Origin: Candidatus Omnitrophota bacterium
GTDB lineage: Bacteria > Omnitrophota > Omnitrophia > Omnitrophales > Aquincolibacteriaceae
Assembly: GCA_022705945.1 (NCBI GenBank)
Contig: JAKJDL010000002.1
Location: forward strand, 191,150-255,149
DNA: 64,000 nt
Direction of reading: 5' to 3'
Shown: piece by piece, positions 1 through 64,000 of the stretch
How the letters are laid out: each line of letters begins with the position of its first letter
How positions within the stretch are numbered: the stretch's first letter is position 1
The notes under the pieces: generated by a model
Told to the model about the DNA's origin: nothing
Seen by the model: the letters and a program-made list of their open reading frames with translations, nothing else
Databases searched by the model: none
Made by a program: the position numbers and the translations under genes

Positions 1-48
1 GAAGACTCGAAACATTCTTCGGGCCGTCCGGGAAAGGAATTTCTCACT

Positions 49-705
49 ATGGGAGCAGAAAAGATCAAAAGACTGGTTTTTCGTTTTTTTTCCCGCCTGC
101 TGATCCTTTTCGGGAAGCTCTGGTTCAGGCTGACGGTCCAGGGTTACGAAAACCTTCCGGTGTGCGGGCCCTGCATTTTAACGGCCAACCATCAAAGCTA
201 CCTCGACATTCTTGCGATCGCGATGCTGCTTGACCGGAAAGAGCTTTTGCACCGGACCTCGTGGGTCATCGGGAAGTCCACTTCCCGGAACCCCTTCCTT
301 CGTCCTCTTTTTCTTGTCTCTCCCTTGATCGTCGTGAACGGAACCGTAAGAAAAGCGGAGGCGGAACTGAAGAAAAACCGCATGCTTGTGATCTTCCCCG
401 AAGGTTTTTACGCTTGGCGCAAATATCTTTTTGAGAGGGGAAAAGAGGCGGCGGAGCCCCGGCGGCAGATCGGAACGAGCGCGGCGATCCTCGGCCTCAA
501 GACAGGATGTGAGATCGTTCCTATCGGAATCCGCGGCACTTATGAAGCCATGCCTCCCTACAGCTTTTTCGCGAAACCGGGAAACCTCTGCCTGCGGATC
601 GGAAAACCGTTCCGCTTTGAAGTTCCCGAGCCGGAGGAAATAATGGACGGGATGATCTCAGAGAAGACAAACCGCGTTATAGCCGAGATCGATGCCCTTC
701 GCTAG
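49..705 (+). CDS. lysophospholipid (1-acyl-sn-glycerol-3-phosphate-type) acyltransferase, PlsC-like
   Basis: HxxxxD motif (NHQSYLD), FPEG block, size about 218 aa; RBS GGAAAGGAA before the ATG. Confidence 0.75.
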   Translation: MGAEKIKRLVFRFFSRLLILFGKLWFRLTVQGYENLPVCGPCILTANHQSYLDILAIAMLLDRKELLHRTSWVIGKSTSRNPFLRPLFLVSPLIVVNGTVRKAEAELKKNRMLVIFPEGFYAWRKYLFERGKEAAEPRRQIGTSAAILGLKTGCEIVPIGIRGTYEAMPPYSFFAKPGNLCLRIGKPFRFEVPEPEEIMDGMISEKTNRVIAEIDALR

Positions 706-828
706 GGATCCGGGCGCTCCCGGTTTCCGGTCTTAAGTTCTCCCGTTGTTCCCATTGTTTATTTCGCGCTTTCCCTCAAAATAAAGCTGATTGGGCCGAT
801 AATCTTTGTCAGGATATAGGAGTGTGCA

Positions 829-2409
829 ATGAGCCATCTGGGAGAGCCTTTTTGCGTTCAGGTAAGCCGGATCCTATCGGTCCAGCCGGGAGATATTTTA
901 CGGCTGATGGGGCAGACCGAGATTTTTTTAAAAGACCTTCCGTTCGTCAAGGAATGCCGCCTCATTAGCAGGGAAGGGTATCGTTCCGTGACTTTCTGGA
1001 GGGTCGAGATCGATCACGTTCCGATATCCTGGAAAGAAGAGTCGATTTTTGATCTCCGGAACGGCACCGTATCTTTCAGGGCTCTTGAGGGAGATCTCCG
1101 GGTGCTCGAGGGAGTCTGGAAACTCACGGAATGCCCGCAGGGAGGAACCGAGGTTTGGATCGAGGCGAAGGTCGAGATCGGCATTCCGGCCGTTTTTGAA
1201 AAGGCCGTCGGAGGGATGATCGTCGAAAAGATCCGGAAATTTTTTGAAACAGTTCTTGATTCGATGGAGGAGAGGATCGGTTTCGAGCGTTACCGGCGAA
1301 AGAATGAAAAATCATCCCGCATTTCCGGGTTCGGGGTAATCGGTCACCCCTACAATTATCAGCATTTTTTGAAAAACCTTCATCTCCTCAAGCTCGATTT
1401 CAAAGCGCCTTCACCCGAATTTTTAACCAAGGTTTTTGATCTGACACCTTCCTACATTTCCTACGGCGTGCAGGAGTTCCGTGACTCGGCCGGAAAAACG
1501 ACCCGCGGGGCTTTTATCGCCTGCAATATCATCCCCGAAATGCTCACGGTCGATATCCGGAAAACCGTGGCCAAGGTGGTGGAATCCTGCAAGGTCGCGG
1601 AACGGCACGGGTTCGGGATCGTCGCACTCGGAGGTTTTACATCGATCGCGGGAGAGAAATACGGCGAAGAATTCCTGAAACAGATACATATTCCCGTGAC
1701 GACCGGGAATACGCTGACGGCCGCGCTCGCGGTCGAGGGAGTCCTCAAAGCGGCGCGTCTCATGGAGACCGATATTTCCAAAGCCAAGGTCGCGGTGATC
1801 GGGGGCGCGGGGGATATCGGGAGCGCTTGCGCCCGCGTCATGGCGTTCTCGGCCAAGGAAGTCACGATCGTGAGCCGCAGTCCGGCAAACCTCAGGAAAA
1901 TGGAAAAAGAGATCAAATCGATCCGGCATGCGAAATTTCACGGCACATCGGACGCGGTGAAAGCGGTTCGGGATGCGGATATCGTGATCGGGGCGGCAAG
2001 CTCCCCCCATTCACTTCTGGAGCTCCGGCATTTCAAAAACGGGGCGATCGTCTGTGACGTCGGATTCCCGAAAAACATTGTCTACGGGGACGTGGACCGC
2101 GGCGATATCCTTGTCTTTGCCGGGGGGATTTGCTCGATCCCCTGTGAATTTCAGACCGGCCTTGAGATCGGACTGCCGTCGACCCGGATGCTTTACGGAT
2201 GTTTTTCCGAAGCGATTGTGCTGGCGCTCGAGGAGCGTTATGAGAATTTTTCGTGGGGGAAAGGCCATATTACCAGGGAGAAGATGGACGAGATCCTGGA
2301 GCTTGCCCAAAAACACGGGTTTTCGCTGGCGCCTTTCTTCTGGTCCGGAGGGATTATCACGGACGACGAGGTTCGCGCGATCGGGACGGGACTCAGGGCC
2401 GGGGTTTGA
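829..2409 (+). CDS. SRPBCC (polyketide cyclase/START-like) N-domain fused to an acyl-ACP reductase (AAR)-family NAD(P)-binding reductase
   Basis: C-terminal 350 aa aligns block-for-block with cyanobacterial AAR (FGVIGH, IPEML, ALGGFTSI, TTGNTLTA, VAVIGGAGDIGSA, DVGFPKN, ENFSWGKGHITREKMDEILELAQKHGF); N-terminal 170 aa has an SRPBCC-like pattern. Confidence 0.8.
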   Translation: MSHLGEPFCVQVSRILSVQPGDILRLMGQTEIFLKDLPFVKECRLISREGYRSVTFWRVEIDHVPISWKEESIFDLRNGTVSFRALEGDLRVLEGVWKLTECPQGGTEVWIEAKVEIGIPAVFEKAVGGMIVEKIRKFFETVLDSMEERIGFERYRRKNEKSSRISGFGVIGHPYNYQHFLKNLHLLKLDFKAPSPEFLTKVFDLTPSYISYGVQEFRDSAGKTTRGAFIACNIIPEMLTVDIRKTVAKVVESCKVAERHGFGIVALGGFTSIAGEKYGEEFLKQIHIPVTTGNTLTAALAVEGVLKAARLMETDISKAKVAVIGGAGDIGSACARVMAFSAKEVTIVSRSPANLRKMEKEIKSIRHAKFHGTSDAVKAVRDADIVIGAASSPHSLLELRHFKNGAIVCDVGFPKNIVYGDVDRGDILVFAGGICSIPCEFQTGLEIGLPSTRMLYGCFSEAIVLALEERYENFSWGKGHITREKMDEILELAQKHGFSLAPFFWSGGIITDDEVRAIGTGLRAGV

Positions 2410-2411
2410 TT

Positions 2412-5072
2412 ATGACGGCGCTGGTCACGGGTGGAACGGGATTTATCGGTTCCGCGCTGGTTCGCCATCTGCTTGCGGCCGGTTACCGCGTCCGGGTGCT
2501 GGTCCGCCAGAAAAAAGACAGCCTACTTCTTGAAAACCTTCCCGTGGAGGTGATCAACGGCGATGTAACGAACGCCCGCGCCGTCGACAAGGCCGTGGAG
2601 GGCTGTTCCGTTGTTTTCAACCTTGCCTCGCTTTATGCCTTCTATCCTTTCTGGATGAAACATCCGAAGGCAATCTACAGGATCAACGTTGACGGTACGG
2701 TCAATATGCTTGAGGCTTCGTTGCGCCACGGCGTAAAAAAATTCATTCACACAAGCACCATTGCCGTCCTTAACCGTCCCGTGGATGGCGGTTCCGTGGA
2801 CGAGAACGCCGGCTTTGATCCGCGTGGTGCGAGCCATTATGCCCGATCGAAATATCAGGCCGAACGGGAAGTCCTTAAGTATTATTCCCGCGGATTGCCG
2901 GCCGTGATCCTGAATCCGGCCGTTGTATTCGGGGAACGCGACCACAAACCGACCCCGTCGGGGGACGTGATCGTGAAATTCCTGAACCGGAGTTATCCCG
3001 GTTATTTTGATACCCTTTGGTCCGTGGCCGATGCCGACGATGTCGCAAAAGCTCATCTTGCGGCCGTGGAGCGGGGAAAGGCGGGCGAGAGGTATATCCT
3101 TGCGAGCGGCGGGCATTACACGCTGAGGGAGATCTTCGGAATACTTGAAAAAATCACCGGGATCAAGGCGCCGCGTCTCCGGATTCCTTACGCAGTTCTT
3201 TTTAGTTTCACTTACCTTGAAGAAGCCGTCGCGTATTTTCTTTTCAGGACCAAGCCGCTTATAGCGACCGAGGGCGTGAAGTTCTGCAAAGCATCCCTTC
3301 CATGTGACGGCTCCAAAGCGATTCGGGATCTCGGATATGCGCCGACGCCGTTTGAGGAAACACTTGCCACGGCCGTCGCCTGGTACCGGAAGAACGGTTA
3401 CGTGGAGCCGAGAGGTTTTTTCCGGATCAGAACCCACGGGTCACGTCTCGTCCGTTTTTTGATGCGCCGGCTGGGTATGGCAGGTTATACGGACAGATTG
3501 AGCCCGGGAACAATCTTTTTTTTCGGCATCGTCAAGCTGCTGAATCTGCTCAAAAAGGCCGGGGCCGGGCGGGGCGAGGACGGTTGGAGGAAGGTGACAC
3601 AGTGTTATCTGAGGACGGAGCAGGCCAAATTTATCCTGACGGTCTTCAATCTGGATTTTCGCTCGGATCTGAAAACAAAAAACGAAATGACCTGCGACGA
3701 TGCCAAACGGCATTTTATTCGGAGATTCGCAAAGTTTCTGAAAACCCAGCCGCTTTTTTGTCAAAAGCTCGAATGGCACAGGTTCTGCGCGAAGTCGGGG
3801 CCGCAGCCTTTTGCGGATATCGTTCAGGCCGAGTTTGACGCCTCCGGAAATCTTCTGCGCTTTGAACCCCGGTTCGATCCGGATGACGAACGAGGGAGGT
3901 TCGAAGCTATGCCGACCGAGCTCAAAGAGCTGCTTTTTGAGGGTCTGCGTCAGGTTTACAACGCTACCCTCGAACTTCCGGATAAAAAACGGCCGCTTCG
4001 TCTCAAAGCGGAGTGGCACCGATGGCTCTCGAAACATTCCGGCTGTTTTTCTGGCGAATGGTTCAAGCGCGCGAAAGAATTGGGCGAGCGTGTGATGAGC
4101 GCCGCATTCATACGTTTTGAGACGCTGCCGGCCGGGCTTTCCGCCCGGGGTTCCGGACGTTTCCGGGTTCCCTGGTTCATCCGTTCCAAACATCCCGGCT
4201 ACGGTCCGCTCACCATCGTGTGCCGCCTGACGCCGGACCTTGAAGCGGCAGACATCTGGATTCAGTTTAGCCATGTGCCTGTTGACGGGGTCCCGGCCCA
4301 GGAAGTGCTGAACAAAATAAAAAAGGAATGGGGGACGAAGGGTGATCTTCCGTTTCCGGCTTCCGGATACCGGCAGGATATGACCCCGGAGGTGTGTTCT
4401 TCCGGCCGTACCGCTGACGGGACCGTGCATGTCTATCAATGTCTTGATTTCCAGCCTTTTCTTCAAGTGAGGAATCAGCTGAACAAACGTTTTGGAGGCC
4501 GCGCGAAGCAGGTGATCTCCTCGGCGGCGCTCCTGATCTGGAAGCTCTCCCAATACCGCGAATTTGAGGACATCAAGTTCGCGGTGCCGGTGGATCTGCG
4601 TGCGGCGGGGGGAAGGGAGCGGACACTCGGTTTTATCTTCATCCGTCCGGCTGTCTATTTTGACAAACAACGCGCCGACCGCGGATTTTTTTCATTCCAA
4701 CAGGAATTTAATCGCCAGCTCTTTTCGGCCCGTAAGCGGCGCGGCGAGAGCTACCGCCTTCTTGAAATTTACACGGCGGCCCCGCACGCCCTTTATGCCG
4801 TGACCGCAAAATTCCTTATGAGGCCTCTCCAGGATTTTGTCGGCTCGCTCGGGATCACGATTATCAAGAAGGCCGATTTTTTTGTGGCGCCGGCAAGCGA
4901 TGTTCATACGGACGGTTTTATCGCGTTCAGCAATTTTACGCTTCCTTCCGAGGACGGCGGGAAAGTAGGCGTCGTTAGCATGAAGGGGCCGAGGGAAAAG
5001 GTTGAAAAATACATGAATGTTCTTCATGATGTCATGCACAGGGCGATCCGGCGCGATGAACTCTATTTTTGA
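2412..5072 (+). CDS. bifunctional protein: N-terminal NAD-dependent epimerase/dehydratase (extended SDR, 3beta-HSD-like) reductase + about 500 aa C-terminal domain with an HxxxDG acyltransferase-like motif
   Basis: TGGTGFIGS Rossmann motif and YxxxK (YARSK) in the first 340 aa. C-terminal region contains IWIQFSHVPVDGVP, which resembles the catalytic HHxxxDG of WS/DGAT, PapA5 and condensation-domain enzymes. ATG at 2412 is 2 nt after the upstream stop; the track start at 2253 lies inside the upstream gene. Confidence 0.65.
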   Translation: MTALVTGGTGFIGSALVRHLLAAGYRVRVLVRQKKDSLLLENLPVEVINGDVTNARAVDKAVEGCSVVFNLASLYAFYPFWMKHPKAIYRINVDGTVNMLEASLRHGVKKFIHTSTIAVLNRPVDGGSVDENAGFDPRGASHYARSKYQAEREVLKYYSRGLPAVILNPAVVFGERDHKPTPSGDVIVKFLNRSYPGYFDTLWSVADADDVAKAHLAAVERGKAGERYILASGGHYTLREIFGILEKITGIKAPRLRIPYAVLFSFTYLEEAVAYFLFRTKPLIATEGVKFCKASLPCDGSKAIRDLGYAPTPFEETLATAVAWYRKNGYVEPRGFFRIRTHGSRLVRFLMRRLGMAGYTDRLSPGTIFFFGIVKLLNLLKKAGAGRGEDGWRKVTQCYLRTEQAKFILTVFNLDFRSDLKTKNEMTCDDAKRHFIRRFAKFLKTQPLFCQKLEWHRFCAKSGPQPFADIVQAEFDASGNLLRFEPRFDPDDERGRFEAMPTELKELLFEGLRQVYNATLELPDKKRPLRLKAEWHRWLSKHSGCFSGEWFKRAKELGERVMSAAFIRFETLPAGLSARGSGRFRVPWFIRSKHPGYGPLTIVCRLTPDLEAADIWIQFSHVPVDGVPAQEVLNKIKKEWGTKGDLPFPASGYRQDMTPEVCSSGRTADGTVHVYQCLDFQPFLQVRNQLNKRFGGRAKQVISSAALLIWKLSQYREFEDIKFAVPVDLRAAGGRERTLGFIFIRPAVYFDKQRADRGFFSFQQEFNRQLFSARKRRGESYRLLEIYTAAPHALYAVTAKFLMRPLQDFVGSLGITIIKKADFFVAPASDVHTDGFIAFSNFTLPSEDGGKVGVVSMKGPREKVEKYMNVLHDVMHRAIRRDELYF

Positions 5073-7284
5073 TCCGAATCAGTATTACTGGAACGTGTAT
5101 GCGCTCCCGCATTTCATTGTCGGGGTGCTTATCATACTTGAGGGTCTGTTCGTGTTCCTTCAGGGTAAACGGACCGTCACACACGTTGCCTACGCGATCA
5201 CGAATTGGACGGCGGGTATCTGGCTTACCGGGGTCGGGATCGTCTGTTCAATGACGGATGAGACGGCGGCGGTCATTGTTTCGCGCTGGTACACCTGGTT
5301 CGGGATCATTTTTATCACGCCCGCCGTTTATTTTTTTATCGCATCGTGGGACCCCGGATTCCTCAGGCGCAAGGCGAAATGGGTCGTGATTCACTATTTT
5401 TGCGCACTTGGCTTTTATCTCGCCTGCGGCCTCACGCCCTGGATCGTTGCGACGGTGTATCCGTATTCGACCGGTTTTTTCCCGAAGGCCGGCCCTCTGG
5501 AAGGGGTGTTCATCGTTTGGTTCTATGCGCTCATGATTCTTTCGTTCGCCAATTTCATGCGGATTTGCCGGAAGGCCGATACCCCTATCCTCAAGAAGAA
5601 TACAAAGCTTATGTTTGTTGCCTATGCGATTGCCTTCCTCGGCTCCATCGAATACCTGCCCAATTACGGAATCCATATTTTCCCGGTTGCGTTCCTGCCG
5701 ATGTTTGTTTTCACGACAATCATCGGCTACTGCGTGATCCGCTACCGCCTCATGGATATCGAGACCGTGATCCACAAAACGGTCATGTGGTTTGTGACGA
5801 GCGCCGTGGCCGTGCTTCCCTTTGCCGGGATCATCTCTTCGGTTCAGCCGATGATGAGGGATTTGAAGCCTGCGGCCGCGGGATTTTATTTCCTGGCGAT
5901 GCTTTTCATTTTCTATTTTTATTACCGCGCCGTGCAGCCGCGTCTCGACCGCCTCTTCCAGTGGCGGCAGACGAACCTGATGGCCGTTCTCGACGGGTTT
6001 TTGAGTGAGCTGGTCCACCTCAAGAATATCCGCGATCTCCTTCAGAGCTTCTCGCGTCTGATGCGCCGTGAGCTTTTTGTGAGGCGGCTTTCGGTTTATC
6101 TTTATGATGAGCAGTCGAAACACTTTGTCCCCGCCATCGCGAAAGGGATCCGCAGTCTCCGTCCCGTGCCCCAGGGAAGCCGATTGCTTCAGTGGCTTGC
6201 GGAGACCGACGGAGCCGTGATCGGTGAGCTTGCCGTGAGCGATCCTGCGGTCGACGAGTTCCGTTCCGAAATGGAAAACTTTTTTTCTGATACGGGCACC
6301 CTGGCCGTATTGCCCTTTGTGCTGGGCGACCGCCTGATCGGCTTTGCGAACCTCGGGAGGAAAAGTAACCTGCGCCGCTACGGTTTCAACGAGATCCGGT
6401 TCCTGAACCGCCTCAAGGTGCCCGTCACGATCGCTCTTTCAAATTCGATGCGGTATGAGGATATCCGCAAGCTTTCCGACGAACTCCAGCTCTGGAACCA
6501 GGCTCTCGAGGAGCGCGTCGACCAGAGGACGCGCGAGCTCGCGAAGACGCAGGAACAGCTCGTGCAGGCCGAAAAGCTCGCGACGCTCGGAACGCTCGCG
6601 GGCGGAGTCGCGCACGAGATCAATAACCCCCTCACGGCGGTACTCACAAACGCGCAGATCCTCCGTATGAGCGCACGGGAGGACGATATCGAATCGATCT
6701 CCCTGATTGAGGAAGGTGCGAAACGATGCCAGGGGATCGTACACAAGCTCATGAAATACGCCCGGAAAACCACTGAGGAAGCGCCTTTGAAAGCGATTGA
6801 TCTTGGCGAGGTTGTGAAGGGAACGGTGGCTCTTCTGGGTTTTCAATTCAAACAGGAAAATATTGAGGTCAAAACGAGGCTTGCGAAGACCCCGCCCGTC
6901 CGGGGAATCGCGGGGGAGATTGAGCAGGTCCTCACGAACCTTCTTGTGAACGCGAAAGACGCGATCCTCGCGGTCCGTCTCCCCGCATCTGCGGGGAATA
7001 CGGCACCCGGGCAGGGAAAGATCATCATAGAAACCCGCAAAGCTCCGGATGCGGTCGAGCTGATAGTGACTGACGACGGCGCGGGTATCCCTAAAGAAAA
7101 TCTTAAAAAGATATTCGATCCTTTCTTTACGACCAGGGATGTCGGCGCAGGCACCGGGCTCGGCCTTTCGGTCAGCCTCGGTATCCTAAAGCGCCACGGC
7201 GCCGCGATTTCGGTCGTGAGCGAGCCCGGCCGCGGCTCCGCCTTTACCATCCGGTTTCCCGATCAAGATCCTGTCTCAAAATGA
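5017..7284 (+). CDS. sensor histidine kinase (N-terminal 7TM sensor, GAF-like, HisKA, HATPase_c)
   Basis: 7 predicted TM helices, HEINNPLT H-box, N/G1/G2 boxes (DDGAGIP, GTGLGLS). Start is ambiguous (5017 or 5056) and overlaps the upstream stop. Confidence 0.85.
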   Translation: MFFMMSCTGRSGAMNSIFDPNQYYWNVYALPHFIVGVLIILEGLFVFLQGKRTVTHVAYAITNWTAGIWLTGVGIVCSMTDETAAVIVSRWYTWFGIIFITPAVYFFIASWDPGFLRRKAKWVVIHYFCALGFYLACGLTPWIVATVYPYSTGFFPKAGPLEGVFIVWFYALMILSFANFMRICRKADTPILKKNTKLMFVAYAIAFLGSIEYLPNYGIHIFPVAFLPMFVFTTIIGYCVIRYRLMDIETVIHKTVMWFVTSAVAVLPFAGIISSVQPMMRDLKPAAAGFYFLAMLFIFYFYYRAVQPRLDRLFQWRQTNLMAVLDGFLSELVHLKNIRDLLQSFSRLMRRELFVRRLSVYLYDEQSKHFVPAIAKGIRSLRPVPQGSRLLQWLAETDGAVIGELAVSDPAVDEFRSEMENFFSDTGTLAVLPFVLGDRLIGFANLGRKSNLRRYGFNEIRFLNRLKVPVTIALSNSMRYEDIRKLSDELQLWNQALEERVDQRTRELAKTQEQLVQAEKLATLGTLAGGVAHEINNPLTAVLTNAQILRMSAREDDIESISLIEEGAKRCQGIVHKLMKYARKTTEEAPLKAIDLGEVVKGTVALLGFQFKQENIEVKTRLAKTPPVRGIAGEIEQVLTNLLVNAKDAILAVRLPASAGNTAPGQGKIIIETRKAPDAVELIVTDDGAGIPKENLKKIFDPFFTTRDVGAGTGLGLSVSLGILKRHGAAISVVSEPGRGSAFTIRFPDQDPVSK

Positions 7285-7742
7285 TCCCGGAAACCGGGTC
7301 ATGGAAGTATGAAATAGCGTCAGGCTCTGAAAGGGCCGTAATCCATGAAACCGTATGGTTTTTCCGCCCCTCGTTTTGGTTTTTGTAGTTTTTTTCTGGG
7401 GCTCCTAATTTGGTTAAAACGAGATGACCTTATTGGAAAAACATTTTTTATTTTTACGGTTTTTATTGGTGGGCGGGGAGTGCTTTTCGGCTTTGATTTA
7501 TTTGTGCCTATATTAATAAAAGAGATAAATGCTTGTGAAACCGCCTCTCGTCTTGTCGCGGGTAAAGCTGGGCTATGGGGGAAACTCGAAAAGCGATCCG
7601 GATACAGTTATCTGGGGTTTTGTACCCGGCCCTTCAACTCAGCGCCCCCAAATCAGCTTAACCCGTTGATCGGATTACAGTTAAATTTCTAAATACCGAT
7701 ATAAGTAGAGGGGAAGGGTGTGTTCAACGCGAGGATTTCAAT

Positions 7743-8279
7743 ATGAAAAAAATACTGGTAATAGATGATGATGTTCTTGTCCTGAGGGCGATCAGCAAGT
7801 TGCTTACGATGAACAATTACAACGTGACAGAAGCTAAATCCGGCGAGGAGGCGGCGGGAATATTAAGTAGTGCCGATTTTGATTTAATAGTGTCCGACAT
7901 TAGGATGGCGGGGATGGACGGGATTCAGCTTGTTGAACGTTTGAGGAGTTCCGGCAAGAACACGCCGGTGATTTTCGTGACGGGGTATGCGAGCGAAAAT
8001 GCGCCGGTGGAAGCTTATCGGCTTGAGGTTAAGGACTATGTGTTGAAACCCTTTGATAAGGATGATTTGCTTCGCAAAGTCGAAAAGAATCTGGCTCTTC
8101 GGGAAGCGGAATTTGCAAAAAAGGGTGATTTGTGTCGAACCGTGCGTGGCTTGGTGAGAGATTTTGAAAAAAACAATAGCATGAATATTTACGAAAATGA
8201 AAACCTGAAGAAGTTTATCAGCGAACTCAACGCTGCGCTTTTTGCAGAGGAAAAAGAGCAGGCAAAAAAGTATGAATAA
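7743..8279 (+). CDS. response regulator, stand-alone receiver domain with C-terminal coiled-coil tail
   Basis: KILVIDDD..., D at the phospho-site (LIVSDIRM), conserved T/K (FVTGY, LKPF); no DNA-binding output domain. Confidence 0.85.
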   Translation: MKKILVIDDDVLVLRAISKLLTMNNYNVTEAKSGEEAAGILSSADFDLIVSDIRMAGMDGIQLVERLRSSGKNTPVIFVTGYASENAPVEAYRLEVKDYVLKPFDKDDLLRKVEKNLALREAEFAKKGDLCRTVRGLVRDFEKNNSMNIYENENLKKFISELNAALFAEEKEQAKKYE

Positions 8280-9186
8280 TAGAAAGTTGGGATTTTTTTT
8301 GAGCGTTCTTCGGAAAGAGGCGAATTATTTTTGGGAGCGGCTGGTAGTTTTTTCAATTCGGGTAAGATATCGCTATTGGCGGCGTTTATTATGCCGAGTT
8401 GTTGGCAATGCGACATCTCTTGCGGCTCTGTATTACCGTGTTTTTAGACGCCTAAGATTTCGCACAATTCGGTTGTTTGTGTTTTTTGTTTGGAAATTGT
8501 GGCTGGATAAGGTTGAGGGGTTTGAGAATATTTCCTGGAATGAATCTGCGGTTATCGTTTCAAATCATCTCAGTTACTATGATTTCTTTGTTTTGGCGTC
8601 TGTTCTTGAGCGTCAAACCGTATTCATTGCTACCAAAGGGCTAAATGACAGATCGTTTGTGGGATGGTTTATGAAACTGGACACGATTGTTTATGTTGAT
8701 CGCGAAAAGCCGGGTTACGGTTTTTTTAAGGAAATGGTCAGGCAGACGAAGATGAAAAAAAATGTTGTCATCTATCCTGAAGGAACGAGGTCCCGAAGCG
8801 GAAAGATGTTGGCCCCCAAACCGGGATTTATCAAATTGGCGCTTCTTTGCGGAGTGCCCGTCATCCCTCTGGCGATGCGGGGTACTTATGAAATTCTTCC
8901 GCCGCATGAGCATGTTCCCAAGATGAAAAAGTGCAGCATTCATATAGGCGAGAAGCTTTATATTTCACCTTCCAATCCGCTTTTTCGGGATGTTTTTTAC
9001 CGTTGCGCGAAGGATGGCAAGTATACGAATCTGACAGACGAAGGGATCGAAGAAATTGCATTCCGGATTATGAACCGGATCAGGTTAATGTCCGGGCAGG
9101 AGTGGGATGAAAGCGCTCTCCCCAAGGCCAGATTATACGGTCTTGCGGATGCTTCGCCGAGGGCGGTCGAGTTTTGTTGCCAATGA
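8272..9186 (+). CDS. PlsC-like lysophospholipid acyltransferase (second copy)
   Basis: NHLSYYD (HxxxxD) and PEGTRSRSG blocks; ATG at 8272 chosen (the track TTG at 8242 overlaps the RR stop). Confidence 0.8.
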   Translation: MNNRKLGFFLSVLRKEANYFWERLVVFSIRVRYRYWRRLLCRVVGNATSLAALYYRVFRRLRFRTIRLFVFFVWKLWLDKVEGFENISWNESAVIVSNHLSYYDFFVLASVLERQTVFIATKGLNDRSFVGWFMKLDTIVYVDREKPGYGFFKEMVRQTKMKKNVVIYPEGTRSRSGKMLAPKPGFIKLALLCGVPVIPLAMRGTYEILPPHEHVPKMKKCSIHIGEKLYISPSNPLFRDVFYRCAKDGKYTNLTDEGIEEIAFRIMNRIRLMSGQEWDESALPKARLYGLADASPRAVEFCCQ

Positions 9187-9836
9187 AAAAGGCGGCCTTT
9201 TTTGATGTCGATGGCACGCTGGTTGCATGCCAGTCGCAAAAAAAATTTTCCGATTTTTTATTTTCAGAAAAGATACTCGGAGTTTTCCACATTCTTGTAA
9301 TCTCCTGTTGGTTTGCGGGATATCGGCTTGGACTGTTAAGAAGCAGCATTGGCATGAGAAGAGTTTTTTATCGGTTCCTTTCTTTTGATTCGGCCGAGCG
9401 CGTAAACAATCTGATGATAAAGGCATATCAGGATCTTATCCGTCCGGCATTAAACCTGTTCCTGAAAGAGCGTATTTTGGGTCTGAAAAAGCAAGGCTAT
9501 TTGATTGTTCTGCTTTCAGGGACCCTTCAGCAGTTTTGCAACCTGATTGCGGATGAGTTTGGTGCGGATCAAGCTTTCGGGACGAGGCTGATCGTAGAAG
9601 ACGGACATTTCAGAGGGAAATGGGAGGGAGACATTTTAGAAGGAGAGGCAAAGGCCAGGTTTGTGAAGAAATATTCCAAGGCGAATGACATCAGTTTGGA
9701 ACAGAGCATCGCTTATAGTGATAGTTCGGCGGACTTGCCTCTTTTGGAGATTTGCGGTTCTTCCGTTGCGGTCAATCCTGACCCGGCTCTTAAAACAATC
9801 GCTCAATCGCGCTCCTGGGAAATTTTGAATGGCTAA
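9183..9836 (+). CDS. HAD-superfamily hydrolase, subfamily IB (phosphoserine-phosphatase-like)
   Basis: FFDVDGTLV motif I, S/T motif II (LLSGT), K and DSSAD motif III/IV; ATGA overlap with the upstream acyltransferase stop. Confidence 0.75.
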   Translation: MKKAAFFDVDGTLVACQSQKKFSDFLFSEKILGVFHILVISCWFAGYRLGLLRSSIGMRRVFYRFLSFDSAERVNNLMIKAYQDLIRPALNLFLKERILGLKKQGYLIVLLSGTLQQFCNLIADEFGADQAFGTRLIVEDGHFRGKWEGDILEGEAKARFVKKYSKANDISLEQSIAYSDSSADLPLLEICGSSVAVNPDPALKTIAQSRSWEILNG

Positions 9837-12141
9837 TCTTCTGGAACAATACCTGTTGGCGTCGGTACTTACGGCAATCCTGACATTTTTTTTGGCCGTT
9901 CTTGTCAGCTGGAAGAACTACAGGCGGAAGTTGAACATCCTGTATTCGTTTTGGGCGTGCACAGTTGCCCTGTGGAGTCTGATGCTGGTTTTCAACGTGC
10001 TGGCTAAAGACCACGGCACGGCTTTACTATGTGTACGGCTGCTTCATTTCTGGGCGATCCTCCTGCCTGCGGTATATGTTCATTTTGTCTTGCTCTTTCT
10101 CTGCAAGGACGCGGCATTCAACGCGCTTATTAAGGGGACGTATGCCTTTTCGTTTTTACTGATTGCGCTGAATTTCTCACCCTGGTTTTTGTCTGTCGAA
10201 TATCGGGAGAAATTTCGTTTTTTTGCGGCGAAACCCCTCGCTTTTTACCCCATACATATAGCGATGTTCATTGCCTGTGTATGCTTCGCGATCATACAGC
10301 TTTATCTCAGCTGGCGAAAAGCCGAGGGCAGTTTCAAACGGCAGATCTGGTACTTTTTGCTGGCAACCTTAATTGGATATTCGGGCGGGATCACGAATTA
10401 TCTGATTAATTACAACATCCTTATCTATCCTCTTTATCCGTTTGGAAACTTCACAATTTGCGCTTATGTCATTGTGATCGGTTTCGGTATTCTCAAGTAT
10501 CAACTGATGGATATTTCCGTCATCATCAAGCGGACGGTGGTTTTTACTGGGCTGTTCGGTATTTTAATGGCTGTGGTGGGGATAGTTACGACGCTTGCTC
10601 ACAACTATTTGGGACAATTTATCGGGATCGGGCAGACAACACGTCAGATACTGAGCATCCTCATCGCGATGCTGCTGGCTGACCCGATCAGGAAGCTTCT
10701 GGTCAATCTCACGGACAGGTTCCTGTTCCAGAAAAAATATAATTATCACAAGCTCCTGAAAGACGCTTCGCGGGGGATGTCGAACATCGAATCCCTCGAG
10801 CACCTGCTCGGCCTTGTGGTCCATTTCGTGACGATGAAAATGCGCGTGAAGAACGCGTCGGTGCTGATGCGCGACATCCATTCGAGCGATTTCAATCTCG
10901 TTTACCAGCGCGGTTACGACAAAAAATTCCTTTCACTGACCCTGAATGACGAGGATCCGCTGATTGACTATATCGGGCATCATAAGGAGGCGGTCGATAT
11001 CGAGAGGATCAAGGAGAAGATCGAGGCGGCGCGCTACGGACGCAAGGATAAAAAAGAGGCCGATCATTGGGACTATGAGGCGATCCGGGACAGGATGATC
11101 TACCTGCAGGCGACCTGCTGCGTGCCGAGCTTCCTGGGTCGCGAGCTCAAGAACATCCTGATGCTTGGAGAAAAAAAATCGGGCGAACATTACTCTACTG
11201 AGGACCTGAACCTTCTTTACACACTCGCGCAGGAATCCGCTATCGCGATCGAGAACGCGCGGCTCTATGACGAGGCAAAGCGCCGCTCGCTTGATCTCGA
11301 ACAGATCAACGATCAACTTGAGCGTTCACGGGGCCTTTTAGAGCGCGCGCTAAACGAGGCCGAAGGTGCCAATAAACAGCTCCAGGACGCGCAGGCCCAG
11401 CTCATCCACGAGCAGAAGATGGCGACCCTGGGACGTCTGGCGGCTTCGGTCGGTCATGAGGTCAATAACCCGCTCACGATCCTTTCGATGAACGTGTCTC
11501 GCGCGATACTCAAATACCGCAAAGATCCGGATCTCAAGGTCTCCGAGATCATGGATGTGTTCGACAAGATGGAGAAAAATATCGAGCGCATCAAGGCGGT
11601 CGTGAATACCCTCACGGGGCTTCTCAAAAAGTCGGAGAAAGGGAAGTTTGAACCGCTTTCGCTCAAGCTGATCCTGGAAGAGACGCTTCCGCTCGTTCAG
11701 TTTCAGACCTATCTCGATAATCTTTCCGGGACGGAAGTGGATTTCAATGTGCCTGGCAATATCCCGCTCATCCGCGGCGACCTGGAGCGTTTGCAGGAAG
11801 TTTTCCTTAATATGTTCATCAACGCCTATCACGCGATGGCGGGCAAGCGTCACCGGAAGATCGCGGTGCGAGCCGAGATTGATCAGGAAAATCAGGGGAT
11901 GGTCGCGATCCATTTTACCGATAACGGCTGCGGGATGACGGAAGAGGTCCGGAAGAAAATTTTCAATTACGGGTTCACGACGAAGCCCTCCGGCAAAGGG
12001 TCCGGCCTCGGGCTTTACATGTGCAAATATATTATCGAGCTGCACGGCGGCACGGTTTTGGTGAAGTCGCGTCTCGGCGAAGGGACGACGTTTACGCTTA
12101 CGCTTCCGGTGTATGGGGAAGACTTTAAAATCAGCTCATAG
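9829..12141 (+). CDS. sensor histidine kinase, paralog of 5017..7284 (7TM sensor, GAF-like, HisKA, HATPase_c)
   Basis: Same architecture and shared blocks (YQLMDISVIIKRTV vs YRLMDIETVIHKTV; HEVNNPLT). Start overlaps the HAD stop by 8 nt. Confidence 0.85.
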   Translation: MANLLEQYLLASVLTAILTFFLAVLVSWKNYRRKLNILYSFWACTVALWSLMLVFNVLAKDHGTALLCVRLLHFWAILLPAVYVHFVLLFLCKDAAFNALIKGTYAFSFLLIALNFSPWFLSVEYREKFRFFAAKPLAFYPIHIAMFIACVCFAIIQLYLSWRKAEGSFKRQIWYFLLATLIGYSGGITNYLINYNILIYPLYPFGNFTICAYVIVIGFGILKYQLMDISVIIKRTVVFTGLFGILMAVVGIVTTLAHNYLGQFIGIGQTTRQILSILIAMLLADPIRKLLVNLTDRFLFQKKYNYHKLLKDASRGMSNIESLEHLLGLVVHFVTMKMRVKNASVLMRDIHSSDFNLVYQRGYDKKFLSLTLNDEDPLIDYIGHHKEAVDIERIKEKIEAARYGRKDKKEADHWDYEAIRDRMIYLQATCCVPSFLGRELKNILMLGEKKSGEHYSTEDLNLLYTLAQESAIAIENARLYDEAKRRSLDLEQINDQLERSRGLLERALNEAEGANKQLQDAQAQLIHEQKMATLGRLAASVGHEVNNPLTILSMNVSRAILKYRKDPDLKVSEIMDVFDKMEKNIERIKAVVNTLTGLLKKSEKGKFEPLSLKLILEETLPLVQFQTYLDNLSGTEVDFNVPGNIPLIRGDLERLQEVFLNMFINAYHAMAGKRHRKIAVRAEIDQENQGMVAIHFTDNGCGMTEEVRKKIFNYGFTTKPSGKGSGLGLYMCKYIIELHGGTVLVKSRLGEGTTFTLTLPVYGEDFKISS

Positions 12142-12338
12142 CTATTATCTCTTGGTGAAGTTTCTGAGTTTTTGCTATAAGCTATTGACTGCAGGATATC
12201 AGGCTGTTGAAGCGGCCAAAATGCTGAAACGGTTTGATCAGAGCGAAAAAACCTGGCCGGTAGCCTGTGGCAAATTCCGCAGGTTTGGGGTTATCGGTCT
12301 CAAGCTAAGGACCGTCGGCTATAAGCTACGGGTTGCAT
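12133..12338. repeat. intergenic repeat family, copy A (AGCTCATAG...TTTTTGCTATAAGCTATTG... plus a GGTTATCGG / GTCGGCTATAAGCTA unit)
   Basis: Shares its core with the copies at 12695, 13349 and 14254; starts at the HK stop codon. Confidence 0.7.
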
Positions 12339-12339
12339 A

Positions 12340-12696
12340 ATGAAAAAAATCCTGATCGTTGACGACGAGACGGGCATCGTCGAGGAGATCAAAAGTTTCC
12401 TCGCCGAGGAGGGTTATGAAGTGAGGACTGCGGATACCGCGAAGTCGGGGATCCAGGTCCTCGAGGAAATGAACCCGGACGTCGTTTTCATTGACGTGAA
12501 GCTTCCGGATATGTCCGGGATCGAGGTGCTCAGGTTCGCGAAGGAAAAGCATCCGCGGACAAGGACGGTGATGGTCACAGGATATGTGGACCAGAACCTG
12601 ATGGATGAAGCGGAGTCGCTTGGGCGGGACGCGTTTCTCCAGAAGCCCTTTGACCTTATCAGGATCGTGGAAGAAATCGAGTGCCTCACGGCGTAG
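12340..12696 (+). CDS. response regulator, stand-alone receiver domain
   Basis: KILIVDDE, phospho-Asp (VFIDVKLPDMSG), T (MVTGY), K (QKPF); 118 aa. Confidence 0.85.
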   Translation: MKKILIVDDETGIVEEIKSFLAEEGYEVRTADTAKSGIQVLEEMNPDVVFIDVKLPDMSGIEVLRFAKEKHPRTRTVMVTGYVDQNLMDEAESLGRDAFLQKPFDLIRIVEEIECLTA

Positions 12697-12800
12697 CTCA
12701 TGGTCAAGAATCCTCGGTGAATATCTTTTTGATTTTGCCGCAAGCTATTGGCTATAGGTTGTCAGCCGAATGCTGTTGGCTACAGGTTATCGGCTAACCC
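12695..12800. repeat. intergenic repeat family, copy B
   Basis: AGCTCATGGTCAAGAATCCTCGGTGAATATCTTTTTGATTTTGCCGCAAGCTATTGGCTATAGGTTGTCAGCC...GGCTACAGGTTATCGGCTAA. Confidence 0.7.
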
Positions 12801-12814
12801 CGGAGTAATGCCCG

Positions 12815-13357
12815 ATGAATTTTATTCGCACGGAAATAGACGGTGTTGTGATCATTGACCCGAAGGTTTATTCGGACGCGCGGGGTTTCTTCTTTGAAAG
12901 CTACCGCCGGGACATTTTTTTCAAAGAGGGGATCGTGGAGGAATTTGTCCAGGATAATTACAGCTCGTCCCGGAAGGGGGTGCTCCGGGGGCTTCATTTT
13001 CAGATTGAGCCGGAGGCGCAGGCGAAGCTTGTGCGGGTGACGAGGGGTTCGGTTTTTGATGTTGCCGTGGACCTGAGGAAGGGTTCAGGAACGTTCGGGA
13101 AATATTGCGCGGTGACGCTCTCGGCCGAAAACAAAAAGATGCTTTATATTCCCAAAGGGTTCGCTCACGGGTTTTGTGTGCTGGAAGACAACACCGAGTT
13201 CTTCTATAAATGCTCCGGATACTATTCGCCCGCGCACGAGCGAGGGATCATCTGGAATGACCCGCAGCTTGCGATCCCATGGCCGAAGCTCAACTGCGAG
13301 TTCATCCTTTCCGATAAGGACAGGAAGTATCCCACCCTGGAAGCTTATAGCTCATAG
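12815..13357 (+). CDS. rfbC: dTDP-4-dehydrorhamnose 3,5-epimerase
   Basis: Cupin-type RmlC signature (DPKVYSDARGFFFE, GLHFQ, KGFAHGF). Confidence 0.9.
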   Translation: MNFIRTEIDGVVIIDPKVYSDARGFFFESYRRDIFFKEGIVEEFVQDNYSSSRKGVLRGLHFQIEPEAQAKLVRVTRGSVFDVAVDLRKGSGTFGKYCAVTLSAENKKMLYIPKGFAHGFCVLEDNTEFFYKCSGYYSPAHERGIIWNDPQLAIPWPKLNCEFILSDKDRKYPTLEAYSS

Positions 13358-13410
13358 CCAAGAACCTTCGGGAAGTGTTTTTGGGATTTCGCTATCAGCT
13401 GATTTTCGGG
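13349..13410. repeat. intergenic repeat family, copy C
   Basis: AGCTCATAGCCAAGAACCTTCGGGAAGTGTTTTTGGGATTTCGCTATCAGCTGATTTTCGGGG; supplies stop codons to both convergent genes. Confidence 0.65.
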
Positions 13411-13837
13411 GCCGGATATTCCAGCTGTGGGGGAGTGTGACGGGGGCCTTATGCCTGATCTCGACGGGGAAGGTTTTTTTGAAGGTATCATAGAAGCACA
13501 TGCCGGATTCTTTGTGGCAGTAATAGAAAACACCCGTCAAAGTTACGTTCGTTTTTCCCGGGGAACCCCGAAAGAGCAGCTTGTAGGGCGGATTGAACGG
13601 GCTGAAATCCTTGCCACATGTCCGGCCGAAATTGACAATCGAAGCGTCCTCCGAACTGCAACTGAGTTTATAGGGGGAATCCGTTGTGAACTGATATCCC
13701 TCGGGAAGGCTGAAGCGGAGGGCGATTACAGAGGGCTCACCCTCAGGCGTTTTCCCCCGGTCTTTCGGTATCGTGAGGATCAGGAAGAGGGCGACGGCGC
13801 CTGTAGCCAAAACAGCGAAAAGCATCTTCGTTTTCAA
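13352..13837 (-). CDS. hypothetical signal-anchored/secreted protein
   Basis: N-terminal hydrophobic helix (MKTKMLFAVLATGAVALFLILTIP); the last 15-19 codons run into repeat copy C; AT-rich divergent promoter region upstream of its start. Confidence 0.4.
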   Translation of the reverse strand: MKTKMLFAVLATGAVALFLILTIPKDRGKTPEGEPSVIALRFSLPEGYQFTTDSPYKLSCSSEDASIVNFGRTCGKDFSPFNPPYKLLFRGSPGKTNVTLTGVFYYCHKESGMCFYDTFKKTFPVEIRHKAPVTLPHSWNIRPRKSADSEIPKTLPEGSWL

Positions 13838-13965
13838 GAAAACTCCTCCGTCCCTAAAATATTTTATCGCTGCGCCTGTCAGGAAAGTTTAAAATAGTGT
13901 CGCTATGCGCGAAATATTCATAAAATATTATCGTCAAGGATTATTTTATTCCAAACCCTAATTTT

Positions 13966-14011
13966 CACCCACTCCAACACCCGGGCCTAAGTCCCGGTGT
14001 TGGAGTGGGTG
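13966..14011. promoter_or_regulatory. near-perfect 19-20 bp inverted repeat (hairpin, 7-nt loop)
   Basis: CACCCACTCCAACACCCGGG-cctaagt-CCCGGTGTTGGAGTGGGTG, immediately upstream of the RBS/GTG of the DUF167 gene. Confidence 0.5.
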
Positions 14012-14027
14012 AGAGGATGGAAAAGCG

Positions 14028-14246
14028 GTGAAGATTACGGTTACGGTGAAGGCGAATTCGAAAGAGGAGAAAATCGAGGAAACCGGCCCCGGGGAATATC
14101 GCTTGCGGGTCAAGGCCCCGCCGGTTGAGGGCCGTGCGAACGAGGCCGTGATCAAACTTCTCGCCGCTCATTTCGGGGTTCCGAAGAGCCGTGTCGAGAT
14201 CCTGGCGGGCACTTCCTCAAAACGGAAGCTTGTGAGTATCGGATAG
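14028..14246 (+). CDS. DUF167/YggU-family small protein
   Basis: VEGRANEAVIKLLAAHFGVPKSRVEILAGTSSKRKLV matches the YggU consensus; GTG start with a GAGAGGA RBS. Confidence 0.8.
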   Translation: MKITVTVKANSKEEKIEETGPGEYRLRVKAPPVEGRANEAVIKLLAAHFGVPKSRVEILAGTSSKRKLVSIG

Positions 14247-14253
14247 TTCGCGC

Positions 14254-14340
14254 AACTCACAGCCAAGAATCTTCGACGAATACTTTTTTGATTTTGCTAT
14301 ACAGGCCTCAGGCTGTCGGCTATATACTGCAGGCTGAGAG
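14254..14340. repeat. intergenic repeat family, copy D
   Basis: AACTCACAGCCAAGAATCTTCGACGAATACTTTTTTGATTTTGCTATACAGGCCTCAGGCTGTCGGCTATATACTGCAGGCTGAG. Confidence 0.7.
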
Positions 14341-14416
14341 AGTTGAGGGTTTGAATCTGCAGACCGCAGTCGCAGGTTTGTTTCCGCAATCGTTATGCAA
14401 TGCCCGTTGAACGTTG

Positions 14417-14425
14417 TGCTAGAAT
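14417..14425 (+). promoter_or_regulatory. extended -10 promoter element (TGcTAGAAT), 8 nt upstream of the ATG; leaderless candidate
   Basis: TTGAAC at 14407 is too close to act as a -35. TAGAAT ends 8 nt before ATG 14434 and there is no SD. Confidence 0.4.
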
Positions 14426-14433
14426 AAAAAATC

Positions 14434-16782
14434 ATGTTCCGAAAAATCGCCGAATTTATCGATCACTTCCGCTGGCCCGTATTGCTCGCGATGATCGTGA
14501 GTCTTTTCATAATGGGCAACGCGGCCATGCGCCTCAAGGTCGATCCCTCCATCGAGCCCCTCTTCATCAAAAAATCCGAGGAATACAAGTATTACCAGGC
14601 TTACCGCGAGAAATACGGCTCCGACCAGATGATCGCCGTCGCGATGGCCACCGATGATCTTTTTACGGACGAGAACTTCAGGATCCTCAAGAATGTCACA
14701 AAAGGCATCCAGAGCTTCGACCGGGTCGAGCGCGTGATCAGCCTCGCGAACGCCCAGGATATCCGCCACAAATTCCTCGGCGTGAAGACCGAGCTTGCCT
14801 TCAAGGAGGTCGAGGAGGGCGATAAAAGTGTTGCGCAAATGAAAAAGCGCATCCTCGCCAACGAGCTTTACGTGAGCAATATCGTTTCCAAGGACGGAAG
14901 GATAGGGAATATCGTCGTCTATCTGAAAACCGACGGTGATCCTTCCGCAAACGGCGTTTTCATCCAAGACCTCAAAAAATACCTGGAGGATTTTGAAAGG
15001 CCGGGGCTCAAGTTTTACATGGCCGGCGCGCCGGTCGAACAGTATGAGTTTATTCATCTGATCCACCGCGACCAGATGGTCTTTATCCCGACGATCACGG
15101 TGATCCTGATCCTTGTGACTTTTTTGATCTACCGGAGCTTCGCGTGCATGTTCCTCTCCATGTCGATCGTGTTCACGACGCTCGTCTGGACCATGGGGAC
15201 GATCGCGCTCCTCGGCCAGGAGTTGAACCTTATGACTTCGCTCCTCGCGCCCGTGATCATGATCGTCGCGGTGCTGAATGCGACCTACCTGATCAACCTG
15301 TTTTTCGAGATCCGCCCGCATCATGCCAGCCTCAAGGAGTGTGTGCTGTTGACGATCCAGCAGCTCGGGCTTCCGTGTTTCCTCACGCATTTTACGGCGG
15401 TGCTCGGATTTTCGTCGCTCGCCCTGAGCCCGATCCCCGCGATCCAGAGCTTCGGTCTCTACGCCGCGCTCGGGACATTTTACGCTTATATCATCGAGAT
15501 CGTGCTGACGGTGCTTCTACTCCCGATCCTTCCTTACCGACCGAAAAAGATAGACGCTTTCGATGAAAGCCATTTTTTCAACCGGGTTCTGATCGGGTTC
15601 CTCGAGAACCTGGAAGCCCGCTGGCGCTGGCTGATCCTGCTGGTGACGGGTGCCGTTCTCGTTTTATCGATCTTCGGCATCCGGAAGATCGAAGTCGACA
15701 CGAATATCGTCAAGCAGATGAAGCCCAGTCTGCCGCTCGCGATCGCGACCCGTTTTATCGATGAGAACCTCACCGGAGTTTATTCGCTTGGATTCGTGAT
15801 GCGCCGCAAGGACGGCGAGACGATGGTAGATCCGGCCACGCTCAGGCGTCTTGATGAGTTCAAGACCTATCTTGAAGGCGAGCCGGGGATCGCCAAGGTG
15901 AACTCGATCACGACCCTTGTGAAAAAGATCAATGAGGCCCGGGCGGGGGACGACGATAAATACGAGATCCCGGGGAAGCCGGAACTCCTGAAGCTTTATT
16001 TCAAGGGGATGGTGAAATCGGGGGATCCCGAGCTTTGGAAGATGATCTCCGAAGATCTCAAAGAGGTCCGGATCGAGGCCCGGATGAAGGCTATCGGCAC
16101 GACGCAGGGGGCGGCCCTGGAAGACAGGATCCGGGAGTATCTGGACACGAACATGAGCCGTTATTTTGAATACAAGCTGACGGGGAACGTGGTCCTGCTC
16201 GGAAAGATTTCAAAAGCGCTTGTTCACGAGCAGTCGCAGAGATTCGGGTTTGCCTTTGCTTCCATCCTGACCGTGATCGTTCTTATCTTCCGCTCCCTGC
16301 GCCTGGGAATGCTTGCCGCGATCCCGAATCTTCTTCCGATCCTCGCGGTCTACGGGTTCATGGGCTACGTGGGGATCGAACTTTCAACGGCGACGGCGAT
16401 GATCGCTTCAATCGTGCTCGGGCTTGTGGTGGACGCGTCGATCCAGTTCATCTACCGTTTCGAAAAAGAGTTCCAGCACCGTTTCCACTACCTGCAATCC
16501 CTCCACCACACCTACCGGAACGTCGGTCAGTCGATGGTGCTTTCGGCGCTGATCCTCTGCCTGGGGTTTGCGTCGAGTGTTTTCGCTAGCTTCAGGATCA
16601 CGGTCCATTTCGGGGTTCTGACAAGCCTCACGATTTTTCTCGCGCTCCTCTGCTCGCTTCTTGTTATGCCGGTGTTTCTCGTGATGATCAAGCCCTTCGG
16701 GCCCCAGCGGCTTTTTAAGAGAAAGCTCAAGGGGGGGGATTCGTTCCACGGCCAGCGGCCCGGCCCGCCTGATGGTATATAA
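14434..16782 (+). CDS. MMPL/RND-superfamily exporter (HpnN-like, sterol-sensing-domain type)
   Basis: 782 aa with two 6-TM bundles, each preceded by a large periplasmic loop; MMPL-like topology and motifs. Confidence 0.85.
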   Translation: MFRKIAEFIDHFRWPVLLAMIVSLFIMGNAAMRLKVDPSIEPLFIKKSEEYKYYQAYREKYGSDQMIAVAMATDDLFTDENFRILKNVTKGIQSFDRVERVISLANAQDIRHKFLGVKTELAFKEVEEGDKSVAQMKKRILANELYVSNIVSKDGRIGNIVVYLKTDGDPSANGVFIQDLKKYLEDFERPGLKFYMAGAPVEQYEFIHLIHRDQMVFIPTITVILILVTFLIYRSFACMFLSMSIVFTTLVWTMGTIALLGQELNLMTSLLAPVIMIVAVLNATYLINLFFEIRPHHASLKECVLLTIQQLGLPCFLTHFTAVLGFSSLALSPIPAIQSFGLYAALGTFYAYIIEIVLTVLLLPILPYRPKKIDAFDESHFFNRVLIGFLENLEARWRWLILLVTGAVLVLSIFGIRKIEVDTNIVKQMKPSLPLAIATRFIDENLTGVYSLGFVMRRKDGETMVDPATLRRLDEFKTYLEGEPGIAKVNSITTLVKKINEARAGDDDKYEIPGKPELLKLYFKGMVKSGDPELWKMISEDLKEVRIEARMKAIGTTQGAALEDRIREYLDTNMSRYFEYKLTGNVVLLGKISKALVHEQSQRFGFAFASILTVIVLIFRSLRLGMLAAIPNLLPILAVYGFMGYVGIELSTATAMIASIVLGLVVDASIQFIYRFEKEFQHRFHYLQSLHHTYRNVGQSMVLSALILCLGFASSVFASFRITVHFGVLTSLTIFLALLCSLLVMPVFLVMIKPFGPQRLFKRKLKGGDSFHGQRPGPPDGI

Positions 16783-16800
16783 AAAAAAGTATAAAAAAAA

Positions 16801-16829
16801 GATGCAAATATTTTGTTTATGGATATAAT
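16801..16829 (+). promoter_or_regulatory. promoter-like -10 (GATATAAT) upstream of the DUF11 lipoprotein gene
   Basis: TATAAT at 16824-16829 in an A-rich spacer; a 65-nt leader with a strong SD (AAGGAGG) follows. Confidence 0.35.
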
Positions 16830-16894
16830 CAACGCCTGCTGACAGTTATCGTAGACTGAGCTAACACAGCTTTAACCAACCAAGGAGGCATCAA

Positions 16895-18367
16895 ATGAAG
16901 CTCTCAAAGAGTCTCATGACGGTACTCGCCCTGGTTCTTGTTGTCGGAACGGGATTGGTCCTTTCCGGCTGCGCGACCTGTTGTGGTGAGTCAGCTCCTG
17001 CAAAACCGGCAATGAAGTGCGCGTTCGGTGTGCAGGGGTGCAATAAAGACGCAAGCGCGGTTTGGATCGAGAAATCGATGCCTGACCAGGTTGTGGTCGG
17101 ACAACCTTTTCAATACACTCTTCAGGTGACAAATCTTCGGGGCTGCGCTCTGGAAGATGTGGTCATAGTTGAGCGTGCATCGGATGGACTGCAGATTCAA
17201 TCCGGTGAAGAGGGTCTGAATATTGGTTTCATGAAACCTAATGAAGTGAGACAGATTGTTTTGACGGCCGTTGCGAGTCAGGGCGGCAGTCCTTCGACCT
17301 GCACGACGGCAGATTACAAGCCGGTGCTGTGCTGCGGGACGGAAGCGATCTCTCCGAGCCTGGCGATAGCGCTTGAGGCTCAGGCTACGGGCACACCGTG
17401 CGATGTTATCCCTGCGAAAGTCACCGTTTCGAACCCCGGAACGGGCATGGCTCGCAATGCCAACATCAGCATGGATCTTCCGAAGGGTCTCACGACGACG
17501 GATGGCCAGTCCAGCGTGATGATCAATGTCGGCGATCTTGCCGGCAATGATGCGAAGGCTTACAACGTCAACTTGAAATCCGCGCAGTCGGGTTCTTACT
17601 CGATTAAGGCGAATGCGGAGGCTTCGGGTCTGACGGCTGCGTCCAACGCGGTAACGATTGACGTGAGAAACTGCGACCTGAACGCCAGCGTGAGCGGTCC
17701 GGCCAAGGTATTCATCACGAAGGATGCAAGCTATAAAGTTTCGGTGCAGAACACCGGTGACGCGGATGCCGCCAGTACGGACGTGACGGCGAGCATTCCC
17801 GCCGGAATGAAGTATGTATCGGCTTCAAACGGCGGTTCGGTGTCCGGCAATTCCGTGGTTTGGAATGTCGGGACGCTCGGGGCGGGGAAGAGCGTATCGA
17901 TGGATATGACTCTTAACGCTGTGAGCGGCGGTTCCGGCATGAGCGTGGCGACGGCGAAAGCCTATTGCTGCCAGGGTGAGGGAAGCTGCCCGACCAACAT
18001 CGAAGGGATCCCGGCGCTTCTGTTGGAAGCGATTGACGTGGCAGACCCGATCCAGGTTGGGGGTACGGAGAAGTATTACATCACCGTGACCAACCAGGGC
18101 TCGGCGCCTGATACGAACATCGTTTTGAGCGTCGGCTTTGAGGAGCAGTTTGATTACCAGTCCTCGAATGGTCCGACGGCCGCGGTGAAAGAAAGCGTCA
18201 AGAGCGTGGAATTTGCACCGCTAGCCTCTCTTGCGGCGGGTCAGAAAGCGACTTGGGAAGTGATTGGCAAGGCCAAGTCGGTTGGTGATCACCGCACCTC
18301 CATCAAGATCACGAGCGATTTTCTCAAGAGATCGGTGGACGAGACAGAATCAACCCACGTTTATTAA
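16895..18367 (+). CDS. cell-surface lipoprotein with DUF11 (conserved repeat domain) repeats
   Basis: Lipobox LVLSGC; repeated V(T/S)VxNxG...blocks typical of DUF11; several Cys pairs. Confidence 0.75.
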   Translation: MKLSKSLMTVLALVLVVGTGLVLSGCATCCGESAPAKPAMKCAFGVQGCNKDASAVWIEKSMPDQVVVGQPFQYTLQVTNLRGCALEDVVIVERASDGLQIQSGEEGLNIGFMKPNEVRQIVLTAVASQGGSPSTCTTADYKPVLCCGTEAISPSLAIALEAQATGTPCDVIPAKVTVSNPGTGMARNANISMDLPKGLTTTDGQSSVMINVGDLAGNDAKAYNVNLKSAQSGSYSIKANAEASGLTAASNAVTIDVRNCDLNASVSGPAKVFITKDASYKVSVQNTGDADAASTDVTASIPAGMKYVSASNGGSVSGNSVVWNVGTLGAGKSVSMDMTLNAVSGGSGMSVATAKAYCCQGEGSCPTNIEGIPALLLEAIDVADPIQVGGTEKYYITVTNQGSAPDTNIVLSVGFEEQFDYQSSNGPTAAVKESVKSVEFAPLASLAAGQKATWEVIGKAKSVGDHRTSIKITSDFLKRSVDETESTHVY

Positions 18368-18388
18368 TCGAGGGTTGTAAGATCATGC

Positions 18389-18425
18389 AAAAGCGCCCCG
18401 TTGTAAAACGGGGCGCTTTTGTTTT
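18389..18425 (+). terminator. rho-independent terminator
   Basis: AAAAGCGCCCCG-ttgtaaaa-CGGGGCGC followed by TTTTGTTTT. Confidence 0.8.
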
Positions 18426-18453
18426 ATGAACTGAATCAAAGGGAGACTGAAAA

Positions 18454-18633
18454 ATGAGAACATTATTGGGTCTGATTATCCTGGCGCTCGACATCATCGC
18501 GATCATTGACTGCGCCAAAAGCTCGAAGACGATGGTAAAGAAAGTACTCTGGATCATCCTCGTGCTGGTCCTCCCGATTGTCGGAATGATCCTTTATTTC
18601 TGGCTCGGACGGGAAAAGAAAGCAGCGGCGTAA
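18454..18633 (+). CDS. PLDc_N-family (phospholipase-D/nuclease N-terminal domain-like) small membrane protein, 59 aa
   Basis: MRTLLGLIILALDIIAIIDCAK...VLWIILVLVLPIVGMILYFWLGREKK matches the PLDc_N small-protein consensus; RBS GGGAGA; below the track's length cutoff. Confidence 0.6.
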   Translation: MRTLLGLIILALDIIAIIDCAKSSKTMVKKVLWIILVLVLPIVGMILYFWLGREKKAAA

Positions 18634-18645
18634 GAATTTAAATAT

Positions 18646-18685
18646 AAAAAATCCCCCGCACCTAACGGTTCGGGGGATTTTTTTG
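18646..18685 (+). terminator. rho-independent terminator
   Basis: AAAAA-ATCCCCCG-loop-CGGGGGAT-TTTTTTT. Confidence 0.8.
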
Positions 18686-18906
18686 CCTTGGCGGCGATAT
18701 TAATAACCTTATCCCGGGGAGTTACGTTGAGCGTGTGCGCGTTTTAAAGCAACGTTTCCTTTATTTTTTTTGATGTTTCCTGTAGAATGCGCGCTCCGAA
18801 CGGTGGTTTTGTGCGCCGTTGAGTCTTTCACCCTTCCGCGATTCCTCGCGGGTGGACAGTCGGTGGTCTGTTGCCGGCTCAATGATATTTTCGGAGTAAT
18901 GTTTTT

Positions 18907-18979
18907 GCTGGCGTAGCTCAGTTGGTAGAGCAGCTGTTTTGTAAACAGCGGGTCGGGGGTTCAAATCCCTCCGCCAGCT
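18907..18979 (+). tRNA. tRNA-Thr (anticodon UGU)
   Basis: Cloverleaf: GCTGGCG acceptor, GCTC/GAGC D-stem, GCTGT/ACAGC anticodon stem with loop TTTGTAA, GGGGG-TTCAAAT-CCCTC T-arm. Confidence 0.9.
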
Positions 18980-19058
18980 TGTTTGTAGGGCCATGCCGGC
19001 TGATTTTTGATATGATTCGTGCGCGCATTATTAGAAACGAGATGTTTCTGTCTGACGC

Positions 19059-19141
19059 GGGGAGTTGCCCGAGCGGCCAAAGGGGACAGACTGTAAATCT
19101 GTTGGCTTATGCCTTCAGTGGTTCGAATCCACTACTCCCCA
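19059..19141 (+). tRNA. tRNA-Tyr (anticodon GUA), long variable arm
   Basis: Near-identical layout to E. coli tRNA-Tyr (CCCGAGCGGCCAAAGGG D-arm, CAGACTGTAAATCTG anticodon arm, 13-nt variable arm, TTCGAAT T-loop). Confidence 0.9.
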
Positions 19142-19524
19142 TTCGCCTTTACCAAGGCTCCGGCGAATGTGTATTCCAAAACAATAGCGTGTCTTCTAAA
19201 GAGCCCTGCAATGCCGTTGCAAAGGCGAATGGGCCTGCCGAAGCTTTTATGAGGCGAAAAGCAGGGGAGGGCCTTATGCACTATGCCTATTTATTACGCG
19301 GTATTTCTTTTCCCCCGCCAAACCTGCGCAGGCGTAACGGCTAATCTCAAGAAACGGGGCTCGCTGAGAATGCAATTCAAGGCGATTCTCTCATACTTCC
19401 AATAACCGTTTTGAGCTCCACGGGCTTGCACGTGGGCATCTACGCATGTTAGTATTTTTACAGAGGAATCCCCAAAACATACAGTGGCTATATTCCGTTA
19501 TAGCGGCGATCAAGGAAGCAAGTA

Positions 19525-21696
19525 ATGAACAAAAAAACGGTTCGAATCCTTGTGATTGAAGATGATCCGAATTATTTTGTTCTGCTTAATGAGTGGCTCG
19601 TGCAGTGTCGTGAGCCTTCTTTTGAAGTTGTCCGGGCAAAACTTCTCCAGTCCGGAATTGACCGGCTCAAAGCCGGCGATATAGACCTGATCCTTTTGGA
19701 TCTCACGCTTCCTGACAGCTCCGGTTTCAATACGATATCTTCTGTTCGAAAGGCGGCCCCCCAGGTTCCTGTGATCATTCTTACCGGTGTCGACGATTCA
19801 GCGCTTGCTTCCAAAGCGATTGCGGGCGGTGCCCAGGATTATCTTGTGAAAGGCAGTTTTGACCGGGAGCTTCTTAATAGAAGCATTCTTTACGCTCTCA
19901 ACCGGTTTGAATCCCAGGCGGAGCTTCAGAAGTACTACGCGGAAAACCAGCAATCCCAGCGGTCCCTGGCTGACAAGGAAGAGAGGTTTCGGAGCCTTGT
20001 TTCGAATATCCCTGGCGCGGTTTATCGCTACAGCATTAACTCAAGCGGAGTCTGGGAGATCGAATACATCAGTTCCGCGGTCGGGGATATTGCCGGGGTG
20101 AGCGACAAGATCCTGACCGGTCAGGGAATTCAAAAGTATTTTGACATGATCCTGCCCCAAGACCGTGAAATGGTACGGGATACCTTCAACAAGACCATCC
20201 AGTCCGCCTCGGCCTTCAGCATTGATTACCGGATTCATTACCGAAGCGGGGATTTCCGGTGGATTCATGACCAGGGCCGCGGTGTCCTCGGAGCCGAGGG
20301 CAAGGTAACCCATGTGGACGGGGTTATGTTCGATGTGACGGAACGGACCAGGGAAAAGGAGCAGTTTCACCAGCTTGTTTATTATGATTCGCTGACCAGT
20401 CTGCCTAATCGGGAGCTTTTCATGGACCGCCTCGACCAGGCTGTCAAGGAAGCCCGCCGAAAAAAAGATATCGGCGCCATGCTGATCCTGGACCTGGACC
20501 ATTTCAAGCGCATCAACGATACGCTGGGACACAGCGTTGGGGATCAGCTTATCAAGGCGGTTGCGGTAAGGCTTCAGAAAACCATGTATGAATCCGATAC
20601 GATCTCCCGGATTGGCGGAGGGAGCTTTATGTTCCTTTTGCCGAGGATTGCGAAGAGCGAACATGTCGAAAATGTGGCCAACAAGCTTTTAATGGCGTTT
20701 AAATCCCCGTTTCGCACTCAGGAGCACGAGCTTTTTACAAGCTGCAGCATCGGGATCGCGCTTTTCCCCCAGGACGGGGAGGACGCCCAGTCGCTTATGA
20801 AGAACGCGGATGCCGCCATGCATTTAGCCAAGGACCGGGGTAAAGACCGGTATCAACTTTACTCCTCCTCGATCGCAAACAACAGTTTTGAGCGGCTTGT
20901 TCTTGAGAACAGCCTCCGTCGGGCACTTGAAAAAGACGAGTTCAGGCTTTACTATCAACCGCAGCTTGATCTCCGGACCGGGAAGGTCAGCGGAGTGGAG
21001 TCTCTTATCCGGTGGCAGCACCCGGATCTCGGATCGATTCCGCCGCTCGAGTTTATTCCAATCGCGGAAGAAACAGGGTTGATCCACCCGATAGGGGAAT
21101 GGGTCCTTCGGACGGCCTGCGAACAAAAACGCATCTGGCAGAAACAGGGATTCCGCTCTCTGAGCGTTTCAGTGAATCTTTCGGCGAAGCAATTCCACTA
21201 TGTCAACATGGTTGACATGGTCATGAGCGTTCTCCAGCAGACCCAGATTGATCCGAAGTCGCTTGATCTTGAAATTACAGAAAGTACGATCATGGAGCAT
21301 CTTGAGGAAACCACCGAAACTCTGCGCCGCCTCAAGGAAATGGGATGCCATATCACGATTGATGATTTCGGGACAGGGTATTCCTCCCTGACGTATCTGA
21401 AGACCTTCCCGATCGACATGCTCAAGATTGACCGATCCTTTGTCAAGGACATCGTTACAAACCCGGACGATCGGGCGATCACCCAGGCTATTATTTCCAT
21501 GGCGCATAGCCTGAAGCTGGAAGTGGTCGCCGAAGGGGTTGAAGAGGAACCTCAGCTTGAGATCCTCAAATCCCAGGGCTGCGATATCCTCCAGGGTTAT
21601 CTTTTTAGCAAACCCCTGCCGGCCGCTGATGTGACCAAGATCCTTGAGGAAACGGCGGAGAGGGTCCCGACAGACCAATTTCATTCCAAAGACTGA
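19525..21696 (+). CDS. response-regulator receiver + PAS + degenerate GGDEF + EAL protein (likely c-di-GMP phosphodiesterase)
   Basis: REC (RILVIEDDP...[11 protein letters not shown]), PAS, GGDEF site degenerate (RIGGGSF), EAL domain with [23 protein letters not shown] and EGVE motifs. Confidence 0.9.
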
Positions 21697-22193
21697 CCCC
21701 CAGCAGCCGGGCATAAGATTTCGCGATAGAAAAATTCTCGCCTTTTTCATGCGGACCCGGCAGTTTTTATCTTCCCCGACATGATTCAAGTTCCCGTGCC
21801 TTTCCATCGGTAGAAGGCGTAGAACAAAGCCGGAAGCCGATGCCGGTTTTTCACTTTCCGGAGGCCCCCGGTGAGGGAGGATAAAAGCTCCGGCGGTTCC
21901 AAAGCACAACTTTTTCCTTTTTCTGCGGGCCGGATTGATCCTGCTTTTGGTCCTGATCCTTGTCGGGGCCGCTTTTTCCCGGGTTTCCCTTAGGGCCTCC
22001 CCGAAGTGCTGAGACCGGATTTCCGATCCGTGAAATTTTCTCCCGAAATAAGCGTACCGGTTTTTTGTGACGAGAAACAGCTTGAGCGGAATCTCGACGA
22101 GATGCCTTTTTTCTTGTCGCACGGTTTCGACTTCATCACAAGCATGATGTCATCTTGGTATCCCATCGGGCTGTTTTTGCGGTGGGCGGGAGA

Positions 22194-22222
22194 CTGACAC
22201 AGCGCTTTGCTTGGTGTATAAT
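22194..22222 (+). promoter_or_regulatory. sigma-70-type promoter (CTGACA-N17-TATAAT) for a leaderless mRNA
   Basis: -35 CTGACA at 22194, 17-nt spacer, TATAAT at 22217; the ATG at 22229 is 6 nt downstream with no SD. Confidence 0.55.
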
Positions 22223-22228
22223 CCCCCC

Positions 22229-23506
22229 ATGCCTAATTACAAATTCACCTGTACTCATTGCGGTAAATCCTTTGAACAAGATCTTCCCGAGGTAAAGGAG
22301 TGTCCTTTCTGTTTTTGGACATCCTCGGTTAAGCGGGATGATGAGCTGGATGCGGAAAATAAAGCTGCGGCCGGTGCCCGCGAAAAAAAAAGAGATACCG
22401 GTATACGTGTGTTATTTCCGGCGGTTTCCGGGTTTTTTCGCTGGGTTCTTCTGATCGGGATTTTTGCGGGAGCCGTTTTTCTTGGAGTCCGGTTGTATCC
22501 CGGGTGGCGCGCCGACGAGGCCCCGGTCTCGATTCGGGGGGATCAAAAGGCTATTCCGGGAGAAACCGGTAAAAAGGCCAAAACGCAGGTTCCGGTAACT
22601 CCGGAGGAGCTTAGCGAGGCCGACGGGAAGGTTCTTTTGCGCGAATTATCTTCGTCCCCGGAACCGAGCGAAGCGGAAATGATTGTGCTTGCCCGGAATG
22701 TGCAATTCAGTACCGGTTGGAGCGAGCGGCTTCCTTCTCCAGCCTGGACTCTTTCCCAATATGAGCAGCTGATCGCGGATCAGGAGCGCTTTTATAAGAT
22801 TACGCTCCCGAGGAGCTATAAAAAAAATTTAAGGTCCCTTTTTGAAGAAAAATATCTGGCGGGGGCTGAAGCGTTTGGGAAAGGGGACCTTTTGCCGGCG
22901 AGGGATCTTTGGATCGAGTCGCTCGTTTTTCCTCTTTACTCGACCAATATCCAAAAACACAGGGGGGTGGTGCTGACCATGCTCCGGTCCTTCATTAACG
23001 ACACGCTTTCGAAGATTGCGGCCCTGAATTACAGCCTTGCCGAGCGGGAGGGGCGGGTAAGAGAAAGGTCGGCCGCGGAAGCTTACGGGGCCCTGTTAAG
23101 GTTGATACAAGAAAAACAGTGGAGCGAGGCTTTGAAGCGGATCGATCAGAAAAAACCGGCGCCCCCGCCTTACCCTTTGTCGATTACGAAAGTGGATCAG
23201 GATATTCAGCGCACGCTTGCAGGCTTGATGGAACCGGCTCCCGTGAGCACGGCTGATTTCCTCGCGATGCGGGACGATCTTGCGCGGAAAAAAGATATTC
23301 TCGAGGACCTTTCGGAAGAAAACTATCGCAAGAGCCTGACCCTTCATCGGGAGGGGATCGTGAAGATCCGCGAAGGAGATTATCCCGGAGCGATTAAAGT
23401 GTTATCCGGTATCCGGGGGCCTGAGGTCTTAAGGTCGGATGCGCAGGCGAAGCTGGCGCTTCTTCAAAAAATGACAGGGGCCGATGCGCCGGGAGAAGCG
23501 CGCTAA
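22229..23506 (+). CDS. hypothetical membrane protein with N-terminal zinc ribbon (CxxC...CxxC), one TM helix and a C-terminal helical/TPR-like domain
   Basis: CTHCGKSF...CPFC; TM segment VLLIGIFAGAVFLGVRLY; the track TTG start at 22211 lies inside the promoter. Confidence 0.6.
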   Translation: MPNYKFTCTHCGKSFEQDLPEVKECPFCFWTSSVKRDDELDAENKAAAGAREKKRDTGIRVLFPAVSGFFRWVLLIGIFAGAVFLGVRLYPGWRADEAPVSIRGDQKAIPGETGKKAKTQVPVTPEELSEADGKVLLRELSSSPEPSEAEMIVLARNVQFSTGWSERLPSPAWTLSQYEQLIADQERFYKITLPRSYKKNLRSLFEEKYLAGAEAFGKGDLLPARDLWIESLVFPLYSTNIQKHRGVVLTMLRSFINDTLSKIAALNYSLAEREGRVRERSAAEAYGALLRLIQEKQWSEALKRIDQKKPAPPPYPLSITKVDQDIQRTLAGLMEPAPVSTADFLAMRDDLARKKDILEDLSEENYRKSLTLHREGIVKIREGDYPGAIKVLSGIRGPEVLRSDAQAKLALLQKMTGADAPGEAR

Positions 23507-23910
23507 TGACGGTTATGGACCCGCTTGATCACGGGGTTGTGAATACAGGCAGCTTTGTTTACGGGCTCGTTCGTGATATGCCGGTGGCCGGGCAGCTTGT
23601 GAAGTGCGCCGGGCGTTTCGGCCTCAAGGCCAGGATTTTTGACCGCGCCGAAACTCTTTTGCGGGAGGTCGGGGAGGCGAAACCTTTTTTGATCATTCTT
23701 GATTTTGATCATCTTGAAAATGAAGCGTATAAAGTCCTCAAAGAGGCCCGGCAAAATGCCGATTCTAAGGATGTGCCGCTCGTCGGATTTGTGAGCCAGC
23801 CGCGGGCGGCTGTCAAACAAGAAGCCCAACAATCCGGTTGCGATCGTGTCTACATGAAGACCGAATTTAACAGGGAGCTTCCGGATATCGTGACGAGGTA
23901 TGCGAAATGA
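23506..23910 (+). CDS. hypothetical protein, receiver (REC)-like fold lacking the N-terminal acidic pair
   Basis: Alternating beta/alpha pattern with FLIILDFD (phospho-Asp position), VGFVSQ (T/S) and YMK (Lys); start overlaps the upstream stop (TAATGA). Confidence 0.45.
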   Translation: MTVMDPLDHGVVNTGSFVYGLVRDMPVAGQLVKCAGRFGLKARIFDRAETLLREVGEAKPFLIILDFDHLENEAYKVLKEARQNADSKDVPLVGFVSQPRAAVKQEAQQSGCDRVYMKTEFNRELPDIVTRYAK

Positions 23911-24212
23911 TCCTGCATCTGGGGTATGAGCTTCCGGTGGAATCGCCGAAAACGATGGCTGAAGACCAGGAGCGGTTTACGCCCGAAGAAGTCAGGATCG
24001 TAAAGCGGCAAATCCGACGGAATCTGGAGATGATCGACGCTTATATCAAAAAGGTCGATCTGTTTGTCAATCAGGAGCGGTACCCGCACCGGGAAGAATT
24101 TATTGAGAAACTTCGCAAGCGCCTTTTCCTTTTGATGGAAGAGAACGATACTTTCAGAAAAGTACTCTGGAAACATTTTCAACAGGAAACTGTGGGGGTG
24201 GTGAGAACATGA
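23907..24212 (+). CDS. hypothetical protein (101 aa)
   Basis: ATGA overlaps at both ends couple it between the REC-like gene and glgC; codon usage typical for the window. Confidence 0.45.
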   Translation: MILHLGYELPVESPKTMAEDQERFTPEEVRIVKRQIRRNLEMIDAYIKKVDLFVNQERYPHREEFIEKLRKRLFLLMEENDTFRKVLWKHFQQETVGVVRT

Positions 24213-25471
24213 CCGGCCAAGTAACAACTTTGATCCTGGGAGGCGGGCAGGGGAAAAGGCTTTTTCCGCTTACGAGTTACCGTTCCAAACCCGCGGTTCC
24301 GATCGGGGGGAAATACCGCCTTGTCGATATTCCGATCTCGAACGCGATCAACTCGGGTCTCAAGCTGATCTACGTTTTGACCCAGTTTAATTCCGCGTCG
24401 CTTCACCGTCATATCCACCGCACTTATCCCTATGAGGCGTTTACGAAAACGAGCGTTGAACTGCTAGCCGCCGAGCAGACGACGGATAATACCGACTGGT
24501 TCCAGGGCACGGCGGATGCTGTCCGGAAATGCCTGCCGCATTACCGGATCGACGTTGTTGAATCGTTCCTGATTCTTTCCGGAGATCATCTTTACCGGAT
24601 GAATTACCGCGAGATTCTGGGTTTTCATAAAATGCAAAAGGCCGATGTCACGGTCGCAACCGTTCCCGTTCCGGAGAGGATGATCAAGGGATTCGGGATT
24701 ATGAAGGTCACCAGGGACGGGAAGATTACGGAATTCCTTGAAAAGCCGGGCAAAAACGATGATCCGTCTTCCTATGTCATGCCCAAGAGTCTTTGCGATC
24801 TCTACCGCGTGAAATCCAAGAGTCCCATGTATCTGGCGTCGATGGGAATCTATGTCTTCAGGCGGGATGTGCTGCTCGACATCCTGAAGGGCAACGAAAA
24901 GGATTTCGGCAGGGAAATCATTCCGAAGGCGATCAAACAGTATAAGGTTTACAGTCATGTCTATACGGGATACTGGCGCGATATCGGGACGATCGGAAGT
25001 TTTTACGAATCCAGCATCGAGATGACGCATCCGAATCCTCCGTTCAGCTTTTTGATGCAGGAAGGCCGTATTTTCACCCGTCCCAGGTTCCTGCCGCCCT
25101 CCAAGATCATCGACACCGAGCTGGACCATGTGCTGATGTCCGAGGGCTGTATTCTGACGGGAGCCAAAATCAAGAGCTCGGTGATCGGGCTCCGCTCGGT
25201 GGTCGGGCAGGGAACCGTGATCAACAAGAGTGTTTTGATGGGAAATGATTACCATGAGTGGCCCAGGTCCAGCGAAGAAAGAAAGATCGGGATCGGCAAG
25301 AACTGCGTGATCGAAAAATGTATCCTCGATAAGAATGTTTACATCGGCGATAACGTTCGTATCACCAACAGTCGCGGAATTGAGGAGAAGGACGGTGAGA
25401 ACTACTATATTCGCGACGGGGTCGTGATTATTCCTAAAGAAGCCCGCATCGCGGCCGGGACCAAGATCTGA
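24209..25471 (+). CDS. glgC: glucose-1-phosphate adenylyltransferase
   Basis: ILGGGQGKRLFPLTSYRSKPAVPIGGKYRLVDIPISNAINSG and a left-handed beta-helix C-terminus. Confidence 0.9.
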   Translation: MTGQVTTLILGGGQGKRLFPLTSYRSKPAVPIGGKYRLVDIPISNAINSGLKLIYVLTQFNSASLHRHIHRTYPYEAFTKTSVELLAAEQTTDNTDWFQGTADAVRKCLPHYRIDVVESFLILSGDHLYRMNYREILGFHKMQKADVTVATVPVPERMIKGFGIMKVTRDGKITEFLEKPGKNDDPSSYVMPKSLCDLYRVKSKSPMYLASMGIYVFRRDVLLDILKGNEKDFGREIIPKAIKQYKVYSHVYTGYWRDIGTIGSFYESSIEMTHPNPPFSFLMQEGRIFTRPRFLPPSKIIDTELDHVLMSEGCILTGAKIKSSVIGLRSVVGQGTVINKSVLMGNDYHEWPRSSEERKIGIGKNCVIEKCILDKNVYIGDNVRITNSRGIEEKDGENYYIRDGVVIIPKEARIAAGTKI

Positions 25472-25477
25472 AGAGCA

Positions 25478-25783
25478 ATGAAGGCCATCCTTTCTTTCAG
25501 GATAGCGTGCGGTTCGAGTGTGTTCCTGCTGGTGCTTTTTCTGACGCTCCCGGCGGCGAGGGCTTATGAAAATTCTGCTTTACGGGATGAGGCTTACGAT
25601 GATGCGGTCCGACGTGTCAGCCAGCAGGATGCCGTGGCGGGTGCCCAGGCGACCCTTGCGTCGCTTTTTGGCACGAATGCCGTGATTTCCCTGCCGCCCT
25701 CATTTTCGCGAAGTCCCATCGCGCTCCCTTCGTTTGATTCAAAAAATCTCGAGATCGATCAGGAAGCTGTAAACGACTCCTGA
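25478..25783 (+). CDS. hypothetical small secreted protein
   Basis: Signal-peptide-like N-terminus (SSVFLLVLFLTLPAARA); 6 nt downstream of glgC. Confidence 0.35.
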   Translation: MKAILSFRIACGSSVFLLVLFLTLPAARAYENSALRDEAYDDAVRRVSQQDAVAGAQATLASLFGTNAVISLPPSFSRSPIALPSFDSKNLEIDQEAVNDS

Positions 25784-25852
25784 ATACAGACTGCGGACGG
25801 TAAAACCTCCTAGGGGTATGACTGGTGCGCTGCAGGCAGTGTTCCGGGTTTT

Positions 25853-26950
25853 TTAGTAGTTCGCCCGATCGAACCGCAGGAAGGCGAATGTCGAAAAAAG
25901 TATATTCCCGCCCCATGCGCTCAGGAAAGGGAAGATCGCTCCGGATTTTCCAAGCGCCATGCTAACCGCTCCGAAGACGTGATAGGCGAAGATTAGTCCC
26001 GCGCATGTCAGAACATTGAATGCGATGGATTTCCGGGTGTGGATAGATGCCAGAAGCGGTATCGCGAGGAGCATCATCACCAGCCCTTTCCACGGTGACG
26101 CGAGCCGGTCATAAAGATCAACTTTTTCAGAATAGACCGCAATGCCGTTCTCTCTGAGTTTGTCGATTGTGTATTTCAATTCATGATAGGAAAGATAAAT
26201 GCTTTCGCTTGTTGCCATGATCAGATCGCGGGGAGTGACCTGCACGTCGGGATAACTTTTTTTCGTGATCATGACCGGGTTCCCGAATACCGCGCCCTGG
26301 ACATCAGTCTGATATTCCGTAATACCTTTAAATGTCCAGGAGCCGTTGCTAAAAGAACCTTCTTTGGCGAAGATTTTTTGAGTGGTCTGATTGGTTGTCG
26401 GATCCATCCAGAGGATGATGGCATCCTCGACGGTTTTAGCTTTTGGCATGAATTTCCGGAAATAGTAGAGAATATTGCCCCCGGAATAATACGTCACATT
26501 TTTCAGGACCTTCTTGTCTTCGGCCCCCTTTTTCTTCTCAATGTAGATTTCGAGGAGCTCGTTGGCGGTACGGAAGGTCGGGGGCACGATGCGGTCGCTG
26601 ACGAGGAATGTCAGGATGCCGATCAAAAGAGCGAGAAAGATCAAAGGGCGCACAATGGTTATGATCTTGAGTCCGGCGGCCTTCATGGCGATCAATTCGT
26701 TGTGGACGCCAAGATTGACCAGAAGGAAGATCGTTCCGAGCCAAACGGACCAGGAGATGGTCTGGCTGAACGCCATCGGGATCAGGCAGAGGTAATAGCG
26801 AAAGACCACCGGGATCGGGGTTTTATTCCTGAGAAGCTCGTCGAGATTATCGAAAAGATCGGCTACCAGAATAAGGAAAACAAGAGTAGCTGAGCAAAAA
26901 AGGATCGGGACGAGAAGTTCCCTTACAAGATAACGGTCCAGGACTTTCAA
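25853..26950 (-). CDS. LPS export ABC permease, LptF/LptG (YjgP/YjgQ) family
   Basis: MKVLDRYLVRELL... N-terminus, 6 TM helices, periplasmic beta-jellyroll insert; TTG start with an AAAGGGGG SD. Confidence 0.85.
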   Translation of the reverse strand: MKVLDRYLVRELLVPILFCSATLVFLILVADLFDNLDELLRNKTPIPVVFRYYLCLIPMAFSQTISWSVWLGTIFLLVNLGVHNELIAMKAAGLKIITIVRPLIFLALLIGILTFLVSDRIVPPTFRTANELLEIYIEKKKGAEDKKVLKNVTYYSGGNILYYFRKFMPKAKTVEDAIILWMDPTTNQTTQKIFAKEGSFSNGSWTFKGITEYQTDVQGAVFGNPVMITKKSYPDVQVTPRDLIMATSESIYLSYHELKYTIDKLRENGIAVYSEKVDLYDRLASPWKGLVMMLLAIPLLASIHTRKSIAFNVLTCAGLIFAYHVFGAVSMALGKSGAIFPFLSAWGGNILFSTFAFLRFDRANY

Positions 26951-27113
26951 GATGCCCCCTTTGGGTGTTTAGGTAAACGGAAGATACCTATATTATCCGC
27001 AGCGTCAGGTAATCTCAAACTATTTTTATGAAGTGCTCAATGGGCACAAGAAAGTAATTGTGAGTTTGATTCGCCGTCCCCGCCTTCGGCTGTTCGCTCA
27101 AATTCACAACTGC

Positions 27114-27869
27114 TTATGCCTTTCGCCTATCAGGAGAAGATGCGGTCTCTTTTTGGGACGGGTTGAGGTCCGATCGTCCGGTTCTGGCCAATGCCAAAAA
27201 GTCCACACGGAGAGCCCCCGCCGCCTTCAGGATTCGGGCAGCCTCATTGGCGGTGGATCCTGTCGTGAAAACATCGTTGAGTAAAAGAAGTTTTTTCCCT
27301 TTGACCTTGCGAGGAGCGCGAACCCTGAAAGCGCCGTAGGTATTGATGCTCCGCTCCCGGCGGCTGAGTGAGGTCTGGGAGTGGATCATGCGGGGTTTGA
27401 CCAGTATGTTTTTCAGGACAGGAAGTCTTGTGGATTTCCCGACCATGCGGGCCAGGGTTTCCGACTGGTTGAAATGACGGTGGAGCCGTTTTAGAGGATC
27501 GATCGGTATGGGAAGGACGGCATCGCAGGGGTATTCGGAGACAACGGCGAGGGCTAGTCTTGAAACGGAATCCTGAAAGATCTTCAGGAGATATTCTTTG
27601 CGGCTGTATTTGACGGCTCTTAATAATTCCTTGAGCGGGGACTCATAGGAATAAACAGCCCAGGTGTTTGACAGATGCTCAAGGGGAGCGGGATGATAAG
27701 CTTCCTCCCAGGGCCATTCGAGACGATCCAGTGTTTCTTTACAATTTTCGCAAAGCCGCATTTCGTTCAGCCGAAGTATTTTGCGGCAAACACCGCATGT
27801 TTCGGGATAAAAAATCCGTATGAGAGCTTCCTTGTAGCATGCAAATGTGGCCGGAGGGGGTTTTCTCAT
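27114..27869 (-). CDS. ComF-family protein (double zinc ribbon + phosphoribosyltransferase domain)
   Basis: CGVCRK...CENC, then LLLNDVFTTGSTANEAARIL PRTase motif. Confidence 0.8.
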   Translation of the reverse strand: MRKPPPATFACYKEALIRIFYPETCGVCRKILRLNEMRLCENCKETLDRLEWPWEEAYHPAPLEHLSNTWAVYSYESPLKELLRAVKYSRKEYLLKIFQDSVSRLALAVVSEYPCDAVLPIPIDPLKRLHRHFNQSETLARMVGKSTRLPVLKNILVKPRMIHSQTSLSRRERSINTYGAFRVRAPRKVKGKKLLLLNDVFTTGSTANEAARILKAAGALRVDFLALARTGRSDLNPSQKETASSPDRRKA

Positions 27870-28089
27870 GGATTAAATCGTATAATAATATTTATATTAA
27901 ATCAAATATATATTTAAGTTTAATTAAATATATGCAAGGGGGGAAGGTTTGAAAATTTCGGGATTCAATCCGTCCGACAGGGAACGATCTCGCCGTTGCA
28001 TTATCTTAATGGACAGGGGGAGGAGAGGATGGTGAAAAGCCCGGTTCCGGGTTCGGATTATTTTTCCCTTCGTGTTTTGAATGTCTGTA

Positions 28090-28097
28090 TGTATAAT
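28090..28097 (+). promoter_or_regulatory. TGTATAAT -10 element upstream of rpsU (about 145-nt leader)
   Basis: TATAAT at 28092-28097 with an adjacent TG; the leader contains a long-range CCGGATT/AATCCGG complement. Confidence 0.3.
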
Positions 28098-28242
28098 ACG
28101 CCGCTCAGTCCGGATTTTTCATGTGCTCGTGGAAAGTTCACCTACGGGGCCGATAAATTAAATCGTCATAGCGGTTTAATCCGGCTGTCGTGGTTGCCCT
28201 GAAAGCGGGCAAAACCAACCATCCAAGAAAGGGTGAGAACGC

Positions 28243-28419
28243 GTGTTAAAAGTCGATATCGGCGAACATGAACCTCTTGAAAAGGCCCTCAAGCGCTTGA
28301 AAAAGAAAATGGAGCGCGAAGGGATCCTGAAGCTTCTCAAGGCGCGCAAGCACTATGAGAAACCTTGCGAGAAGAGGCGCCGTAAAGCCCGCACTTCCAA
28401 ATCCCGCCGTCCATTCTAA
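28243..28419 (+). CDS. rpsU: 30S ribosomal protein S21
   Basis: VLKVDIGEHEPLEKALKRLKKKMEREGILKLLKARKHYEKPCEKRRRKARTSKSRR; GTG start after an AAGGGTGA RBS; 58 aa, so absent from the ORF track. Confidence 0.8.
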   Translation: MLKVDIGEHEPLEKALKRLKKKMEREGILKLLKARKHYEKPCEKRRRKARTSKSRRPF

Positions 28420-28565
28420 CCGGGGTTTTCTTGCCGGTACCTTCTCAGCGGAAAAAAACATGCGGGGCGTATTCCGTCTATGGAAATGACGGATTGCTTT
28501 TGATATCATTGCTTTTCCGGTCAGGTTATCTGAACGGAAGAAAGGGCGGAAACACTTAGAACCTT

Positions 28566-29822
28566 ATGGCATCGAAATTTCAGGGTTTCCCCGGGATGGA
28601 TGATATCCTTCCGGGAGAGATTGAGAAATGGCAATGGGTTGAGGAAAGAGCCCGTGCCTTTTTCGAAGCGGGCGGATTTAAAGAGATCCGGACTCCCATT
28701 CTGGAGCCTACCGAGCTTTTCGTCAGATCGATCGGGCAATCAAGCGATATTGTTCACAAGGAGATGTTTTCGTTCAAAGACCGCGGCGAACGCGATATGA
28801 CGATGCGGCCGGAAATGACGGCCTCGGTCGCCCGAGCGGTTATCGAACGGGGACTCCTGACCCAGGCGAAATCCCTTCGTCTTTATTATGTCGGCCCCAT
28901 GTTCCGCGCCGAACGCCCCCAGGCCGGCCGCAAGCGCCAGTTCCACCAGATCGGAGCCGAGATCATCAATGAAAACGAAGCGTCCGATTTTGACGCGATC
29001 GCGCTTGTCCATGGACTCCTTCATTACACGGGATTGAAAGAGTTTTCACTGAATCTGAACGATCTTGGCGATGAGGAGAGTCGGAAGAAAGTGAAAACGG
29101 CCCTGGCGGATTATTTTGAAAAAGAGAAAAACAGGCTTTGCAAGGATTGCCGGTGGCGGCTCGAAAAGAACGTGCTTCGCATTTTTGACTGTAAAATCGC
29201 CGAATGCCAGCCGGTGATCGAAAAAGCTCCCTGGGAACAATTTGCTCCCCTTGGCGCGAATTTCCGGAAGCTGACTGCCAAACTCGCGGATTACGGGATC
29301 CCCTGCAAGGTGAATCGGCGGCTTGTGCGGGGGCTCGATTATTACAACGGTGTTGTCTTCGAAATTACGGCAAGCGGTCTCGGGGCGCAGAATGCGGTTG
29401 CGGGCGGCGGACGATATGATAACCTTTATCAAGATCTCGGCGGTGCCGCTGTGCCCTGCACGGGGTTCAGTATCGGGTTTGAGAGATTGCTCACGGCGAT
29501 TCAGGCCCAGGATGAAAAGGCTTTTGAGGAGATCCGGACGAGGCGTGTTTACCTTGCGCCTCTTGAAGACTGCGCGGCGGTTCTGAATGTTGTCCGGGAA
29601 ACGGCGCTCCGGCTCCGGGAAAAGGGATTCCGGATCGAGATGTCTCCCGGTGTTTTTTCCCTGAGCCAGCATCTCAAAAAGGCCGACAAGCTCGGCGCGC
29701 GGTATGCCCTGATCGCGGGACTTGATGAAGTTTCCCGCGGTAAACTTGTCGTGAAGGATCTTGCAAAAAGAGAGCAGGCCGAGATCGAACCCGAAAAGAT
29801 CACTGCTTGTTTCGAACAGTGA
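28566..29822 (+). CDS. hisS: histidine--tRNA ligase
   Basis: Class II motifs and HisRS N-terminus (ILPGEIEKWQWVE, FRAERPQAGRKRQFHQIG, GGGRYDNL). Confidence 0.95.
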   Translation: MASKFQGFPGMDDILPGEIEKWQWVEERARAFFEAGGFKEIRTPILEPTELFVRSIGQSSDIVHKEMFSFKDRGERDMTMRPEMTASVARAVIERGLLTQAKSLRLYYVGPMFRAERPQAGRKRQFHQIGAEIINENEASDFDAIALVHGLLHYTGLKEFSLNLNDLGDEESRKKVKTALADYFEKEKNRLCKDCRWRLEKNVLRIFDCKIAECQPVIEKAPWEQFAPLGANFRKLTAKLADYGIPCKVNRRLVRGLDYYNGVVFEITASGLGAQNAVAGGGRYDNLYQDLGGAAVPCTGFSIGFERLLTAIQAQDEKAFEEIRTRRVYLAPLEDCAAVLNVVRETALRLREKGFRIEMSPGVFSLSQHLKKADKLGARYALIAGLDEVSRGKLVVKDLAKREQAEIEPEKITACFEQ

Positions 29823-29896
29823 GAACAGAAGTGCCCCCCTCGCGCGTTTGGTGGAGGAGCGGCCCTGTCATGAACTAAAGAATAGGTGATGCATTT

Positions 29897-31684
29897 ATGT
29901 TGCGGACAGTAACCTGCGGTGAACTTAACAGAGAGTTTAAAGGCAAGACGGAAACGCTGACCGGATGGGTGGATACGCGCCGTGATCATGGCAATTTGAT
30001 CTTCGTGGATCTCCGAGATCGGTGGGGTGTCACCCAGGTTGTTTTCAACCCCCAGACGAACGCCTCCATGCACAAGATTGCGGAAACCCTTCGCTCGGAA
30101 TTTGTAATCCTCGTAAGAGGTACGGTTCAGGAACGTCCCGCGGGGACCGTGAATGCGAAGATCCCGACGGGAGAGATCGAGCTTCAGGCCGAGTCACTCG
30201 AGATATTGAACACCTGCCAGCCGCTGCCGTTTGAACTGGGTGAGAAAAATGTCGGAGAGGAACTCCGGCTGCAATATCGTTTCCTTGATCTGCGTCGCCG
30301 CGACATGGTGGAAAGTCTGACGCTCCGGCACCGTGTCATGAAGCTTGTGCACGAATACCTCGACAAACAGCGTTTTATTGAAGTTGAGACGCCGTATTTA
30401 ACCAAAAGCACCCCCGAGGGCGCGCGCGACTTTTTGGTTCCTTCGCGGCTGAATCACGGAACCTTTTACGCGCTTCCTCAATCCCCGCAGCTTTTTAAAC
30501 AGATCCTGATGGTATCCGGTTACGACCGCTATTATCAGTTTGCCCGCTGTTTCCGGGATGAGGACCTTCGAAAAGATCGCCAGCCCGAACACACACAGAT
30601 CGATCTTGAAATGTCTTTTATCACAGAGGAAGACATTATGGGCGTCGTTGAAGGTATGGTCGTGCATGTTTTTAAGCATACCCAAAATATCGCGATCAAG
30701 CTTCCGCTTCGCCGCATGAGCTACCGAGAGGCGATGGAAAAATACGGCTCTGATAAGCCGGATCTCCGCTACGCGATGGAGATGAAAGACCTTTCGTCGG
30801 TGTTTGAAGCAAGCGGTTTCAAGGTGTTCGATGAAGTTCTTGCCCAAAAAGGGTCGATCCGGGGACTTTGCTTCACGCCCCCCGCCGGGACGGAATTTTC
30901 CCGCAAGGATTTTGACGATCTTACCCAGTGGATCAAGACTTACGGCGCCAAAGGCCTTGCCTGGTTCAAGGTGACGGGGCCGGATACGGTCGAGTCGCCG
31001 ATCCAGAAATTCTTTGACGGAGCCCGGATCCGGAAGGTGACGGAAACGATGGAGGCGAAAGCCGGCGACATCATTTTTCTTGTGGCGGATCAGTTCAGGA
31101 TCGCCTGTGTGGCGCTTGGGGCGCTCCGTTGTTTCCTCGCTGAGAAATACGGCATGATCCCGGAAGGGAAATTTGAACTTCTCTGGGTCGTTGATTTTCC
31201 TCTTTTCGAATGGAATGAAGAGGAGAAACGCTGTGACGCATGCCATCATCCGTTCACGTCCCCCAAACCCGAAGATATCCCGCTTTTGGATACCGAACCT
31301 TTAAAAGCGAGGGCCCGGGCTTACGATATCATATGTAACGGAACCGAAATGGGCGGCGGCAGCATCCGCATCCATGACAGGAATGTCCAGACGAAGATGT
31401 TTGAGCTTTTACAGCTGACCCCGGAACAAGCGGAGGCTCAATTTGGCTTCCTCTTAAAAGCCCTAGCGTTTGGCGCGCCTCCGCACGGCGGCCTCGCGAT
31501 CGGACTGGACCGTTTTATTACGCTTCTGCTTGCGAGGGATTCGATCCGGGAAGTGATCGCTTTCCCGAAGACCCAGAAAGGGACATGTCTTATGACTGAT
31601 GCTCCGTCTCCCGCGACCGAACGCCAGCTTAAGGAACTCGGTCTTGACGCGAAACGGATGTGGATCGGGCAGGGGAATAAATAA
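29897..31684 (+). CDS. aspS: aspartate--tRNA ligase
   Basis: OB-fold N-terminus (GWVDTRRDHGNLIFVDLRDRWG), QSPQLFKQ, FRDEDLRKDRQPEHTQID and GGGSIRIHD motifs; 595 aa bacterial type. Confidence 0.95.
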   Translation: MLRTVTCGELNREFKGKTETLTGWVDTRRDHGNLIFVDLRDRWGVTQVVFNPQTNASMHKIAETLRSEFVILVRGTVQERPAGTVNAKIPTGEIELQAESLEILNTCQPLPFELGEKNVGEELRLQYRFLDLRRRDMVESLTLRHRVMKLVHEYLDKQRFIEVETPYLTKSTPEGARDFLVPSRLNHGTFYALPQSPQLFKQILMVSGYDRYYQFARCFRDEDLRKDRQPEHTQIDLEMSFITEEDIMGVVEGMVVHVFKHTQNIAIKLPLRRMSYREAMEKYGSDKPDLRYAMEMKDLSSVFEASGFKVFDEVLAQKGSIRGLCFTPPAGTEFSRKDFDDLTQWIKTYGAKGLAWFKVTGPDTVESPIQKFFDGARIRKVTETMEAKAGDIIFLVADQFRIACVALGALRCFLAEKYGMIPEGKFELLWVVDFPLFEWNEEEKRCDACHHPFTSPKPEDIPLLDTEPLKARARAYDIICNGTEMGGGSIRIHDRNVQTKMFELLQLTPEQAEAQFGFLLKALAFGAPPHGGLAIGLDRFITLLLARDSIREVIAFPKTQKGTCLMTDAPSPATERQLKELGLDAKRMWIGQGNK

Positions 31685-31749
31685 GACATCGTCCGGGATT
31701 CCGGAGATAAAGGTTTTTACCATTTTAAACCAACGAAAGGATTCAGACT

Positions 31750-32706
31750 TTGCAAAAAATCATCAAGCTCCACTCGAATGCCGAAGCGGCCGCGCTTTAC
31801 GGGAATCTGGATCAGAATATCCGGCAGGCGGAAAAGGATTACAGGGTCCGCCTGATAGCGAAAAATGACCGTTTAAAGATATCAGGCGATAAAAAGGACG
31901 TTGAAAATGCTTATGACCATTTCATGAGGCTTCTTGAGGCGAATCGCAAGGGGGGACGGGGTTCTGACCGGCGCGTGTCCGACGATCCCGTGATAAAGGA
32001 AGCCAAAACGGAGACACCCGCGAAAGGCGTGATTCATTTTTTTCACAGAGGCAAAGTGGTTCAGGCGAAAAGCGAGAATCAGCTCGCGTACCTGCGTGCG
32101 ATCCAGTCCAAGGACATCGTGATCTCGATCGGCCCCGCCGGTACCGGGAAGACCTATTTAGCGATGGCGGCCGCGGTCGAGGCCCTGAAGAAGAAATATG
32201 TGGGCCGAATCATCCTGACGCGTCCCGCGGTTGAAGCGGGTGAAAGTCTCGGGTTTCTTCCGGGGGATCTTGCGGCCAAGGTGAATCCTTATCTGAGGCC
32301 CTTGTATGACGCGCTCTATGATATGCTCGAATATGAGGAAGTTGCCCGCTACACCGAACGCGGTGCGATTGAGATTGCTCCGATTGCCTATATGCGCGGA
32401 CGCACCCTAAATGATTCTTTCGTGATCCTTGATGAAGCCCAGAACTGCACGCATAATCAGATGAAGATGTTCCTGACGCGTATGGGACAGACCTCCAAGG
32501 TTGTGATCACCGGGGATATCACGCAGGTCGATCTTCCGGCCGGAAAGAAGTCGGGACTGATCGAGATCCGGCAGATACTTTCGGACATTCCGGATATCCA
32601 GTTCATTTATCTGAACGAGACCGATGTGGTTCGTCATCCTCTGGTGCAGCAGATCATCAAAGCTTATGAAAAACATGAACGCCGGAAAACGCATGCCGAG
32701 TCCTGA
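31750..32706 (+). CDS. phoH: PhoH-like ATPase
   Basis: Walker [20 protein letters not shown]; conserved phoH-yqfF-ybeY context. Confidence 0.9.
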
Positions 32707-34912
32707 CAAGGCCGCCCGCACAAAGGCCACCGGGAAACTGATCCCGTCCGGGATCTTTGCCGTCGGAGCGGTTCTTGCCTGTTTGCTTCTTTTCTGGAAC
32801 CGTCCCTGGACATTGGAGCAACAGGAATTCCTGCTGGGAGAACCCTCCCTCCGATCTTATTTTGCACCCTTGTCGTTTACTTTTGTGGACGAAAAGAGGA
32901 CCGAATCGGTTCGAGCCGAAAAATTAAAAGAACTTCCGCCGGCCTATCGCATTGATCCCGCAGTCACCGCGGAGATCCGAGAACTGCACGACCGGTTTTG
33001 GAGGGTTTTGATTGAGGTCCAGGAGGAAAAACGAAAGACGGGAGAAACGCGCTGGAAGGAGCTTCCGATTCCATTGCCGACAGGTGCTTTGGACACATTG
33101 CTTTCCTCGGAGAATCTTCCGGAGTTTCGATCGCAGACAGCCGCTATCCTTGATGCGCACTTATCCCTTGGGATCTGGGATCATGCTTTGAGGCAAAGAT
33201 TTATGAATTCGAACAACGCATGGGTTTTGATCACGAATGAGGACGGGCGCGAAGAGAGGCGGGTTGCTCCCCAGGGGCTCTTGACGGTTGATGAGGCTCT
33301 CCGGAATATTTCGGGAATGCTTCCCCCGGAAATCGATCGAAAAAAACAATTCCGCTCCGCGGTTCTCCAGGTCTTTGAAAATGTCGTAAAAACCAATGTC
33401 GTGGCGGATGATGAAAAGGTCCTGGAGCTTCGGAAAAAGGCCCTGCTTTCTGTTCTTCCGGTCGAAATCACCGTCAAAAAGAACGAATTGATAGTCCAAA
33501 AGGGGATGCTTGTTACGGAAAAGATCAAGGGAGTGCTTGATCATATTCATCAGCGGCTTGCGGCCCGGAAACAGCAAATCCAGATTGTAATGGGGGTCCT
33601 TTTGATCACGCTCCTTTATCTTTTCTCCGCGCTTTATCTCGCCGCTTTCGAGCCCGGAACATTCTATGACCGGGACAGGCTCCTTCTCTTTCAGGCGGTT
33701 CTTCTGATCGGTCTCGGACTTTCGAAACTTGTTACGGTTCTGCCCGATGTCTCGATCTACCTGATGCCTACGGCTCTGATTTCGCTGCTGCTGACCCTGC
33801 TTTTTCACAACCGGATCGGAATCCTTGGCGGTGTCATAATGACTGTGATGAGCGGGTTTCTTTCGGGTTTTCGAATCGATATTATGCTGGCAACGCTTTT
33901 TGCATCCCTCGCTTCAACCATTCTTGCCCACCGCGTTCTTAAGAGAAGCCACTTTCTGAGGATCGGATTGGGAATTGGGGCAGCTTATTTTTTGGTGATT
34001 ACAAGTTATCAGATCGCTCAAAATCTCCCGTGGCGCGAGGCGGTTCAGTTTGGATTTCTCGGATTTTTGAACGCGCTTTTCACGGCCGTTGCAAGCTACT
34101 TGGTGCTTCCTGTTCTGGAACATTTTTTTGATGCGATTACGGATGTAACGCTCCTCGAGTTGTCCGACCTGAACCATCCGCTGATGCGGAGGATGATGGT
34201 TGAAGCGCCCGGCACCTATCACCACAGCCTGATGGTCAGCTCCCTTGCGGAAAATGCGTGCGAACGGATCGGGGCTCATGCGCTCCGAGCCAAGGTCGGA
34301 TGCTACTTTCATGATATCGGGAAACTCGAAAAACCAGAATATTTCACCGAAAACCAAGGACACCTTTACGCAAATTGTCACGAAAACCTTTCTCCCCGGG
34401 TGAGTTTTGAGACTATCGTGAACCATGTCCGCGACGGTGTGCGGATCGCAAAAAAATACAAATTGCGTCGGGCCATTACGGATTTTATACGCGAACATCA
34501 GGGGACCGGTGTCATTTATTATTTTTTCAAAAAGGCCACGGATATGGCGGCTCCCAAGGAACAGGTGCGGGTTGATGATTTCCGTTATCCCGGCCCCAAA
34601 CCCCAGAGCCGTGAAACGGCCGTGGCGTTGCTGGCGGATTCGACCGAGGCAGCATGCCGCGCGCTGAAAGATCCGACGCCTGATTCAATCCAGCAGCTCG
34701 TTCGGAAAGTCATCAACGATAAATTTATTGACGGACAGCTCGATGAGTGCGAACTGACTCTCCAGGATCTTCACAAGATTCAGGCGAGTTTTTTCGGGAA
34801 TTTGACCGCCATGTTTCACACGAGACTGAAATATCCGACGGTCGAACGCCCCGCGATGGAGCCGGATATTTTTGGGAAAAACCAGTTTCATAAATTCAGG
34901 GCGGACGAGTAG
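32666..34912 (+). CDS. 7TM receptor with intracellular HD hydrolase (PgpH/YqfF-type, c-di-AMP phosphodiesterase family)
   Basis: Extracellular domain, 7 TM helices, HD domain (HHSLMVS...HDIGK); start uncertain (32624, 32666 or 32693) and overlaps the phoH 3' end. Confidence 0.8.
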
Positions 34913-34915
34913 AAA

Positions 34916-35443
34916 ATGCCCGGCGCCCGGGAACTTCATCGGGGTTTCGAAATTAACATTCTGAACGAATGCTCCCGGGAAGTTTCGGAAACAAGACTTG
35001 TGAAAGTTGCCGGTCAGATCCTTCGTGACCTTGGGTTCAAGAAAGCTGTTTTGAGCATACTCCTTGTGGGAGACAGGAAGATGCGTGAATTGAACCGCAA
35101 ATACCTGAAACACGCGTGGTCCACGGATGTGCTCGCGTTCGCGGAAGGCAAGATTATCAAGGCCGCGAAGCTCCGGAAAGCGACGCGCAAGGTTCCGTCT
35201 CTCCGGTATTCGGCAGGCGCTGCTCCGGATTTTCTTGGCGATATCGCACTTTGTATCCCTACCATTGAGGGGCAGGCGGAAGAATACGGCCATACTTTTC
35301 TGGAAGAGTTGGACTATTGCCTGTGTCACGGCATCTTGCATCTTCTGGGTCACGATGACAAGACCCGTTCGGGGCACAAACAGATGCATCAAAAGCAGAA
35401 ACAGATTCTGAAGCATATCCTTCCGTCCCGCTCCGGGACATGA
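34916..35443 (+). CDS. ybeY: rRNA maturation endoribonuclease YbeY
   Basis: HGILHLLGHDD zinc-binding motif. Confidence 0.85.
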   Translation: MPGARELHRGFEINILNECSREVSETRLVKVAGQILRDLGFKKAVLSILLVGDRKMRELNRKYLKHAWSTDVLAFAEGKIIKAAKLRKATRKVPSLRYSAGAAPDFLGDIALCIPTIEGQAEEYGHTFLEELDYCLCHGILHLLGHDDKTRSGHKQMHQKQKQILKHILPSRSGT

Positions 35444-35450
35444 GAATTCC

Positions 35451-36212
35451 ATGAGTATTCACAAGGTCGAAGGGATCATTCTGAGGAACCAGCCCTTCCG
35501 CTCGAGCTCTCTGATCGTTACCTTTTTTACCCGCGAAGCCGGCAAGATCCGGGGGGTGGCCAAGGGGGTTCACCGGGAAAGGGAGAACCGTCAGGCCGGC
35601 TTTGAGATTTTCACCCTGGCCGAGTTCATTTTTTATGAAAAAAAACGATCCGATCTGCATCTGATATCGGATGCGACGATCCTGGAGAGCAATGATGTGC
35701 TTCGCGTTCGTTTGGAAAGTATTGCCTACGGCAGTTATTTCTGCGAACTTGTAGATGAGTTGACCGAAGTTCAGGACCCGCATCCCCGCATTTTCGATTT
35801 CTTGCAAACGGCACTCAAATACTTGCCCGTGATCTCCCCTGAAAGGCTCACGCTCATTTTCACGGTAAAGCTTCTCGGAGAGATGGGATGGATTCCTTAT
35901 ACGGACGGGTGCGTTTTCTGTGACGCAAAACCGCTGGAAAGAGGGTATTTTTCGATAAAACAGGGCGCCCTGCTTTGTGACGGTTGCCGGAGCAAGGATC
36001 AAGGCGCGCCGGCCATCAGCCCGGCGTGCCTGGAATTGATCCGGATGTATTCCCGGCAGGAGATGGCATCCTGTCTGGAGCGAGCGAGTTCCATCCATGC
36101 TGTTAACGAATTACAGCGTCTTCTTACCCAGTTCCTGAATTACCGTCTCGGAAAAATCCTCCGATCCCGGCGATTTCTTGAATCCGTTCGTCCCTCCCTC
36201 CGCAATACTTAA
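35451..36212 (+). CDS. recO: DNA repair protein RecO
   Basis: N-terminal OB fold (VEGIILRNQPFRSSSLIVTFFTREAGKIRGVAKG) and C-terminal CxxC...CxxC zinc motif. Confidence 0.85.
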   Translation: MSIHKVEGIILRNQPFRSSSLIVTFFTREAGKIRGVAKGVHRERENRQAGFEIFTLAEFIFYEKKRSDLHLISDATILESNDVLRVRLESIAYGSYFCELVDELTEVQDPHPRIFDFLQTALKYLPVISPERLTLIFTVKLLGEMGWIPYTDGCVFCDAKPLERGYFSIKQGALLCDGCRSKDQGAPAISPACLELIRMYSRQEMASCLERASSIHAVNELQRLLTQFLNYRLGKILRSRRFLESVRPSLRNT

Positions 36213-36359
36213 ATCCACATATAAAGCTGTAACAATATATCAATAAACAACTTACGGTTTTTATCTATTGAAAATTTGACAGATTAATAATGCCATGATA
36301 AGTTTTATTTAGAGCAGAAAAGCATATATTAAATAGTAGTTGTTATATAATGATCAATT

Positions 36360-37151
36360 ATGAAAGATAATCCAATGGGTCAAAAAACTATGGGTGGATT
36401 TCTTTTTTTCCAGCTCAGCAATGAGGAACGCGAATCTGCGATTCGCTACCTGCTGGAAGCAATCCTGAAGGTCCGTGACAGCGATCCCGAACTTGCTCGG
36501 GGGAATTTCTTTGACGAGGATGTGAACGTTTATCTCGCGCATCTTCTTTTCGCCATGTCACTGCCCGAATATCACGATATGGCGGACCCTTTTTTGTCCA
36601 GCGAACCCAAAGAGATCACGGAATGGGTCAAACAGACGGATGATCCGATGCTGCGATATTTCATTTACAAGGTGAATGCCGATCACAGGCTGGTCCATTC
36701 AACGATTTTTTCGGATCGCCCGGCAGCTGAAATAAAAAGAATTATTTTTCGCAGAGAAGAGAACGGGGAGAGCCGACTTGCGGTCGCCTATTATGATCAT
36801 GCGTCCCGATACCATAAAGGGATATATCATAAGCGGACAGGCGTTGGTGAGGTTTTGGACAAGATCGCCGCAAGGTTTGATGTGTATAGCCGCGTTCTTT
36901 TCAGGATCCGGGAAGATTATTTTCAGTTTGTTGACTGTTTTCGGGAACAGGCTTTCCGCCATTTCTTTTTGAAGTTGGAACGGTATGAAAAGGAGTCCCG
37001 CAAGGATTTGACGCTCGACCGTTTTTTGGAGGCCTACCAGAAATGGCTTAGTCTACGGACGCCCGAGGCCAGGCGGGAAACATTGGCTTTGGCCGGGGAA
37101 CTTGCCGAGATTGACCCGAACTTCCGCTTCGACCCTTCCAAGCTAGGCTGA
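36360..37151 (+). CDS. hypothetical protein (263 aa, helical, no recognisable family)
   Basis: Long ORF with window-typical codon usage after an AT-rich 5' end; TATAAT 8 nt upstream of the ATG (leaderless candidate). Confidence 0.5.
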   Translation: MKDNPMGQKTMGGFLFFQLSNEERESAIRYLLEAILKVRDSDPELARGNFFDEDVNVYLAHLLFAMSLPEYHDMADPFLSSEPKEITEWVKQTDDPMLRYFIYKVNADHRLVHSTIFSDRPAAEIKRIIFRREENGESRLAVAYYDHASRYHKGIYHKRTGVGEVLDKIAARFDVYSRVLFRIREDYFQFVDCFREQAFRHFFLKLERYEKESRKDLTLDRFLEAYQKWLSLRTPEARRETLALAGELAEIDPNFRFDPSKLG

Positions 37152-37259
37152 GTTTTTCCGCATTTTCCGTGCAATCATTCCGGTTTTCAGAAGCTGCCTT
37201 GATCCCTTGTTTCTGAAAACTCGGGGGAGTGGATGCTTATTTTCAAGCGTCCCTAAGTT

Positions 37260-37268
37260 TGATATAAT
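37260..37268 (+). promoter_or_regulatory. extended -10 promoter (TGaTATAAT) for the aminotransferase gene
   Basis: TTGATATAATTCC at 37259; a 45-nt leader with a GGAAAGGAA SD precedes ATG 37325. Confidence 0.45.
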
Positions 37269-37324
37269 TCCGCATAATTCCACACGACTTCACTTCATAT
37301 TCAGACTTTCTGGGAAAGGAATTT

Positions 37325-38521
37325 ATGCTTAAGACACCGCTCACGATCGAACCCACGGGCCGGCTCCAAAAACTGCCCCCCTACCTTTTTGCCGAGATTG
37401 ACCGGAAGAAGCGTGAACTCATCGCCAAGGGCAAGGATGTGATCGATCTGGGGGTGGGTGATCCGGACATTCCGACACCGGACTTTATTGTCCGGGCGCT
37501 TCAGAAAGCGGCCGAGAATCCGAAAAACCACCGCTACGCCTTGGATCAGGGGATGCCCGAACTCAGGGAGGCAATCTGCGACTGGTTCCTCGAACGTTTT
37601 CAGGTCAAACTTGACGCTGATAAGGAGATACTCCCTCTTATCGGTTCCAAGGAAGGGATCGGCCACCTTCCCCTTGCGGTGATCAACCCCGGGCAGGTCT
37701 GTCTGATTCCGGATCCGGGATACCCTGTTTACCGTTCGGGCACGCTGTTTGCGGAAGGGATCCCTTACACGATGCCGCTTCTTGAGCAGAATCATTACCT
37801 TCCGGATTTCAGCGCGATTCCCGCAGATGTGCTCAAAAACGCAAAGTTGATGTTTCTGAATTACCCGAACAACCCGACCTCGCAAGTCGCAACCAGGGCC
37901 TTTTTTGAGGAGGCTGTTAAATTCGCCCACCAACATAAGATCCTGATTGCCCATGACGCGGCCTATTCGGAGATGACTTATGACGGTTACAAGTCTCCGA
38001 GCATTCTCGAATTGCCGGGAGCCAAGGAAGTGGCGGTTGAACTTTTTTCGCTTTCAAAAACCTATAACATGACGGGATGGCGCATCGGGTTTGCGGTCGG
38101 CCATCCCCAAGCGCTTTCGCTGCTCGCAAAGGTGAAATCCAATCTTGATTCCGGTATATTCCAGGCTGTTCAGATTGCCGGGATTGCGGCGCTTAAAGAA
38201 GGGGCAGAGGCGCTTCAGCAGAATCTCAAGATCTACCGGGAACGTCGAGATCTTCTGATCGGTGGCCTGAACCAGCTCGGATTCAAAGTGGATCCTCCGC
38301 GCGCGACGTTCTACTGCTGGATTCCGGTTCCCCCCGGTTATACGTCCGCAGAGCTTTGCCTGAAATTCCTTGAGGAGATGAACATTGTGGTTACTCCGGG
38401 GAACGGGTTCGGGCCGAACGGGGAAGGCTACTTCAGGATTTCCCTCACGGTTGCGGAATCCAGGTTGATGGAAGCTCTCGACCGGATCAGGAAAAGTCAT
38501 CCGAACCGTTCCCAACTTTAA
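37325..38521 (+). CDS. class I/II aminotransferase, LL-diaminopimelate aminotransferase (DapL)-like
   Basis: PLP-lysine region SLSKTYNMTGWRIGF, LFAEIDRK N-terminus typical of DapL-type enzymes, NYPNNPT. Confidence 0.75.
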   Translation: MLKTPLTIEPTGRLQKLPPYLFAEIDRKKRELIAKGKDVIDLGVGDPDIPTPDFIVRALQKAAENPKNHRYALDQGMPELREAICDWFLERFQVKLDADKEILPLIGSKEGIGHLPLAVINPGQVCLIPDPGYPVYRSGTLFAEGIPYTMPLLEQNHYLPDFSAIPADVLKNAKLMFLNYPNNPTSQVATRAFFEEAVKFAHQHKILIAHDAAYSEMTYDGYKSPSILELPGAKEVAVELFSLSKTYNMTGWRIGFAVGHPQALSLLAKVKSNLDSGIFQAVQIAGIAALKEGAEALQQNLKIYRERRDLLIGGLNQLGFKVDPPRATFYCWIPVPPGYTSAELCLKFLEEMNIVVTPGNGFGPNGEGYFRISLTVAESRLMEALDRIRKSHPNRSQL

Positions 38522-38534
38522 GATATCCGCTTAC

Positions 38535-39032
38535 TTGTCGGTTTTACTTACGGCATCACGAGGTCTTGTGCCCACGGTTTTTGTCGGAGTCGGTTCCAAT
38601 CTCGGAGACAGGGAGTCGTTTTTCAGTTTTGCCCGCGCCCGCTTGGAGGATCACCCGGGGATTTCGCGGGTAGCGTGTTCCCCGACTTATGAGACCGACC
38701 CCGTGGACGCAGAGGGAGGCAAATTTCTCAACGCGGTCTGGAGATTCGAGACGGATCTTGTCGCCCATGATGTGCTGGAACTTTTGCGGGAAATCGAAAA
38801 CGGGGCGGGCAGGACCCGTAGCGGCCGTCATAATGCGAGGACGCTTGATCTGGATCTGCTTGTTTATGGCGAGGAAATGATCCATGAAAAAGGGATGACG
38901 GTTCCGCACCCGAGAATGCATGAACGGTATTTTGTGCTGAAGCCGTTTTGTGATCTCGCGCCTGAATGGACGCATCCGGTATTGAAACGGACAGCGAGAG
39001 AGCTTTTGACCGGTTTGGGACGGGGGAAATAA
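38535..39032 (+). CDS. folK: 2-amino-4-hydroxy-6-hydroxymethyldihydropteridine pyrophosphokinase
   Basis: GSNLGDRE, YETDPV, LDLDLL, HPRMHERYFVL motifs. Confidence 0.85.
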   Translation: MSVLLTASRGLVPTVFVGVGSNLGDRESFFSFARARLEDHPGISRVACSPTYETDPVDAEGGKFLNAVWRFETDLVAHDVLELLREIENGAGRTRSGRHNARTLDLDLLVYGEEMIHEKGMTVPHPRMHERYFVLKPFCDLAPEWTHPVLKRTARELLTGLGRGK

Positions 39033-39072
39033 AAGATGCGGGATTTTTAAAAGAACGGCTGAAATCTGAAAT

Positions 39073-39933
39073 ATGAAGATCATCAAGGATCCGGTTCAAT
39101 TAAAGCAGATACTGGTCGGGGAAAGAAAACTTGGGAGAACGGTAGGGTTTGTACCCACAATGGGCGCTCTCCATGAGGGACATCTTTCGCTGGTCCGCGC
39201 TTCGAAATGCGAGAATGATATTACCGTCGTCAGTATCTTCGTCAATCCGACCCAGTTTGCCCCGGGGGAGGACCTGAAGAAATATCCCCGGGTTTTCAAA
39301 AGGGACTGCGGGATGCTCGGTAAATGCGGGGTGGATTATCTTTTTTATCCTTCCGTCCGGGCGATGTATCCCGAAGGGTTTTCGAAACCCCTACGCATCA
39401 GAAACGCAAAATGGCCGCGACTGGCAAGGTCCCTGTGCGGGAAGTTCCGTCCCGGACACTTCCGGGGCGTTGTGACCGTTGTCGCGAAACTGCTCGATAT
39501 TGTTTTTCCGGATAAGCTCTATCTTGGATCGAAGGATTATCAGCAGGCCGCGGTTCTGCAACAGATGGTGAAGGATCTCCGGTTGAATGTTAAGGTGCGG
39601 TTAATGCCGACCGTGCGTGAAAAAAGCGGTCTGGCGATGAGCTCTCGCAACCGGTATCTTTCGATCGTGGATCGAAAACGGAGTGAAAAGATATCCCGGG
39701 TTCTTCTCGAGCTCGGCAGGGAGCTTGAAAAAAACAAGGAGCCGGTTTCTAAACTGAAAAGCAGGGCGCTGTCTGAATTAAAAAAACATGTCGATCGGGT
39801 CCAATATCTTGAAATCGTGAACGCCCGGACACTGGCTCCGGTTCGGGCCCGGTGTGCGGAAATGGGGGTTCTGACGGCCTGTTTTGTTGGCAAGACAAGG
39901 CTGATCGATAATGTTATAATCCGAAGCCGTTGA
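39073..39933 (+). CDS. panC: pantoate--beta-alanine ligase
   Basis: VGFVPTMGALHEGHLSLV HIGH-like motif and overall PanC layout. Confidence 0.9.
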   Translation: MKIIKDPVQLKQILVGERKLGRTVGFVPTMGALHEGHLSLVRASKCENDITVVSIFVNPTQFAPGEDLKKYPRVFKRDCGMLGKCGVDYLFYPSVRAMYPEGFSKPLRIRNAKWPRLARSLCGKFRPGHFRGVVTVVAKLLDIVFPDKLYLGSKDYQQAAVLQQMVKDLRLNVKVRLMPTVREKSGLAMSSRNRYLSIVDRKRSEKISRVLLELGRELEKNKEPVSKLKSRALSELKKHVDRVQYLEIVNARTLAPVRARCAEMGVLTACFVGKTRLIDNVIIRSR

Positions 39934-40018
39934 CGCATCGAACGGGACGCAGGGCTGACAGAAAAGAATTCTCTCAGGTTGATTATTTCCCATATGGTTT
40001 TCTTGGAACGGAGAATGT

Positions 40019-40375
40019 ATGTTAAGACAAATGCTTAAAGGAAAGATCCACCGCGCGACGGTGACCGAAGCATGTATTGATTATGAAGGAAGCGTTACGA
40101 TTGATAGCAAGCTTTTGAAAGCCGCTGATATTTTGCCTTATGAAAAAGTCCTTATTGCGAATCTCAACAATGGCTCCCGCATCGAAAGTTATGCGATCGG
40201 CGGCGCTCCCGGGTCCGGAGTTGTTTGCCTTAACGGGGGAGCGGCCCGGCACGGTAAGCCGGGAGATATCCTTATCATTTTGGCCTTCGGGGTTTTTTCT
40301 CCCGGGGAAGTCCGGAGATACCGTCCCAGGGTTGTTTATGTCGATGGCAAGAACCGGATTATTAAAAAACGGTGA
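40019..40375 (+). CDS. panD: aspartate 1-decarboxylase
   Basis: [29 protein letters not shown] with the G-S self-cleavage site. Confidence 0.9.
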
Positions 40376-40405
40376 TGGGGAAAATCTGACGGTCTTTTCA
40401 ATACG

Positions 40406-41236
40406 ATGAGAAAATTTAAAGTAGGGATTATCGGATGCGGGGCTATCGGGACGGCGTTGGCCCGCGTCCTTATCCGGGACCGGAAGCTCAGTTTTCGTGC
40501 GGTTCTCTCGGCTGTTTCCGACAAGGATCCGAAACAGGCTGAAAAACTTCTTGCGCGGATCGGGAAAAAACTCCCGGTCGTTTCGATACCGGCGATTGTC
40601 AAACATTGCGATTTCATCATCGAAGCCGCCCATCCCGGCATATCGTCTTCAGTCGCATCTCTTGCCCTCAAGAACAACAAATACGTTCTAATCATGAGCG
40701 TCGGGGGACTTTTAAAATTCCCGTTCAACAGGCTCAAAGCGCTCATCGCAAAAACGTCGGGACGTCTTTACTGCCCGTCCGGAGCGATTGCGGGTGTCGA
40801 CGCATTACTTGCTACGCAGACGACCAAAGGGCTTCGTCGCGTCCGGCTTAAGACGACCAAGCCGCTCCGGGCTTTAAAGGGCGCGCCGTATTTTGAAAAG
40901 CATCCCTTTCCTGTTTTTAAATCGGGGGAAGAGAAAAAGCTGATTTTTCGAGGAAATGCGCTTCAGGCGAGCCGGGCGTTCCCGCAGAATATCAACGTGG
41001 CGGCGATTCTGAGTCTGGCCGGGCTCGGCCCCCAAAAAACTGAAGTTGAGATCTGGGCGGCACAGATTGCCGGAACGAACCGGCACGAGATCTGCATCGA
41101 AGGGGATTTCGGCACGATCCGCACAACAACCGATAATTTCCCCGCTCCTGATAATCCGAAGACGAGCTATTTGGCGATTCTTTCCGCAGAAGCGACTCTC
41201 CGAAAAGCTTTTACGACTCTCCGGCTCGGAACCTGA
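40406..41236 (+). CDS. L-aspartate dehydrogenase (NadX/DUF108 family)
   Basis: Blocks shared with Thermotoga-type AspDH: IGCGAIG, CPSGAIAGVDAL, FPQNINVAA, APDNPKTSYL. Confidence 0.75.
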   Translation: MRKFKVGIIGCGAIGTALARVLIRDRKLSFRAVLSAVSDKDPKQAEKLLARIGKKLPVVSIPAIVKHCDFIIEAAHPGISSSVASLALKNNKYVLIMSVGGLLKFPFNRLKALIAKTSGRLYCPSGAIAGVDALLATQTTKGLRRVRLKTTKPLRALKGAPYFEKHPFPVFKSGEEKKLIFRGNALQASRAFPQNINVAAILSLAGLGPQKTEVEIWAAQIAGTNRHEICIEGDFGTIRTTTDNFPAPDNPKTSYLAILSAEATLRKAFTTLRLGT

Positions 41237-41245
41237 TAAAGGGAT

Positions 41246-44023
41246 ATGAGGGAAGCCATTGAGGTCCGGGGGGCACGTGAACACAATCTCAAATCCCTGT
41301 CAGTCAGAATACCCCGCAATCAGTTCACTGTAATCACGGGTCTTTCCGGCTCAGGGAAGTCCTCGCTGGCCTTTGATACCATCTACGCCGAAGGCCAGCG
41401 CCGTTACCTCGAAAGTCTCTCCTCCTACGCCAAACAATTTCTTGAAAAGATGAAAAAGCCGGATGTGGATTATATATCCGGACTTTCCCCCGCGATCGCG
41501 ATCGAACAACGCTCGGCTACCCACAATCCGCGCTCAACGGTAGCGACCGTCACGGAGATCTACGATTATTTAAGACTTCTTTTCGCGAAAGTCGGAACGG
41601 CGCATTGTCCTTCCTGCGCACTTCCGTTGAAAGGTCAATCGAGGGAGGATATTTTCAGAGATATCCTGAATTCCTTCAACGGCCGTGAGGTCCAGATATT
41701 GGCGCCGATCGTTCGCGGCCGCAAAGGGGAGTATCAGAAGGTTTTCCGGGATATTTTGAAAAAAGGGCATGATCGTGTCAGGATTGACGGCGAGGAGAAG
41801 TTTCTCACTCCTGAAACCAAATTGAGAAAATCGGTCCGCCACGACATTGAAATCATTGTTGACGAACTGGTTGTTGAGAAGGGAGCCGATCTCAGGCGTT
41901 TCCGGGGTTCGCTTGACTGCGCGCTTGAACTTACGGAAGGCCATGCCGCGGTTCTGGATAAAGACTCCCGGGAGCGCGATCCCCGTTTTTTTTCCACATC
42001 AAAGAGTTGCCCTTCCTGTCAAATCAGCCTGCCGGATCTCACGCCGAACATGTTTTCGTTCAATAGCCCTTATGGCGCCTGCCCCAAATGCAAGGGGTTG
42101 GGGAAGCTGTCGCAGATCTACTCCAGGGGAGTGATCGCGGACCCGTCGAAACCTTTTATGAACGCCCTGAACAAGGATGTTTTCTTTTCATTCAATAAAT
42201 ATTTTTTCGAAGATCTCCTGCATGATCTTTCACATAAATATAACTTTGAATGGAATACCCCTTACGGAGAGTGGCCCGAAGAGGCAAGGGAAGCGTTTTT
42301 GCTGGGGGACGGGGATATTTCGGGTCTTGCTGAAGAATGGGAGCGGTTGTTTCATGAAACAGATTCGGAAATGATTCGCTCGAAGATTCGTAAGTTCCTC
42401 CGCGAGGAGATTTGTAAAGAATGTGACGGAAAGCGGCTCCGTAAAGAAAGTCTTGGCGTCAGGGCGGGAGGAAAAAACATCGCGGAAGTCACCGGGATGG
42501 CAGTGGAGGATGCGGTTCCGTTTTTTAACGGACTTTCTTTTGACGGTAACGAAGCGTTGATTGCGACACCGATCCTCCGCGAAGTTCGCGAGCGTCTCTC
42601 GTTTCTTTCGGATATCGGGCTCGGTTACCTCACGCTTGACCGGGCGGTTTCGTCGCTTGCGGGAGGCGAGCTTCAACGGATCCGGCTTGCAGCTCAGATC
42701 GGACTCGGACTGACGGGGGTTCTTTATGTGCTGGATGAGCCGAGTATCGGATTGCATCCCAGGGACAACAAAAAACTTCTGGATGCCCTTGAGAGGCTCC
42801 GCGATTTGAAAAATACGGTTCTGGTCGTGGAGCACGACGAAGAAACGATCCGTCGCGCCGACCATGTGATTGACCTCGGTCCTGGCGCCGGAACGGAAGG
42901 CGGGGAGGTTGTCGCCGAAGGAGCGGTCGGCAATATGGGGGACTGCCCCCGTTCGGTCACAATGAAATACCTTCGGGGAGAGCTTTCCATTGATGTTCCG
43001 GAAAAAAGAAAAGACTATCGCAGGGCGCCGAAATTAAAATTGAAAGGATGCGCCGAGCACAACCTGAAGGGGTTCGATGTCGAATTCCCGCTGGGTCTTT
43101 TGGTGTGTGTGACGGGTGTTTCGGGTTCCGGGAAAAGCACGATGGTTCACGATATTCTTTATAAGGAATTGCATAACCGGCTCTGGAAAACCGGATATCA
43201 TGTCGGCAAATTCGATTCAATCGAGGGCGCGTCCCGGATCGACAAGGTGATCGAGATCGATCAGGCTCCGATCGGCCGGACCCCGAGGTCGAATCCCGCC
43301 ACATACACGGACATTTTCGGTTTTATCAGGCGGCTTTTCAGCTCGCTTGAAATTTCGAAGCTTCGGAGGTATTCGCAGTCCCGTTTCAGTTTTAATTTAA
43401 AAGGAGGACGCTGCGAAAAATGCCGCGGTGCCGGTTTTGAAAAGCTCGAAATGAGCTTTATGCCCGACATCTTTGTTGTTTGCGAGGAATGCCGGGGGAA
43501 ACGATATAACTTGCCGACACTCGAGGTCCGTTATCAGGGGAAGAACATTGCGGAAGTTTTGGACCTCTCGGTCCGTGACGCGAAGGAGTTTTTCTCAAGG
43601 TTCTCCGTGATCCGGGAAAAGTTGGAAGTTCTGGATTCGATTGGCCTCGGATACGTCAAGCTTGGCCAGCCTTCGATAACCCTTTCGGGAGGGGAGGCGC
43701 AGCGCATCAAGATAGCTTCCGAACTCATGAAAAAAGCGACCGGGAAAACTCTTTATCTTTTGGATGAACCGACGACCGGACTCCACTTTGCCGATATCAA
43801 AAATCTTCTTCGGGCGCTTTTTGATCTTCGTGAGCAGGGCAATACCGTTGTGGTGATCGAGCATCATCTTGACGTGATCAAAACGGCCGATTACCTGATT
43901 GATCTGGGCCCGGAAGGCGGGCGGGAAGGAGGGAAAGTGGTTGCCTGCGGCTCGCCGGAAGAGGTTGCGGGGGTTGAAACCTCCTATACAGGACGGTTCT
44001 TGAAAGAAATGCTTCGCGGATGA
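41246..44023 (+). CDS. uvrA: excinuclease ABC subunit A
   Basis: Two ABC ATPase modules with Walker A (GLSGSGKSSLAFDTIYAEGQRRY, GVSGSGKST) and zinc-finger Cys clusters. Confidence 0.95.
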   Translation: MREAIEVRGAREHNLKSLSVRIPRNQFTVITGLSGSGKSSLAFDTIYAEGQRRYLESLSSYAKQFLEKMKKPDVDYISGLSPAIAIEQRSATHNPRSTVATVTEIYDYLRLLFAKVGTAHCPSCALPLKGQSREDIFRDILNSFNGREVQILAPIVRGRKGEYQKVFRDILKKGHDRVRIDGEEKFLTPETKLRKSVRHDIEIIVDELVVEKGADLRRFRGSLDCALELTEGHAAVLDKDSRERDPRFFSTSKSCPSCQISLPDLTPNMFSFNSPYGACPKCKGLGKLSQIYSRGVIADPSKPFMNALNKDVFFSFNKYFFEDLLHDLSHKYNFEWNTPYGEWPEEAREAFLLGDGDISGLAEEWERLFHETDSEMIRSKIRKFLREEICKECDGKRLRKESLGVRAGGKNIAEVTGMAVEDAVPFFNGLSFDGNEALIATPILREVRERLSFLSDIGLGYLTLDRAVSSLAGGELQRIRLAAQIGLGLTGVLYVLDEPSIGLHPRDNKKLLDALERLRDLKNTVLVVEHDEETIRRADHVIDLGPGAGTEGGEVVAEGAVGNMGDCPRSVTMKYLRGELSIDVPEKRKDYRRAPKLKLKGCAEHNLKGFDVEFPLGLLVCVTGVSGSGKSTMVHDILYKELHNRLWKTGYHVGKFDSIEGASRIDKVIEIDQAPIGRTPRSNPATYTDIFGFIRRLFSSLEISKLRRYSQSRFSFNLKGGRCEKCRGAGFEKLEMSFMPDIFVVCEECRGKRYNLPTLEVRYQGKNIAEVLDLSVRDAKEFFSRFSVIREKLEVLDSIGLGYVKLGQPSITLSGGEAQRIKIASELMKKATGKTLYLLDEPTTGLHFADIKNLLRALFDLREQGNTVVVIEHHLDVIKTADYLIDLGPEGGREGGKVVACGSPEEVAGVETSYTGRFLKEMLRG

Positions 44024-44131
44024 TGATGCTTGCTAGTTTTTATTATTACAAATTCCTTTCGCTTAAAGTTTTTTCATGTTACATTATGCCATAGGGTTTA
44101 ATGTAAATTCACTGATTGGAGGACCCCCCAA

Positions 44132-44335
44132 ATGATCATGGAGATTGGAATTGTAGCTGGTGAGATATGGCATTATCTTGATGAGTGTCATAGCGCCAAT
44201 CTTGATCAGCTAACGAAAGGGACCAAGCGTCCGCGGGAACTCGTGCTGATGAGTCTTGGTTGGCTTGCGCGCGAAGGCCATGTGTCACTGGGAACGCCGG
44301 AAGGCGGTTATACCGCAACGTTGAACCGTAGATAA
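44132..44335 (+). CDS. small winged-helix domain protein (hypothetical)
   Basis: 67 aa with a GGAGGA RBS; helix-turn-wing pattern. Confidence 0.5.
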   Translation: MIMEIGIVAGEIWHYLDECHSANLDQLTKGTKRPRELVLMSLGWLAREGHVSLGTPEGGYTATLNRR

Positions 44336-44340
44336 TCCGA

Positions 44341-44661
44341 GTGAAACACTGTTGCATCGTTTCCGCTGTTTCAAATCTTAAAGAGGCCCGCAAAATAGCG
44401 GGCCTTTTGCTTTTCAAAAAACTTGCCGCATGTGTCCAGCTTGTTCCCGGCATGGAATCACATTACAGATGGAAAGGGAAGAAAGAGACAGCCGGGGAAA
44501 TTCTCGTTTTGATCAAAACCCGAATGTCCCTTTACAAAAAGGTCGAGTCGGCTATCTTGAAACATCATCCCTACGAAGTCCCCGAAATTATCTGCCTGCC
44601 TGTTTCAAAGGGAAGTAAAGTCTATCTGGATTGGATGAGTTCTGAAACGTCCGCGAAGTAA
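44341..44661 (+). CDS. cutA: divalent-cation tolerance protein CutA
   Basis: CutA1 fold signature (CIVSAVSNLKEARKIAGLLLFKKLAACVQL...YRWKGK...HPYEVPE). Confidence 0.85.
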   Translation: MKHCCIVSAVSNLKEARKIAGLLLFKKLAACVQLVPGMESHYRWKGKKETAGEILVLIKTRMSLYKKVESAILKHHPYEVPEIICLPVSKGSKVYLDWMSSETSAK

Positions 44662-45216
44662 TCAGATTTTCGGGGGGGAAACAGCGATAAAAACTTTTAC
44701 GGGTTTTGCGCTTTCGTTCGAGATCTGATGCGGCAGGGAAGCATCGAAGTAAAGCGATTCTTGGGATTTTAGAACGATCTCTTCCTGATCCAGTTTGACC
44801 TTGACGCTTCCGTCCAGTACCCAGATGAACTTTTCGACGCCGCGTTCGTTAGATTCTTTTTCGGTTTTCCCGCCCCCCTGAAGGGTCAATAGGAGGGGGG
44901 TGATCTTTTTCTTGGAGCTTTCCTGGGTCAGCAGTTCGACGTGAATGTCCTTGGTGTGGAGGGTGATCTTGCGCGCATCCTTGCCCTGGCGGGCGATCTG
45001 CTCATAGCGTTTATCAACGCCGGAGTAAAACTCGGCAAGGCCGATTCCCAGGGCCTCTGCGACCTTTTCATGGCACTCCACCGTGCCGATCATGATCCCG
45101 GTTTCAATGCGTGAGAGGGTGGCTTGGGCGACTCCGGTCTTTTCGGAAATTTCAACTAAAGTAAGCCCCTTGGCTTTTCTGAGTGTCCGCATTCGCTGTC
45201 CCAGGTTCTTGAGCAT
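44662..45216 (-). CDS. XRE-family HTH transcriptional regulator with C-terminal cupin domain
   Basis: HTH_3 (LRKAKGLTLVEISEKTGVAQATLSRIE) plus a cupin beta-barrel; a TAGAAT -10 sits 6 nt upstream of the ATG on the minus strand (leaderless candidate). Confidence 0.8.
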   Translation of the reverse strand: MLKNLGQRMRTLRKAKGLTLVEISEKTGVAQATLSRIETGIMIGTVECHEKVAEALGIGLAEFYSGVDKRYEQIARQGKDARKITLHTKDIHVELLTQESSKKKITPLLLTLQGGGKTEKESNERGVEKFIWVLDGSVKVKLDQEEIVLKSQESLYFDASLPHQISNESAKPVKVFIAVSPPKI

Positions 45217-45363
45217 GGCACCATTCTATTCGGTACAGACTTTAAGTCAACATAGATATGAAAGAAAAGCATAATTATAAATATGTAAATAAATAATATT
45301 AATATTGACAAAATTCAAACTCAGTGATATTGTTTCACCAAAATCAACATAGGAGGTGTTTCA

Positions 45364-45693
45364 ATGTCAAAGCAAGCGAAGATAAAGAAAATCATGGGGA
45401 CGTTTCTGGTGGTGACGTTTTTGGCCGGTGGCCTTACCCTGGCGGCCGCAACGAAGGTTCATGCCGCGCCCAAAGCGGCGGCTCCGGCTGTTAGTGCCCC
45501 GGCGATGATCAATATCAATAAGGCCAACGTTGAAGAGCTGGACAAGATCCGGGGGATCGGACCTGCGATGGCGCAACGGATCGTCGATTTTCGAACGCAA
45601 AACGGCCCGTTCAAGAGCGTTGATGACCTTGTTCAGGTTCGCGGGATCGGCGGCTCCAAGCTCCAGCAGATCAAAAGTCAGGTCACGGTCTGA
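45364..45693 (+). CDS. ComEA-like helix-hairpin-helix DNA-binding protein (secreted)
   Basis: Signal peptide, then tandem HhH (INKANVEELDKIRGIGPAMAQRIVDFR...LVQVRGIGGSKL); strong promoter TTGACA-N16-GATATT and SD. Confidence 0.8.
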   Translation: MSKQAKIKKIMGTFLVVTFLAGGLTLAAATKVHAAPKAAAPAVSAPAMININKANVEELDKIRGIGPAMAQRIVDFRTQNGPFKSVDDLVQVRGIGGSKLQQIKSQVTV

Positions 45694-45781
45694 GCGTTTG
45701 ACCCGTAAGAGGACGTTCCTTGCCGGACCGGTAAGAACCCTGGGGGGGGCCGGCGGGGGATGTCTTCACGATGCCGCTAAA

Positions 45782-46081
45782 ATGAACGATACCGTGAACT
45801 TTAAAATGTCGGAAGGGTATGTAAGATGCCTTCGGAAAGCGGTCGGTCGCACAAGGAATCTGTTTGAATTTCAGGACGGAGTCCCGGATGCAGAGCATAT
45901 TCATGCCGTGAAATCACTCCTTTATGCCGCAATTGAAAGGGCCTGGATGGAATCGGAACGTCTTCTTGGTATCCAGAGGATGTTGAGAGAACTTTTGATG
46001 CTGACGGGGATGCACGGCGATTCAAAATCCGAAGATCGGGAACAGGCCATCCGTATCCTTGCCCGGCTGGATGATTATTAA
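45782..46081 (+). CDS. hypothetical protein (99 aa; may start at TTG 45698)
   Basis: ORF with typical codon usage, no family match; preceded by a G8/G5 homopolymer tract. Confidence 0.3.
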   Translation: MNDTVNFKMSEGYVRCLRKAVGRTRNLFEFQDGVPDAEHIHAVKSLLYAAIERAWMESERLLGIQRMLRELLMLTGMHGDSKSEDREQAIRILARLDDY

Positions 46082-46262
46082 AATTATCGGAATGTGCGTG
46101 ATCTTTAAAACTCAAAGGATGACAATCCCTCAACATCCGGCTTATCGAGACACGGCTTGGCTTGATTAGGGGAGTCCTTTCTGATAGAATTTTCGGACTT
46201 TTAGCCTTCCTGACGGAGTTTGGATTTTCCTAAGGAACCCACATAGAGGCGGATTGGTCCGA

Positions 46263-47171
46263 ATGCCTAAGCCATTGACATTTCAAGGGTTAATACAAGC
46301 GCTGAACCATTATTGGGCTTCCCGGGGTTGTCTTATCATGCAGCCTTACGATCTTGAGGTTGGTGCCGGAACTTTTTCTCCCCATACATTCCTGAGGGCC
46401 CTTGGACCGGAGCCTTGGAGAGCTGCTTATGTGGAGCCTTCCCGTCGCCCCACGGACGGCCGTTATGGAGAGAACCCTCACCGGACCCAACACTACTTCC
46501 AATACCAGGTCATCCTTAAGCCCTCTCCCGAAAATGTTCAGGAGCTTTATCTCGACAGCCTTCGCGCGGTAGGGATCTATCCTCTGGCTCATGATATCCG
46601 TTTCGTGGAAGATGATTGGGAGTCCCCGACACTTGGTTCCTGGGGACTGGGATGGGAGGTCTGGCTTGACAGCCTTGAGATTACCCAGTTCACTTATTTC
46701 CAGCAATGCGGGTCGATCGATCTCGATGTCATCTCTTGCGAGATCACCTACGGTCTTGAGCGTATCGCGATGTTCCTCCAGAAAAAGGATTCGCTTTTCG
46801 ATATCCGGTGGAACGATCACGTGACCTACGGGGATGTCTACTTGCAGAACGAAAGGGAATTTTCGAAGTTTAATTTTGAGGGTTCTGATCCCGAAGTTTA
46901 CAAACGCCACTTTGAGGATTATGAAAAACAGGCCGAGCGGTTGATCGGGCAGGGGATGATACTTCCGGCTTACGATTGTTGCCTCAAAACTTCTCACACA
47001 TTCAACCTGCTTGATGCCCGCGGCGCGGTCAGCGTGAACGAACGACCCCGCTATATTGCCCGGGTCCGCGCTCTCGCCCGGAAGTGTGCCGAAGGATATC
47101 TTAAAAGCCGCGAAGCCCAAGGGTTTCCTCTTCTAAAGAAAAAACCTTCCGGTCGCCGGACGGGGAATTGA
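46263..47171 (+). CDS. glyQ: glycine--tRNA ligase alpha subunit
   Basis: [18 protein letters not shown]...[17 protein letters not shown]-type blocks. Confidence 0.95.
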
Positions 47172-49273
47172 TCATGCCTAATCTACTCGTTGAAATCGGA
47201 ACCGAAGAACTTCCTGTCGCGGTGCTGGATGTGATCTACGATGAGTTGGCGGTTAAGCTGCGTCAGGGGCTTGCGGACGAACGGCTTGATTTTGGCGAGC
47301 TCAAAGTTGAGGCGACACCCCGAAGGATCGCGATCTTTATCGAAAATATCGTCAAGTTCCAGAAAGACCGGGAATTTGAGATTTCAGGCCCTGCCCGGGA
47401 AAAATGCTACGATGCTGAGGGACGTGCCACCCAGGTTCTCCGGGGATTTCTCAAAAGCAAAAGCGCGACCGAAAAAGATATTGAGATCCGCCAAACCCCG
47501 AAAGGGGAATTTGTTTTTCTCCGCAAGTTTGAAAAGGGACGATCGACTGCGGCTGTTTTTCCCGAGATATTAAAAAACGTCATCATGTCGCTTGGATTCC
47601 CGAAATTCATGCGATGGGACGCCTCGGGGTTTCGTTTTCCTCGACCTGTCCGATGGTTGGTTGCGTTGATGGACGGCAAAGTGATCCCCATGCGGATTGC
47701 GGACGTCAAATCCGGTGCGAAAAGTTTCGGCCACCGGTTCCTTGCCCCTCAGGCATTCACTCTCCCGAAAGCGGATTGGAAGCTTTATAAAAACCTTCTC
47801 GAAAAGAAACATGTTTTGCTGGATCTTGCGGCCCGCGAGGATGTGATACGCGGCGCCCTGAGGAAAAGGTTTGCTCAAAAGCGTGTTGACGAGGAGCTTG
47901 TCCACATCAACGCGCATCTTACCGAAGAGCCTTTTATGCTTCAGGGAACCTTCTCCAAAGACTATCTGGATCTTCCGGCCGAGGTGCTTGCGAGCTGTAT
48001 GAAAAAGAACCAGAAGATCTTCGCGTGTTATGACGCGAAGGGCCGGCCGGTGAACAAGTTTGTTGCCGTAATGAACGGGAAACGCTCGGGGCTCGCCAAG
48101 ATCGGAGCCGATTATGAAAATGTGCTCGAATCGCGCCTTAAAGACGCCCGCTATTTTTATGACGCGGATACGAAAGAAAAACTCGAAACGAAAAAAGGCC
48201 TTTTAAGCCAGCTCGTCTACCTCGGCAAGCTGGGCTCCATGCTCGATAAAACCGAGAGGATCGAAAGGCTCGCGCCTGTTTTTGCGGAAGCGCTTGGCGA
48301 AAAGGAAATGGCCGGGGATCTCACGAGGACCGCGTGTCTTTCCAAGATCGATCTTATGACCCATCTTGTTTACGAAATGCCCGACCTTCAGGGAATCGTG
48401 GGCCGGGAATACGCGCTGGAGTCCGGTGAAAAAGAAACGGTGGCCTCTGCGATCGGGACGCAGTATCTTCCCAAGAATCTCACCGAGGATTACCGGTTGA
48501 TTCCGGATTCCATGACGTTGCTTGGAGCGGCCTTCGGAGTTATGGACCGGCTTGATCTTTTGACGGGGGCTTTCGGGACCGGAATTGAACCGAGCGGGAG
48601 CCAGGATCCGTTTGCGCTCCGGCGTTCCGGCGGGGCCATTGTGAAGCTTGTCCGCGCTTTCAGCCTTCATTTTTCCTTGAGCAGTATTATTGACGAAAAT
48701 ATAAAACTCTATGGCGACCGGTTGAATAAAAAAGAACAGTTGCGGGAACGGTTGCTTCGTTTCCTTCAGGATCGCACGGTTTTTGAAACGGGCGTCAGAC
48801 CCGGAACCCGGCCTTTTGAAATTTTGCAGGCCGTCATGCGTTCCTCATTCGACGATCTTGCTGATGTTTTTGAAAGGTTTGAGGTTTTGTCCGGTATGAA
48901 TGAGTCGGTGTTGATCAAAGCGGCCAAGGTGATTCAGCGGACCACCAATATGCTGAAAGGGTATGGGAAGGTGCCCGGGGAAATCAATCCCGGCATTTTG
49001 ACCGAGGAATACGAACACAGGCTTTATGATGCTCTTTGCTCAAAGGCACCGGAGGTCAGAAGGTTTATTGAAAACAGGGAATACGCGAAAGGGACAGAGC
49101 TCTTTGCGGCTGTGTTTCCGGGTCCGCTCCATGATTTCTTCGATCATGTTCTGGTGAATGCCGAGGACCCCGTGGTCAGGGAGAACCGGATGGCCCTGGT
49201 CCAGACCGTGAACCGCCTCTATACAGAGGGTTTGGCTGACCTTTCTTTGCTATCCAGACTTGACGAAGAGTGA
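47168..49273 (+). CDS. glyS: glycine--tRNA ligase beta subunit
   Basis: [12 protein letters not shown]-terminus and 701 aa GlyS layout; ATGA overlap with glyQ. Confidence 0.9.
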
Positions 49274-49279
49274 TATAAT
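49271..49279 (+). promoter_or_regulatory. extended -10 element TGaTATAATCCC overlapping the glyS stop codon
   Basis: Identical 12-mer to the glnS promoter at 63282; would yield an about 250-nt leader/sRNA ahead of ppdK. Confidence 0.35.
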
Positions 49280-49538
49280 CCCGGTTCTTCTTGCCCTACC
49301 TGAAACCCCATGAGGGGCAGTCTGAGGGGTAGATTCGGTTTTCCGTTTTTTACCGGAAGGGCTCATCCCGAGCGAGTGAAACGGGCCGAAAATTCTTGGA
49401 ATTTTTGAAAACTGTTTAGCAAAATTAACAAAATCCGTTGCAAGGTTTGGCGGATTCAATTCGTCCCGTCGCTGTGCTTTGTTTCACAATCAGAGCATAA
49501 CGGCCAGGGACTCATATAACAAGGAGTGAAAGAAACAC

Positions 49539-52241
49539 ATGAGTACCGCTACATGTAAGAAATCCCGCAAATCCGGTTCTAAATCAAAATCCAAATCCAG
49601 ATCCAAATCTTCAAAATATGTCTATTTTTTCGGTTCAGGGAAGGCCGAAGGCGACGCCAAAATGAAAAGCCTTCTTGGCGGCAAAGGTGCGAACCTGGCC
49701 GAGATGACCAATCTCGGGATTCCTGTGCCTGCCGGGTTCACGATCACGACTGAAACCTGCGATCTCTTCTATAGAAACGAAAAAAAATGGCCGTCGGGTC
49801 TTGAGCAGCAGGTTCGTGAAAACATCGTTAAGCTCGAAAAGTCCATGGGGCTCAAATTCGGTGACCGCAATAACCCGCTCCTCGTTTCTGTTCGCTCCGG
49901 TGCCGCGGTGTCGATGCCCGGCATGATGGACACGGTCCTCAATCTTGGTCTCAACTCCGATGTGGTCCAGGGGCTTATCGTAAAAACCGAGAACGAGCGT
50001 TTCGCGTGGGACTCTTACCGCCGTTTCATCCAGATGTTCGGCGATGTCGTGATGGAAGTTCCGCACGATGATTTTGAGCATGTCCTCGAAAAGAAAAAAC
50101 AGCAGGTCGGTGCGAAAGCCGATACGGAACTCAGCGCGAACGATCTGAAGGACGTTGTCCGGCAGTATAAAAAAGTTTATCAGGATCATACGGGCGAAGA
50201 GTTTCCGCAGGACCCGTTTGAACAGCTTGTCAAGGCTGTGAACGCGGTGTTCAACTCCTGGAATTGCCCGCGCGCCCTCAAATATCGCCAGATCAATGAG
50301 ATCCGCGGTCTGCTCGGGACGGCCGTGAACGTTCAGGCGATGGTGTTCGGCAATATGGGCGAGACCTCCGGGACCGGCGTCTGTTTTACCCGTAATCCTT
50401 CGACGGGTGAGAACAAATTCTACGGCGAATACCTTATCAACGCACAAGGTGAAGACGTTGTGGCCGGTATCCGCACGCCGGAACCGATCTCGGTGTTGGC
50501 CCAGAAATGGCCCTCGGTTTACAAACAGCTTGACACGCTGCGCCTGCGTCTTGAGAAGCACTATCGCGACATGCAGGATATCGAGTTTACGATCCAGGAA
50601 GGAAAACTCTACATCCTTCAGACCCGGAGCGGAAAACGCACCGCGGCCGCCGCTGTTCGCACGGCAGTTGAGATGGTGAAGGAAAAGATGATCTCCCGGA
50701 AAGAGGCTATCCTCCGCGTGGATCCCAAACAGCTGGATCAGCTATTGCATCCGATGTTTGATCCGAAACAACAAAAAACAAAAACGCCGATCGCGACGGG
50801 TCTTCCGGCTTCTCCCGGCGCCGCGACGGGGAGAGTCGTTTTTACGGCTGATGAAGCCGAGGTATGGGCCGAGAAAGGTGAAGTAGTTATCCTCGTCCGT
50901 ATCGAAACCTCTCCGGAAGATATCGGCGGTATGAACGTCGCGAAAGGGATTTTGACCTCGCGCGGCGGTATGACATCGCACGCGGCCGTTGTTGCCCGCG
51001 GAATGGGCAAGTGCTGTGTCGCCGGTGTGAGCGGTATCGCGATCGATTACAAGGCGAAGCAGTTCACGGCCGGTAAAGTGACCGTCAAGGAAGGGGATTA
51101 TATCTCCCTCGACGGCACCCTCGGTTATGTTTACGAGGGCAAGCTCAACACCATCGAACCGACGCTCTCCGGCGATTTCGGAACGCTTATGAAGTGGGTT
51201 GATGCCGCCCGCGTTCTTAAAGTCCGCACAAACAGCGACACGCCGCTCGATGCGACCGTGGCACGGAAGTTCGGAGCCGAAGGTATCGGACTTTGCCGCA
51301 CTGAACACATGTTCTTTGAAGGGGATCGCATCATCGCGGTTCGTGAGATGATTCTGGCGGACGATACCGCCGGCCGGGAGAAGGCTCTCGCGAAGCTCCT
51401 GCCGATGCAGCGCGGGGACTTTGAGGGGATCTTTGAGGCGATGAAAGGATTTCCCGTGACGATCCGTCTTCTGGATCCGCCGCTTCATGAATTCCTCCCG
51501 CAGGAAGATGAAAATCAGCAAGAAATGGCAAAGATCATGAATGTGTCGATCGATGTGATCAAACAAAAGGTGAGCGCTCTCCATGAGTTCAATCCCATGC
51601 TTGGTCACCGCGGCTGCCGCCTCGGTATCACGTATCCCGAGATCTATGCCATGCAGGTTCGCGCCATCATGGAGGCCGCCTGCAATCTCAAGAAGAAGGG
51701 GGTCAAGGTCATTCCCGAGATCATGATCCCGCTTATCGGGACCAAGAAGGAACTCGATATCCTGAAGGACCTTTCGATCGCGACGATCAATAAGGTTTTC
51801 GACGAGAAGAAAACCAGGGTTGAATACATGATCGGGACGATGATTGAAGTTCCGCGCGCGGCTCTTACGGCGGATCGCGTTGCCGAGACTGCGGAGTTCT
51901 TTTCTTTCGGAACCAATGACCTTACCCAGATGACCCTCGGGTTTTCGCGCGATGATTCCGGGAACTTCATGGGCGCGTATCTGGAGCAGGGTATCTTCGA
52001 GAAAGATGTTTTCCAGTCCATTGATGAGGAGGGCGTCGGCTCTCTGGTTAAACTTGCGGTTGAAAAAGGCCGTAAAACAAGAAAAGATCTCAAGATCGGT
52101 ATATGCGGCGAACATGGCGGAGATCCGGATTCGGTGAATTTTTGTCACCGGGCCAAAATGAATTATGTCAGCTGTTCTCCTTACCGTGTTCCGATCGCAA
52201 GGCTTGCGGCGGCGCAGGCAGCGCTCAGGGAGAAAAAGTAG
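49539..52241 (+). CDS. ppdK: pyruvate, phosphate dikinase
   Basis: YVYFFGSG...LLGGKGANLAEM, catalytic His region (GGMTSHAAVVARGMGKCCV) and PEP-utilising C-terminal domain; unusual K/S-rich 26-aa N-terminal extension. Confidence 0.95.
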   Translation: MSTATCKKSRKSGSKSKSKSRSKSSKYVYFFGSGKAEGDAKMKSLLGGKGANLAEMTNLGIPVPAGFTITTETCDLFYRNEKKWPSGLEQQVRENIVKLEKSMGLKFGDRNNPLLVSVRSGAAVSMPGMMDTVLNLGLNSDVVQGLIVKTENERFAWDSYRRFIQMFGDVVMEVPHDDFEHVLEKKKQQVGAKADTELSANDLKDVVRQYKKVYQDHTGEEFPQDPFEQLVKAVNAVFNSWNCPRALKYRQINEIRGLLGTAVNVQAMVFGNMGETSGTGVCFTRNPSTGENKFYGEYLINAQGEDVVAGIRTPEPISVLAQKWPSVYKQLDTLRLRLEKHYRDMQDIEFTIQEGKLYILQTRSGKRTAAAAVRTAVEMVKEKMISRKEAILRVDPKQLDQLLHPMFDPKQQKTKTPIATGLPASPGAATGRVVFTADEAEVWAEKGEVVILVRIETSPEDIGGMNVAKGILTSRGGMTSHAAVVARGMGKCCVAGVSGIAIDYKAKQFTAGKVTVKEGDYISLDGTLGYVYEGKLNTIEPTLSGDFGTLMKWVDAARVLKVRTNSDTPLDATVARKFGAEGIGLCRTEHMFFEGDRIIAVREMILADDTAGREKALAKLLPMQRGDFEGIFEAMKGFPVTIRLLDPPLHEFLPQEDENQQEMAKIMNVSIDVIKQKVSALHEFNPMLGHRGCRLGITYPEIYAMQVRAIMEAACNLKKKGVKVIPEIMIPLIGTKKELDILKDLSIATINKVFDEKKTRVEYMIGTMIEVPRAALTADRVAETAEFFSFGTNDLTQMTLGFSRDDSGNFMGAYLEQGIFEKDVFQSIDEEGVGSLVKLAVEKGRKTRKDLKIGICGEHGGDPDSVNFCHRAKMNYVSCSPYRVPIARLAAAQAALREKK

Positions 52242-52366
52242 ATTCCCCGGAGGGTTTGTCCCGGTTGTTTTGAACGGTTGTTTGGCGGAACACCCGGGGC
52301 GACGCCCGCTCCAACCGCCCCGTATCGTTTGTCTCACTTGAATTTTACGGCGAAAAACGGAGCTTA

Positions 52367-53545
52367 TTGACTGCTGGCATGGCAGGAAAAAAGAAGAAAA
52401 AGAAAACAGGCTCGGTCCGCCGGGCCCAAGCGCGGAGACTCTTGAAAAAAACAAGGCGGGGGCGCACCAAGCGTTCCCGCCTTATGTCTCATCCGTCCAG
52501 GAAAAGCCGTTCATCTTTCCAACCTTCCGCAGCCTCCCGTCAAACCGAGATCCTTCTCGAGCGCGAAAAAGCGTTTCAAAAAGAAGCGGAAAGCATTGTT
52601 GAAAAAGAAGCATCCCTTGCGGATTCCGCGGAGCGCCGCAAACGGTCGCGTGTCGACGAAGATGAGGATGACGCTTCGGAGGACTCGATGGAGCAGACGC
52701 TAGACCGCACTCCGATGAAGATCTATCTCGATCAGATCGAGCATATCCCGCTGTTGACCCCCGAGGAAGAGATCTCGCTTTCCCAAAAAGTTCATGCGGG
52801 CGGTTCCGGCGGCGAAGAGGCGCGCCACCGTATGATCCGGTCGAATCTGAGGCTCGTGATCGCTATCGCGAAACGCTACACTCATATGGGACTCCCGTTC
52901 TCGGACCTTGTCGAAGAAGGTAATATCGGGCTTATGCGCGCCGTGGAAAAATTTGATCCGGCGAGAGGTTATCGGTTTTCCACTTATGCGTCCTGGTGGA
53001 TCAAGCAGGGGATGATGCGGTCGCTTTCCAATCACGGCAAAACGATTCGTATTCCGATCTACATGTATGACATTATTTCAAAATGGCGCAGGGTCCGTGA
53101 TGCTTTGACGCAGCGGCTTAACCGGGTTCCGACGCGCCGTGAAATCGCAAAGGTTCTCGAGATTCCGGTTGCGAAGGTCCGCGAGATCGAGAATATCGTG
53201 AATAAACCCAGTTCGCTTAACACGCCTATCAGCCTTGACGGGACAGCCGAGCTGATTGATCTGATCGAGGATGATGTGGCCCGCAAGCCCGACGTGCAGG
53301 TCGGGGAAGTCCTCAAGAGTGAGAGGGTTCAAAAACTTCTTGATTGTTTGGATGACCGGGAGCGCAAGATCCTGACCCTTCGTTTCGGTTTTGGCGAGCA
53401 CGATCCGCATACTCTCGAAGAGGTGGCCGGTCATTTCGGCGTGACGCGGGAAAGGATCCGTCAGCTTGAAGCCGTCGCTCTGAAAAAAATTCGGGCCAAG
53501 TTGGTTTTGGAAGGGGATCTTTTCGAGAATTATCTGGCGCATTGA
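52367..53545 (+). CDS. RNA polymerase sigma-70 family factor (RpoD-like; regions 1.2, 2, 3, 4)
   Basis: Region 2 ([54 protein letters not shown]) and region 4 HTH; TTG start with a GGAG RBS; basic N-terminal low-complexity tail. Confidence 0.85.
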
Positions 53546-53582
53546 GCATTTCCAAATTTTATTGCACTCCGGGAGGAATTTT

Positions 53583-54104
53583 ATGAGCATAGCTTCACTC
53601 AAAGCGAGAGTCCGCGATATCCCTGATTTCCCCAAAAAAGGTATTTTGTTCCGGGACATCACACCGCTCCTGAAAGAACCCGATGCGTTTCGCGAGATCG
53701 TGGCGCGCCTGGCGAGGGCCGTCAAACGTTCGGGGGCCGACCTTGTCGTGGGGATCGAATCCCGCGGATTTCTTTTCGGGGCTCCCGTTGCCACGAAACT
53801 GGGGATTGGTTTTGTCCCTGTTCGTAAAAAAGGAAAGCTGCCCTGGAAAACAAAACGGGTTGCGTACACGCTCGAATACGGCCGGGAGATCCTCGAGATC
53901 CATGCCGACGCAGTCAAACCCGGTCAAAAATCCGTGATCATTGACGATCTGCTTGCCACCGGAGGGACGGCGGCCGCGGCCGCCCGGCTTGTGAAAAAAC
54001 TTGGCGGGAAGGTCTCCTTGATGGCATTTGTTATCGAGCTTGAGTTTTTGAAAGGCCGAAAAAAGCTGAAAGGCTGTGAAGTCCTTTCCTTGTTGAAATA
54101 TTAG
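53583..54104 (+). CDS. apt: adenine phosphoribosyltransferase
   Basis: [16 protein letters not shown] and PRPP motif [13 protein letters not shown]; SD GGGAGGAA. Confidence 0.9.
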
Positions 54105-54261
54105 TGTCAAATTGCGGTATGTTGCCGTTTGAATAAAAGGCCGGAGTTCTGAAATCGCGTCTCCCAAACCTCCCGCGGGACTATCAACCTGCAGGGTCGT
54201 AGACAATCGGGACAATCCAATTTCGCTATGGTAATATGTCATCATAATCTTTTAGCCATCT

Positions 54262-54335
54262 GCCCCCATAGCTCAATTGGATAGAGCATCTCCGTCCTAA
54301 GGAGAGGGTTCCCTGTTCGATTCAGGGTGGGGGCG
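54262..54335 (+). tRNA. tRNA-Arg (anticodon CCU)
   Basis: GCCCCCA acceptor, GCTC/GAGC D-stem, TCTCC/GGAGA anticodon stem with loop GTCCTAA, CCCTG-TTCGATT-CAGGG T-arm. Confidence 0.9.
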
Positions 54336-54359
54336 TTTTACCTGTCTTGTAAGGATAGA

Positions 54360-55004
54360 ATGAACATTCGAAAACTTGCCTTCATCTCGATCCTGCTCGT
54401 GATCTTCGCGGGGGCCTCGCCCGTATCAGCTTCGGAAACGTCCGGAAAAGTTGAAGATAAGAAGCCCGATCCCCAGACGGTGGCGGAATTTGAAGCGATG
54501 AAATCCGAATGGCAGAGCATACGGGACCGGCAGATCCTGATGATCCAGGAAAAAGAAGATGAGCTTGAACGCCTGAAGGAAGAACTTTTCCGGAAAGTCC
54601 GTCAGGAGAATATTACCGGTCTTCCGGCCGCTTTAACTCCGGAAGACGAGAGCGGGGAAAAAGTTGCGGATTCCGAAAGACTTGCGTCCGCCGCCGCGGA
54701 TCCCCGGGTGATTGAATCCTTTGAACAAAAAATAGCCGATCTCAAAGAAGCGAACCGGAAACTGGCGGCGGAGATATCGGAACTCAGGGCCAAGAACCGG
54801 GAGTTTGAATCTAGGCGGGGAGGATCGGTTTCGGATCACGAGCGTGAGGAATTGCGGAAGGAAAAAGAAGCGCTTGACGCTCAAAAAGCCGCATTCCAGA
54901 AGGAGCGAAAGAAGTTTTTCGAAGAGATGGCGCGCCAGCGCGAGCGGCTCCTGGAACTCCGGGAAGATCCGGCTGGGGATGGCCCCCAAGCGCCCCACGA
55001 ATGA
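54360..55004 (+). CDS. hypothetical secreted coiled-coil protein
   Basis: Signal peptide (MNIRKLAFISILLVIFAGASPVSA), then an E/K/R-rich heptad-like sequence; the track start at 54327 overlaps tRNA-Arg. Confidence 0.5.
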   Translation: MNIRKLAFISILLVIFAGASPVSASETSGKVEDKKPDPQTVAEFEAMKSEWQSIRDRQILMIQEKEDELERLKEELFRKVRQENITGLPAALTPEDESGEKVADSERLASAAADPRVIESFEQKIADLKEANRKLAAEISELRAKNREFESRRGGSVSDHEREELRKEKEALDAQKAAFQKERKKFFEEMARQRERLLELREDPAGDGPQAPHE

Positions 55005-55007
55005 TCC

Positions 55008-55562
55008 ATGCGAAAACTTTTCATCAAACGGAAGCTCAGGCGGGAACTTTTGAATAAAAGGGCGGCAATTCCTTTTTCATCCCGCGTCAAAAAAAGCCGC
55101 CGGATCGCGGCGAAACTTCTCAAAGAACCTCTTTTGAATAAGGCTCGACGGGTGGCTTTGTACCGGGATGTCCCGCCGGAGGTTCGCGTGAGCGCTCTCT
55201 TTGGAACGATCCTAAAATCCAAGGAGCTTTTTTTGCCCTGCACGAACACCGTCAAAAAAACACTTTCGCTGAGGCGAGTCCGTTCCGTCAAAAAAGATCT
55301 TTGTCGCGGAGCATACTCGATCCCGGAACCGCGGAAGCGTTGTCCGGAACTTCCCGCATCGCAAATGGATTTGATCATCATTCCCGGAGTGGGATTTGAC
55401 CGGAAGGGGAACCGTTTGGGACGCGGGGGCGGATATTATGACCGGCTTCTCAGAAAAGCTCCGAAAGTGCCGAAGATAGGCGTTTGTTTTAAAGAGCAGT
55501 TTGTTAAAAAAATCCCGGTGTCGCGGCACGATATCCCGGTAGATCGGGTCATTACGGATTAA
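55008..55562 (+). CDS. 5-formyltetrahydrofolate cyclo-ligase
   Basis: IIIPGVGFDRKGNRLGRGGGYYDR motif. Confidence 0.85.
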   Translation: MRKLFIKRKLRRELLNKRAAIPFSSRVKKSRRIAAKLLKEPLLNKARRVALYRDVPPEVRVSALFGTILKSKELFLPCTNTVKKTLSLRRVRSVKKDLCRGAYSIPEPRKRCPELPASQMDLIIIPGVGFDRKGNRLGRGGGYYDRLLRKAPKVPKIGVCFKEQFVKKIPVSRHDIPVDRVITD

Positions 55563-55564
55563 AA

Positions 55565-56809
55565 ATGGATGATCGGGTAACGGATGGAATTATGACAGGT
55601 GAAAAGCTGAGCGGCCGGAAGATCTATACGGTAAGTGAGATCAACAAAGAGGTTCGAGGTGTTCTTGAATCCCGGTATGCCGGCGTCTGGCTTGAAGGTG
55701 AGATCTCGAACTACAAGCGACACAGCTCCGGCCACATCTATCTCACGCTGAAAGACGAACAATCCCAGATATCCGCCGTCTTTTTCAGTTTCTATCACCG
55801 CAATCTGAAATTCGAACTCGAGGACGGGATTAAGGTCCTTGCGTTCGGCCGTGTTTCCGTCTATGAGGCGCGGGGGCAATATCAATTCTATATCGAACGC
55901 GTTGAGGCCAAAGGCGCCGGAGCGCTTCAGCTTGCCTTCCAGCAGATGAAAGAAAAACTTGAAAAGGAAGGTCTCTTCCGGCCGGAACGCAAGAGGGCCA
56001 TCCCCCGGTTTCCCAAAACGGTCGGAGTGATTACGTCGTCCGCCGGGGCCGCCATCCATGATATTCTGAATGTTATAAGCAGACGGTTCGGCGGAACGAA
56101 TGTGCTTTTGTGTCCGGTCAAAGTCCAGGGCGAGGGTGCGGCCGAAGAAATAGCGGAAGGCATCCGGATGATGAATGCGCAGGGAGAGCCGGACGTTCTG
56201 ATCGTCGGCCGCGGCGGCGGGAGCATCGAGGACCTTTGGGCGTTCAATGAAGAGCCCGTTGCGCGTGCTATTTATGAATCCCGGATACCGGTAATTTCGG
56301 CCGTAGGGCATGAGACCGACTGGACGATCGCTGATTTTGTCGCGGATCTTCGCGCGCCAACTCCCTCGGCCGCGGCGGAACTCGTTGTCTCAAGCCGGCT
56401 TGAGCTCGAGGAAAAGCTAGAGGGATGGTCGGAGCGTTTGCGCGGCAGCATGGAAGGGGTTGTGGACCGATATCGTGAAAAACTTGAGGCGGTAAGGGCG
56501 AGCGCGGCTTTCAAACAACCGAGGTATCTTTTGGAGCGTTTCACGGAACGGACGGACGAGTTTATGAGAAGGATCCATGGCTCTTTCGCGAATTGGCTTG
56601 TTCTCAAAAAACAGATTTTTCGAGCGGTTGCGGGGCAGTTGAACGTTTTGAATCCCCTTGGTATTCTGGAGCGCGGTTATTCGGTCTCATTTGCCCCGTC
56701 GGGCACGGTCCTGAAAGATGCCGCGTCGGTCCGATGCGGGGAGGAGATCACGACAAGACTTCACAAGGGAAGCATCGTTTCGAGAGTCATCAAAACCGAA
56801 AAGGAATGA
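55565..56809 (+). CDS. xseA: exodeoxyribonuclease VII large subunit
   Basis: OB-fold N-terminus (YTVSEINKEVRGVLE...VWLEGEISN) and catalytic domain. Confidence 0.9.
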   Translation: MDDRVTDGIMTGEKLSGRKIYTVSEINKEVRGVLESRYAGVWLEGEISNYKRHSSGHIYLTLKDEQSQISAVFFSFYHRNLKFELEDGIKVLAFGRVSVYEARGQYQFYIERVEAKGAGALQLAFQQMKEKLEKEGLFRPERKRAIPRFPKTVGVITSSAGAAIHDILNVISRRFGGTNVLLCPVKVQGEGAAEEIAEGIRMMNAQGEPDVLIVGRGGGSIEDLWAFNEEPVARAIYESRIPVISAVGHETDWTIADFVADLRAPTPSAAAELVVSSRLELEEKLEGWSERLRGSMEGVVDRYREKLEAVRASAAFKQPRYLLERFTERTDEFMRRIHGSFANWLVLKKQIFRAVAGQLNVLNPLGILERGYSVSFAPSGTVLKDAASVRCGEEITTRLHKGSIVSRVIKTEKE

Positions 56810-56811
56810 TT

Positions 56812-57102
56812 ATGGCGGACAAAAACGAGAAACCGGATTTCGAAAAATCGATGGAAACCCTCGAGAAGATAGTCGAATCCCTCGAAGGAGGAGATCTCTC
56901 GCTTGACCAGGCCCTCAAAAAATACGAAGAAGGTGTCGGGCTTGTGCGCGTCTGTCAATCAAGGCTCGCGGAAGCCGAGAAGAAAATCGAGGTCCTGACC
57001 AAAACGCTGGACGGATCCTTTGAAAAGGCGCCTTTCGGGGATGTCAAACCTTCGGTGAAGAACAAAAAGAAGGGCGGACGGTCGGGAGACAGGGCGGCAT
57101 AA
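56812..57102 (+). CDS. xseB: exodeoxyribonuclease VII small subunit
   Basis: FEKSMETLEKIVESLEGGDLSLDQALKKYEEGVGLVRVCQSRLAEAE; ATG 2 nt after the xseA stop. Confidence 0.85.
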   Translation: MADKNEKPDFEKSMETLEKIVESLEGGDLSLDQALKKYEEGVGLVRVCQSRLAEAEKKIEVLTKTLDGSFEKAPFGDVKPSVKNKKKGGRSGDRAA

Positions 57103-57104
57103 AA

Positions 57105-57938
57105 ATGGAATACGGGATTTTTTTTAAAAAGCATCTCGGGCTGATCGAGAGGGAAATCCGGAAGCTTATGAAAAAGTGCGAGGGTCGGCCGCTTTCGATC
57201 CATCGGGCGATGCAGTATGCGGTGTTCACGGGCGGGAAACGGTTTCGGCCCGTTCTGACGCTTGCGGTTTGTGAGGCCTGTGGCGGCCGCTTAAAAGACG
57301 CTATTCCGGCGGCGTGCGCGATCGAGTTGATCCACACATATTCTTTGGTCCATGATGATCTTCCGGCACTTGATAATGACAATGAGCGGCGCGGGAAACC
57401 GTCTTGTCACAAGAAATTTGGTGAAGCGGCGGCAATCCTGGCCGGGGACGGACTTTTGACGCTCGCTTTTCAGGTGCTTGGCGGAGTGAAACCGTTTGAT
57501 CGCGCGGCCCGGCTTGTGCTTGAGGTATCGACTGCGGCCGGTGCGGGCGGCATGATCGGCGGACAGGTTGAGGATATTGAAACGGCAGAAAACAAAATCG
57601 ATCTTGCCGCCCATGATTTCATCTGTGCCGGTAAAACGGGAGCGCTGATCCGTGCCGGTGCTGTGGCCGGGGCAATCTCGGCGGGAGCATCTTCGAAAAA
57701 GATAGCCATGGCGGGACGTTACGGCGCATTGATCGGGCTGGCATTTCAGGTTGTTGACGACCTTCTGGACGGCGACGGCTACTGTCGCTTCATGCCCCGG
57801 GATAAGGCCGTCAAAAAAGCCGAGAGGTTGATCCGTGAGGCAAAGAAGACAGCCGTAAAACTCGGCCGGGAATGTCGGGGACTCGGTTATCTCGCCGATT
57901 TCTTGGGAGCGAGGATCCCGAAAAATAACCGGGAATAA
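57105..57938 (+). CDS. ispA: polyprenyl (farnesyl/geranylgeranyl) diphosphate synthase
   Basis: First and second Asp-rich motifs (LVHDDLPALDNDNERRGKP; FQVVDDLLD). Confidence 0.9.
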   Translation: MEYGIFFKKHLGLIEREIRKLMKKCEGRPLSIHRAMQYAVFTGGKRFRPVLTLAVCEACGGRLKDAIPAACAIELIHTYSLVHDDLPALDNDNERRGKPSCHKKFGEAAAILAGDGLLTLAFQVLGGVKPFDRAARLVLEVSTAAGAGGMIGGQVEDIETAENKIDLAAHDFICAGKTGALIRAGAVAGAISAGASSKKIAMAGRYGALIGLAFQVVDDLLDGDGYCRFMPRDKAVKKAERLIREAKKTAVKLGRECRGLGYLADFLGARIPKNNRE

Positions 57939-57942
57939 ATTT

Positions 57943-59814
57943 ATGACAAAATGGATACAAAATATCAATTGTCCCGAGGACCTCAAAAAGGTCCCTCTTG
58001 AAAGTCTGCCTGAGGTTGCGGCGGAATACCGGCAATTTTTGATCGAGTCGATCGCAAAAACCGGAGGGCACCTGGGCGCGAGTCTTGGAACGCTCGAGCT
58101 TACGATAGCCCTCCACTATGTGCTCAATTCTCCCGAGGACAAGATCTGCTGGGATGTCGGGCACCAGGCTTATGTCCACAAAATGATCACGGGCCGCCGC
58201 GAACGGATGTCGACCATGAGGCAGGCGGGTGGTTTGAGCGGATTCCCGAGCCCGTGGGAAAGTTGTCACGATCCGTTCATTGTGGGGCATGCCGGCACGG
58301 CGATCTCCCAGGCTGTCGGGCTTGCTTGCGCACGTGATCTCAAAAGGGGACAGGAGAAGGTGGTTGCACTTGTGGGAGACGGTGCCATGACGGCGGGGCT
58401 TTCGTTTGAAGCCCTGAACCATGCCGGGCATCTCAAAAAGAGCATGCTGGTAATTCTCAATGACAACGAAATGTCGATCGCCAGGAACGTCGGAGCGATC
58501 AGCCGCTATCTTAATAAAGTTCTCACGAATCCCATTTATAACAGGGTTCGGGGTGAAGTCGAGCGGCAACTCCAGAAGTTCCCGAGGTTGCGGCGCCTCG
58601 CCAACATTTCCTTGGAAGGGATGAAGCATCTTTTCGTCCCGGGTGTTCTTTTTGAAGAGCTCGGCTACCGGTATTTCGGTCCGGTGGATGGACACAACGT
58701 GGTCCAGCTGGTAGGGATCCTGAAGGATGTGCTTGCGCTTAACAGCTGCTGCTTGCTGCATGTGATCACGAAAAAGGGTAAGGGATGTGAATTTGCGGAG
58801 CGGGATGAAGAAAAAGGACACGGGGTGGTGCCGTTTGATATTAAAACAGGCGAGAAGATCAAGGGAGCCCGGGAAGATGTCCCGCACGGGATCTCGTTCA
58901 CCCAGGCTTTTTCAGATGCCCTTCTGAAACTCGCACGTCGTGATCCCGCGGTTGTTGCGGTGACAGCGGCAATGCCGACGGGAACCGGCCTCCATGACTT
59001 TCAAAAGATATTTCCCGAAAGGTGTTTTGATGTGGGAATTGCGGAACAGCACGCAGTTACCTTTGCCGGTGCGATGGCAAAGCGGGGTCTGAAGCCCGTT
59101 GTCGCGGTGTATTCGACTTTCATGCAGCGTTCTCATGATTCCGTGATGCATGATGTCGCTCTCCAGCGGACCGGAGTGGTGCTTGCCCTTGATCGGGCGG
59201 GTCTTGTCGGAGCGGATGGAGCGACCCATCAAGGGATTTTTGATATTGCTTATTTGGGGTCGGTACCGGGAATCATTCTTGGGGCTCCGAAGGATGAATT
59301 TGAAATGGAAAAGATGCTTGAGCTGGGCCTTGAATCTTCTGTGCCGTTCGCGATCCGATATCCGCGCGCGCACATTTCAAAGCTCTTTGACGAACTCCCC
59401 AAGAAATCTTTTCAGACAGGGGAAGGGGAGGTGATGTTCGACGGGAGCGATGTGACGCTTCTTGCTATCGGCAGTATGGTGGAGGCCGCCTGCAAGGCGC
59501 ATACTTTGCTGAAAGACAAAGGGGTTTCGGTTCGCGTCGTGAACATGCGCTTTATAAAACCTCTTGATGAGATTTTGATCCTGGAATCCATCGAGAAAAC
59601 CAAAATGATTTTTACGCTTGAAGAACATGTCATAACGGGCGGATTCGGTTCCAAGGTTTTGGAATTTTTGGAAGAGCGGCGGCTCGGCCAGATTCTTGTA
59701 AGACGGCTCGCGCTTCCGGACGAATTTATCGAGCACGGTTCTCGCGAGACACAGCTTGATCATTTCGGCCTTTCTCCGGAAAAAATAGCCGCGTCGATAA
59801 TGAAGGAACTCTAG
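57943..59814 (+). CDS. dxs: 1-deoxy-D-xylulose-5-phosphate synthase
   Basis: TPP-binding GDGAMTAG, transketolase-like domains; 623 aa. Confidence 0.95.
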   Translation: MTKWIQNINCPEDLKKVPLESLPEVAAEYRQFLIESIAKTGGHLGASLGTLELTIALHYVLNSPEDKICWDVGHQAYVHKMITGRRERMSTMRQAGGLSGFPSPWESCHDPFIVGHAGTAISQAVGLACARDLKRGQEKVVALVGDGAMTAGLSFEALNHAGHLKKSMLVILNDNEMSIARNVGAISRYLNKVLTNPIYNRVRGEVERQLQKFPRLRRLANISLEGMKHLFVPGVLFEELGYRYFGPVDGHNVVQLVGILKDVLALNSCCLLHVITKKGKGCEFAERDEEKGHGVVPFDIKTGEKIKGAREDVPHGISFTQAFSDALLKLARRDPAVVAVTAAMPTGTGLHDFQKIFPERCFDVGIAEQHAVTFAGAMAKRGLKPVVAVYSTFMQRSHDSVMHDVALQRTGVVLALDRAGLVGADGATHQGIFDIAYLGSVPGIILGAPKDEFEMEKMLELGLESSVPFAIRYPRAHISKLFDELPKKSFQTGEGEVMFDGSDVTLLAIGSMVEAACKAHTLLKDKGVSVRVVNMRFIKPLDEILILESIEKTKMIFTLEEHVITGGFGSKVLEFLEERRLGQILVRRLALPDEFIEHGSRETQLDHFGLSPEKIAASIMKEL

Positions 59815-59894
59815 CTTTAAAAAACAAACCTCAGGATCATGCTCTGATCGCGTGATCTTGCGGCCGAGGTTATCCCATACTAAAGGAGCGAGAC

Positions 59895-60158
59895 ATGGAA
59901 GAGAACGAGCATCCCAACGAAGGCGCCGGGGGCGCGACGGGCGAGACAAAAGAAGCGCGTTTTAAAAGACTTGCCGAGCAAAGGGTGGCTGCGACGCTCG
60001 ACAAGATTCGACTGATCGGGAATTTGGCGACTTCGCAATATTCCTATAACGGCGACCAGGTGGCGAAAATCTTCGCGGCCCTGAAAGAAGCGATCTCTGA
60101 TGTCGAAGATAAGTTTCAGCGCACGCTTGAGCGGAAAAGGGAAAAGTTTCATTTGTGA
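59895..60158 (+). CDS. hypothetical small protein (87 aa)
   Basis: ORF with an AAAGGAGCGAGAC RBS; charged helical sequence with no family match. Confidence 0.4.
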   Translation: MEENEHPNEGAGGATGETKEARFKRLAEQRVAATLDKIRLIGNLATSQYSYNGDQVAKIFAALKEAISDVEDKFQRTLERKREKFHL

Positions 60159-60354
60159 TTTTGGAACAGCCCCGGATGAGAAGGATTATCGAAAAATCCA
60201 TGAATGAGGTCATCGCCCCGGAGGCGTCCCGGAGGTCGGTAATGGTGGACAGGGCTACTTGCGGGCATAGAATGATGGCCGGGGTTTTGGTTTTCACACA
60301 GTTTACTCAATAAAGAAAGCCCGAGCCTGAGTTTTGAAGTTTTGGAATTTTCCC

Positions 60355-60386
60355 GATGATCTTCCGGCTGTGGCCGGGGGATCATC
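60355..60386 (+). promoter_or_regulatory. 14-bp stem hairpin (GATGATCTTCCGGC-tgtg-GCCGGGGGATCATC) 18 nt upstream of a small ORF
   Basis: Perfect Watson-Crick stem except two G-U wobble pairs; no downstream U-tract, so probably not a terminator. Confidence 0.4.
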
Positions 60387-60404
60387 AAACGAAAGGAGCG
60401 GATT

Positions 60405-60596
60405 ATGGGAGAACAAAAAGAAAAGAAATCAGGATCCTGCGGATGCGGAGCCTTGATCGGCGCTCTCGTGATAGTTTTTGCATGGTGGCAAGTGAGTTGG
60501 GGAACAATCGCATTAACTGTTCTCGGCGGCGTGATTATTCTCAAGGAGCTTTCAGGCATTTGCTGTTGCAGGAAAGACAAGGCTTGTAAAAGCTAG
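60405..60596 (+). CDS. hypothetical Cys-rich small membrane protein (63 aa)
   Basis: AAGGAG SD 6 nt upstream; GSCGCG...(two TM-like stretches)...GICCCRKDKACKS. Confidence 0.5.
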   Translation: MGEQKEKKSGSCGCGALIGALVIVFAWWQVSWGTIALTVLGGVIILKELSGICCCRKDKACKS

Positions 60597-60679
60597 AGAA
60601 TGGTTGCGACAGAGTTTTGATGGCTTGAATGAAAGCACAGAGAATCCTTTAAAAAGAACGGGCTTTCTGTCCGGAAATT

Positions 60680-61531
60680 TTGGGAGTCCCAGTTATGAAA
60701 AAGGTCGGGATCGTAGTAAATCAGAAAAAACAAGGAGCCGTGGAACTCACGGCTAAAATCCGCACATGGCTTGAAAAACGGGATGTTGTTGTCACGGACA
60801 CGCTGAGTCAGCCGATCGGGCAAATGATCGAGAGTGCGGATTTTCTGATCTCGCTTGGCGGAGACGGCACGATGCTTTCGATCGTCAGCCATCTTCGGCA
60901 CCGCTCCGTGCCCGTTCTCGGAGTAAATCTCGGGAGTCTCGGGTTTTTGACGGAGGTCAAACAGGCCGAGGTGTTCGAAGAGCTCGCGGCTTTTTTTCAA
61001 AAGCCCGAGATCGAAGACAGGTTGATGATTTCCTGCGTGGCGTGGAGCAAGACACGCAAAGTGGAACGCCGGTTCCTTGCCCTGAACGATATTGTCATCG
61101 GTCGGGAAGGGCTTGCCCGGATCCTCCGGCTTGACGTTTTTGTCTCCGGTGAAAAATTGACAAGCTTTCGGGGTGACGGAGTCATTATCGCGACGCCGAC
61201 CGGATCGACCGCCTATTCGCTTTCCGCCGACGGTGCTGTTGTGCATCCCAAACTGGAAGCGCTCATCGTTACCCCTATCTGCCCGCACGCACTTAGTCTC
61301 CGATCCCTTGTGATCGGTGCGGACGAGAAAATTATTGTCCAGGTGCGGACGGAAGATCCTTCAGAAAAAGCTCTTTTGACTGCGGACGGTCAAGAAAAGG
61401 TTGAAATCGACGATAGTTATACCGTCGAAGTGGGCCGGTCCAGCGCTCCTTTCAAGCTGATTAAAAGCACGAAGCGGAGCTATCTCGAGACGCTCCGGGA
61501 AAATTTCAAGCTTCCGGATTCCGAGAAATAA
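60680..61531 (+). CDS. nadK: NAD kinase
   Basis: GGDGT motif (ISLGGDGTMLS), NLGSLGFLTE, NDIVI. Confidence 0.9.
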   Translation: MGVPVMKKVGIVVNQKKQGAVELTAKIRTWLEKRDVVVTDTLSQPIGQMIESADFLISLGGDGTMLSIVSHLRHRSVPVLGVNLGSLGFLTEVKQAEVFEELAAFFQKPEIEDRLMISCVAWSKTRKVERRFLALNDIVIGREGLARILRLDVFVSGEKLTSFRGDGVIIATPTGSTAYSLSADGAVVHPKLEALIVTPICPHALSLRSLVIGADEKIIVQVRTEDPSEKALLTADGQEKVEIDDSYTVEVGRSSAPFKLIKSTKRSYLETLRENFKLPDSEK

Positions 61532-61556
61532 GGCCCCCGGCAGGGAGGGCGGCGCC

Positions 61557-61925
61557 ATCGTCAGGATACTCATTGTCGATGATGAAAAAGCGATTTGCGA
61601 GGAATTCCTCGAAACTTTGGGACAAGAGGGGTTTGAGGTCGAATACGCGAATTCCGGGGAAGACGGTCTTAAGAAAATCAACGAACAGGACTATCAGATC
61701 GTTTTTCTCGATGAAAGCATGCCTCGGATGACGGGGGGCCAGGCTTTTAAAAAGATACGGAAGTTTAGCCGGGTGCCTGTTGCCTTTATTTCCGGCTTTA
61801 TTACACCCGAAAAAAAACGGCAGGTCATGGCCATGGGGGCCGTCTCATGTCTCGAGAAGCCATTGGACCTTGCCCGGGTCAAATCTCTCATCCATACTGT
61901 GGCACAACGCAATTTTCAGAACTGA
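61557..61925 (+). CDS. response regulator, stand-alone receiver domain; no canonical start codon (putative AUC or other non-AUG start)
   Basis: (I)VRILIVDDEKAI...phospho-Asp (IVFLDESMP), conserved Lys. There is no ATG, GTG or TTG between the upstream in-frame stop (61458) and the conserved N-terminus; AGGGAGGG SD 7 nt before ATC 61557. Confidence 0.7.
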   Translation: MVRILIVDDEKAICEEFLETLGQEGFEVEYANSGEDGLKKINEQDYQIVFLDESMPRMTGGQAFKKIRKFSRVPVAFISGFITPEKKRQVMAMGAVSCLEKPLDLARVKSLIHTVAQRNFQN

Positions 61926-61941
61926 TAGGGAATAGCTCCGG

Positions 61942-63243
61942 ATGTCCAATTCATCTGCAATCCGTGTCCGTTTTGCCCCTTCCCCGACGGGTTATCTCCA
62001 TATCGGAGGGGTCCGGACAGCTCTCTTCAATTATCTTTATGCCCGTCAGCAGGGAGGCAAATTCCTTCTCCGTATCGAAGACACGGATCGTGTGCGGTCT
62101 ACCCCCGAATTTGAACAGGAGATTCTGGAGTCGCTTAAATGGTTGGGGCTTGAATGGGATGAAAAAATCGAACACCAAAGCGCGAGGATCGACCGTTATC
62201 GGGAAGTCGCTAAAGAGTTGGTTGATAAAGGGCTTGCCTATGAACAGGGGGACTCGGGCAAAGTGGCGCTCACCTTCAGAATCCCCAAAACCAAAGTCAC
62301 CTTTACCGATCTTGTGCACGGGGATGTTACCTACGATTCCAATGAATTTGACGATCTCGTGATCATGAAATCCGACGGTTTCCCGACATTTCATTTGGCA
62401 GTGGTGGTGGATGATCACGACATGGGCATCACGCATATCGTCCGGGGGGATGATCATCTTCCCAACACGCCGCGGCATATCCTTCTTTATCAGGCGCTCG
62501 GCTGGAGGCCGCCGAAATACGCGCACCTTCCTCTGATTATGGGCGCGGACGGCACACCTCTTTCCAAGCGTCACGGCGCTGTAGCGGTCAGTGCGTACCG
62601 CAGCGAAGGTTATCTCCCGGAAGGTCTTCTGAATTATCTCGCGCTTCTCGGCTGGAATCCGGGGACGAACCAGGAAATATTGAAGATGCCGGAGCTTATC
62701 AAACAGTTCGGTTTCAGGCGTGTGGTTAAATCAAATGCCCAGTTTGATCCCGAGAAGCTCCGCTGGCTGAATGGACAGCATATACGGATGCTCGCCGGCG
62801 AGGATTATGAAAAACGGATCACGGATTTCTGGAAAACGAAAGGTCCGCTTCCGGATAAAGACAGATGGCGGAAGCTGATCACGCTTTACCGCCCCCGCAT
62901 CGAAACTTTCGGGAAGCTTATGGACCAGGCATCTTATTGTTTCAATGAACCTGAATATAAGGATGCCGCCATGCTTCAAGAGATCAAATCGAATCAGACC
63001 TCGATCGGTCTTCTGCGGCAGCTGTTCGAGATTCTCCGGGACATGGGGGATTTTGAGGATGTCCACCTTTTGGATCAAAAGACAAGACAGGTTGTTGAGA
63101 CTGCCGGTCTCAAGCCCAAAGATATCATTCATCCGCTGCGGTTTGTTCTGACGGGCGGCACCGCGAGTCCCGGCATTTTCGACCTCATGAGCCTTCTCGG
63201 CAAAGACGCTTGCCTCAAGCGCCTCTCGGCCTTCATCACGTGA
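61942..63243 (+). CDS. gltX: glutamate--tRNA ligase
   Basis: HIGH (PSPTGYLHIGG) and KMSKS-like (PLSKRHG) motifs. Confidence 0.9.
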   Translation: MSNSSAIRVRFAPSPTGYLHIGGVRTALFNYLYARQQGGKFLLRIEDTDRVRSTPEFEQEILESLKWLGLEWDEKIEHQSARIDRYREVAKELVDKGLAYEQGDSGKVALTFRIPKTKVTFTDLVHGDVTYDSNEFDDLVIMKSDGFPTFHLAVVVDDHDMGITHIVRGDDHLPNTPRHILLYQALGWRPPKYAHLPLIMGADGTPLSKRHGAVAVSAYRSEGYLPEGLLNYLALLGWNPGTNQEILKMPELIKQFGFRRVVKSNAQFDPEKLRWLNGQHIRMLAGEDYEKRITDFWKTKGPLPDKDRWRKLITLYRPRIETFGKLMDQASYCFNEPEYKDAAMLQEIKSNQTSIGLLRQLFEILRDMGDFEDVHLLDQKTRQVVETAGLKPKDIIHPLRFVLTGGTASPGIFDLMSLLGKDACLKRLSAFIT

Positions 63244-63281
63244 TGCTCATTCCGGACCTGATGTGGAATTTAGCTAAAATC

Positions 63282-63290
63282 TGATATAAT
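63282..63290 (+). promoter_or_regulatory. extended -10 promoter TGaTATAATCCC for leaderless glnS
   Basis: TATAAT ends 7 nt before ATG 63298; no SD. Confidence 0.45.
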
Positions 63291-63297
63291 CCCGCCC

Positions 63298-64000
63298 ATG
63301 GAACCCGAAAAAAAAGCCTCCAATTTTATCCGCGATATTGTGGATAGGGATATTGCGAGCGATAAGCATGGCGGTCGTGTTCATACGCGTTTTCCGCCCG
63401 AGCCGAACGGCTACCTTCATATCGGTCATGCGAAAGCTATCTGCATTTCTTTTGGAATCGCACGCGACTACAAAGGGCTGTGCAATCTCCGTTTTGACGA
63501 CACGAATCCCGAGAAAGAAGAAGTCGAATACGTCGATTCCATCCGTGAAGACGTCCGCTGGCTTGGCTTCGACTGGGGGAATCGGGAATTTTACGCATCG
63601 GATTATTTCGATCAGCTCTATCAGCACGCCCTCGCGCTTATCAAAAAAGGGAAGGCCTACGTCTGCGATCTGAGCGCCGATGAACAGCGCGATTACCGCG
63701 GAACTTTGACGCAGCCCGGCAAGAATAGTCCCTGCCGCGAACGGACGGTCGAAGAAAATCTGGATCTTTTCGAACGGATGCGCCAGGGGGAGTTCCCGGA
63801 CGGCACGCGTGTCCTGCGCGCCAAGATCGATATGGCCTCGCCGAACATGAATATGCGCGACCCTACGATGTATCGGATCAAAAAAACGTCGCATCACCGC
63901 ACGGGCGACAAATGGTGCATCTACCCGATGTATGATTTCACGCACTGTATTTCGGATTCGATCGAGGGGATCACGCATTCACTCTGCACGCTCGAGTTCG
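63298..64000 (+). CDS. glnS: glutamine--tRNA ligase (5' part, runs off the window end)
   Basis: [40 protein letters not shown] (GlnRS HIGH region); not in the ORF track because no stop falls inside the window. Confidence 0.85.

Follow-up and report, generated by a model that had tools for sequence, protein, structure and literature searches.

What does a homolog of the cyanobacterial acyl-ACP reductase (AAR) do in an Omnitrophota genome, next to a second reductase and a putative acyltransferase? A sequence-only reading of one such locus had proposed a three-gene operon leading from fatty aldehyde to alcohol to ester. We analysed the whole 64-kb stretch of DNA carrying this locus, referred to here as the window. 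Open reading frames g1, g2 and g3 were all present on the + strand at the places where they had been reported. The 2-nt gap between the stop codon of g2 (829-2409; TGA at 2407-2409) and the ATG of g3 (2412-5072) at 2412 was real, and a longer open reading frame starting at 2253 was g3 extended upstream. The genes had been described as co-directional and tightly spaced; this holds for the orientation and for g2-g3, but not for g1 and g2, which are 123 nt apart. The same description, which recognised g1 to g3, stopped at 5072 and therefore missed an overlapping gene encoding a membrane histidine kinase (HK1), whose ATG (5056) lies inside g3, resulting in a 17-nt overlap with the g3 end. The features are as follows:

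49 to 705, + strand: g1, PlsC/LPLAT-family acyltransferase of 218 aa.
829 to 1323, + strand: g2 N-terminal SRPBCC (START/Bet v1-like) hydrophobic-ligand-binding domain.
1324 to 2409, + strand: g2 C-terminal AAR (COG5322) homolog; Cys458 codon at 2200-2202, NADPH motif GGAGDIGS.
2412 to 3416, + strand: g3 N-terminal extended SDR of the Gox2253/HpnA type; catalytic T114, Y143 and K147.
3417 to 5072, + strand: g3 C-terminal module X, unclassified family with a predicted two-lobed CoA-dependent (HxxxD) acyltransferase fold.
4272 to 4289, + strand: predicted catalytic motif of module X, H621-V-P-V-D625-G626 (codons checked).
5056 to 7284, + strand: HK1, multi-pass membrane histidine kinase with GAF, HisKA and HATPase_c domains (Pfam).
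7743 to 8279, + strand: response regulator with a receiver domain (PF00072 at 2.6e-31).

Judged from sequence, our preferred reading, to which we give even chances, is that this locus is an Omnitrophota lipid-tailoring cassette tied to a kinase, in which an acyl group would be converted to an aldehyde, an alcohol and finally an ester.

The g2 protein had been described as an SRPBCC-AAR fusion, and both halves were recovered. Residues 9-150 gave weak SRPBCC matches (PF10604 and PF03364, under gathering cut-offs) and matched the START-like protein PDB 2d4r at 1.6e-6; the fusion was kept in more than 100 homologs carrying PF03364 among the matches listed. The AAR-family region (residues 168-499) scored 166.6 bits against TIGR04058 (E 9.2e-49), and because this value falls far below the equivalog cut-off of 449.7 bits, g2 is an AAR homolog but not an equivalog. 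This low score counts against our preferred reading, as substrate and chain length are not fixed by homology. Residues 219-499 matched PDB 6jzq at 1.7e-36, with Cys458 aligned to AAR Cys294, and the N-terminal region of PigE was matched at 4.7e-50. Across 17 g2 homologs, C458 and the residues G325/G326/G328/D329/I330/G331 were invariant, so that the AAR catalytic cysteine and the glycine-rich NADPH motif are both found in g2. These features (catalytic Cys and GxGDIGS) are common to the AAR from Synechococcus elongatus (PDB 6JZQ/6JZU), whereas g2 adds an N-terminal SRPBCC domain, scores below the cut-off, is paired with a kinase, belongs to an Omnitrophota host and has no aldehyde-deformylating oxygenase (ADO) partner. 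The reported absence of ADO was upheld: none was found among the annotated neighbours within 12 kb, and a tblastn search of the 64-kb window, using an unverified ADO sequence as a query, returned chance-level matches only.

The occurrence of an AAR homolog outside alkane synthesis, highlighted in the earlier description, has precedents. The AAR-like (COG5322) domains of PigE, KecF and PP_2782 release an aldehyde reductively from a thioester, which then undergoes transamination (PMC6498172, PMC10829540). SRPBCC-AAR of the window is followed by an SDR and an acyltransferase rather than a transaminase, neither of them is fused to the AAR, and no polyketide synthase genes are found near the cassette. 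We found nothing relevant in the literature on AAR in Omnitrophica or on AAR with SRPBCC.

Comparison with related loci indicated which parts of the cassette belong together. In all 13 loci with upstream sequence (35-76% identity), SRPBCC-AAR immediately preceded SDR-X, confirming the co-conservation expected for g2 and g3; the arrangement recurs in every related locus examined and is not due to chance. SDR and X are encoded by separate adjacent genes in L006 and L007, indicating that they form a functional pair and are not an assembly artefact. SDR-X was found in only 14 of the 73 assessable SRPBCC-AAR loci. Elsewhere, the slot between SRPBCC-AAR and the kinase held a class III aminotransferase with or without a GNAT, directly after SRPBCC-AAR and echoing PigE-type transamination (L034, L060, L094), a GMC oxidoreductase (L068, L102, L105), an SDR alone (L104) or, in some loci, a B12-radical SAM protein. 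SDR-X is one of several interchangeable tailoring modules. The aminotransferase, GMC oxidoreductase and SDR of these sister loci belong to enzymes acting on aldehydes or alcohols, which fits an aldehyde intermediate.

An HK1-type kinase was encoded downstream of SRPBCC-AAR in 67 of the 73 loci, and in 44 of them it followed directly, with no SDR-X or other tailoring enzyme in between. In these 44 loci, the relevant product may be the aldehyde as such or that of an unlinked pathway, a point against our preferred reading. Every assessable SDR-X locus had a full-length HK1 ortholog (30-77% identity) after the cassette; the conservation covers the whole kinase, including the membrane sensor region, and HK1 contains at least 6 strongly hydrophobic segments within residues 13-288. 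Among the partners of SRPBCC-AAR, HK1 rather than SDR-X is the best conserved. Start and stop codons overlapped not only in the window but also in several further loci. A chance adjacency in a kinase-rich genome was rejected: only two kinases of this type are present in the 64-kb window, so adjacency is not an effect of density, and the downstream kinase is orthologous over its full length. The response regulator at 7743-8279 is possibly the partner of HK1; single-domain receivers were also found after the kinase genes in L001, L004, L005 and L006.

The conserved enzyme-kinase pairing raises the possibility, which we regard as tentative, of a signal synthase and its receptor: a lipid derived from SRPBCC-AAR and tailored by SDR-X would be sensed by HK1 in a quorum-sensing-like manner, and module swaps would vary the signal. 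The chemistry is that of our preferred reading; the biological role differs. The frequency of the kinase, the overlapping codons, the low kinase density and the changing content of the slot all speak for such a pair, as does a different multi-TM kinase (VUPS type) encoded directly upstream of X fused to an alpha/beta hydrolase in Victivallaceae (L023, L027). Known pairs provide precedents, namely phcB-phcS (3-hydroxy fatty acid methyl esters), cqsA-cqsS and rpfF-rpfC, and the signal of the Phc system is a fatty acid ester. As in the cassette, a lipid-modifying gene lies beside a co-oriented multi-pass kinase in PhcB/PhcS, CqsA/CqsS and RpfF/RpfC; the likeness is one of gene arrangement alone, no homology of enzyme or sensor is claimed, and product sensing in Omnitrophota is hypothetical. 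On the other hand, feedback control of a membrane lipid would equally explain enzyme-kinase operons, the nearby response regulators are receiver-only with no DNA-binding output seen, and a long-chain wax-type ester would diffuse poorly. Extended to the phylum, SRPBCC-AAR and its kinase could form a previously unrecognised lipid signalling cassette in which X is dedicated to signal tailoring and the modules give lineage-specific signals: SDR-X would lead to an alcohol ester and aminotransferase/GNAT to an N-acyl amine, with GMC oxidoreductase and B12-radical SAM as other modules. We consider this broader proposal possible but doubtful.

Returning to the lipid-tailoring cassette, the N-terminal part of g3 was an extended SDR, as had been claimed. 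Residues 1-331 matched PF01370 (3.5e-40), TIGR03466 (9e-98) and PDB 3wj7 (4.8e-62), and G7, G10 and G13 (GxxGxxG), T114, Y143 and K147 were invariant. The TIGR03466 score of 327.1 bits is below the cut-off for HpnA (367.65), and no hopanoid biosynthesis genes were found among the annotated neighbours, which are AAR, kinase and PlsC genes. Compared with Gox2253 (Gluconobacter oxydans, PDB 3WJ7) and HpnA, the g3 SDR carries an additional, fused acyltransferase, and its genomic surroundings are non-hopanoid. Yin et al. 2014 reportedly described Gox2253 as an aldehyde reductase active on C7-C10 aldehydes. The SDR family also holds sugar epimerases, 3-ketoreductases and sterol C4 decarboxylases; in this mixed family, further matches of g3 to OleD (7e-33, 3-ketoreductase) and SdmB (1e-58, sterol C4 decarboxylase) leave room for a substrate other than a plain aldehyde, which weighs against our preferred reading.

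The C-terminal 550 aa of g3 (a 551-aa module, X) escaped recognition by sequence. No match was found in Pfam (E up to 1), in NCBIfam (E up to 0.1) or among PDB sequences (E up to 10, with a single sequence or a profile), and ten distant family members had no Pfam match either. The HxxxDG acyltransferase-like domain proposed earlier was nevertheless confirmed at the level of the modelled fold, which is that of a two-lobed, CAT-like HxxxD acyltransferase. H621, D625 and G626 (HxxxDG) were invariant in 33 full-length homologs and 11 diverse X modules. In the structure model, this motif is located after a strand (613-619) and before a helix (626-640), as in CAT-fold enzymes, and the fold resembles several families of the superfamily. 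The model of full-length g3 (pTM 0.86) suggests that its two enzymes form a compact unit. Given its CAT fold, X is unlikely to play an alkyl-DHAP-synthase-like role. From fold, motif and context, we infer that X represents a family that has no sequence model so far, and is the first of its members to be recognised, within the chloramphenicol/carnitine acyltransferase, condensation and WS/DGAT superfamily.

X had been expected in the WS/DGAT or condensation superfamily; the superfamily fold was found, but membership of the WS/DGAT family was not borne out by sequence, as the WS/DGAT models PF03007 and PF06974 gave no match. The X motif (S620-H621-x3-D625-G626) departs from the HHxxxDG of WS/DGAT enzymes in that the first His is usually Ser, with Cys, Asn, Gln or His at this position in other members. 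The best structural matches were choline/carnitine acyltransferases, and E2 cores also equalled or beat WS/DGAT. The choline/carnitine enzymes ChAT 1Q6X, CPT2 2DEB and CrOT 1XL7 share 7-12% identity with X, which has no PF00755 match; they come from eukaryotes, and the acceptors that they acylate are small quaternary-amine alcohols. Given these matches and SHxxxDG in place of HHxxxDG, the acceptor of X could be other than a fatty alcohol.

Storage wax ester synthesis, in which the cassette would replace FAR and WS/DGAT non-orthologously to make a neutral storage lipid, with PlsC serving related glycerolipids, is in our view unlikely. The domain logic of two reductases and an HxxxD acyltransferase fits it, X adjoins FAR-type reductases elsewhere, and non-orthologous replacement has been documented in wax ester pathways, for example FcrA (PMC11948995). 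Compared with the FAR and WS/DGAT pathway (AtfA; Marinobacter WS/DGAT, PDB 6CHJ), the cassette uses other reductase families, its acyltransferase gives no match to the WS/DGAT models, has SHxxxDG and is fused to a presumed alcohol-forming SDR, and it is linked to a kinase. That the kinase so often follows SRPBCC-AAR directly, without SDR-X, argues against simple storage-wax synthesis: the conserved core is AAR and kinase rather than AAR and acyltransferase, SDR-X is confined to a minority of loci, and the aminotransferase/GNAT and radical SAM alternatives make no storage lipid.

The X family comprises about 300 clusters at 50% identity, from Omnitrophota, Victivallaceae and MAGs labelled Planctomycetia. 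In L016, L017, L018 and L021, X forms a fusion with an alpha/beta hydrolase, and the convergent neighbour, checked in L017 and L021, is a FAR-type thioester reductase (PF07993, ~1e-47). This ties X to acyl reduction by a separate route and also fits an aldehyde intermediate. Two standalone members of the family, the distant P0296 and P0260, lie on contigs shorter than 2 kb and have no gene context. The g1 product is a PlsC/LPLAT-family protein (PF01553 at 6e-16; 58.9 bits, cut-off 23) with an HX4D motif (H48-D53) and an FPEG motif. Its predicted identity thus stood; its place in the core of the operon did not. Immediately before SRPBCC-AAR, a PlsC gene was found in the window and four other loci (L004, L006, L020, L036), and among assessable metagenome loci the count was 20 of 65; in others, thiolase or unrelated genes took this position. 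PlsC is an accessory, not a core member of the cassette. Further upstream, relatives of the window had RND pump genes and two small proteins and other loci unrelated genes; this context is not conserved between loci and was dropped as part of the cassette. The closed operon of g1 to g3 was also rejected, PlsC being optional and the kinase part of the unit.

The variable PlsC gene bears on ether-lipid or glycerolipid remodelling, likened to the eukaryotic FAR/GNPAT logic, in which AAR and SDR would give a fatty alcohol, PlsC an acylated glycerol or DHAP, and X would join or exchange them. A FadL-type outer-membrane lipid channel is encoded upstream in L004 and L006, and the FAR-type gene of L017 ends an operon that also encodes two PlsC proteins, a CDP-alcohol phosphatidyltransferase and an inositol-1-phosphate synthase; both fit such remodelling, as does PlsC where it is adjacent. 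We nevertheless regard it as very improbable: no alkyl-DHAP synthase or PlsA/Ger homolog is present in the cassette, CAT-fold enzymes carry out acyl transfer and not alkyl exchange, and PlsC is dispensable in most loci.

For the lipid-tailoring cassette, the sequence of aldehyde, alcohol and ester is plausible from the predicted domains. By homology, the AAR of g2 would accept a fatty acyl thioester, either acyl-ACP or acyl-CoA, at Cys458 and release a fatty aldehyde by NADPH reduction, the fused SRPBCC domain holding or passing on the hydrophobic product. The Gox2253/HpnA-type SDR of g3 would then turn the aldehyde into a fatty alcohol. As judged from fold, motif and context, X, with His621 as its general base, would acylate the fatty alcohol from a thioester donor, yielding an alkyl (wax-type) ester. 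The cassette and the gene of the multi-pass membrane kinase HK1 are probably transcribed together and coupled in translation. Since the kinase is the constant partner and SDR-X is swappable, the ester is likelier to be a specialised envelope or regulatory lipid than a bulk storage wax; the product may thus be a specialised or signalling lipid.

We found nothing relevant in the literature on Omnitrophota with wax, alcohol or ether lipids. If the proposed chemistry is right, a third bacterial route to fatty alcohols and their esters would stand beside FAR/WS-DGAT and the recently described FcrA, combining a reductase of the AAR type with a Gox2253-type SDR and an HxxxD acyltransferase of a new family. 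It would also provide the first functional handle on an acyltransferase family without a Pfam or NCBIfam model, and a gene-level lipid prediction for an uncultured, poorly understood phylum. Collectively, the coupling of AAR to a kinase and the swappable slot between them lead to a testable hypothesis, that of lipid-derived signalling or sensor-controlled remodelling of envelope lipids in Omnitrophota.

The cassette occupies the beginning of the window, and its four genes are laid out as follows:

49-705, plus strand: g1, 218 aa, PlsC/LPLAT acyltransferase
829-2409, plus strand: g2, 526 aa, SRPBCC/START-like domain and acyl-ACP reductase (AAR) homolog
2412 (ATG) to 5072, plus strand: g3, 886 aa, extended SDR domain and C-terminal module X
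5056-7284, plus strand: HK1, multi-pass histidine kinase, the fourth gene, beginning within the final 17 nt of g3

The sequence-only reading described g1 to g3 as co-directional and tightly spaced. The common strand was confirmed, as was the 2-nt gap between the g2 stop and the true start of g3 (the ORF from 2253 is a 5' extension), but g1 and g2 are 123 nt apart. Downstream of HK1, a receiver-domain gene is followed by genes for a second PlsC-type acyltransferase, a HAD-IB phosphatase and a further kinase. The second PlsC-type gene and the HAD-IB (phosphoserine-phosphatase-like) gene overlap (8242-9186 and 9174-9836); this pair, located between the receiver and second kinase genes, is missing at the equivalent position from those related loci that were examined. 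Across the window (1-64000), nearly all long ORFs are on the plus strand and the cumulative GC skew climbs steadily, which is consistent with a single replichore with strong gene-strand bias.

Domain searches assigned g1 to PF01553 (6e-16), with an HX4D motif at H48-D53. The N-terminus of g2 is SRPBCC/START-like, with weak Pfam matches and a match to PDB 2d4r at 1.6e-6. Its C-terminus matched TIGR04058 at 9e-49, with 166.6 bits where the cut-off is 449.7, and the N-terminal region of PigE matched equally well; the match to PDB 6jzq reached 1.7e-36. Cys458 aligned with the AAR catalytic Cys294, and both this residue and the GGxGDIG nucleotide motif were invariant (n = 17 homologs). No strongly hydrophobic segment was found in g2 or g3; the first 290 residues of HK1 contain at least six.

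X comprises the 550 aa of g3 beyond the SDR domain; searches of Pfam, NCBIfam and the PDB sequences, including one with a profile, gave no match for it. Structural comparison retrieved choline acetyltransferase (score 15.9; 406), the PapA5-like AzeD (15.7), 2-oxoacid dehydrogenase E2 cores (about 14-15), carnitine palmitoyltransferase 2 (14.4; 403), NRPS condensation domains (best, 4jn3, 14.4), Marinobacter WS/DGAT (14.2), PapA5 (12.7) and chloramphenicol acetyltransferase (11.9), with BAHD enzymes likewise among the matches. H621, D625 and G626 are invariant and placed between a strand and a helix, as is typical of the HxxxD acyltransferase fold. Because of these fold matches and this placement, the earlier assignment of the module to HxxxD acyltransferases holds at superfamily level. 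It does not extend to WS/DGAT: X does not belong to that family by sequence and carries the motif SHxxxDG. We classify X as a new family inside a known superfamily.

Co-conservation of g2 and g3, whose absence the sequence-only reading would have taken as a refutation, was borne out. The fused SDR-X protein was found in about 46 close clusters; those with a name, like the contigs that were examined, are Omnitrophota. SRPBCC-AAR stood directly 5' of SDR-X in all 13 distinct loci with upstream sequence, the window counted (X identity 35-76%), and an HK1 ortholog followed directly 3', frequently with an overlap. In L006 and L007 (L-numbers denote related loci compared with the window), SDR and X are separate neighbouring genes, which indicates that the fusion joins a functional pair. 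Among SDR-X loci, PlsC was directly 5' of SRPBCC-AAR only in the window, L004, L006, L020 and L036; a thiolase takes this place in L035 and unrelated genes elsewhere. In L004 and L006, which diverge most among the SDR-X loci, the gene directly 5' of PlsC (2354-3667 and 2165-3463, respectively) encodes an outer-membrane channel of the FadL/Toluene_X type for hydrophobic compounds, and weak FadL-like matches occur close to the cassette in L059, L072 and L079. In L005, the kinase and receiver genes of the cassette are followed by genes for a ketoacyl synthase, an acyl carrier protein and a 4HBT thioesterase (14467-16472), which might provide a dedicated acyl-ACP supply.

A profile search with SRPBCC-AAR returned 265 metagenome loci, the best 80 of which were analysed. 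Downstream sequence of at least 1.2 kb was available for 73 of these 80, and 67 of the 73 had an HK1-type kinase 3' of the AAR gene, in 44 cases within 350 nt and with no gene between. SDR-X separated AAR and kinase in 14 of the 73, and PlsC was directly 5' of SRPBCC-AAR in 20 of the 65 loci assessable for it. Elsewhere, the slot between the AAR and kinase genes held other enzymes:

SDR alone: L104
SDR and GMC oxidoreductase: L068 (GMC gene at 3952-5460)
GMC-family flavin oxidoreductase alone: L102 2926-3960; L105 3941-5248
B12-binding radical SAM enzyme: L087 8616-9800; L096 4057-5559
Class III aminotransferase, then kinase: L094 (cassette at 7001-12090)
Class III aminotransferase and GNAT acyltransferase, then kinase: L034 (cassette at 7001-14565); L060 (cassette at 1360-8974)

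Given the frequency of the kinase, the lower counts for SDR-X and PlsC and the varied slot contents, the conserved core is SRPBCC-AAR with a membrane kinase; SDR-X is one among interchangeable tailoring modules and PlsC is accessory. Chance adjacency through kinase density was ruled out, since the 64-kb window contains only two kinases of the HK1 type. Storage wax ester synthesis is the least well supported of the roles considered, because the majority of SRPBCC-AAR loci have no acyltransferase and nearly all keep the kinase. Two readings are left: a specialised envelope lipid whose synthesis would be controlled by the kinase, and a lipid-derived signal that the kinase would sense.

Further genes were observed in some of these loci. 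ORFs at the radical SAM position in L098 and L101 are alike by size only. In L096, a nucleotidyltransferase/HepT-like toxin-antitoxin pair (3245-4078) lies between the AAR and radical SAM genes; ORF pairs in L098 (4971-5804) and L101 (8589-9422) match it by size and position only. Seven loci (L087, L096, L098, L101, L102, L111 and L115) carry two AAR paralogs per cassette, the second being far more divergent (23-30% identity) and located 5' of SRPBCC-AAR; it stands before PlsC in six of the seven, L111 having no PlsC match.

From the domain families, conserved catalytic residues, fold of X and gene linkage, we infer a three-step chemistry. In the first step, g2 would turn an acyl thioester into an aldehyde via a Cys458 acyl-enzyme intermediate, a route described for AAR itself and suggested for domains of the PigE and KecF types (PMC10829540, PMC6498172). 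The SDR domain of g3 would then convert the aldehyde into an alcohol, which X may acylate with His621 as general base. We give this aldehyde to alcohol to ester sequence an even chance. Transaminases, GMC oxidoreductases and SDRs act on aldehydes or alcohols, and their presence in the slot of sister loci argues for an aldehyde intermediate. The aminotransferase cassettes of L034, L060 and L094, with or without GNAT, are an unfused counterpart of PigE-type reductase-transaminase logic; their product would be a fatty amine or N-acyl amine. The full sequence is weakened by the SDR domain, which has OleD-like and SdmB-like matches in a family spanning many other activities. The alcohol step is a weak point, as it leans on Gox2253 (Gluconobacter oxydans, PDB 3WJ7), among the closest relatives of this domain and reportedly described by Yin et al. 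in 2014 as an aldehyde reductase. The ester step is another, since the acceptor of X may be something other than a fatty alcohol. It is also possible that AAR and SDR together act as a FAR equivalent in an ether-lipid route, with PlsC as backbone acyltransferase, although the cassette is without an alkyl-transfer enzyme.

X also occurs outside the AAR cassette. Among 1.84 billion cluster representatives, a search with a profile identified 303 members, standalone (about 500-550 aa) or fused; in species-representative genomes the hosts were Omnitrophota, Victivallaceae and MAGs labelled Planctomycetia. Distant members carry an N-terminal alpha/beta hydrolase (PF00561) in place of the SDR, in L016, L017, L018 and L021 (Omnitrophota or 'Planctomycetia' MAGs) and in L022, L023, L027 and L029 (Victivallaceae); no AAR was found near these eight genes. 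In the first four, X adjoins a convergent gene whose size is conserved (376-394 aa), and the two scanned (L017, L021) encode PF07993 'male sterility'/FAR-type thioester reductases (about 1e-47). In L017, a minus-strand operon (11232-16264) encodes an inositol-1-phosphate synthase, a CDP-alcohol phosphatidyltransferase, two PlsC proteins, a GtrA-like protein and, last, the FAR-type reductase. The arrangement is suggestive of inositol phospholipid synthesis with a reductive, perhaps ether-linked, branch. In the Victivallaceae loci L023 (5074-7071, overlapping by 4 nt) and L027 (5070-7037, kinase detected by tblastn only), a multi-TM membrane histidine kinase different from the HK1 type is directly 5' of hydrolase-X; in L023 its sensor domain is of the VUPS (vitamin-uptake-like) kind. 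These two loci give a second, independent X-kinase link. Thus X has two independent ties to acyl-thioester reductases, through the AAR cassettes and the FAR-type neighbours, and recurrent ties to membrane kinases.

An AAR homolog outside the alkane context, presented as a surprise in the sequence-only reading, has precedents in PigE, KecF and PP_2782 (PMC6498172, PMC10829540). In the literature searched, we found no description of the X family, of the fusions SRPBCC-AAR and SDR-X, or of the nearly invariable association of SRPBCC-AAR with a multi-pass kinase. Non-orthologous replacement in wax ester pathways is a current topic, exemplified by FcrA (PMC11948995). The cassette is best classed as a variant of a known pathway type, partly built from the new family X. 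Pairs of signal synthase and kinase are known in phcB-phcS, cqsA-cqsS and rpfF-rpfC. By analogy with these pairs, the cassette may, as a tentative and rather doubtful proposal, make a lipid-derived signal sensed by the co-encoded kinase, and the contents of the slot would diversify that signal.

Follow-up and report, generated by a model that had tools for sequence, protein, structure and literature searches.

The open reading frame (ORF) at positions 829 to 2409 of the window, the whole 64,000-nucleotide stretch of Omnitrophota DNA analyzed here, encodes a genuine and conserved fusion in which a small SRPBCC domain precedes a reductase domain related to cyanobacterial acyl-ACP reductase (AAR). 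The earlier note on this DNA had proposed this order of domains within one protein, and profile searches, an AF2 model, and Foldseek all confirm it. The SRPBCC domain, a helix-grip fold in the AF2 model, covers residues ∼8 to 150 and the reductase residues ∼167 to 520. The features of the gene are as follows.

829 to 2409, forward strand: SRPBCC-AAR-like fusion ORF, 526 aa, stop codon included in the coordinates
850 to 1326, forward strand: SRPBCC (helix-grip) domain, residues ∼8 to 150, followed by a conserved linker helix to residue ∼166 (alignment, AF2, Foldseek, PDB profile)
1327 to 2406, forward strand: predicted AAR/PigE-type NAD(P)H thioester reductase domain, residues 167 to 526 (TIGR04058, PigE, PDB 6JZQ, 4PPM)
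1801 to 1821, forward strand: dinucleotide-binding loop GGAGDIG, G325 to G331, aligned with 162-GATGDIG-168 of Synechococcus elongatus AAR
2200 to 2202, forward strand: Cys458, aligned with the catalytic Cys294 of AAR

A conserved fusion with a supported start codon

The start codon at position 829 is supported because residues 8 to 26, which form strand 1 and helix 1 of the SRPBCC domain, are conserved across 114 homologues, with R25 kept in 97%. Tblastn matches begin at residues 1 to 10 in 79 of 80 other genomes and at residue 25 in the remaining one. Relatives are encoded in 131 GTDB species representatives; in the best 80 of these 131, almost all from Omnitrophota, the match spans both domains (residues ∼10 to 518), and distant fusions are found at 26 to 34% identity.

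An annotation or assembly artifact might be suspected, since the N-domain of the window protein falls below the Pfam thresholds. Likewise, a start codon further downstream, which the earlier note had named as the finding that would undo its reading and which would leave a plain ∼360-aa AAR-like protein, could use one of the in-frame Met codons at residues 27, 130, and 146. Both possibilities are effectively refuted. Three independent assemblies encode exactly the same 526-aa protein, purifying selection acts on the N-terminal 166 residues (114 homologues and 80 other genomes), and the N-domain model is confident (pLDDT 87.6), all of which speaks against an artifact. A downstream start is contradicted by the N-terminal conservation and by a Shine-Dalgarno-like AGGAG 6 nt upstream of the ATG.

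The reductase domain is related to both AAR and PigE

By sequence, the C-terminal domain belongs to the AAR/PigE-type thioester reductase superfamily in the broad sense. It matches the acyl-ACP reductase model TIGR04058 over residues 168 to 499 (E 9e-49), at a score of 166.6 bits that lies below the equivalog cutoff of 449.7, and the N-terminal reductase of PigE (NF053554) over residues 168 to 518 (E 5e-50). The solved AAR structure (6JZQ/6JZU) is matched at E 1.7e-36, or at 7.5e-54 with the family profile, and the PigE structure (PDB 4PPM) at E 1.3e-29. Cys458 is invariant in a 39-sequence family alignment. In the S. elongatus enzyme (SeAAR, Orf1594), which has the same three-part fold over ∼330 residues, the equivalent Cys294 is the acyl-enzyme nucleophile and forms the thioester (PMC7089970), and reduction of a thioester to an aldehyde has been shown experimentally for the PigE reductase domain (PMC8341465). 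The same chemistry, from thioester to aldehyde via an acyl-Cys intermediate, would be expected of the fusion protein because the catalytic cysteine and the NADPH loop are conserved and the PigE reductase domain is equally similar.

The label ‘AAR-like’ used in the earlier note thus holds for the catalytic cysteine, the NADPH loop, and the full fold, but it does not extend to orthology, and the domain is equally close to PigE. Mutating R73, R79, or K80 of SeAAR abolishes binding of aldehyde-deformylating oxygenase (ADO) (PMC7089970); in the alignment to SeAAR, the window protein has I243 in place of R73 and A248 in place of R79, and K80 is kept as K249. ADO itself has no Pfam match in the locus or in the ∼30 ORFs scanned of the 64-kb window. 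Because the score is under the cutoff, ADO was not found, and two of the three docking residues are replaced, the fusion protein is an AAR homologue and not an orthologue. It further differs from AAR in its additional 166-aa N-terminal SRPBCC domain, in its genomic link to a histidine kinase, and in its host, an uncultured and probably anaerobic bacterium from an anaerobic-digester metagenome, whereas the hosts of AAR are oxygenic phototrophs. The missing ADO and the replaced R73 and R79 were also counted in favor of an ADO-like role for the SRPBCC domain.

In PigE of Serratia, a class-III aminotransferase is fused to an AAR-like reductase domain, which provides a precedent for coupling such a reductase with an aldehyde-consuming partner. 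The PigE partner is C-terminal and catalytic (PLP), whereas that of the Omnitrophota protein is N-terminal and a small ligand-binding fold; PigE, unlike the Omnitrophota fusion, also belongs to a pigment gene cluster and has a specific substrate, a 3-acetyloctanoyl thioester. As in PigE, a class-III aminotransferase adjoins the reductase in Omnitrophota loci L005, L038, and L039 and in the unfused locus L093. The tambjamine enzyme TabE, described as a ‘novel acyl-ACP reductase’, was considered as a relative and rejected, being an ALDH-type enzyme unrelated to the AAR/PigE-type family.

The SRPBCC domain and its standalone counterparts

The window N-domain scores 19.2 bits against Polyketide_cyc2 (PF10604; gathering threshold 27.4) and 18.9 bits against Polyketide_cyc (gathering threshold 23.4), and the N-domains of its relatives exceed the Pfam gathering thresholds, at 42 to 67 bits, PF03364 being among those passed. 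The closest member of the SRPBCC/START/Bet v 1 superfamily is TTHA0849 of Thermus thermophilus (PDB 2D4R), a START/SRPBCC protein with the same helix-grip fold, matched by the single sequence at E 1.6e-6 and by the family profile at 5.6e-18. The AF2 model of the N-domain (pLDDT 87.6, pTM 0.80) has the beta-alpha-alpha-beta6-long-helix topology of the helix-grip fold, and Foldseek aligns it with 2D4R at TM 0.81/0.92, rmsd 1.3 Å, E 3e-12, and 26% identity. After 2D4R come the ARO/CYC cyclases (TcmN, ZhuI, WhiE), thebaine synthase, norcoclaurine synthase, and Bet v 1 proteins; the model has 333 PDB matches at E ≤ 1e-3, and the best 50 of these 333 are all SRPBCC-type. While 2D4R is an uncharacterized START-type protein and not an enzyme, the N-domain studied here is joined, or operon-coupled, to a thioester reductase, and it forms a subfamily of its own within the superfamily, with the motifs W-x10-W, F-x4-GD-x5-G-x-W, and G-I-P. 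PF03364 (Polyketide_cyc) is the family of Coq10/RatA, whose Coq10-type members act as chaperones for lipids (quinones); a role of this kind is proposed for the SRPBCC domain of the fusion.

Mean identity is 37% in the SRPBCC domain versus 55% in the reductase, yet ten N-domain residues are invariant across 115 sequences (W57, W68, F83, G88, D89, G95, W97, G118, P120, and Y155); the window protein lacks the near-invariant W21 and has G21 instead. The invariant aromatics W57, W68, F83, and W97 occupy alternate strand positions, a pattern that is suggestive, and only that, of a hydrophobic-ligand cavity. Polar residues are also invariant or nearly so (D89, Y155, R25, D75, and T107), and D89, Y155, R25, and D75 would be compatible with a catalytic or regulatory SRPBCC role as well.

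Other lineages carry split versions: in 4 of the 5 informative loci, a standalone SRPBCC gene immediately precedes an unfused AAR-like gene. The standalone proteins align with the fusion N-domain at an hhalign probability of 99.5% (E 1e-22) and keep most of the invariant motifs, but not R25; the split SRPBCC gene encodes a small protein whose translation is coupled to that of the reductase. The occurrence of these gene pairs argues that the SRPBCC domain and the reductase work together. One split locus, L087 from a Desulfobacterales MAG, has the pair at 6216 to 6725 and 8001 to 9146, lies in an operon with FAAL, ACP, GMC, and rSAM genes, and has no kinase; its standalone SRPBCC protein lacks R25.

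Genomic neighborhood and the invariant histidine kinase

The genes flanking the fusion in the window are as follows.

49 to 705, forward strand: PlsC-type acyltransferase, 218 aa, with the HX4D motif H48-QSYL-D53 (Pfam PF01553, E 6e-16)
2412 to 3404, forward strand: extended-SDR (HpnA/3-beta-HSD-like) domain (Pfam Epimerase, E 3.5e-40; TIGR03466, 327 bits, below the cutoff of 367.65)
3405 to 5072, forward strand: predicted HxxxDG acyltransferase-fold domain, the C-terminal 555 aa of an 886-aa protein (AF2, Foldseek, motif)
5017 to 7284, forward strand: multi-pass (HisKA_7TM-type) histidine kinase (Pfam HisKA and HATPase_c; at least 6 TM peaks in residues 30 to 301)
7743 to 8279, forward strand: receiver-only response regulator, 178 aa (Pfam Response_reg, E 2.6e-31)

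Genomic neighborhood analysis reveals that the invariant neighbor of the fusion gene is the multi-pass histidine kinase and not the SDR. All 68 informative loci (those with enough sequence) encode a histidine kinase on the same strand downstream of the fusion gene, and the kinase also accompanies the PilZ-fused, distant, and split versions; its orthologues match PF16927. In the window, the kinase gene begins within the 3' end of the gene before it, and the response regulator at 7743 to 8279 is a possible cognate partner. Relatives of the fusion protein carry PilZ (c-di-GMP receptor), HTH, or GAF sensor domains in the same polypeptide, and in those with PilZ the SRPBCC domain is still present, lying between PilZ and the reductase domain. 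The PilZ and GAF fusions show that the enzyme is embedded in signaling, and a sensory, ligand-binding role for the N-terminal domain would fit them equally well. Overall, the pairing with the kinase points to an uncharacterized, signal-linked fatty-aldehyde pathway.

The gene immediately downstream is far less constant. The SDR domain is part of the 886-aa protein, whose ATG lies 2 nt past the stop codon of the fusion ORF. The C-terminal 555 aa of this protein define, as modeled, an undescribed acyltransferase-fold family: the AF2 model (pLDDT 89.5, pTM 0.91) has a two-lobe CAT/carnitine/BAHD/WS-DGAT-like fold, and the HxxxDG motif (HVPVDG, 4272 to 4289) has H290, D294, and G295 invariant in 58 sequences. 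Foldseek matches it to choline/carnitine acyltransferases, HCT, the WS/DGAT 6CHJ, and TRI101 with a probability of 1.00 and E-values of 3e-10 to 1e-7, but with a TM of only 0.35 to 0.5; no Pfam family is matched, and a sequence search against the PDB gave only a chance hit (E 1.1). The earlier note had the ligand handed to a ‘downstream reductase’, which we read as this SDR. The SDR is fused to the acyltransferase-fold domain, and the combined protein occurs in only 10 of 83 comparison loci (SDR-only matches in 5 more), so that it is not a conserved partner.

Across loci, the slot between reductase and kinase holds an SDR::HxxxDG acyltransferase, a class-III aminotransferase with a GNAT protein, a GMC flavoprotein, a ThDP enzyme (carried by the split locus L091), an SDR alone, or nothing. 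The slot enzymes all act on aldehydes or alcohols, which would make the aldehyde the hub intermediate. A tailoring gene in this position is absent from 46 of 83 loci, and hand-off to a downstream enzyme therefore cannot be the general function. A scan of positions 1 to 8400 for promoters and terminators gave counts that were not above the shuffled expectation.

The PlsC-type gene lies directly upstream of the fusion gene, and 31 of 83 related loci have a PlsC homologue no more than 250 nt upstream. The idea of a eukaryote-like ether-lipid route (GNPAT-like PlsC, reductase, SDR) was also considered; no AGPS-type enzyme is present in the annotated neighborhoods, and the GMC flavoprotein of some loci presumably represents a family distinct from the AGPS type.

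Proposed function of the fusion and alternative roles of the SRPBCC domain

From the folds, catalytic residues, fusion conservation, split-gene equivalents, and gene neighborhoods observed here, we infer a substrate, an aldehyde product, a ligand-binding role for the SRPBCC domain, and a direction for the link to the kinase. The reductase module would accept a fatty acyl thioester (acyl-ACP or acyl-CoA) at Cys458 and, using NAD(P)H, release a fatty aldehyde. The SRPBCC module would serve the reductase as a dedicated hydrophobic-ligand pocket. Its most likely task would be to take up the reactive and poorly soluble aldehyde at the exit of the acyl tunnel, in parallel with the role of ADO for cyanobacterial AAR, and then to pass it to whichever tailoring enzyme is encoded next in the genome. 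In the window, this would be the SDR::HxxxDG acyltransferase, whose fold and motif suggest a route from aldehyde to alcohol to ester. The cassette is apparently co-transcribed with the kinase, which may sense the lipid product or control the pathway. Taken as a whole, this explanation has about an even chance of being correct.

The position of the SRPBCC domain favors product hand-off because it is attached at the N-terminal end of the AAR fold, the site of tunnel opening and ADO docking in SeAAR. In SeAAR, the acyl tunnel opens at its product end (M21, Y23, Y26) in the N-terminal domain, which also carries the ADO docking helix (PMC7089970). Over its first ∼45 residues, the AAR fold of the window protein has diverged too far from SeAAR for alignment, although the alignment to PigE covers this segment; in the HMMER local alignments, which start at chain residue 47 to 49, the tunnel-exit residues M21, Y23, and Y26 are not placeable on the window protein. 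The proposal in the earlier note that the SRPBCC domain holds the acyl chain or aldehyde, or hands it over, has gained from the fold and from the split-gene pairing, and the role itself stays a proposed one. A lipid-holding or hand-off role would be the most economical reading.

The domain could instead be an allosteric lipid sensor like the PYR/PYL receptors, through which a membrane lipid or end-product switches the reductase on or off. Such a role would suit the 7TM histidine kinase that is always adjacent, the PilZ, HTH, or GAF domains added in relatives, the usual nature of regulatory modules as N-terminal small-molecule-binding domains, and the 46 of 83 loci in which no downstream tailoring enzyme would receive a product. 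We nevertheless consider it unlikely: the SRPBCC domain is retained between PilZ and the reductase so that a sensor domain does not simply take its place, the split form is translationally coupled to the reductase as is usual for subunits of one enzyme, and the biosynthetic-looking Desulfobacterales operon (FAAL, ACP, GMC, rSAM) has no kinase. Slightly less probable again is a domain that works on the substrate side, feeding an ACP-tethered acyl chain to Cys458 in the manner of ARO/CYC proteins, or that is itself catalytic and transforms the aldehyde, for example by a condensation as in norcoclaurine synthase. Enzymes are indeed among its structural neighbors (the TcmN, ZhuI, and WhiE ARO/CYC proteins, thebaine synthase, norcoclaurine synthase), D89, Y155, R25, D75, and T107 place polar groups among the aromatic residues, and the Desulfobacterales operon brings its own acyl-AMP ligase and carrier protein. 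Against this reading, the closest structure, 2D4R, is not that of a known enzyme, R25 is missing from the standalone Desulfobacterales homologue, and the diversity of tailoring enzymes argues that a free aldehyde, rather than a transformed product, leaves the SRPBCC-reductase pair. Capture and hand-off of the aldehyde thus remains the preferred reading.

A possible lipid-signal cassette

Membrane-kinase-linked lipid-signal systems include RpfF/RpfC (DSF) and CqsA/CqsS and LqsA/LqsS (alpha-hydroxyketones). By analogy, these systems place an acyl-thioester enzyme next to a polytopic membrane histidine kinase, as appears to be the case here, and a hydrophobic small-molecule product would be common to them and to the Omnitrophota cassette; in contrast, neither the enzymes nor the sensor domains are homologous. 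The ThDP enzyme of L091 could in principle make an acyloin or alpha-hydroxyketone from the aldehyde, comparable to the products of CqsA and LqsA. The SRPBCC-reductase gene, the variable slot, and the 7TM kinase might accordingly be imagined as a lipid-signal cassette, in which an aldehyde-derived product receives lineage-specific tailoring (an ester, amide, alcohol/acid, or acyloin ‘dialect’) and is sensed in the membrane by the kinase, with output via receiver-only, cyclase-fused, or lipid-enzyme-fused response regulators and, in the PilZ-fused variants, c-di-GMP. This extension is speculative, and we consider it unlikely.

Significance for Omnitrophota and for the reductase family

Public databases annotate the architecture automatically as ‘SRPBCC family protein’ or ‘amino acid dehydrogenase/RatA’. 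The literature searched contains no description of an SRPBCC domain combined with an acyl-ACP reductase, nor of an Omnitrophota acyl-ACP reductase; HisKA_7TM appears there in only two census or review papers, and the search on Omnitrophota histidine kinases returned nothing relevant.

In engineered alkane and fatty-alcohol production, AAR is the bottleneck. Efficiency is believed to depend on how AAR passes its aldehyde on to a partner (PMC7089970). A natural family whose reductase is fused or operon-coupled to a small lipid-pocket protein of its own suggests, in testable form, how AAR relatives outside the cyanobacteria could cope with an insoluble, toxic aldehyde, and the SRPBCC lipid-pocket module is a compact part for trial in enzyme engineering.

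To our knowledge, the lipids of Omnitrophota are unknown. The fusion marks an uncharacterized, phylum-wide Omnitrophota lipid pathway tied to two-component and c-di-GMP signaling, and the strict pairing with the 7TM kinase provides a concrete candidate ligand class for the orphan sensor family HisKA_7TM. If true, the lipid-signal cassette would represent a new class of acyl-thioester-derived signaling or membrane-homeostasis circuit, centered on the uncultivated Omnitrophota.

The SRPBCC-reductase fusion

The earlier note had placed an acyl-ACP reductase (AAR) homolog with an N-terminal SRPBCC domain at 829..2409, and these coordinates proved exact, delimiting a 526-aa reading frame. An AGGAG lies 6 nt ahead of its ATG and the N-terminal domain is under selection, so the true start does not lie further downstream. 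Upstream, across a gap of 123 nt, is a PlsC-type acyltransferase (218 aa) with an intact HX4D motif; downstream, 2 nt separate the stop codon from the next gene (start at 2412), whose 3' end is in turn overlapped by the following gene (at 5017/5056..5072). Three independent assemblies (two NCBI MAGs and one from Logan) encode the identical protein; its NCBI name, from a 'Candidatus Omnitrophica bacterium ADurb.Bin...' MAG, suggests an anaerobic-digester source.

829..2409 (+), fusion gene: SRPBCC domain (residues ∼8-150) and AAR/PigE-type reductase (∼167-520)
3405..5072 (+), C-terminal domain (555 aa) of the 886-aa SDR protein: Pfam-less, two-lobe fold, HxxxDG
5017..7284 (+), multi-pass HisKA_7TM-type histidine kinase, downstream of the fusion gene

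The SRPBCC fold proposed for the N-terminal third is borne out by profile matching and structural modeling. The window sequence alone stays below the Pfam thresholds (Polyketide_cyc2, 19.2 versus 27.4 bits; Polyketide_cyc, 18.9 versus 23.4), partly because it is a divergent member: residue 21 (889..891) is G where 94% of the family carry W, and several neighboring positions are also off consensus. Relatives score 42-67 bits. A single-sequence search matches the START-type protein TTHA0849 (2D4R) at E 1.6e-6, and the family profile matches it at 5.6e-18. Residues 1-166 were modeled with AlphaFold2 from 115 sequences (pLDDT 87.6, pTM 0.80); the model has the element order beta-alpha-alpha-beta6-long helix and superimposes on 2D4R in Foldseek (TM 0.81/0.92, rmsd 1.3 Å, E 3e-12), with ARO/CYC cyclases, thebaine synthase, Bet v 1/PR-10 proteins and PYL receptors as the next matches. 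Ten residues are invariant over the 115 sequences (W57, W68, F83, G88, D89, G95, W97, G118, P120 and Y155), and R25 is conserved in 97%. Invariant Y155 sits in a conserved helix through which the domain joins residue ∼2 of the AAR fold. Over 83 related loci, the SRPBCC domain averages 37% identity to the window protein and the reductase 55%; the former evolves faster, yet is clearly under selection.

The C-terminal two-thirds match the TIGR04058 acyl-ACP reductase model (residues 168-499, E 9e-49) and, equally well, the reductase domain of the prodigiosin enzyme PigE (residues 168-518, E 5e-50). The best solved structures are Synechococcus AAR (6JZQ/6JZU, E 1.7e-36) and PigE (4PPM, E 1.3e-29), improving to 7.5e-54 and 3.5e-41 with the family profile. 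In the alignment, Cys458 corresponds to Cys294 of the Synechococcus elongatus enzyme (SeAAR), the acyl-enzyme nucleophile, and GGAGDIG (325-331) to 162-GATGDIG-168, its dinucleotide recognition loop (Gao et al., PMC7089970). Because both are conserved, and thioester-to-aldehyde reduction has been demonstrated for the corresponding domain of PigE (PMC8341465), the same chemistry is predicted here. The AAR-like assignment of the earlier note therefore holds for the fold, the cysteine and the loop, but does not extend to orthology: with 166.6 bits against the TIGR04058 equivalog cutoff of 449.7, and PigE equally close, the domain is classed by its sequence as AAR-type but not as an AAR orthologue. 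Separately, residues 238-452 of the family profile A3 also match PDB 9E4X/9E4S ('amino acid adenylation domain protein', E 2e-9), so that a structure of an AAR-like reductase fold from an NRPS setting may already exist.

Distribution of fused and split forms

Other AAR homologs with this fusion were sought and found. In a word-indexed search, over 120 clusters matched at 46-77% identity. Nearly all are 520-535 aa long with both domain types, and source names that give an organism give Omnitrophota/Omnitrophica. Scanning one genome for each GTDB species turned up 131 relatives; of these, the best 80 all match residues ∼10-518, spanning both domains, and come nearly all from Omnitrophota MAGs or SAGs. 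When 1.84 billion representatives were searched exhaustively with HMMER, 1,681 matched at E ≤ 1e-10. Among the matches listed, four groups can be distinguished: close fusions, many unfused AAR-like proteins (340-390 aa, 33-44% identity), distant fusions (496-575 aa, 26-34% identity) and longer architectures. By Pfam, the last comprise PilZ+SRPBCC+reductase, HTH+PilZ+SRPBCC+reductase and reductase+GAF (metagenomic relatives P0189, P0198, P0203 and P0301, and locus L088). PilZ is a c-di-GMP receptor domain.

Six loci with unfused homologs were looked up (L087, L090, L091, L093, L094 and L095), and four of them encode a standalone SRPBCC protein (147-169 aa) just upstream of the reductase. The two genes overlap in L090, are neighbors in L091 and L093, and are separated by a GMC flavoprotein gene in L087, from a Desulfobacterales MAG; L094 has an SDR in place of the SRPBCC gene, and L095 begins at a contig end and is uninformative. 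The Desulfobacterales SRPBCC protein aligns with the fused domain at an hhalign probability of 99.5% (E 1e-22) and contains the W...W, F-x4-GD-x5-G-x-W and GIP motifs, features that place it in the same subfamily. A pair that is fused in one phylum and coupled in operons elsewhere is a classic sign of parts that function together, and this pattern is the strongest new support for the earlier proposal that the SRPBCC domain may serve the reductase.

The Desulfobacterales locus (JAXHNP010000006.1, 1..12113) is itself a biosynthetic-looking operon, a split counterpart of the window fusion without the kinase. Its order is RND pump, SBF transporter, LGT fragment, SRPBCC, GMC/ferredoxin-like flavoprotein, unfused AAR-like reductase, acyl-AMP ligase, carrier protein and radical SAM.

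A variable tailoring slot

Genomic neighborhoods were compared by tblastn of the window proteins, and those of two related loci, against the 83 related loci. In the window, the next protein (886 aa) is an extended SDR, HpnA-like at 327 bits and so under the 367.65-bit cutoff, continued by the 555-aa domain. The downstream reductase envisaged in the earlier note is thus present as an SDR, but fused to an acyltransferase-like domain in a gene shared by only 10 of the 83 loci (SDR-only matches occur in 5 more, several cut by contig ends). Elsewhere the position is empty or otherwise filled.

Content of the slot between the reductase and the kinase
Empty, kinase <400 nt downstream: 46 loci
Class-III aminotransferase, then GNAT where the contig continues: L005, L039; L038 is cut
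GMC flavoprotein (∼430 aa) with a Cys-rich ferredoxin-like insert, 40% identical to the GMC protein of the Desulfobacterales operon: L061, L062, L066, L068, L071, L079, L059
B12-radical SAM enzyme: L070
SDR alone, or SDR and a formyltransferase-like protein: L076, L072
ThDP enzyme: split locus L091

SDRs, transaminases, GMC oxidoreductases and ThDP enzymes are all known to act on aldehydes or alcohols, which speaks for a free aldehyde as the intermediate that the loci share. One Omnitrophota MAG (L040, 8778..9730) has small nucleotidyltransferase-like and HEPN-like genes between the fusion gene and the kinase, which look like a toxin-antitoxin pair.

The 555-aa domain belongs to a family of 59 detected members, which are SDR-fused (Omnitrophota), alpha/beta hydrolase-fused (Victivallales/Lentisphaeria) or standalone, with an invariant H-x3-D-G motif (HVPVDG at 4272..4289 in the window). 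The structures matched by its model (pLDDT 89.5, pTM 0.91) are choline/carnitine acyltransferases, BAHD enzymes, WS/DGAT wax synthases and TRI101 (E 3e-10 to 1e-7). The TM values are low, 0.35-0.5, which is what a two-lobe fold should give when the angle between its lobes differs. The model allows a confident prediction of a CAT/carnitine/BAHD/WS-DGAT-like two-lobe acyltransferase fold. The window route would accordingly run from acyl thioester to aldehyde (reductase), alcohol (SDR) and ester (HxxxDG acyltransferase), the last two steps being expected from the folds only.

Association with a histidine kinase

The most constant neighbor, far more so than any biosynthetic gene, is the kinase, which lies downstream in 68 of 68 informative loci; in the other 15, which were left out of this count, the downstream sequence is shorter than 2.3 kb. 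Its orthologue starts <400 nt from the fusion gene in 46 loci, with 30-77% identity over the full length including the membrane part, and follows inserted tailoring genes in 22. The pairing is kept in the PilZ-fused relative L088 (30% identity, overlapping genes), in the distant fusion L092, where kinase and REC-cyclase follow, and in split locus L091. The orthologues match Pfam HisKA_7TM, and the window kinase has at least six hydrophobic peaks (residues 30-301). In the literature searched, HisKA_7TM appears in census mentions only. The kinase would either sense the pathway product or regulate the pathway.

Further genes of the window make the region rich in lipid-transport and second-messenger functions, the first listed being a second lipid-enzyme and two-component block adjoining that of the fusion gene.

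7743..12141 (+), receiver-only response regulator, second PlsC-type acyltransferase, HAD phosphatase and second HisKA_7TM kinase, with overlapping starts and stops
14434..16782 (+), MMPL/sterol-sensing-domain RND transporter
19525..21696 (+), REC-PAS-GGDEF-EAL protein
32624..34912 (+), 7TM receptor with HD hydrolase domain

Transporters for hydrophobic compounds recur near the cassette: besides the window copy, RND/MMPL proteins in L004, L006 and L087, and FadL/Toluene_X in L091. In L004 (Omnitrophota MAG DAONFQ010000008.1, 17556 onward), a receiver is fused to a beta-ketoacyl synthase (Response_reg + ketoacyl-synt), suggesting direct phospho-control of a fatty-acid enzyme. Together with the block at 7743..12141, these transporters and this fusion are signs that lipid enzymes in these genomes are tied to signaling. 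Two ∼200-aa proteins lacking firm Pfam matches, U1 and U2, precede the cassette in many Omnitrophota (L002 1593..3039, L004 4864..6348 and others), just upstream of the homolog of the window's first gene; U2 carries a signal peptide, weakly resembles jelly-roll domains (CBM_11/CIA30) and, at 65-85% identity, is more conserved than the reductase.

Possible roles of the SRPBCC module

In SeAAR, the acyl chain occupies a tunnel whose far end opens in the N-terminal domain (M21, Y23, Y26) towards docked aldehyde-deformylating oxygenase (ADO), and R73A, R79A and K80A abolish ADO binding (PMC7089970). The window protein has I243, A248 and K249 in place of R73, R79 and K80, and neither the locus nor the ∼30 of the window's ORFs that were scanned showed an ADO-type protein. 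In the favored reading, the SRPBCC module would replace ADO as aldehyde acceptor, serving as a carrier pocket and not as an enzyme. We regard this role as evenly balanced, because no alignment to SeAAR is obtained for the first ∼45 residues of the AAR fold, the model covers residues 1-166 rather than the full length, and more than half of the loci lack a downstream enzyme to receive the product.

Among the alternatives, the domain might act as an allosteric lipid sensor, which we consider unlikely, and a position on the substrate side or a catalytic role seems quite improbable. A further proposal, which takes in the constant kinase, is that of a lipid-signal synthase/receptor cassette; we hold this to be doubtful. 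The fusion protein itself is classed as a thioester reductase of the AAR/PigE type that has an SRPBCC partner of its own.

The architecture is not a new sequence discovery, since public databases already annotate it (as 'SRPBCC family protein' or 'predicted amino acid dehydrogenase/RatA'); no description of it was found in the literature searched. Apparently unreported so far are the occurrence of the SRPBCC-reductase pair in fused and in split form, the variable slot for aldehyde tailoring, the strict pairing with the kinase and the neighboring HxxxDG family.

Follow-up and report, generated by a model that had tools for sequence, protein, structure and literature searches.

A gene in the window (the whole 64-kb stretch of DNA that was analysed, from an uncultured Omnitrophota bacterium) encodes a single polypeptide in which an NAD(P)H-dependent reductase of the extended SDR type is followed by a domain with the predicted two-lobed fold of the CAT-like (CoA-dependent acyltransferase) superfamily. 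The second domain defines a sequence family of its own, in which the histidine, aspartate and glycine of an HHxxxDG-type motif are nearly invariant. We propose that the protein is a bifunctional lipid enzyme that would reduce an aldehyde to an alcohol and then acylate the alcohol to an ester by means of His621, a reading that we regard as about evenly balanced between right and wrong. The features discussed below are collected in Table 1.

Table 1. Positions of the fusion gene, its domains and motifs, and the neighbouring genes in the window.
Feature	Position	Strand	Basis
SDR + CAT-like acyltransferase fusion, 886 aa	2412..5072 (including stop codon)	+	Translation
HpnA/Gox2253-like extended SDR, predicted NAD(P)H-dependent reductase, residues 1-331	2412..3404	+	Pfam, TIGR03466, PDB match
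GGTGFIG dinucleotide-binding motif, residues 7-13	2430..2450	+	G7, G10 and G13 invariant in 33 fused homologues
YARSK, Y143...K147, SDR catalytic Tyr/Lys	2838..2852	+	Y143 and K147 invariant in 33 homologues
New family with predicted two-lobed CAT-like (CoA-dependent acyltransferase) superfamily fold, residues 341-886	3432..5069	+	AlphaFold2, Foldseek
Conserved hydrophobic helix, residues 365-382 PGTIFFFGIVKLLNLLKK, start of CAT-like domain	3504..3557	+	Full-length model
S620-H621-V-P-V-D625-G626, predicted catalytic motif, His621 as putative general base	4269..4289	+	Conservation
SRPBCC lipid-binding domain + acyl-ACP-reductase-like thioester reductase, upstream partner	829..2409	+	AAR, PigE and SRPBCC matches
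PlsC-type (HxxxxD) acyltransferase, head of same-strand gene run	49..705	+	Pfam Acyltransferase, 6e-16
Membrane sensor histidine kinase, 3' neighbour	5017..7284	+	HisKA, HATPase_c, GAF

Results

Gene structure and translational start

Translation of window positions 2412-5072 on the + strand yields 886 codons followed by a stop codon; this and the Pfam matches agree with the original prediction, which had placed here a large fusion of a reductase with an uncharacterised domain. As the ATG at 2412 lies 2 nt past the TGA of the upstream gene, a public protein 100% identical to the fusion is likewise 886 aa long, and the fused homologues are nearly all 879-887 aa, this ATG is the supported start. 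The GTG at 2253, given as the start in a mechanical list of open reading frames, was rejected on the lengths of the homologues. Two long minus-strand frames (2523-3437 and 3441-4670) were also rejected as genes, because it is the + strand product that has full-length homologues, at 50-69% identity. The AlphaFold2 model of the full-length fusion (pLDDT 86.6, pTM 0.85) suggests that the domains are packed against each other in a defined manner.

The N-terminal reductase domain

The N-terminal domain matched Pfam Epimerase (PF01370; E = 3.5e-40, 138.4 bits, cut-off 20.9) and 3Beta_HSD (E = 3.2e-29). With a Rossmann GxxGxxG motif, a YxxxK motif and a PF01370 score above the cut-off, it is an extended SDR; a reductase carrying these two motifs had been expected in residues 1-340, and the Epimerase match and the HpnA model described below bear this out. 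Arg32 and Lys34/35 follow beta-strand 2, a pattern that is typical of NADPH users. The best PDB match was 3wj7 (E = 5.1e-62), which we take to be Gox2253. Gox2253 is reportedly an NADPH-dependent reductase of C7-C10 aliphatic aldehydes.

Residues 1-331 align end to end with HpnA and Gox2253, and GxxGxxG and YxxxK are common to all of them. In contrast to both, however, the window protein and 32 aligned fused homologues carry the C-terminal 546-aa acyltransferase on the SDR. The score against the HpnA model, TIGR03466 (327.1 bits, E = 9.4e-98), lies below its curated cut-off of 367.65, and a scan that covered the window's 30 larger gene products and the related locus L001 revealed no domain of squalene or hopene synthesis. 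Neither the score nor the neighbourhood, as far as scanned, supports identity with HpnA. The sterol demethylase SdmB model was matched at 199 bits. As the roles of the best models, HpnA and SdmB, concern polycyclic triterpenoids or are unestablished, the SDR may act on a ketone instead of an aldehyde; to our knowledge, the function of HpnA has not been established.

A new sequence family predicted to adopt a known fold

Searches of residues 341-886 against Pfam, NCBIfam and PDB sequences returned no match. Pfam gave none to this domain, whether in the window protein (E<=1), in 11 family members (E<=10) or in 10 distant ones (E<=0.1), and the best hit of a domain-only family profile against PDB sequences had an E of about 1. 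The lack of any obvious family had been foreseen; the uncharacterised part, put at about 500 aa, measures 546 aa.

Structure prediction, which had been suggested as a check on this region, gave a confident CAT-superfamily model (pLDDT 89.5, pTM 0.91; Foldseek E about 1e-9). Foldseek matched 288 PDB chains at E<=0.001, and the best 50 of these are all CAT/condensation-superfamily enzymes. The neighbours include choline, carnitine and octanoyl transferases, the BAHD enzyme HCT, the WS/DGAT 6chj and AzeD (E 5e-10 to 1e-7, probability 1.00), with TM-scores to known enzymes of 0.3-0.54 only. Membership of the CAT-like superfamily (Pfam clan CL0149) is supported by the predicted fold and by the motif. 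Judging from the model, residues 341-886 belong to a new sequence family whose two-lobed fold is already known; of the earlier proposal of a divergent or novel acyltransferase fold, the CAT-like acyltransferase fold stands and the novelty of the fold does not. The hydrophobic helix near the start of the domain, which is also present in stand-alone family members, is a possible membrane-surface anchor.

The highest structural ranks were taken by the carnitine/choline acyltransferases (ChAT 1q6x, CPT2 2deb and the carnitine octanoyltransferase CrOT 1xl7; E 5e-10, TMq up to 0.54). These enzymes are of similar size, about 550-600 aa, and their catalytic histidine lies some 320-370 residues in, comparable to the lead of about 280 aa here, so that the domain might shuttle an acyl group from CoA to a small polar alcohol or back. 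We consider such an activity very unlikely. The high rank may reflect the similar size, target-normalised TM-scores being about equal for BAHD, WS/DGAT and AzeD; sequence similarity is undetectable, and no Pfam family, including that of the carnitine acyltransferases (PF00755), was matched at E<=10. The gene context also differs, as it consists of reductases and lipases with no genes for carnitine/choline metabolism or transport. The carnitine/choline acyltransferases themselves are mainly eukaryotic, and their substrates are small quaternary-ammonium alcohols.

PapA5, NRPS condensation domains and BAHD enzymes belong to the same superfamily and have the same catalytic motif, and the BAHD HCT is among the top Foldseek matches. 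The HHxxxDG motif is common to condensation, epimerisation and related domains, the AzeD dehydratase (8s6l) was matched with a TMt of 0.51, and the family of the partner reductase acts on ACP thioesters. The fold might accordingly be used for something other than O-acyl transfer, be it amide condensation, off-loading of ACP-bound chains, or a reaction of the dehydratase/epimerase type. This seems improbable, however: the window enzyme stands outside any assembly line, without a carrier protein nearby or a Pfam Condensation/Transferase match; no carrier-protein, adenylation or PKS/NRPS gene occurs in the neighbourhoods examined; the partners are lipases/acyltransferases and reductases; and 137 of the 209 family proteins are single enzymes that stand alone.

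The WS/DGAT enzymes were represented by AtfA (7nxg), Ma2 (6chj) and the Pfam families PF03007 (WES_acyltransf) and PF06974 (WS_DGAT_C). The window domain resembles them in three respects: the two-lobed CAT-like fold, with 6chj matched at E 2e-8; the HHxxxDG motif after a beta-strand, for which hhalign sets the family pattern DLWxQxHHVxxDG on AMYFKIHHAMVDG of AtfA; and neighbouring genes related to lipids, among them one for a reductase that would form an aldehyde. The two differ in that His lies at position 281 of the 546-aa window domain whereas in WS/DGAT enzymes it lies about 130-140 residues into a domain of about 450 aa, as in AtfA, whose motif begins at 132 of 458, and in that the CAT-like family occurs in fusions with an SDR or an alpha/beta-hydrolase and has named members in Omnitrophota and Lentisphaerota only. 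When a 159-sequence family profile was compared by hhalign with an AtfA alignment of low diversity (all Acinetobacter, >82% identity), which makes for a weak test, only 25 columns around the motif were aligned, at a probability of 5.9%, which is not significant; phmmer with AtfA found nothing in the window. Membership of the WS/DGAT family is thus without sequence support from Pfam, phmmer, hhalign or the position of the histidine. A similar hhalign comparison of the family with a CAT sequence from L003 aligned the motif only, at a probability of 0.8%, which is not significant.

Conservation of the catalytic motif

S620, H621, D625 and G626 of the predicted catalytic motif lie within residues 613-628 (ADIWIQFSHVPVDGVP). 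Across the copies of the family domain, H621 is kept in 198 of 200, and D625 and G626 are each kept in 199 of 200; the motif is conserved even in copies of only about 30% identity. Position 620 is occupied by H in 90 of the 200 copies, by S in 63 and by N in 37, and as His is the most frequent residue there, the family consensus is the canonical HHxxxDG. These counts, together with the fold, uphold the resemblance to the HHxxxDG active site that had been noticed in SHVPVDG, including the replacement of the first His by Ser in the window protein (S620), and they give the conservation in homologues by which the motif was to be judged. The distance from the reductase domain to the motif had been underestimated: with the SDR ending at about 331-340, the motif lies about 281-290 aa further downstream rather than about 220. 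In the model, a beta-strand (273-279, domain numbering) is followed by the motif (281-286) and then by a helix (286-300), an order that fits the usual setting of this motif in the superfamily.

Alternatively, the motif could be a chance match, and the C-terminal region could be devoid of catalysis and serve the SDR as a lipid-binding or structural appendage. Given the length and composition of the protein, 0.079 occurrences of H...DG would be expected at random, against the one that is seen, which makes its occurrence in a single protein, taken alone, weak evidence; nor did the Pfam and PDB searches reveal sequence homology to any characterised enzyme. Yet the motif is judged real because it is near-invariant in about 200 domain copies, and the predicted fold, which is that of enzymes using HHxxxDG, adds support. 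Other polar residues (W392, R393, R560, R583, D614, R737 and R745) are also invariant in the family, and in most members the domain stands alone. We therefore find this alternative hardly credible.

Gene neighbourhood

The product of the gene immediately upstream of the fusion gene matched AAR (6jzq; E = 1.7e-36), with the catalytic Cys aligned (ygCFseA versus faCFaeA), PigE (4ppm; E = 1.3e-29; 170.8 bits against the model of the PigE N-terminal domain) and the SRPBCC protein 2d4r (E = 1.6e-6). As its score against the AAR model TIGR04058 (166.6 bits) is below the cut-off of 449.7, it is not an AAR equivalog; judged by these matches, it is the presumed supplier of an aldehyde. L001, L010, L011 and L056 likewise have an orthologue of this SRPBCC-AAR-like gene immediately upstream. 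On the other side, the histidine kinase gene overlaps the 3' end of the fusion gene by 56 nt, and a kinase orthologue directly follows the CAT-like gene in L001, L007, L010, L011 and L056. A homologue of the PlsC-type gene adjoins the SRPBCC-AAR gene in L011 as well; as none was seen in L001, the membership of this gene in the system is uncertain.

In the Omnitrophota locus L054, a PigE-like aminotransferase (481 bits) and a GNAT acyltransferase are found between the SRPBCC-AAR gene and a 7TM histidine kinase gene, and in L055 and L057 the same slot is empty. By analogy, the pair in L054 may provide a parallel route, from aldehyde to amine to amide. In PigE, an enzyme of prodigiosin formation, an AAR-like reductase is joined to a class-III aminotransferase. 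As the reductase in L054 precedes a PigE-like aminotransferase, both systems follow the same logic, in which an aldehyde is made first and tailored afterwards. In the window, by contrast, the tailoring part consists of an SDR and a CAT-like acyltransferase instead of an aminotransferase, and the reductase carries a fused SRPBCC domain.

Distribution and architectures of the family

The CAT-like family comprises 320 cluster representatives at E<=0.001 (clustered at 50% identity). The domain occurs alone, fused to an SDR (41 of 209 family proteins) or fused to an alpha/beta-hydrolase that carries GHSFG. In L011 the SDR and the CAT-like protein are encoded by adjacent, separate genes; this arrangement and the fusions indicate that the two work together. 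In other settings, the CAT-like domain is always found beside lipid enzymes. Of 40 species loci, 24 have a gene of the LCAT family, with AHSMG, directly beside the CAT-like gene and on the same strand, and in Lentisphaerota, where an LCAT-like gene abuts the CAT-like gene, it is the most frequent partner; the two genes overlap by 4 nt in most of the loci in which they adjoin. The gene context and the names of two distant members of about 420 aa (P0183 and P0209) were uninformative. As the Lentisphaerota versions are without a reductase partner, an alcohol derived from the AAR-like reaction is not always the acceptor in this family.

These partners bear on another explanation, in which the CAT-like domain is a neutral- or polycyclic-lipid acyltransferase (DGAT-like, or a steryl/hopanoid-ester synthase), the SDR acts on a 3-keto/3-hydroxy lipid, and the AAR-like neighbour serves some other purpose. 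LCAT/PDAT enzymes produce steryl esters and triacylglycerol, HpnA and SdmB are the top family matches of the SDR, the window contains PlsC-like acyltransferases, and a gene 9 kb downstream, which also occurs in L001, encodes an MMPL/HAE3 transporter with a sterol-sensing-domain match. However, the scanned products of the window include none for the synthesis of squalene, hopene or sterols, the HpnA score is under the model cut-off, and the tight, repeated order AAR-like, SDR, CAT-like, together with the substitution in L054, better fits the tailoring of an aldehyde. We thus regard this explanation as unlikely.

Discussion

In the reduce-then-acylate reading that we favour, the SRPBCC and acyl-ACP-reductase-like protein would reduce an acyl thioester, most likely acyl-ACP, and so form a fatty aldehyde, which the HpnA/Gox2253-like SDR domain would in turn reduce to an alcohol with an NADPH-type reductant, as suggested by Arg32 and Lys34/35. 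His621, acting as a general base, would then deprotonate the alcohol, with Asp625 and Gly626 holding the catalytic loop, and the deprotonated alcohol would attack an acyl-CoA or acyl-ACP thioester to give an ester. A wax-ester-like lipid would be expected as the product; with acetyl-CoA as donor, an alkyl acetate would form instead. Searches of the literature for wax esters in Omnitrophota, for fusions of HpnA and for HHxxxDG in Lentisphaerae yielded no relevant paper.

A broader and rather doubtful extension is that the CAT-like family represents a third class of bacterial ester-lipid synthases that had so far gone unrecognised and is confined to uncultured PVC-group bacteria (Omnitrophota and the gut/rumen Lentisphaerota). 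The Omnitrophota locus would then be modular, consisting of: RND pumps; an SRPBCC-AAR aldehyde generator; a swappable tailoring pair, either SDR and CAT-like for an ester or aminotransferase and GNAT for an amide; and 7TM histidine kinases. If this is true, the product of the locus could be a signal derived from a lipid, such as a fatty alcohol ester or an N-acyl amine, which the locus would also sense, and not a lipid for storage.

At present, the CAT-like family is masked by annotations such as "SDR", "3-beta-HSD", "alpha/beta hydrolase" and "hypothetical". As the SDR domain is close to HpnA, its role here may hint at the function of HpnA-like enzymes. A fusion of reductase and acyltransferase would be a compact route from aldehyde to ester in one polypeptide, which may be of practical interest for the production of wax esters or alkyl esters. 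The assignment to the CAT superfamily, with an intact HHxxxDG in the family, would give a testable function in lipid metabolism to proteins of two phyla in which few or no members have been cultured, among them the Lentisphaerota that are common in the rumen and gut.

Sequence and fold of the fusion protein

The fusion gene is an uninterrupted reading frame encoding 886 residues plus a stop codon (see table). In a mechanical ORF list the same frame reaches back to a GTG codon at 2253, a start that we set aside: ATG 2412 is preferred because the TGA of the upstream gene ends two bases before it, because a Candidatus Omnitrophica genome bin in public data encodes an identical (100%) protein of 886 residues, and because fused homologues are nearly all 879 to 887 residues long. 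Two antisense ORFs inside the gene, for which no support was found, are most likely base-composition artefacts.

Residues 1 to 331 form an extended SDR domain, matching the Pfam models Epimerase (3.5e-40), 3Beta_HSD (3.2e-29) and NAD_binding_4 (2.8e-18). Its GGTGFIG (residues 7-13) and YARSK (143-147) motifs agree with the original prediction of an N-terminal reductase carrying GxxGxxG and YxxxK. The top curated model was HpnA (TIGR03466; a full-length match of 327 bits, short of the cut-off of 367.65), followed by the sterol demethylase SdmB and OleD. The nearest solved structure is 3wj7 (5.1e-62), which we take to be Gox2253, reportedly an enzyme that reduces C7-C10 aliphatic aldehydes with NADPH; sugar epimerases and vestitone, cinnamoyl-CoA and dihydroflavonol reductases were weaker PDB matches (1e-22 to 1e-13). 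Basic residues after beta-strand 2 go with NADPH use in SDRs, and the stretch VLVRQKK following this strand suggests that the domain uses NADPH.

The C-terminal part, residues 341 to 886, comprises 546 residues rather than the roughly 500 first estimated. It matches nothing in Pfam or NCBIfam, ten further close and ten distant family members have no Pfam match, and a domain-only profile found no PDB sequence better than E ~1. Only 61 relatives were found in 5.8 billion proteins; of 1.84 billion cluster representatives searched exhaustively with a profile, 320 reached E<=0.001 and 181 reached E<=1e-30. The structure prediction that had been proposed as a check, made with AlphaFold2 from a 31-sequence alignment, yielded a confident model (pLDDT 89.5, pTM 0.91), matched by 288 PDB chains in Foldseek at E<=0.001. 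Every one of the best 50 of the 288 is a two-lobed CAT-like acyltransferase or a relative of such enzymes (choline acetyltransferase, CPT2, carnitine octanoyltransferase, the BAHD enzymes HCT, SDT and COSY, TRI101, the WS/DGAT 6chj and AzeD), with E values of 5e-10 to 8e-8, probability 1.00 and TM-scores of 0.3-0.54. As the sequence models found nothing yet these 50 structural neighbours are all CAT-like, the domain has a known fold and belongs to a new sequence family; of the suggested "divergent or novel acyltransferase fold", the acyltransferase fold stands, and the novelty lies in the sequence family, not in the fold. Use of this fold for a reaction other than ester formation is unlikely, and a carnitine- or choline-type enzyme, despite such names among the neighbours, is still less probable.

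The catalytic motif and family architectures

ADIWIQFSHVPVDGVP (residues 613-628) contains His621, Asp625 and Gly626, about 281-290 residues beyond the reductase domain instead of the approximately 220 originally given. By itself H...DG is little proof, since 0.079 chance occurrences are expected in a protein of this composition. However, among about 200 domain copies from 209 collected family proteins, His621 is kept in 198, and Asp625 and Gly626 in 199 each, which effectively excludes a chance match. The preceding residue is His in 90 copies, Ser in 63 and Asn in 37; the family consensus is therefore the canonical HHxxxDG, and Ser620 is a common family variant. Both the HHxxxDG likeness with Ser for the first His and conservation among orthologues are thus borne out. 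In the model, a beta-strand (domain residues 273-279) precedes the motif and a helix begins at 286, the same order as in CAT, E2 and condensation domains. The single local hhalign alignment of the family profile with a CAT gene of another locus (L003; probability 0.8%) and the single one with an AtfA alignment (5.9%) both place motif on motif, supporting the register; at these probabilities they are no evidence of homology. Further near-invariant residues (W392, R393, R560, R583, D614, W616, R737, R745 and P746) indicate a conserved binding site, which may be one for phosphates. A conserved hydrophobic helix (365-382) at the start of the domain, found in stand-alone members too, may sit on the membrane surface.

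Among the 209 proteins, 137 are stand-alone, 41 carry an N-terminal SDR domain and 28 an N-terminal alpha/beta-hydrolase with an intact GHSFG nucleophile elbow. Five members (P0174, P0183, P0190, P0203 and P0209) have only ~415-435 residues, and what aligns to the profile is chiefly the stretch that starts shortly ahead of the catalytic motif and reaches the C-terminus, which means that the N-terminal lobe is different in these proteins. Neither a Pfam match nor an informative gene context turned up for them. When species-representative genomes were scanned, 43 loci with the domain emerged, and all those with an informative title are from Omnitrophota or Lentisphaerota/Victivallales, many from rumen or gut. 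Within a well-known superfamily, whose standard catalytic motif it keeps, the CAT-like protein thus represents a sequence family and a domain architecture that are both new.

Features of the window and of the compared loci
Feature	Location	Strand	Remark
PlsC-like acyltransferase	49-705	+	heads same-strand run with fusion gene
SRPBCC-AAR-like protein, 526 aa	829-2409	+	directly before fusion gene
SDR-CAT-like fusion gene	2412-5072	+	886 aa
Antisense ORF, 304 aa	2523-3437	-	inside fusion gene
Antisense ORF, 409 aa	3441-4670	-	inside fusion gene
Membrane histidine kinase	5017-7284	+	overlaps 3' end of fusion gene
Shared Omnitrophota locus	829-7284		
Second PlsC-like acyltransferase	8242-9186		overlaps next gene
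HAD-IB phosphatase	9174-9836		
MMPL/HAE3-family RND transporter, then DUF11/CARDB repeat protein	14434-18367		
tRNA-Thr(TGT), tRNA-Tyr(GTA), tRNA-Arg(CCT)	18907-19141 and 54261-54336		
ORF, 140 aa	18922-19344		spurious; spans first two tRNA genes
LCAT-like/CAT-like pairs	L005 8493-11644; L008 8001-12043; L018, L021, L023-L027, L030-L040, L042, L043, L045, L046, L052		same strand
Kinase upstream of hydrolase-CAT-like gene	L015 5047-7044; L048 5070-7037		Victivallaceae
P0209	L053 6001-7251		short family member

Gene neighbourhoods and proposed reaction

The 526-residue neighbour combines an SRPBCC domain with one resembling acyl-ACP reductase (AAR). It aligns with AAR 6jzq (1.7e-36), including at the catalytic Cys, with PigE 4ppm (1.3e-29) and with the SRPBCC protein 2d4r (1.6e-6). 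In L001, L010 and L056 its gene lies immediately upstream of the SDR-CAT-like gene; in L011, SDR and CAT-like are separate adjoining genes that follow this reductase gene and one for a PlsC-like protein. A kinase orthologue is immediately downstream in every Omnitrophota locus with the CAT-like gene (L001, L007, L010, L011, L056). Three further Omnitrophota loci were found via the reductase gene: between reductase and 7TM kinase, L054 has a PigE-like class-III aminotransferase (481 bits) and a GNAT acyltransferase, and L055 and L057 have nothing. The two alternatives after an aldehyde generator, reductase and O-acyltransferase-like enzyme or aminotransferase and N-acyltransferase, make coherent paired tailoring routes.

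It is mainly because of this alternation that we propose an aldehyde-tailoring mechanism. The SRPBCC-AAR-like protein would reduce acyl-ACP to an aldehyde, the SDR domain would reduce the aldehyde to an alcohol, and the alcohol, deprotonated by His621 acting as the general base, would attack an acyl thioester to give an ester. We give this predicted reduce-then-acylate sequence about an even chance. The full-length AlphaFold2 model (pTM 0.85) is consistent with the two enzymes being held in a fixed position to each other. A long-chain acyl donor could lead to a wax ester; acetyl-CoA could also be the donor, if the GNAT variant and the acetyltransferases among the structural neighbours are taken as analogues.

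In Lentisphaerota, 24 of 40 species loci have an LCAT-family gene (PF02450, AHSMG nucleophile motif) directly beside the CAT-like gene and in the same orientation. The spacing runs from a 124-nt overlap to a 28-nt gap and is most commonly a 4-nt overlap, which suggests that translation is coupled and that the two enzymes may form a complex. One Omnitrophota locus has the order LCAT-like, SDR, hydrolase-CAT-like. Given the AAR-like and LCAT-like neighbours, enzymes acting on acyl chains are recurring partners in both phyla. Two Victivallaceae loci have, directly upstream of the hydrolase-CAT-like gene, a histidine kinase gene that is related to the one in the window, and the kinase association may reach beyond Omnitrophota.

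The window's MMPL/HAE3 transporter has a sterol-sensing-domain match and weak HpnN/BstA similarity, and keeps, with the DUF11/CARDB protein, the same relative position in L001. This sterol-sensing domain, the LCAT-like partners and the SDR similarity to HpnA/SdmB would fit a neutral-lipid or triterpenoid-ester synthase, but triterpenoid genes are absent among the scanned window gene products, and we regard this alternative as possible though rather doubtful. The second PlsC-like gene and the HAD-IB phosphatase gene, located between two histidine kinase genes and with no pair at the matching place in L001, could serve lysolipid acylation and dephosphorylation.

The locus shared by the window and L001, L010, L011 and L054-L057 has a modular order: two RND (ACR_tran) pumps, two ~200-residue unknown proteins, SRPBCC-AAR, a variable slot (SDR and CAT-like, PigE-like aminotransferase and GNAT, or none) and at least one 7TM histidine kinase. 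Such a locus may make and sense a lipid-derived molecule; if this modular "lipid signal" idea is true, the interest of the CAT-like family rises.
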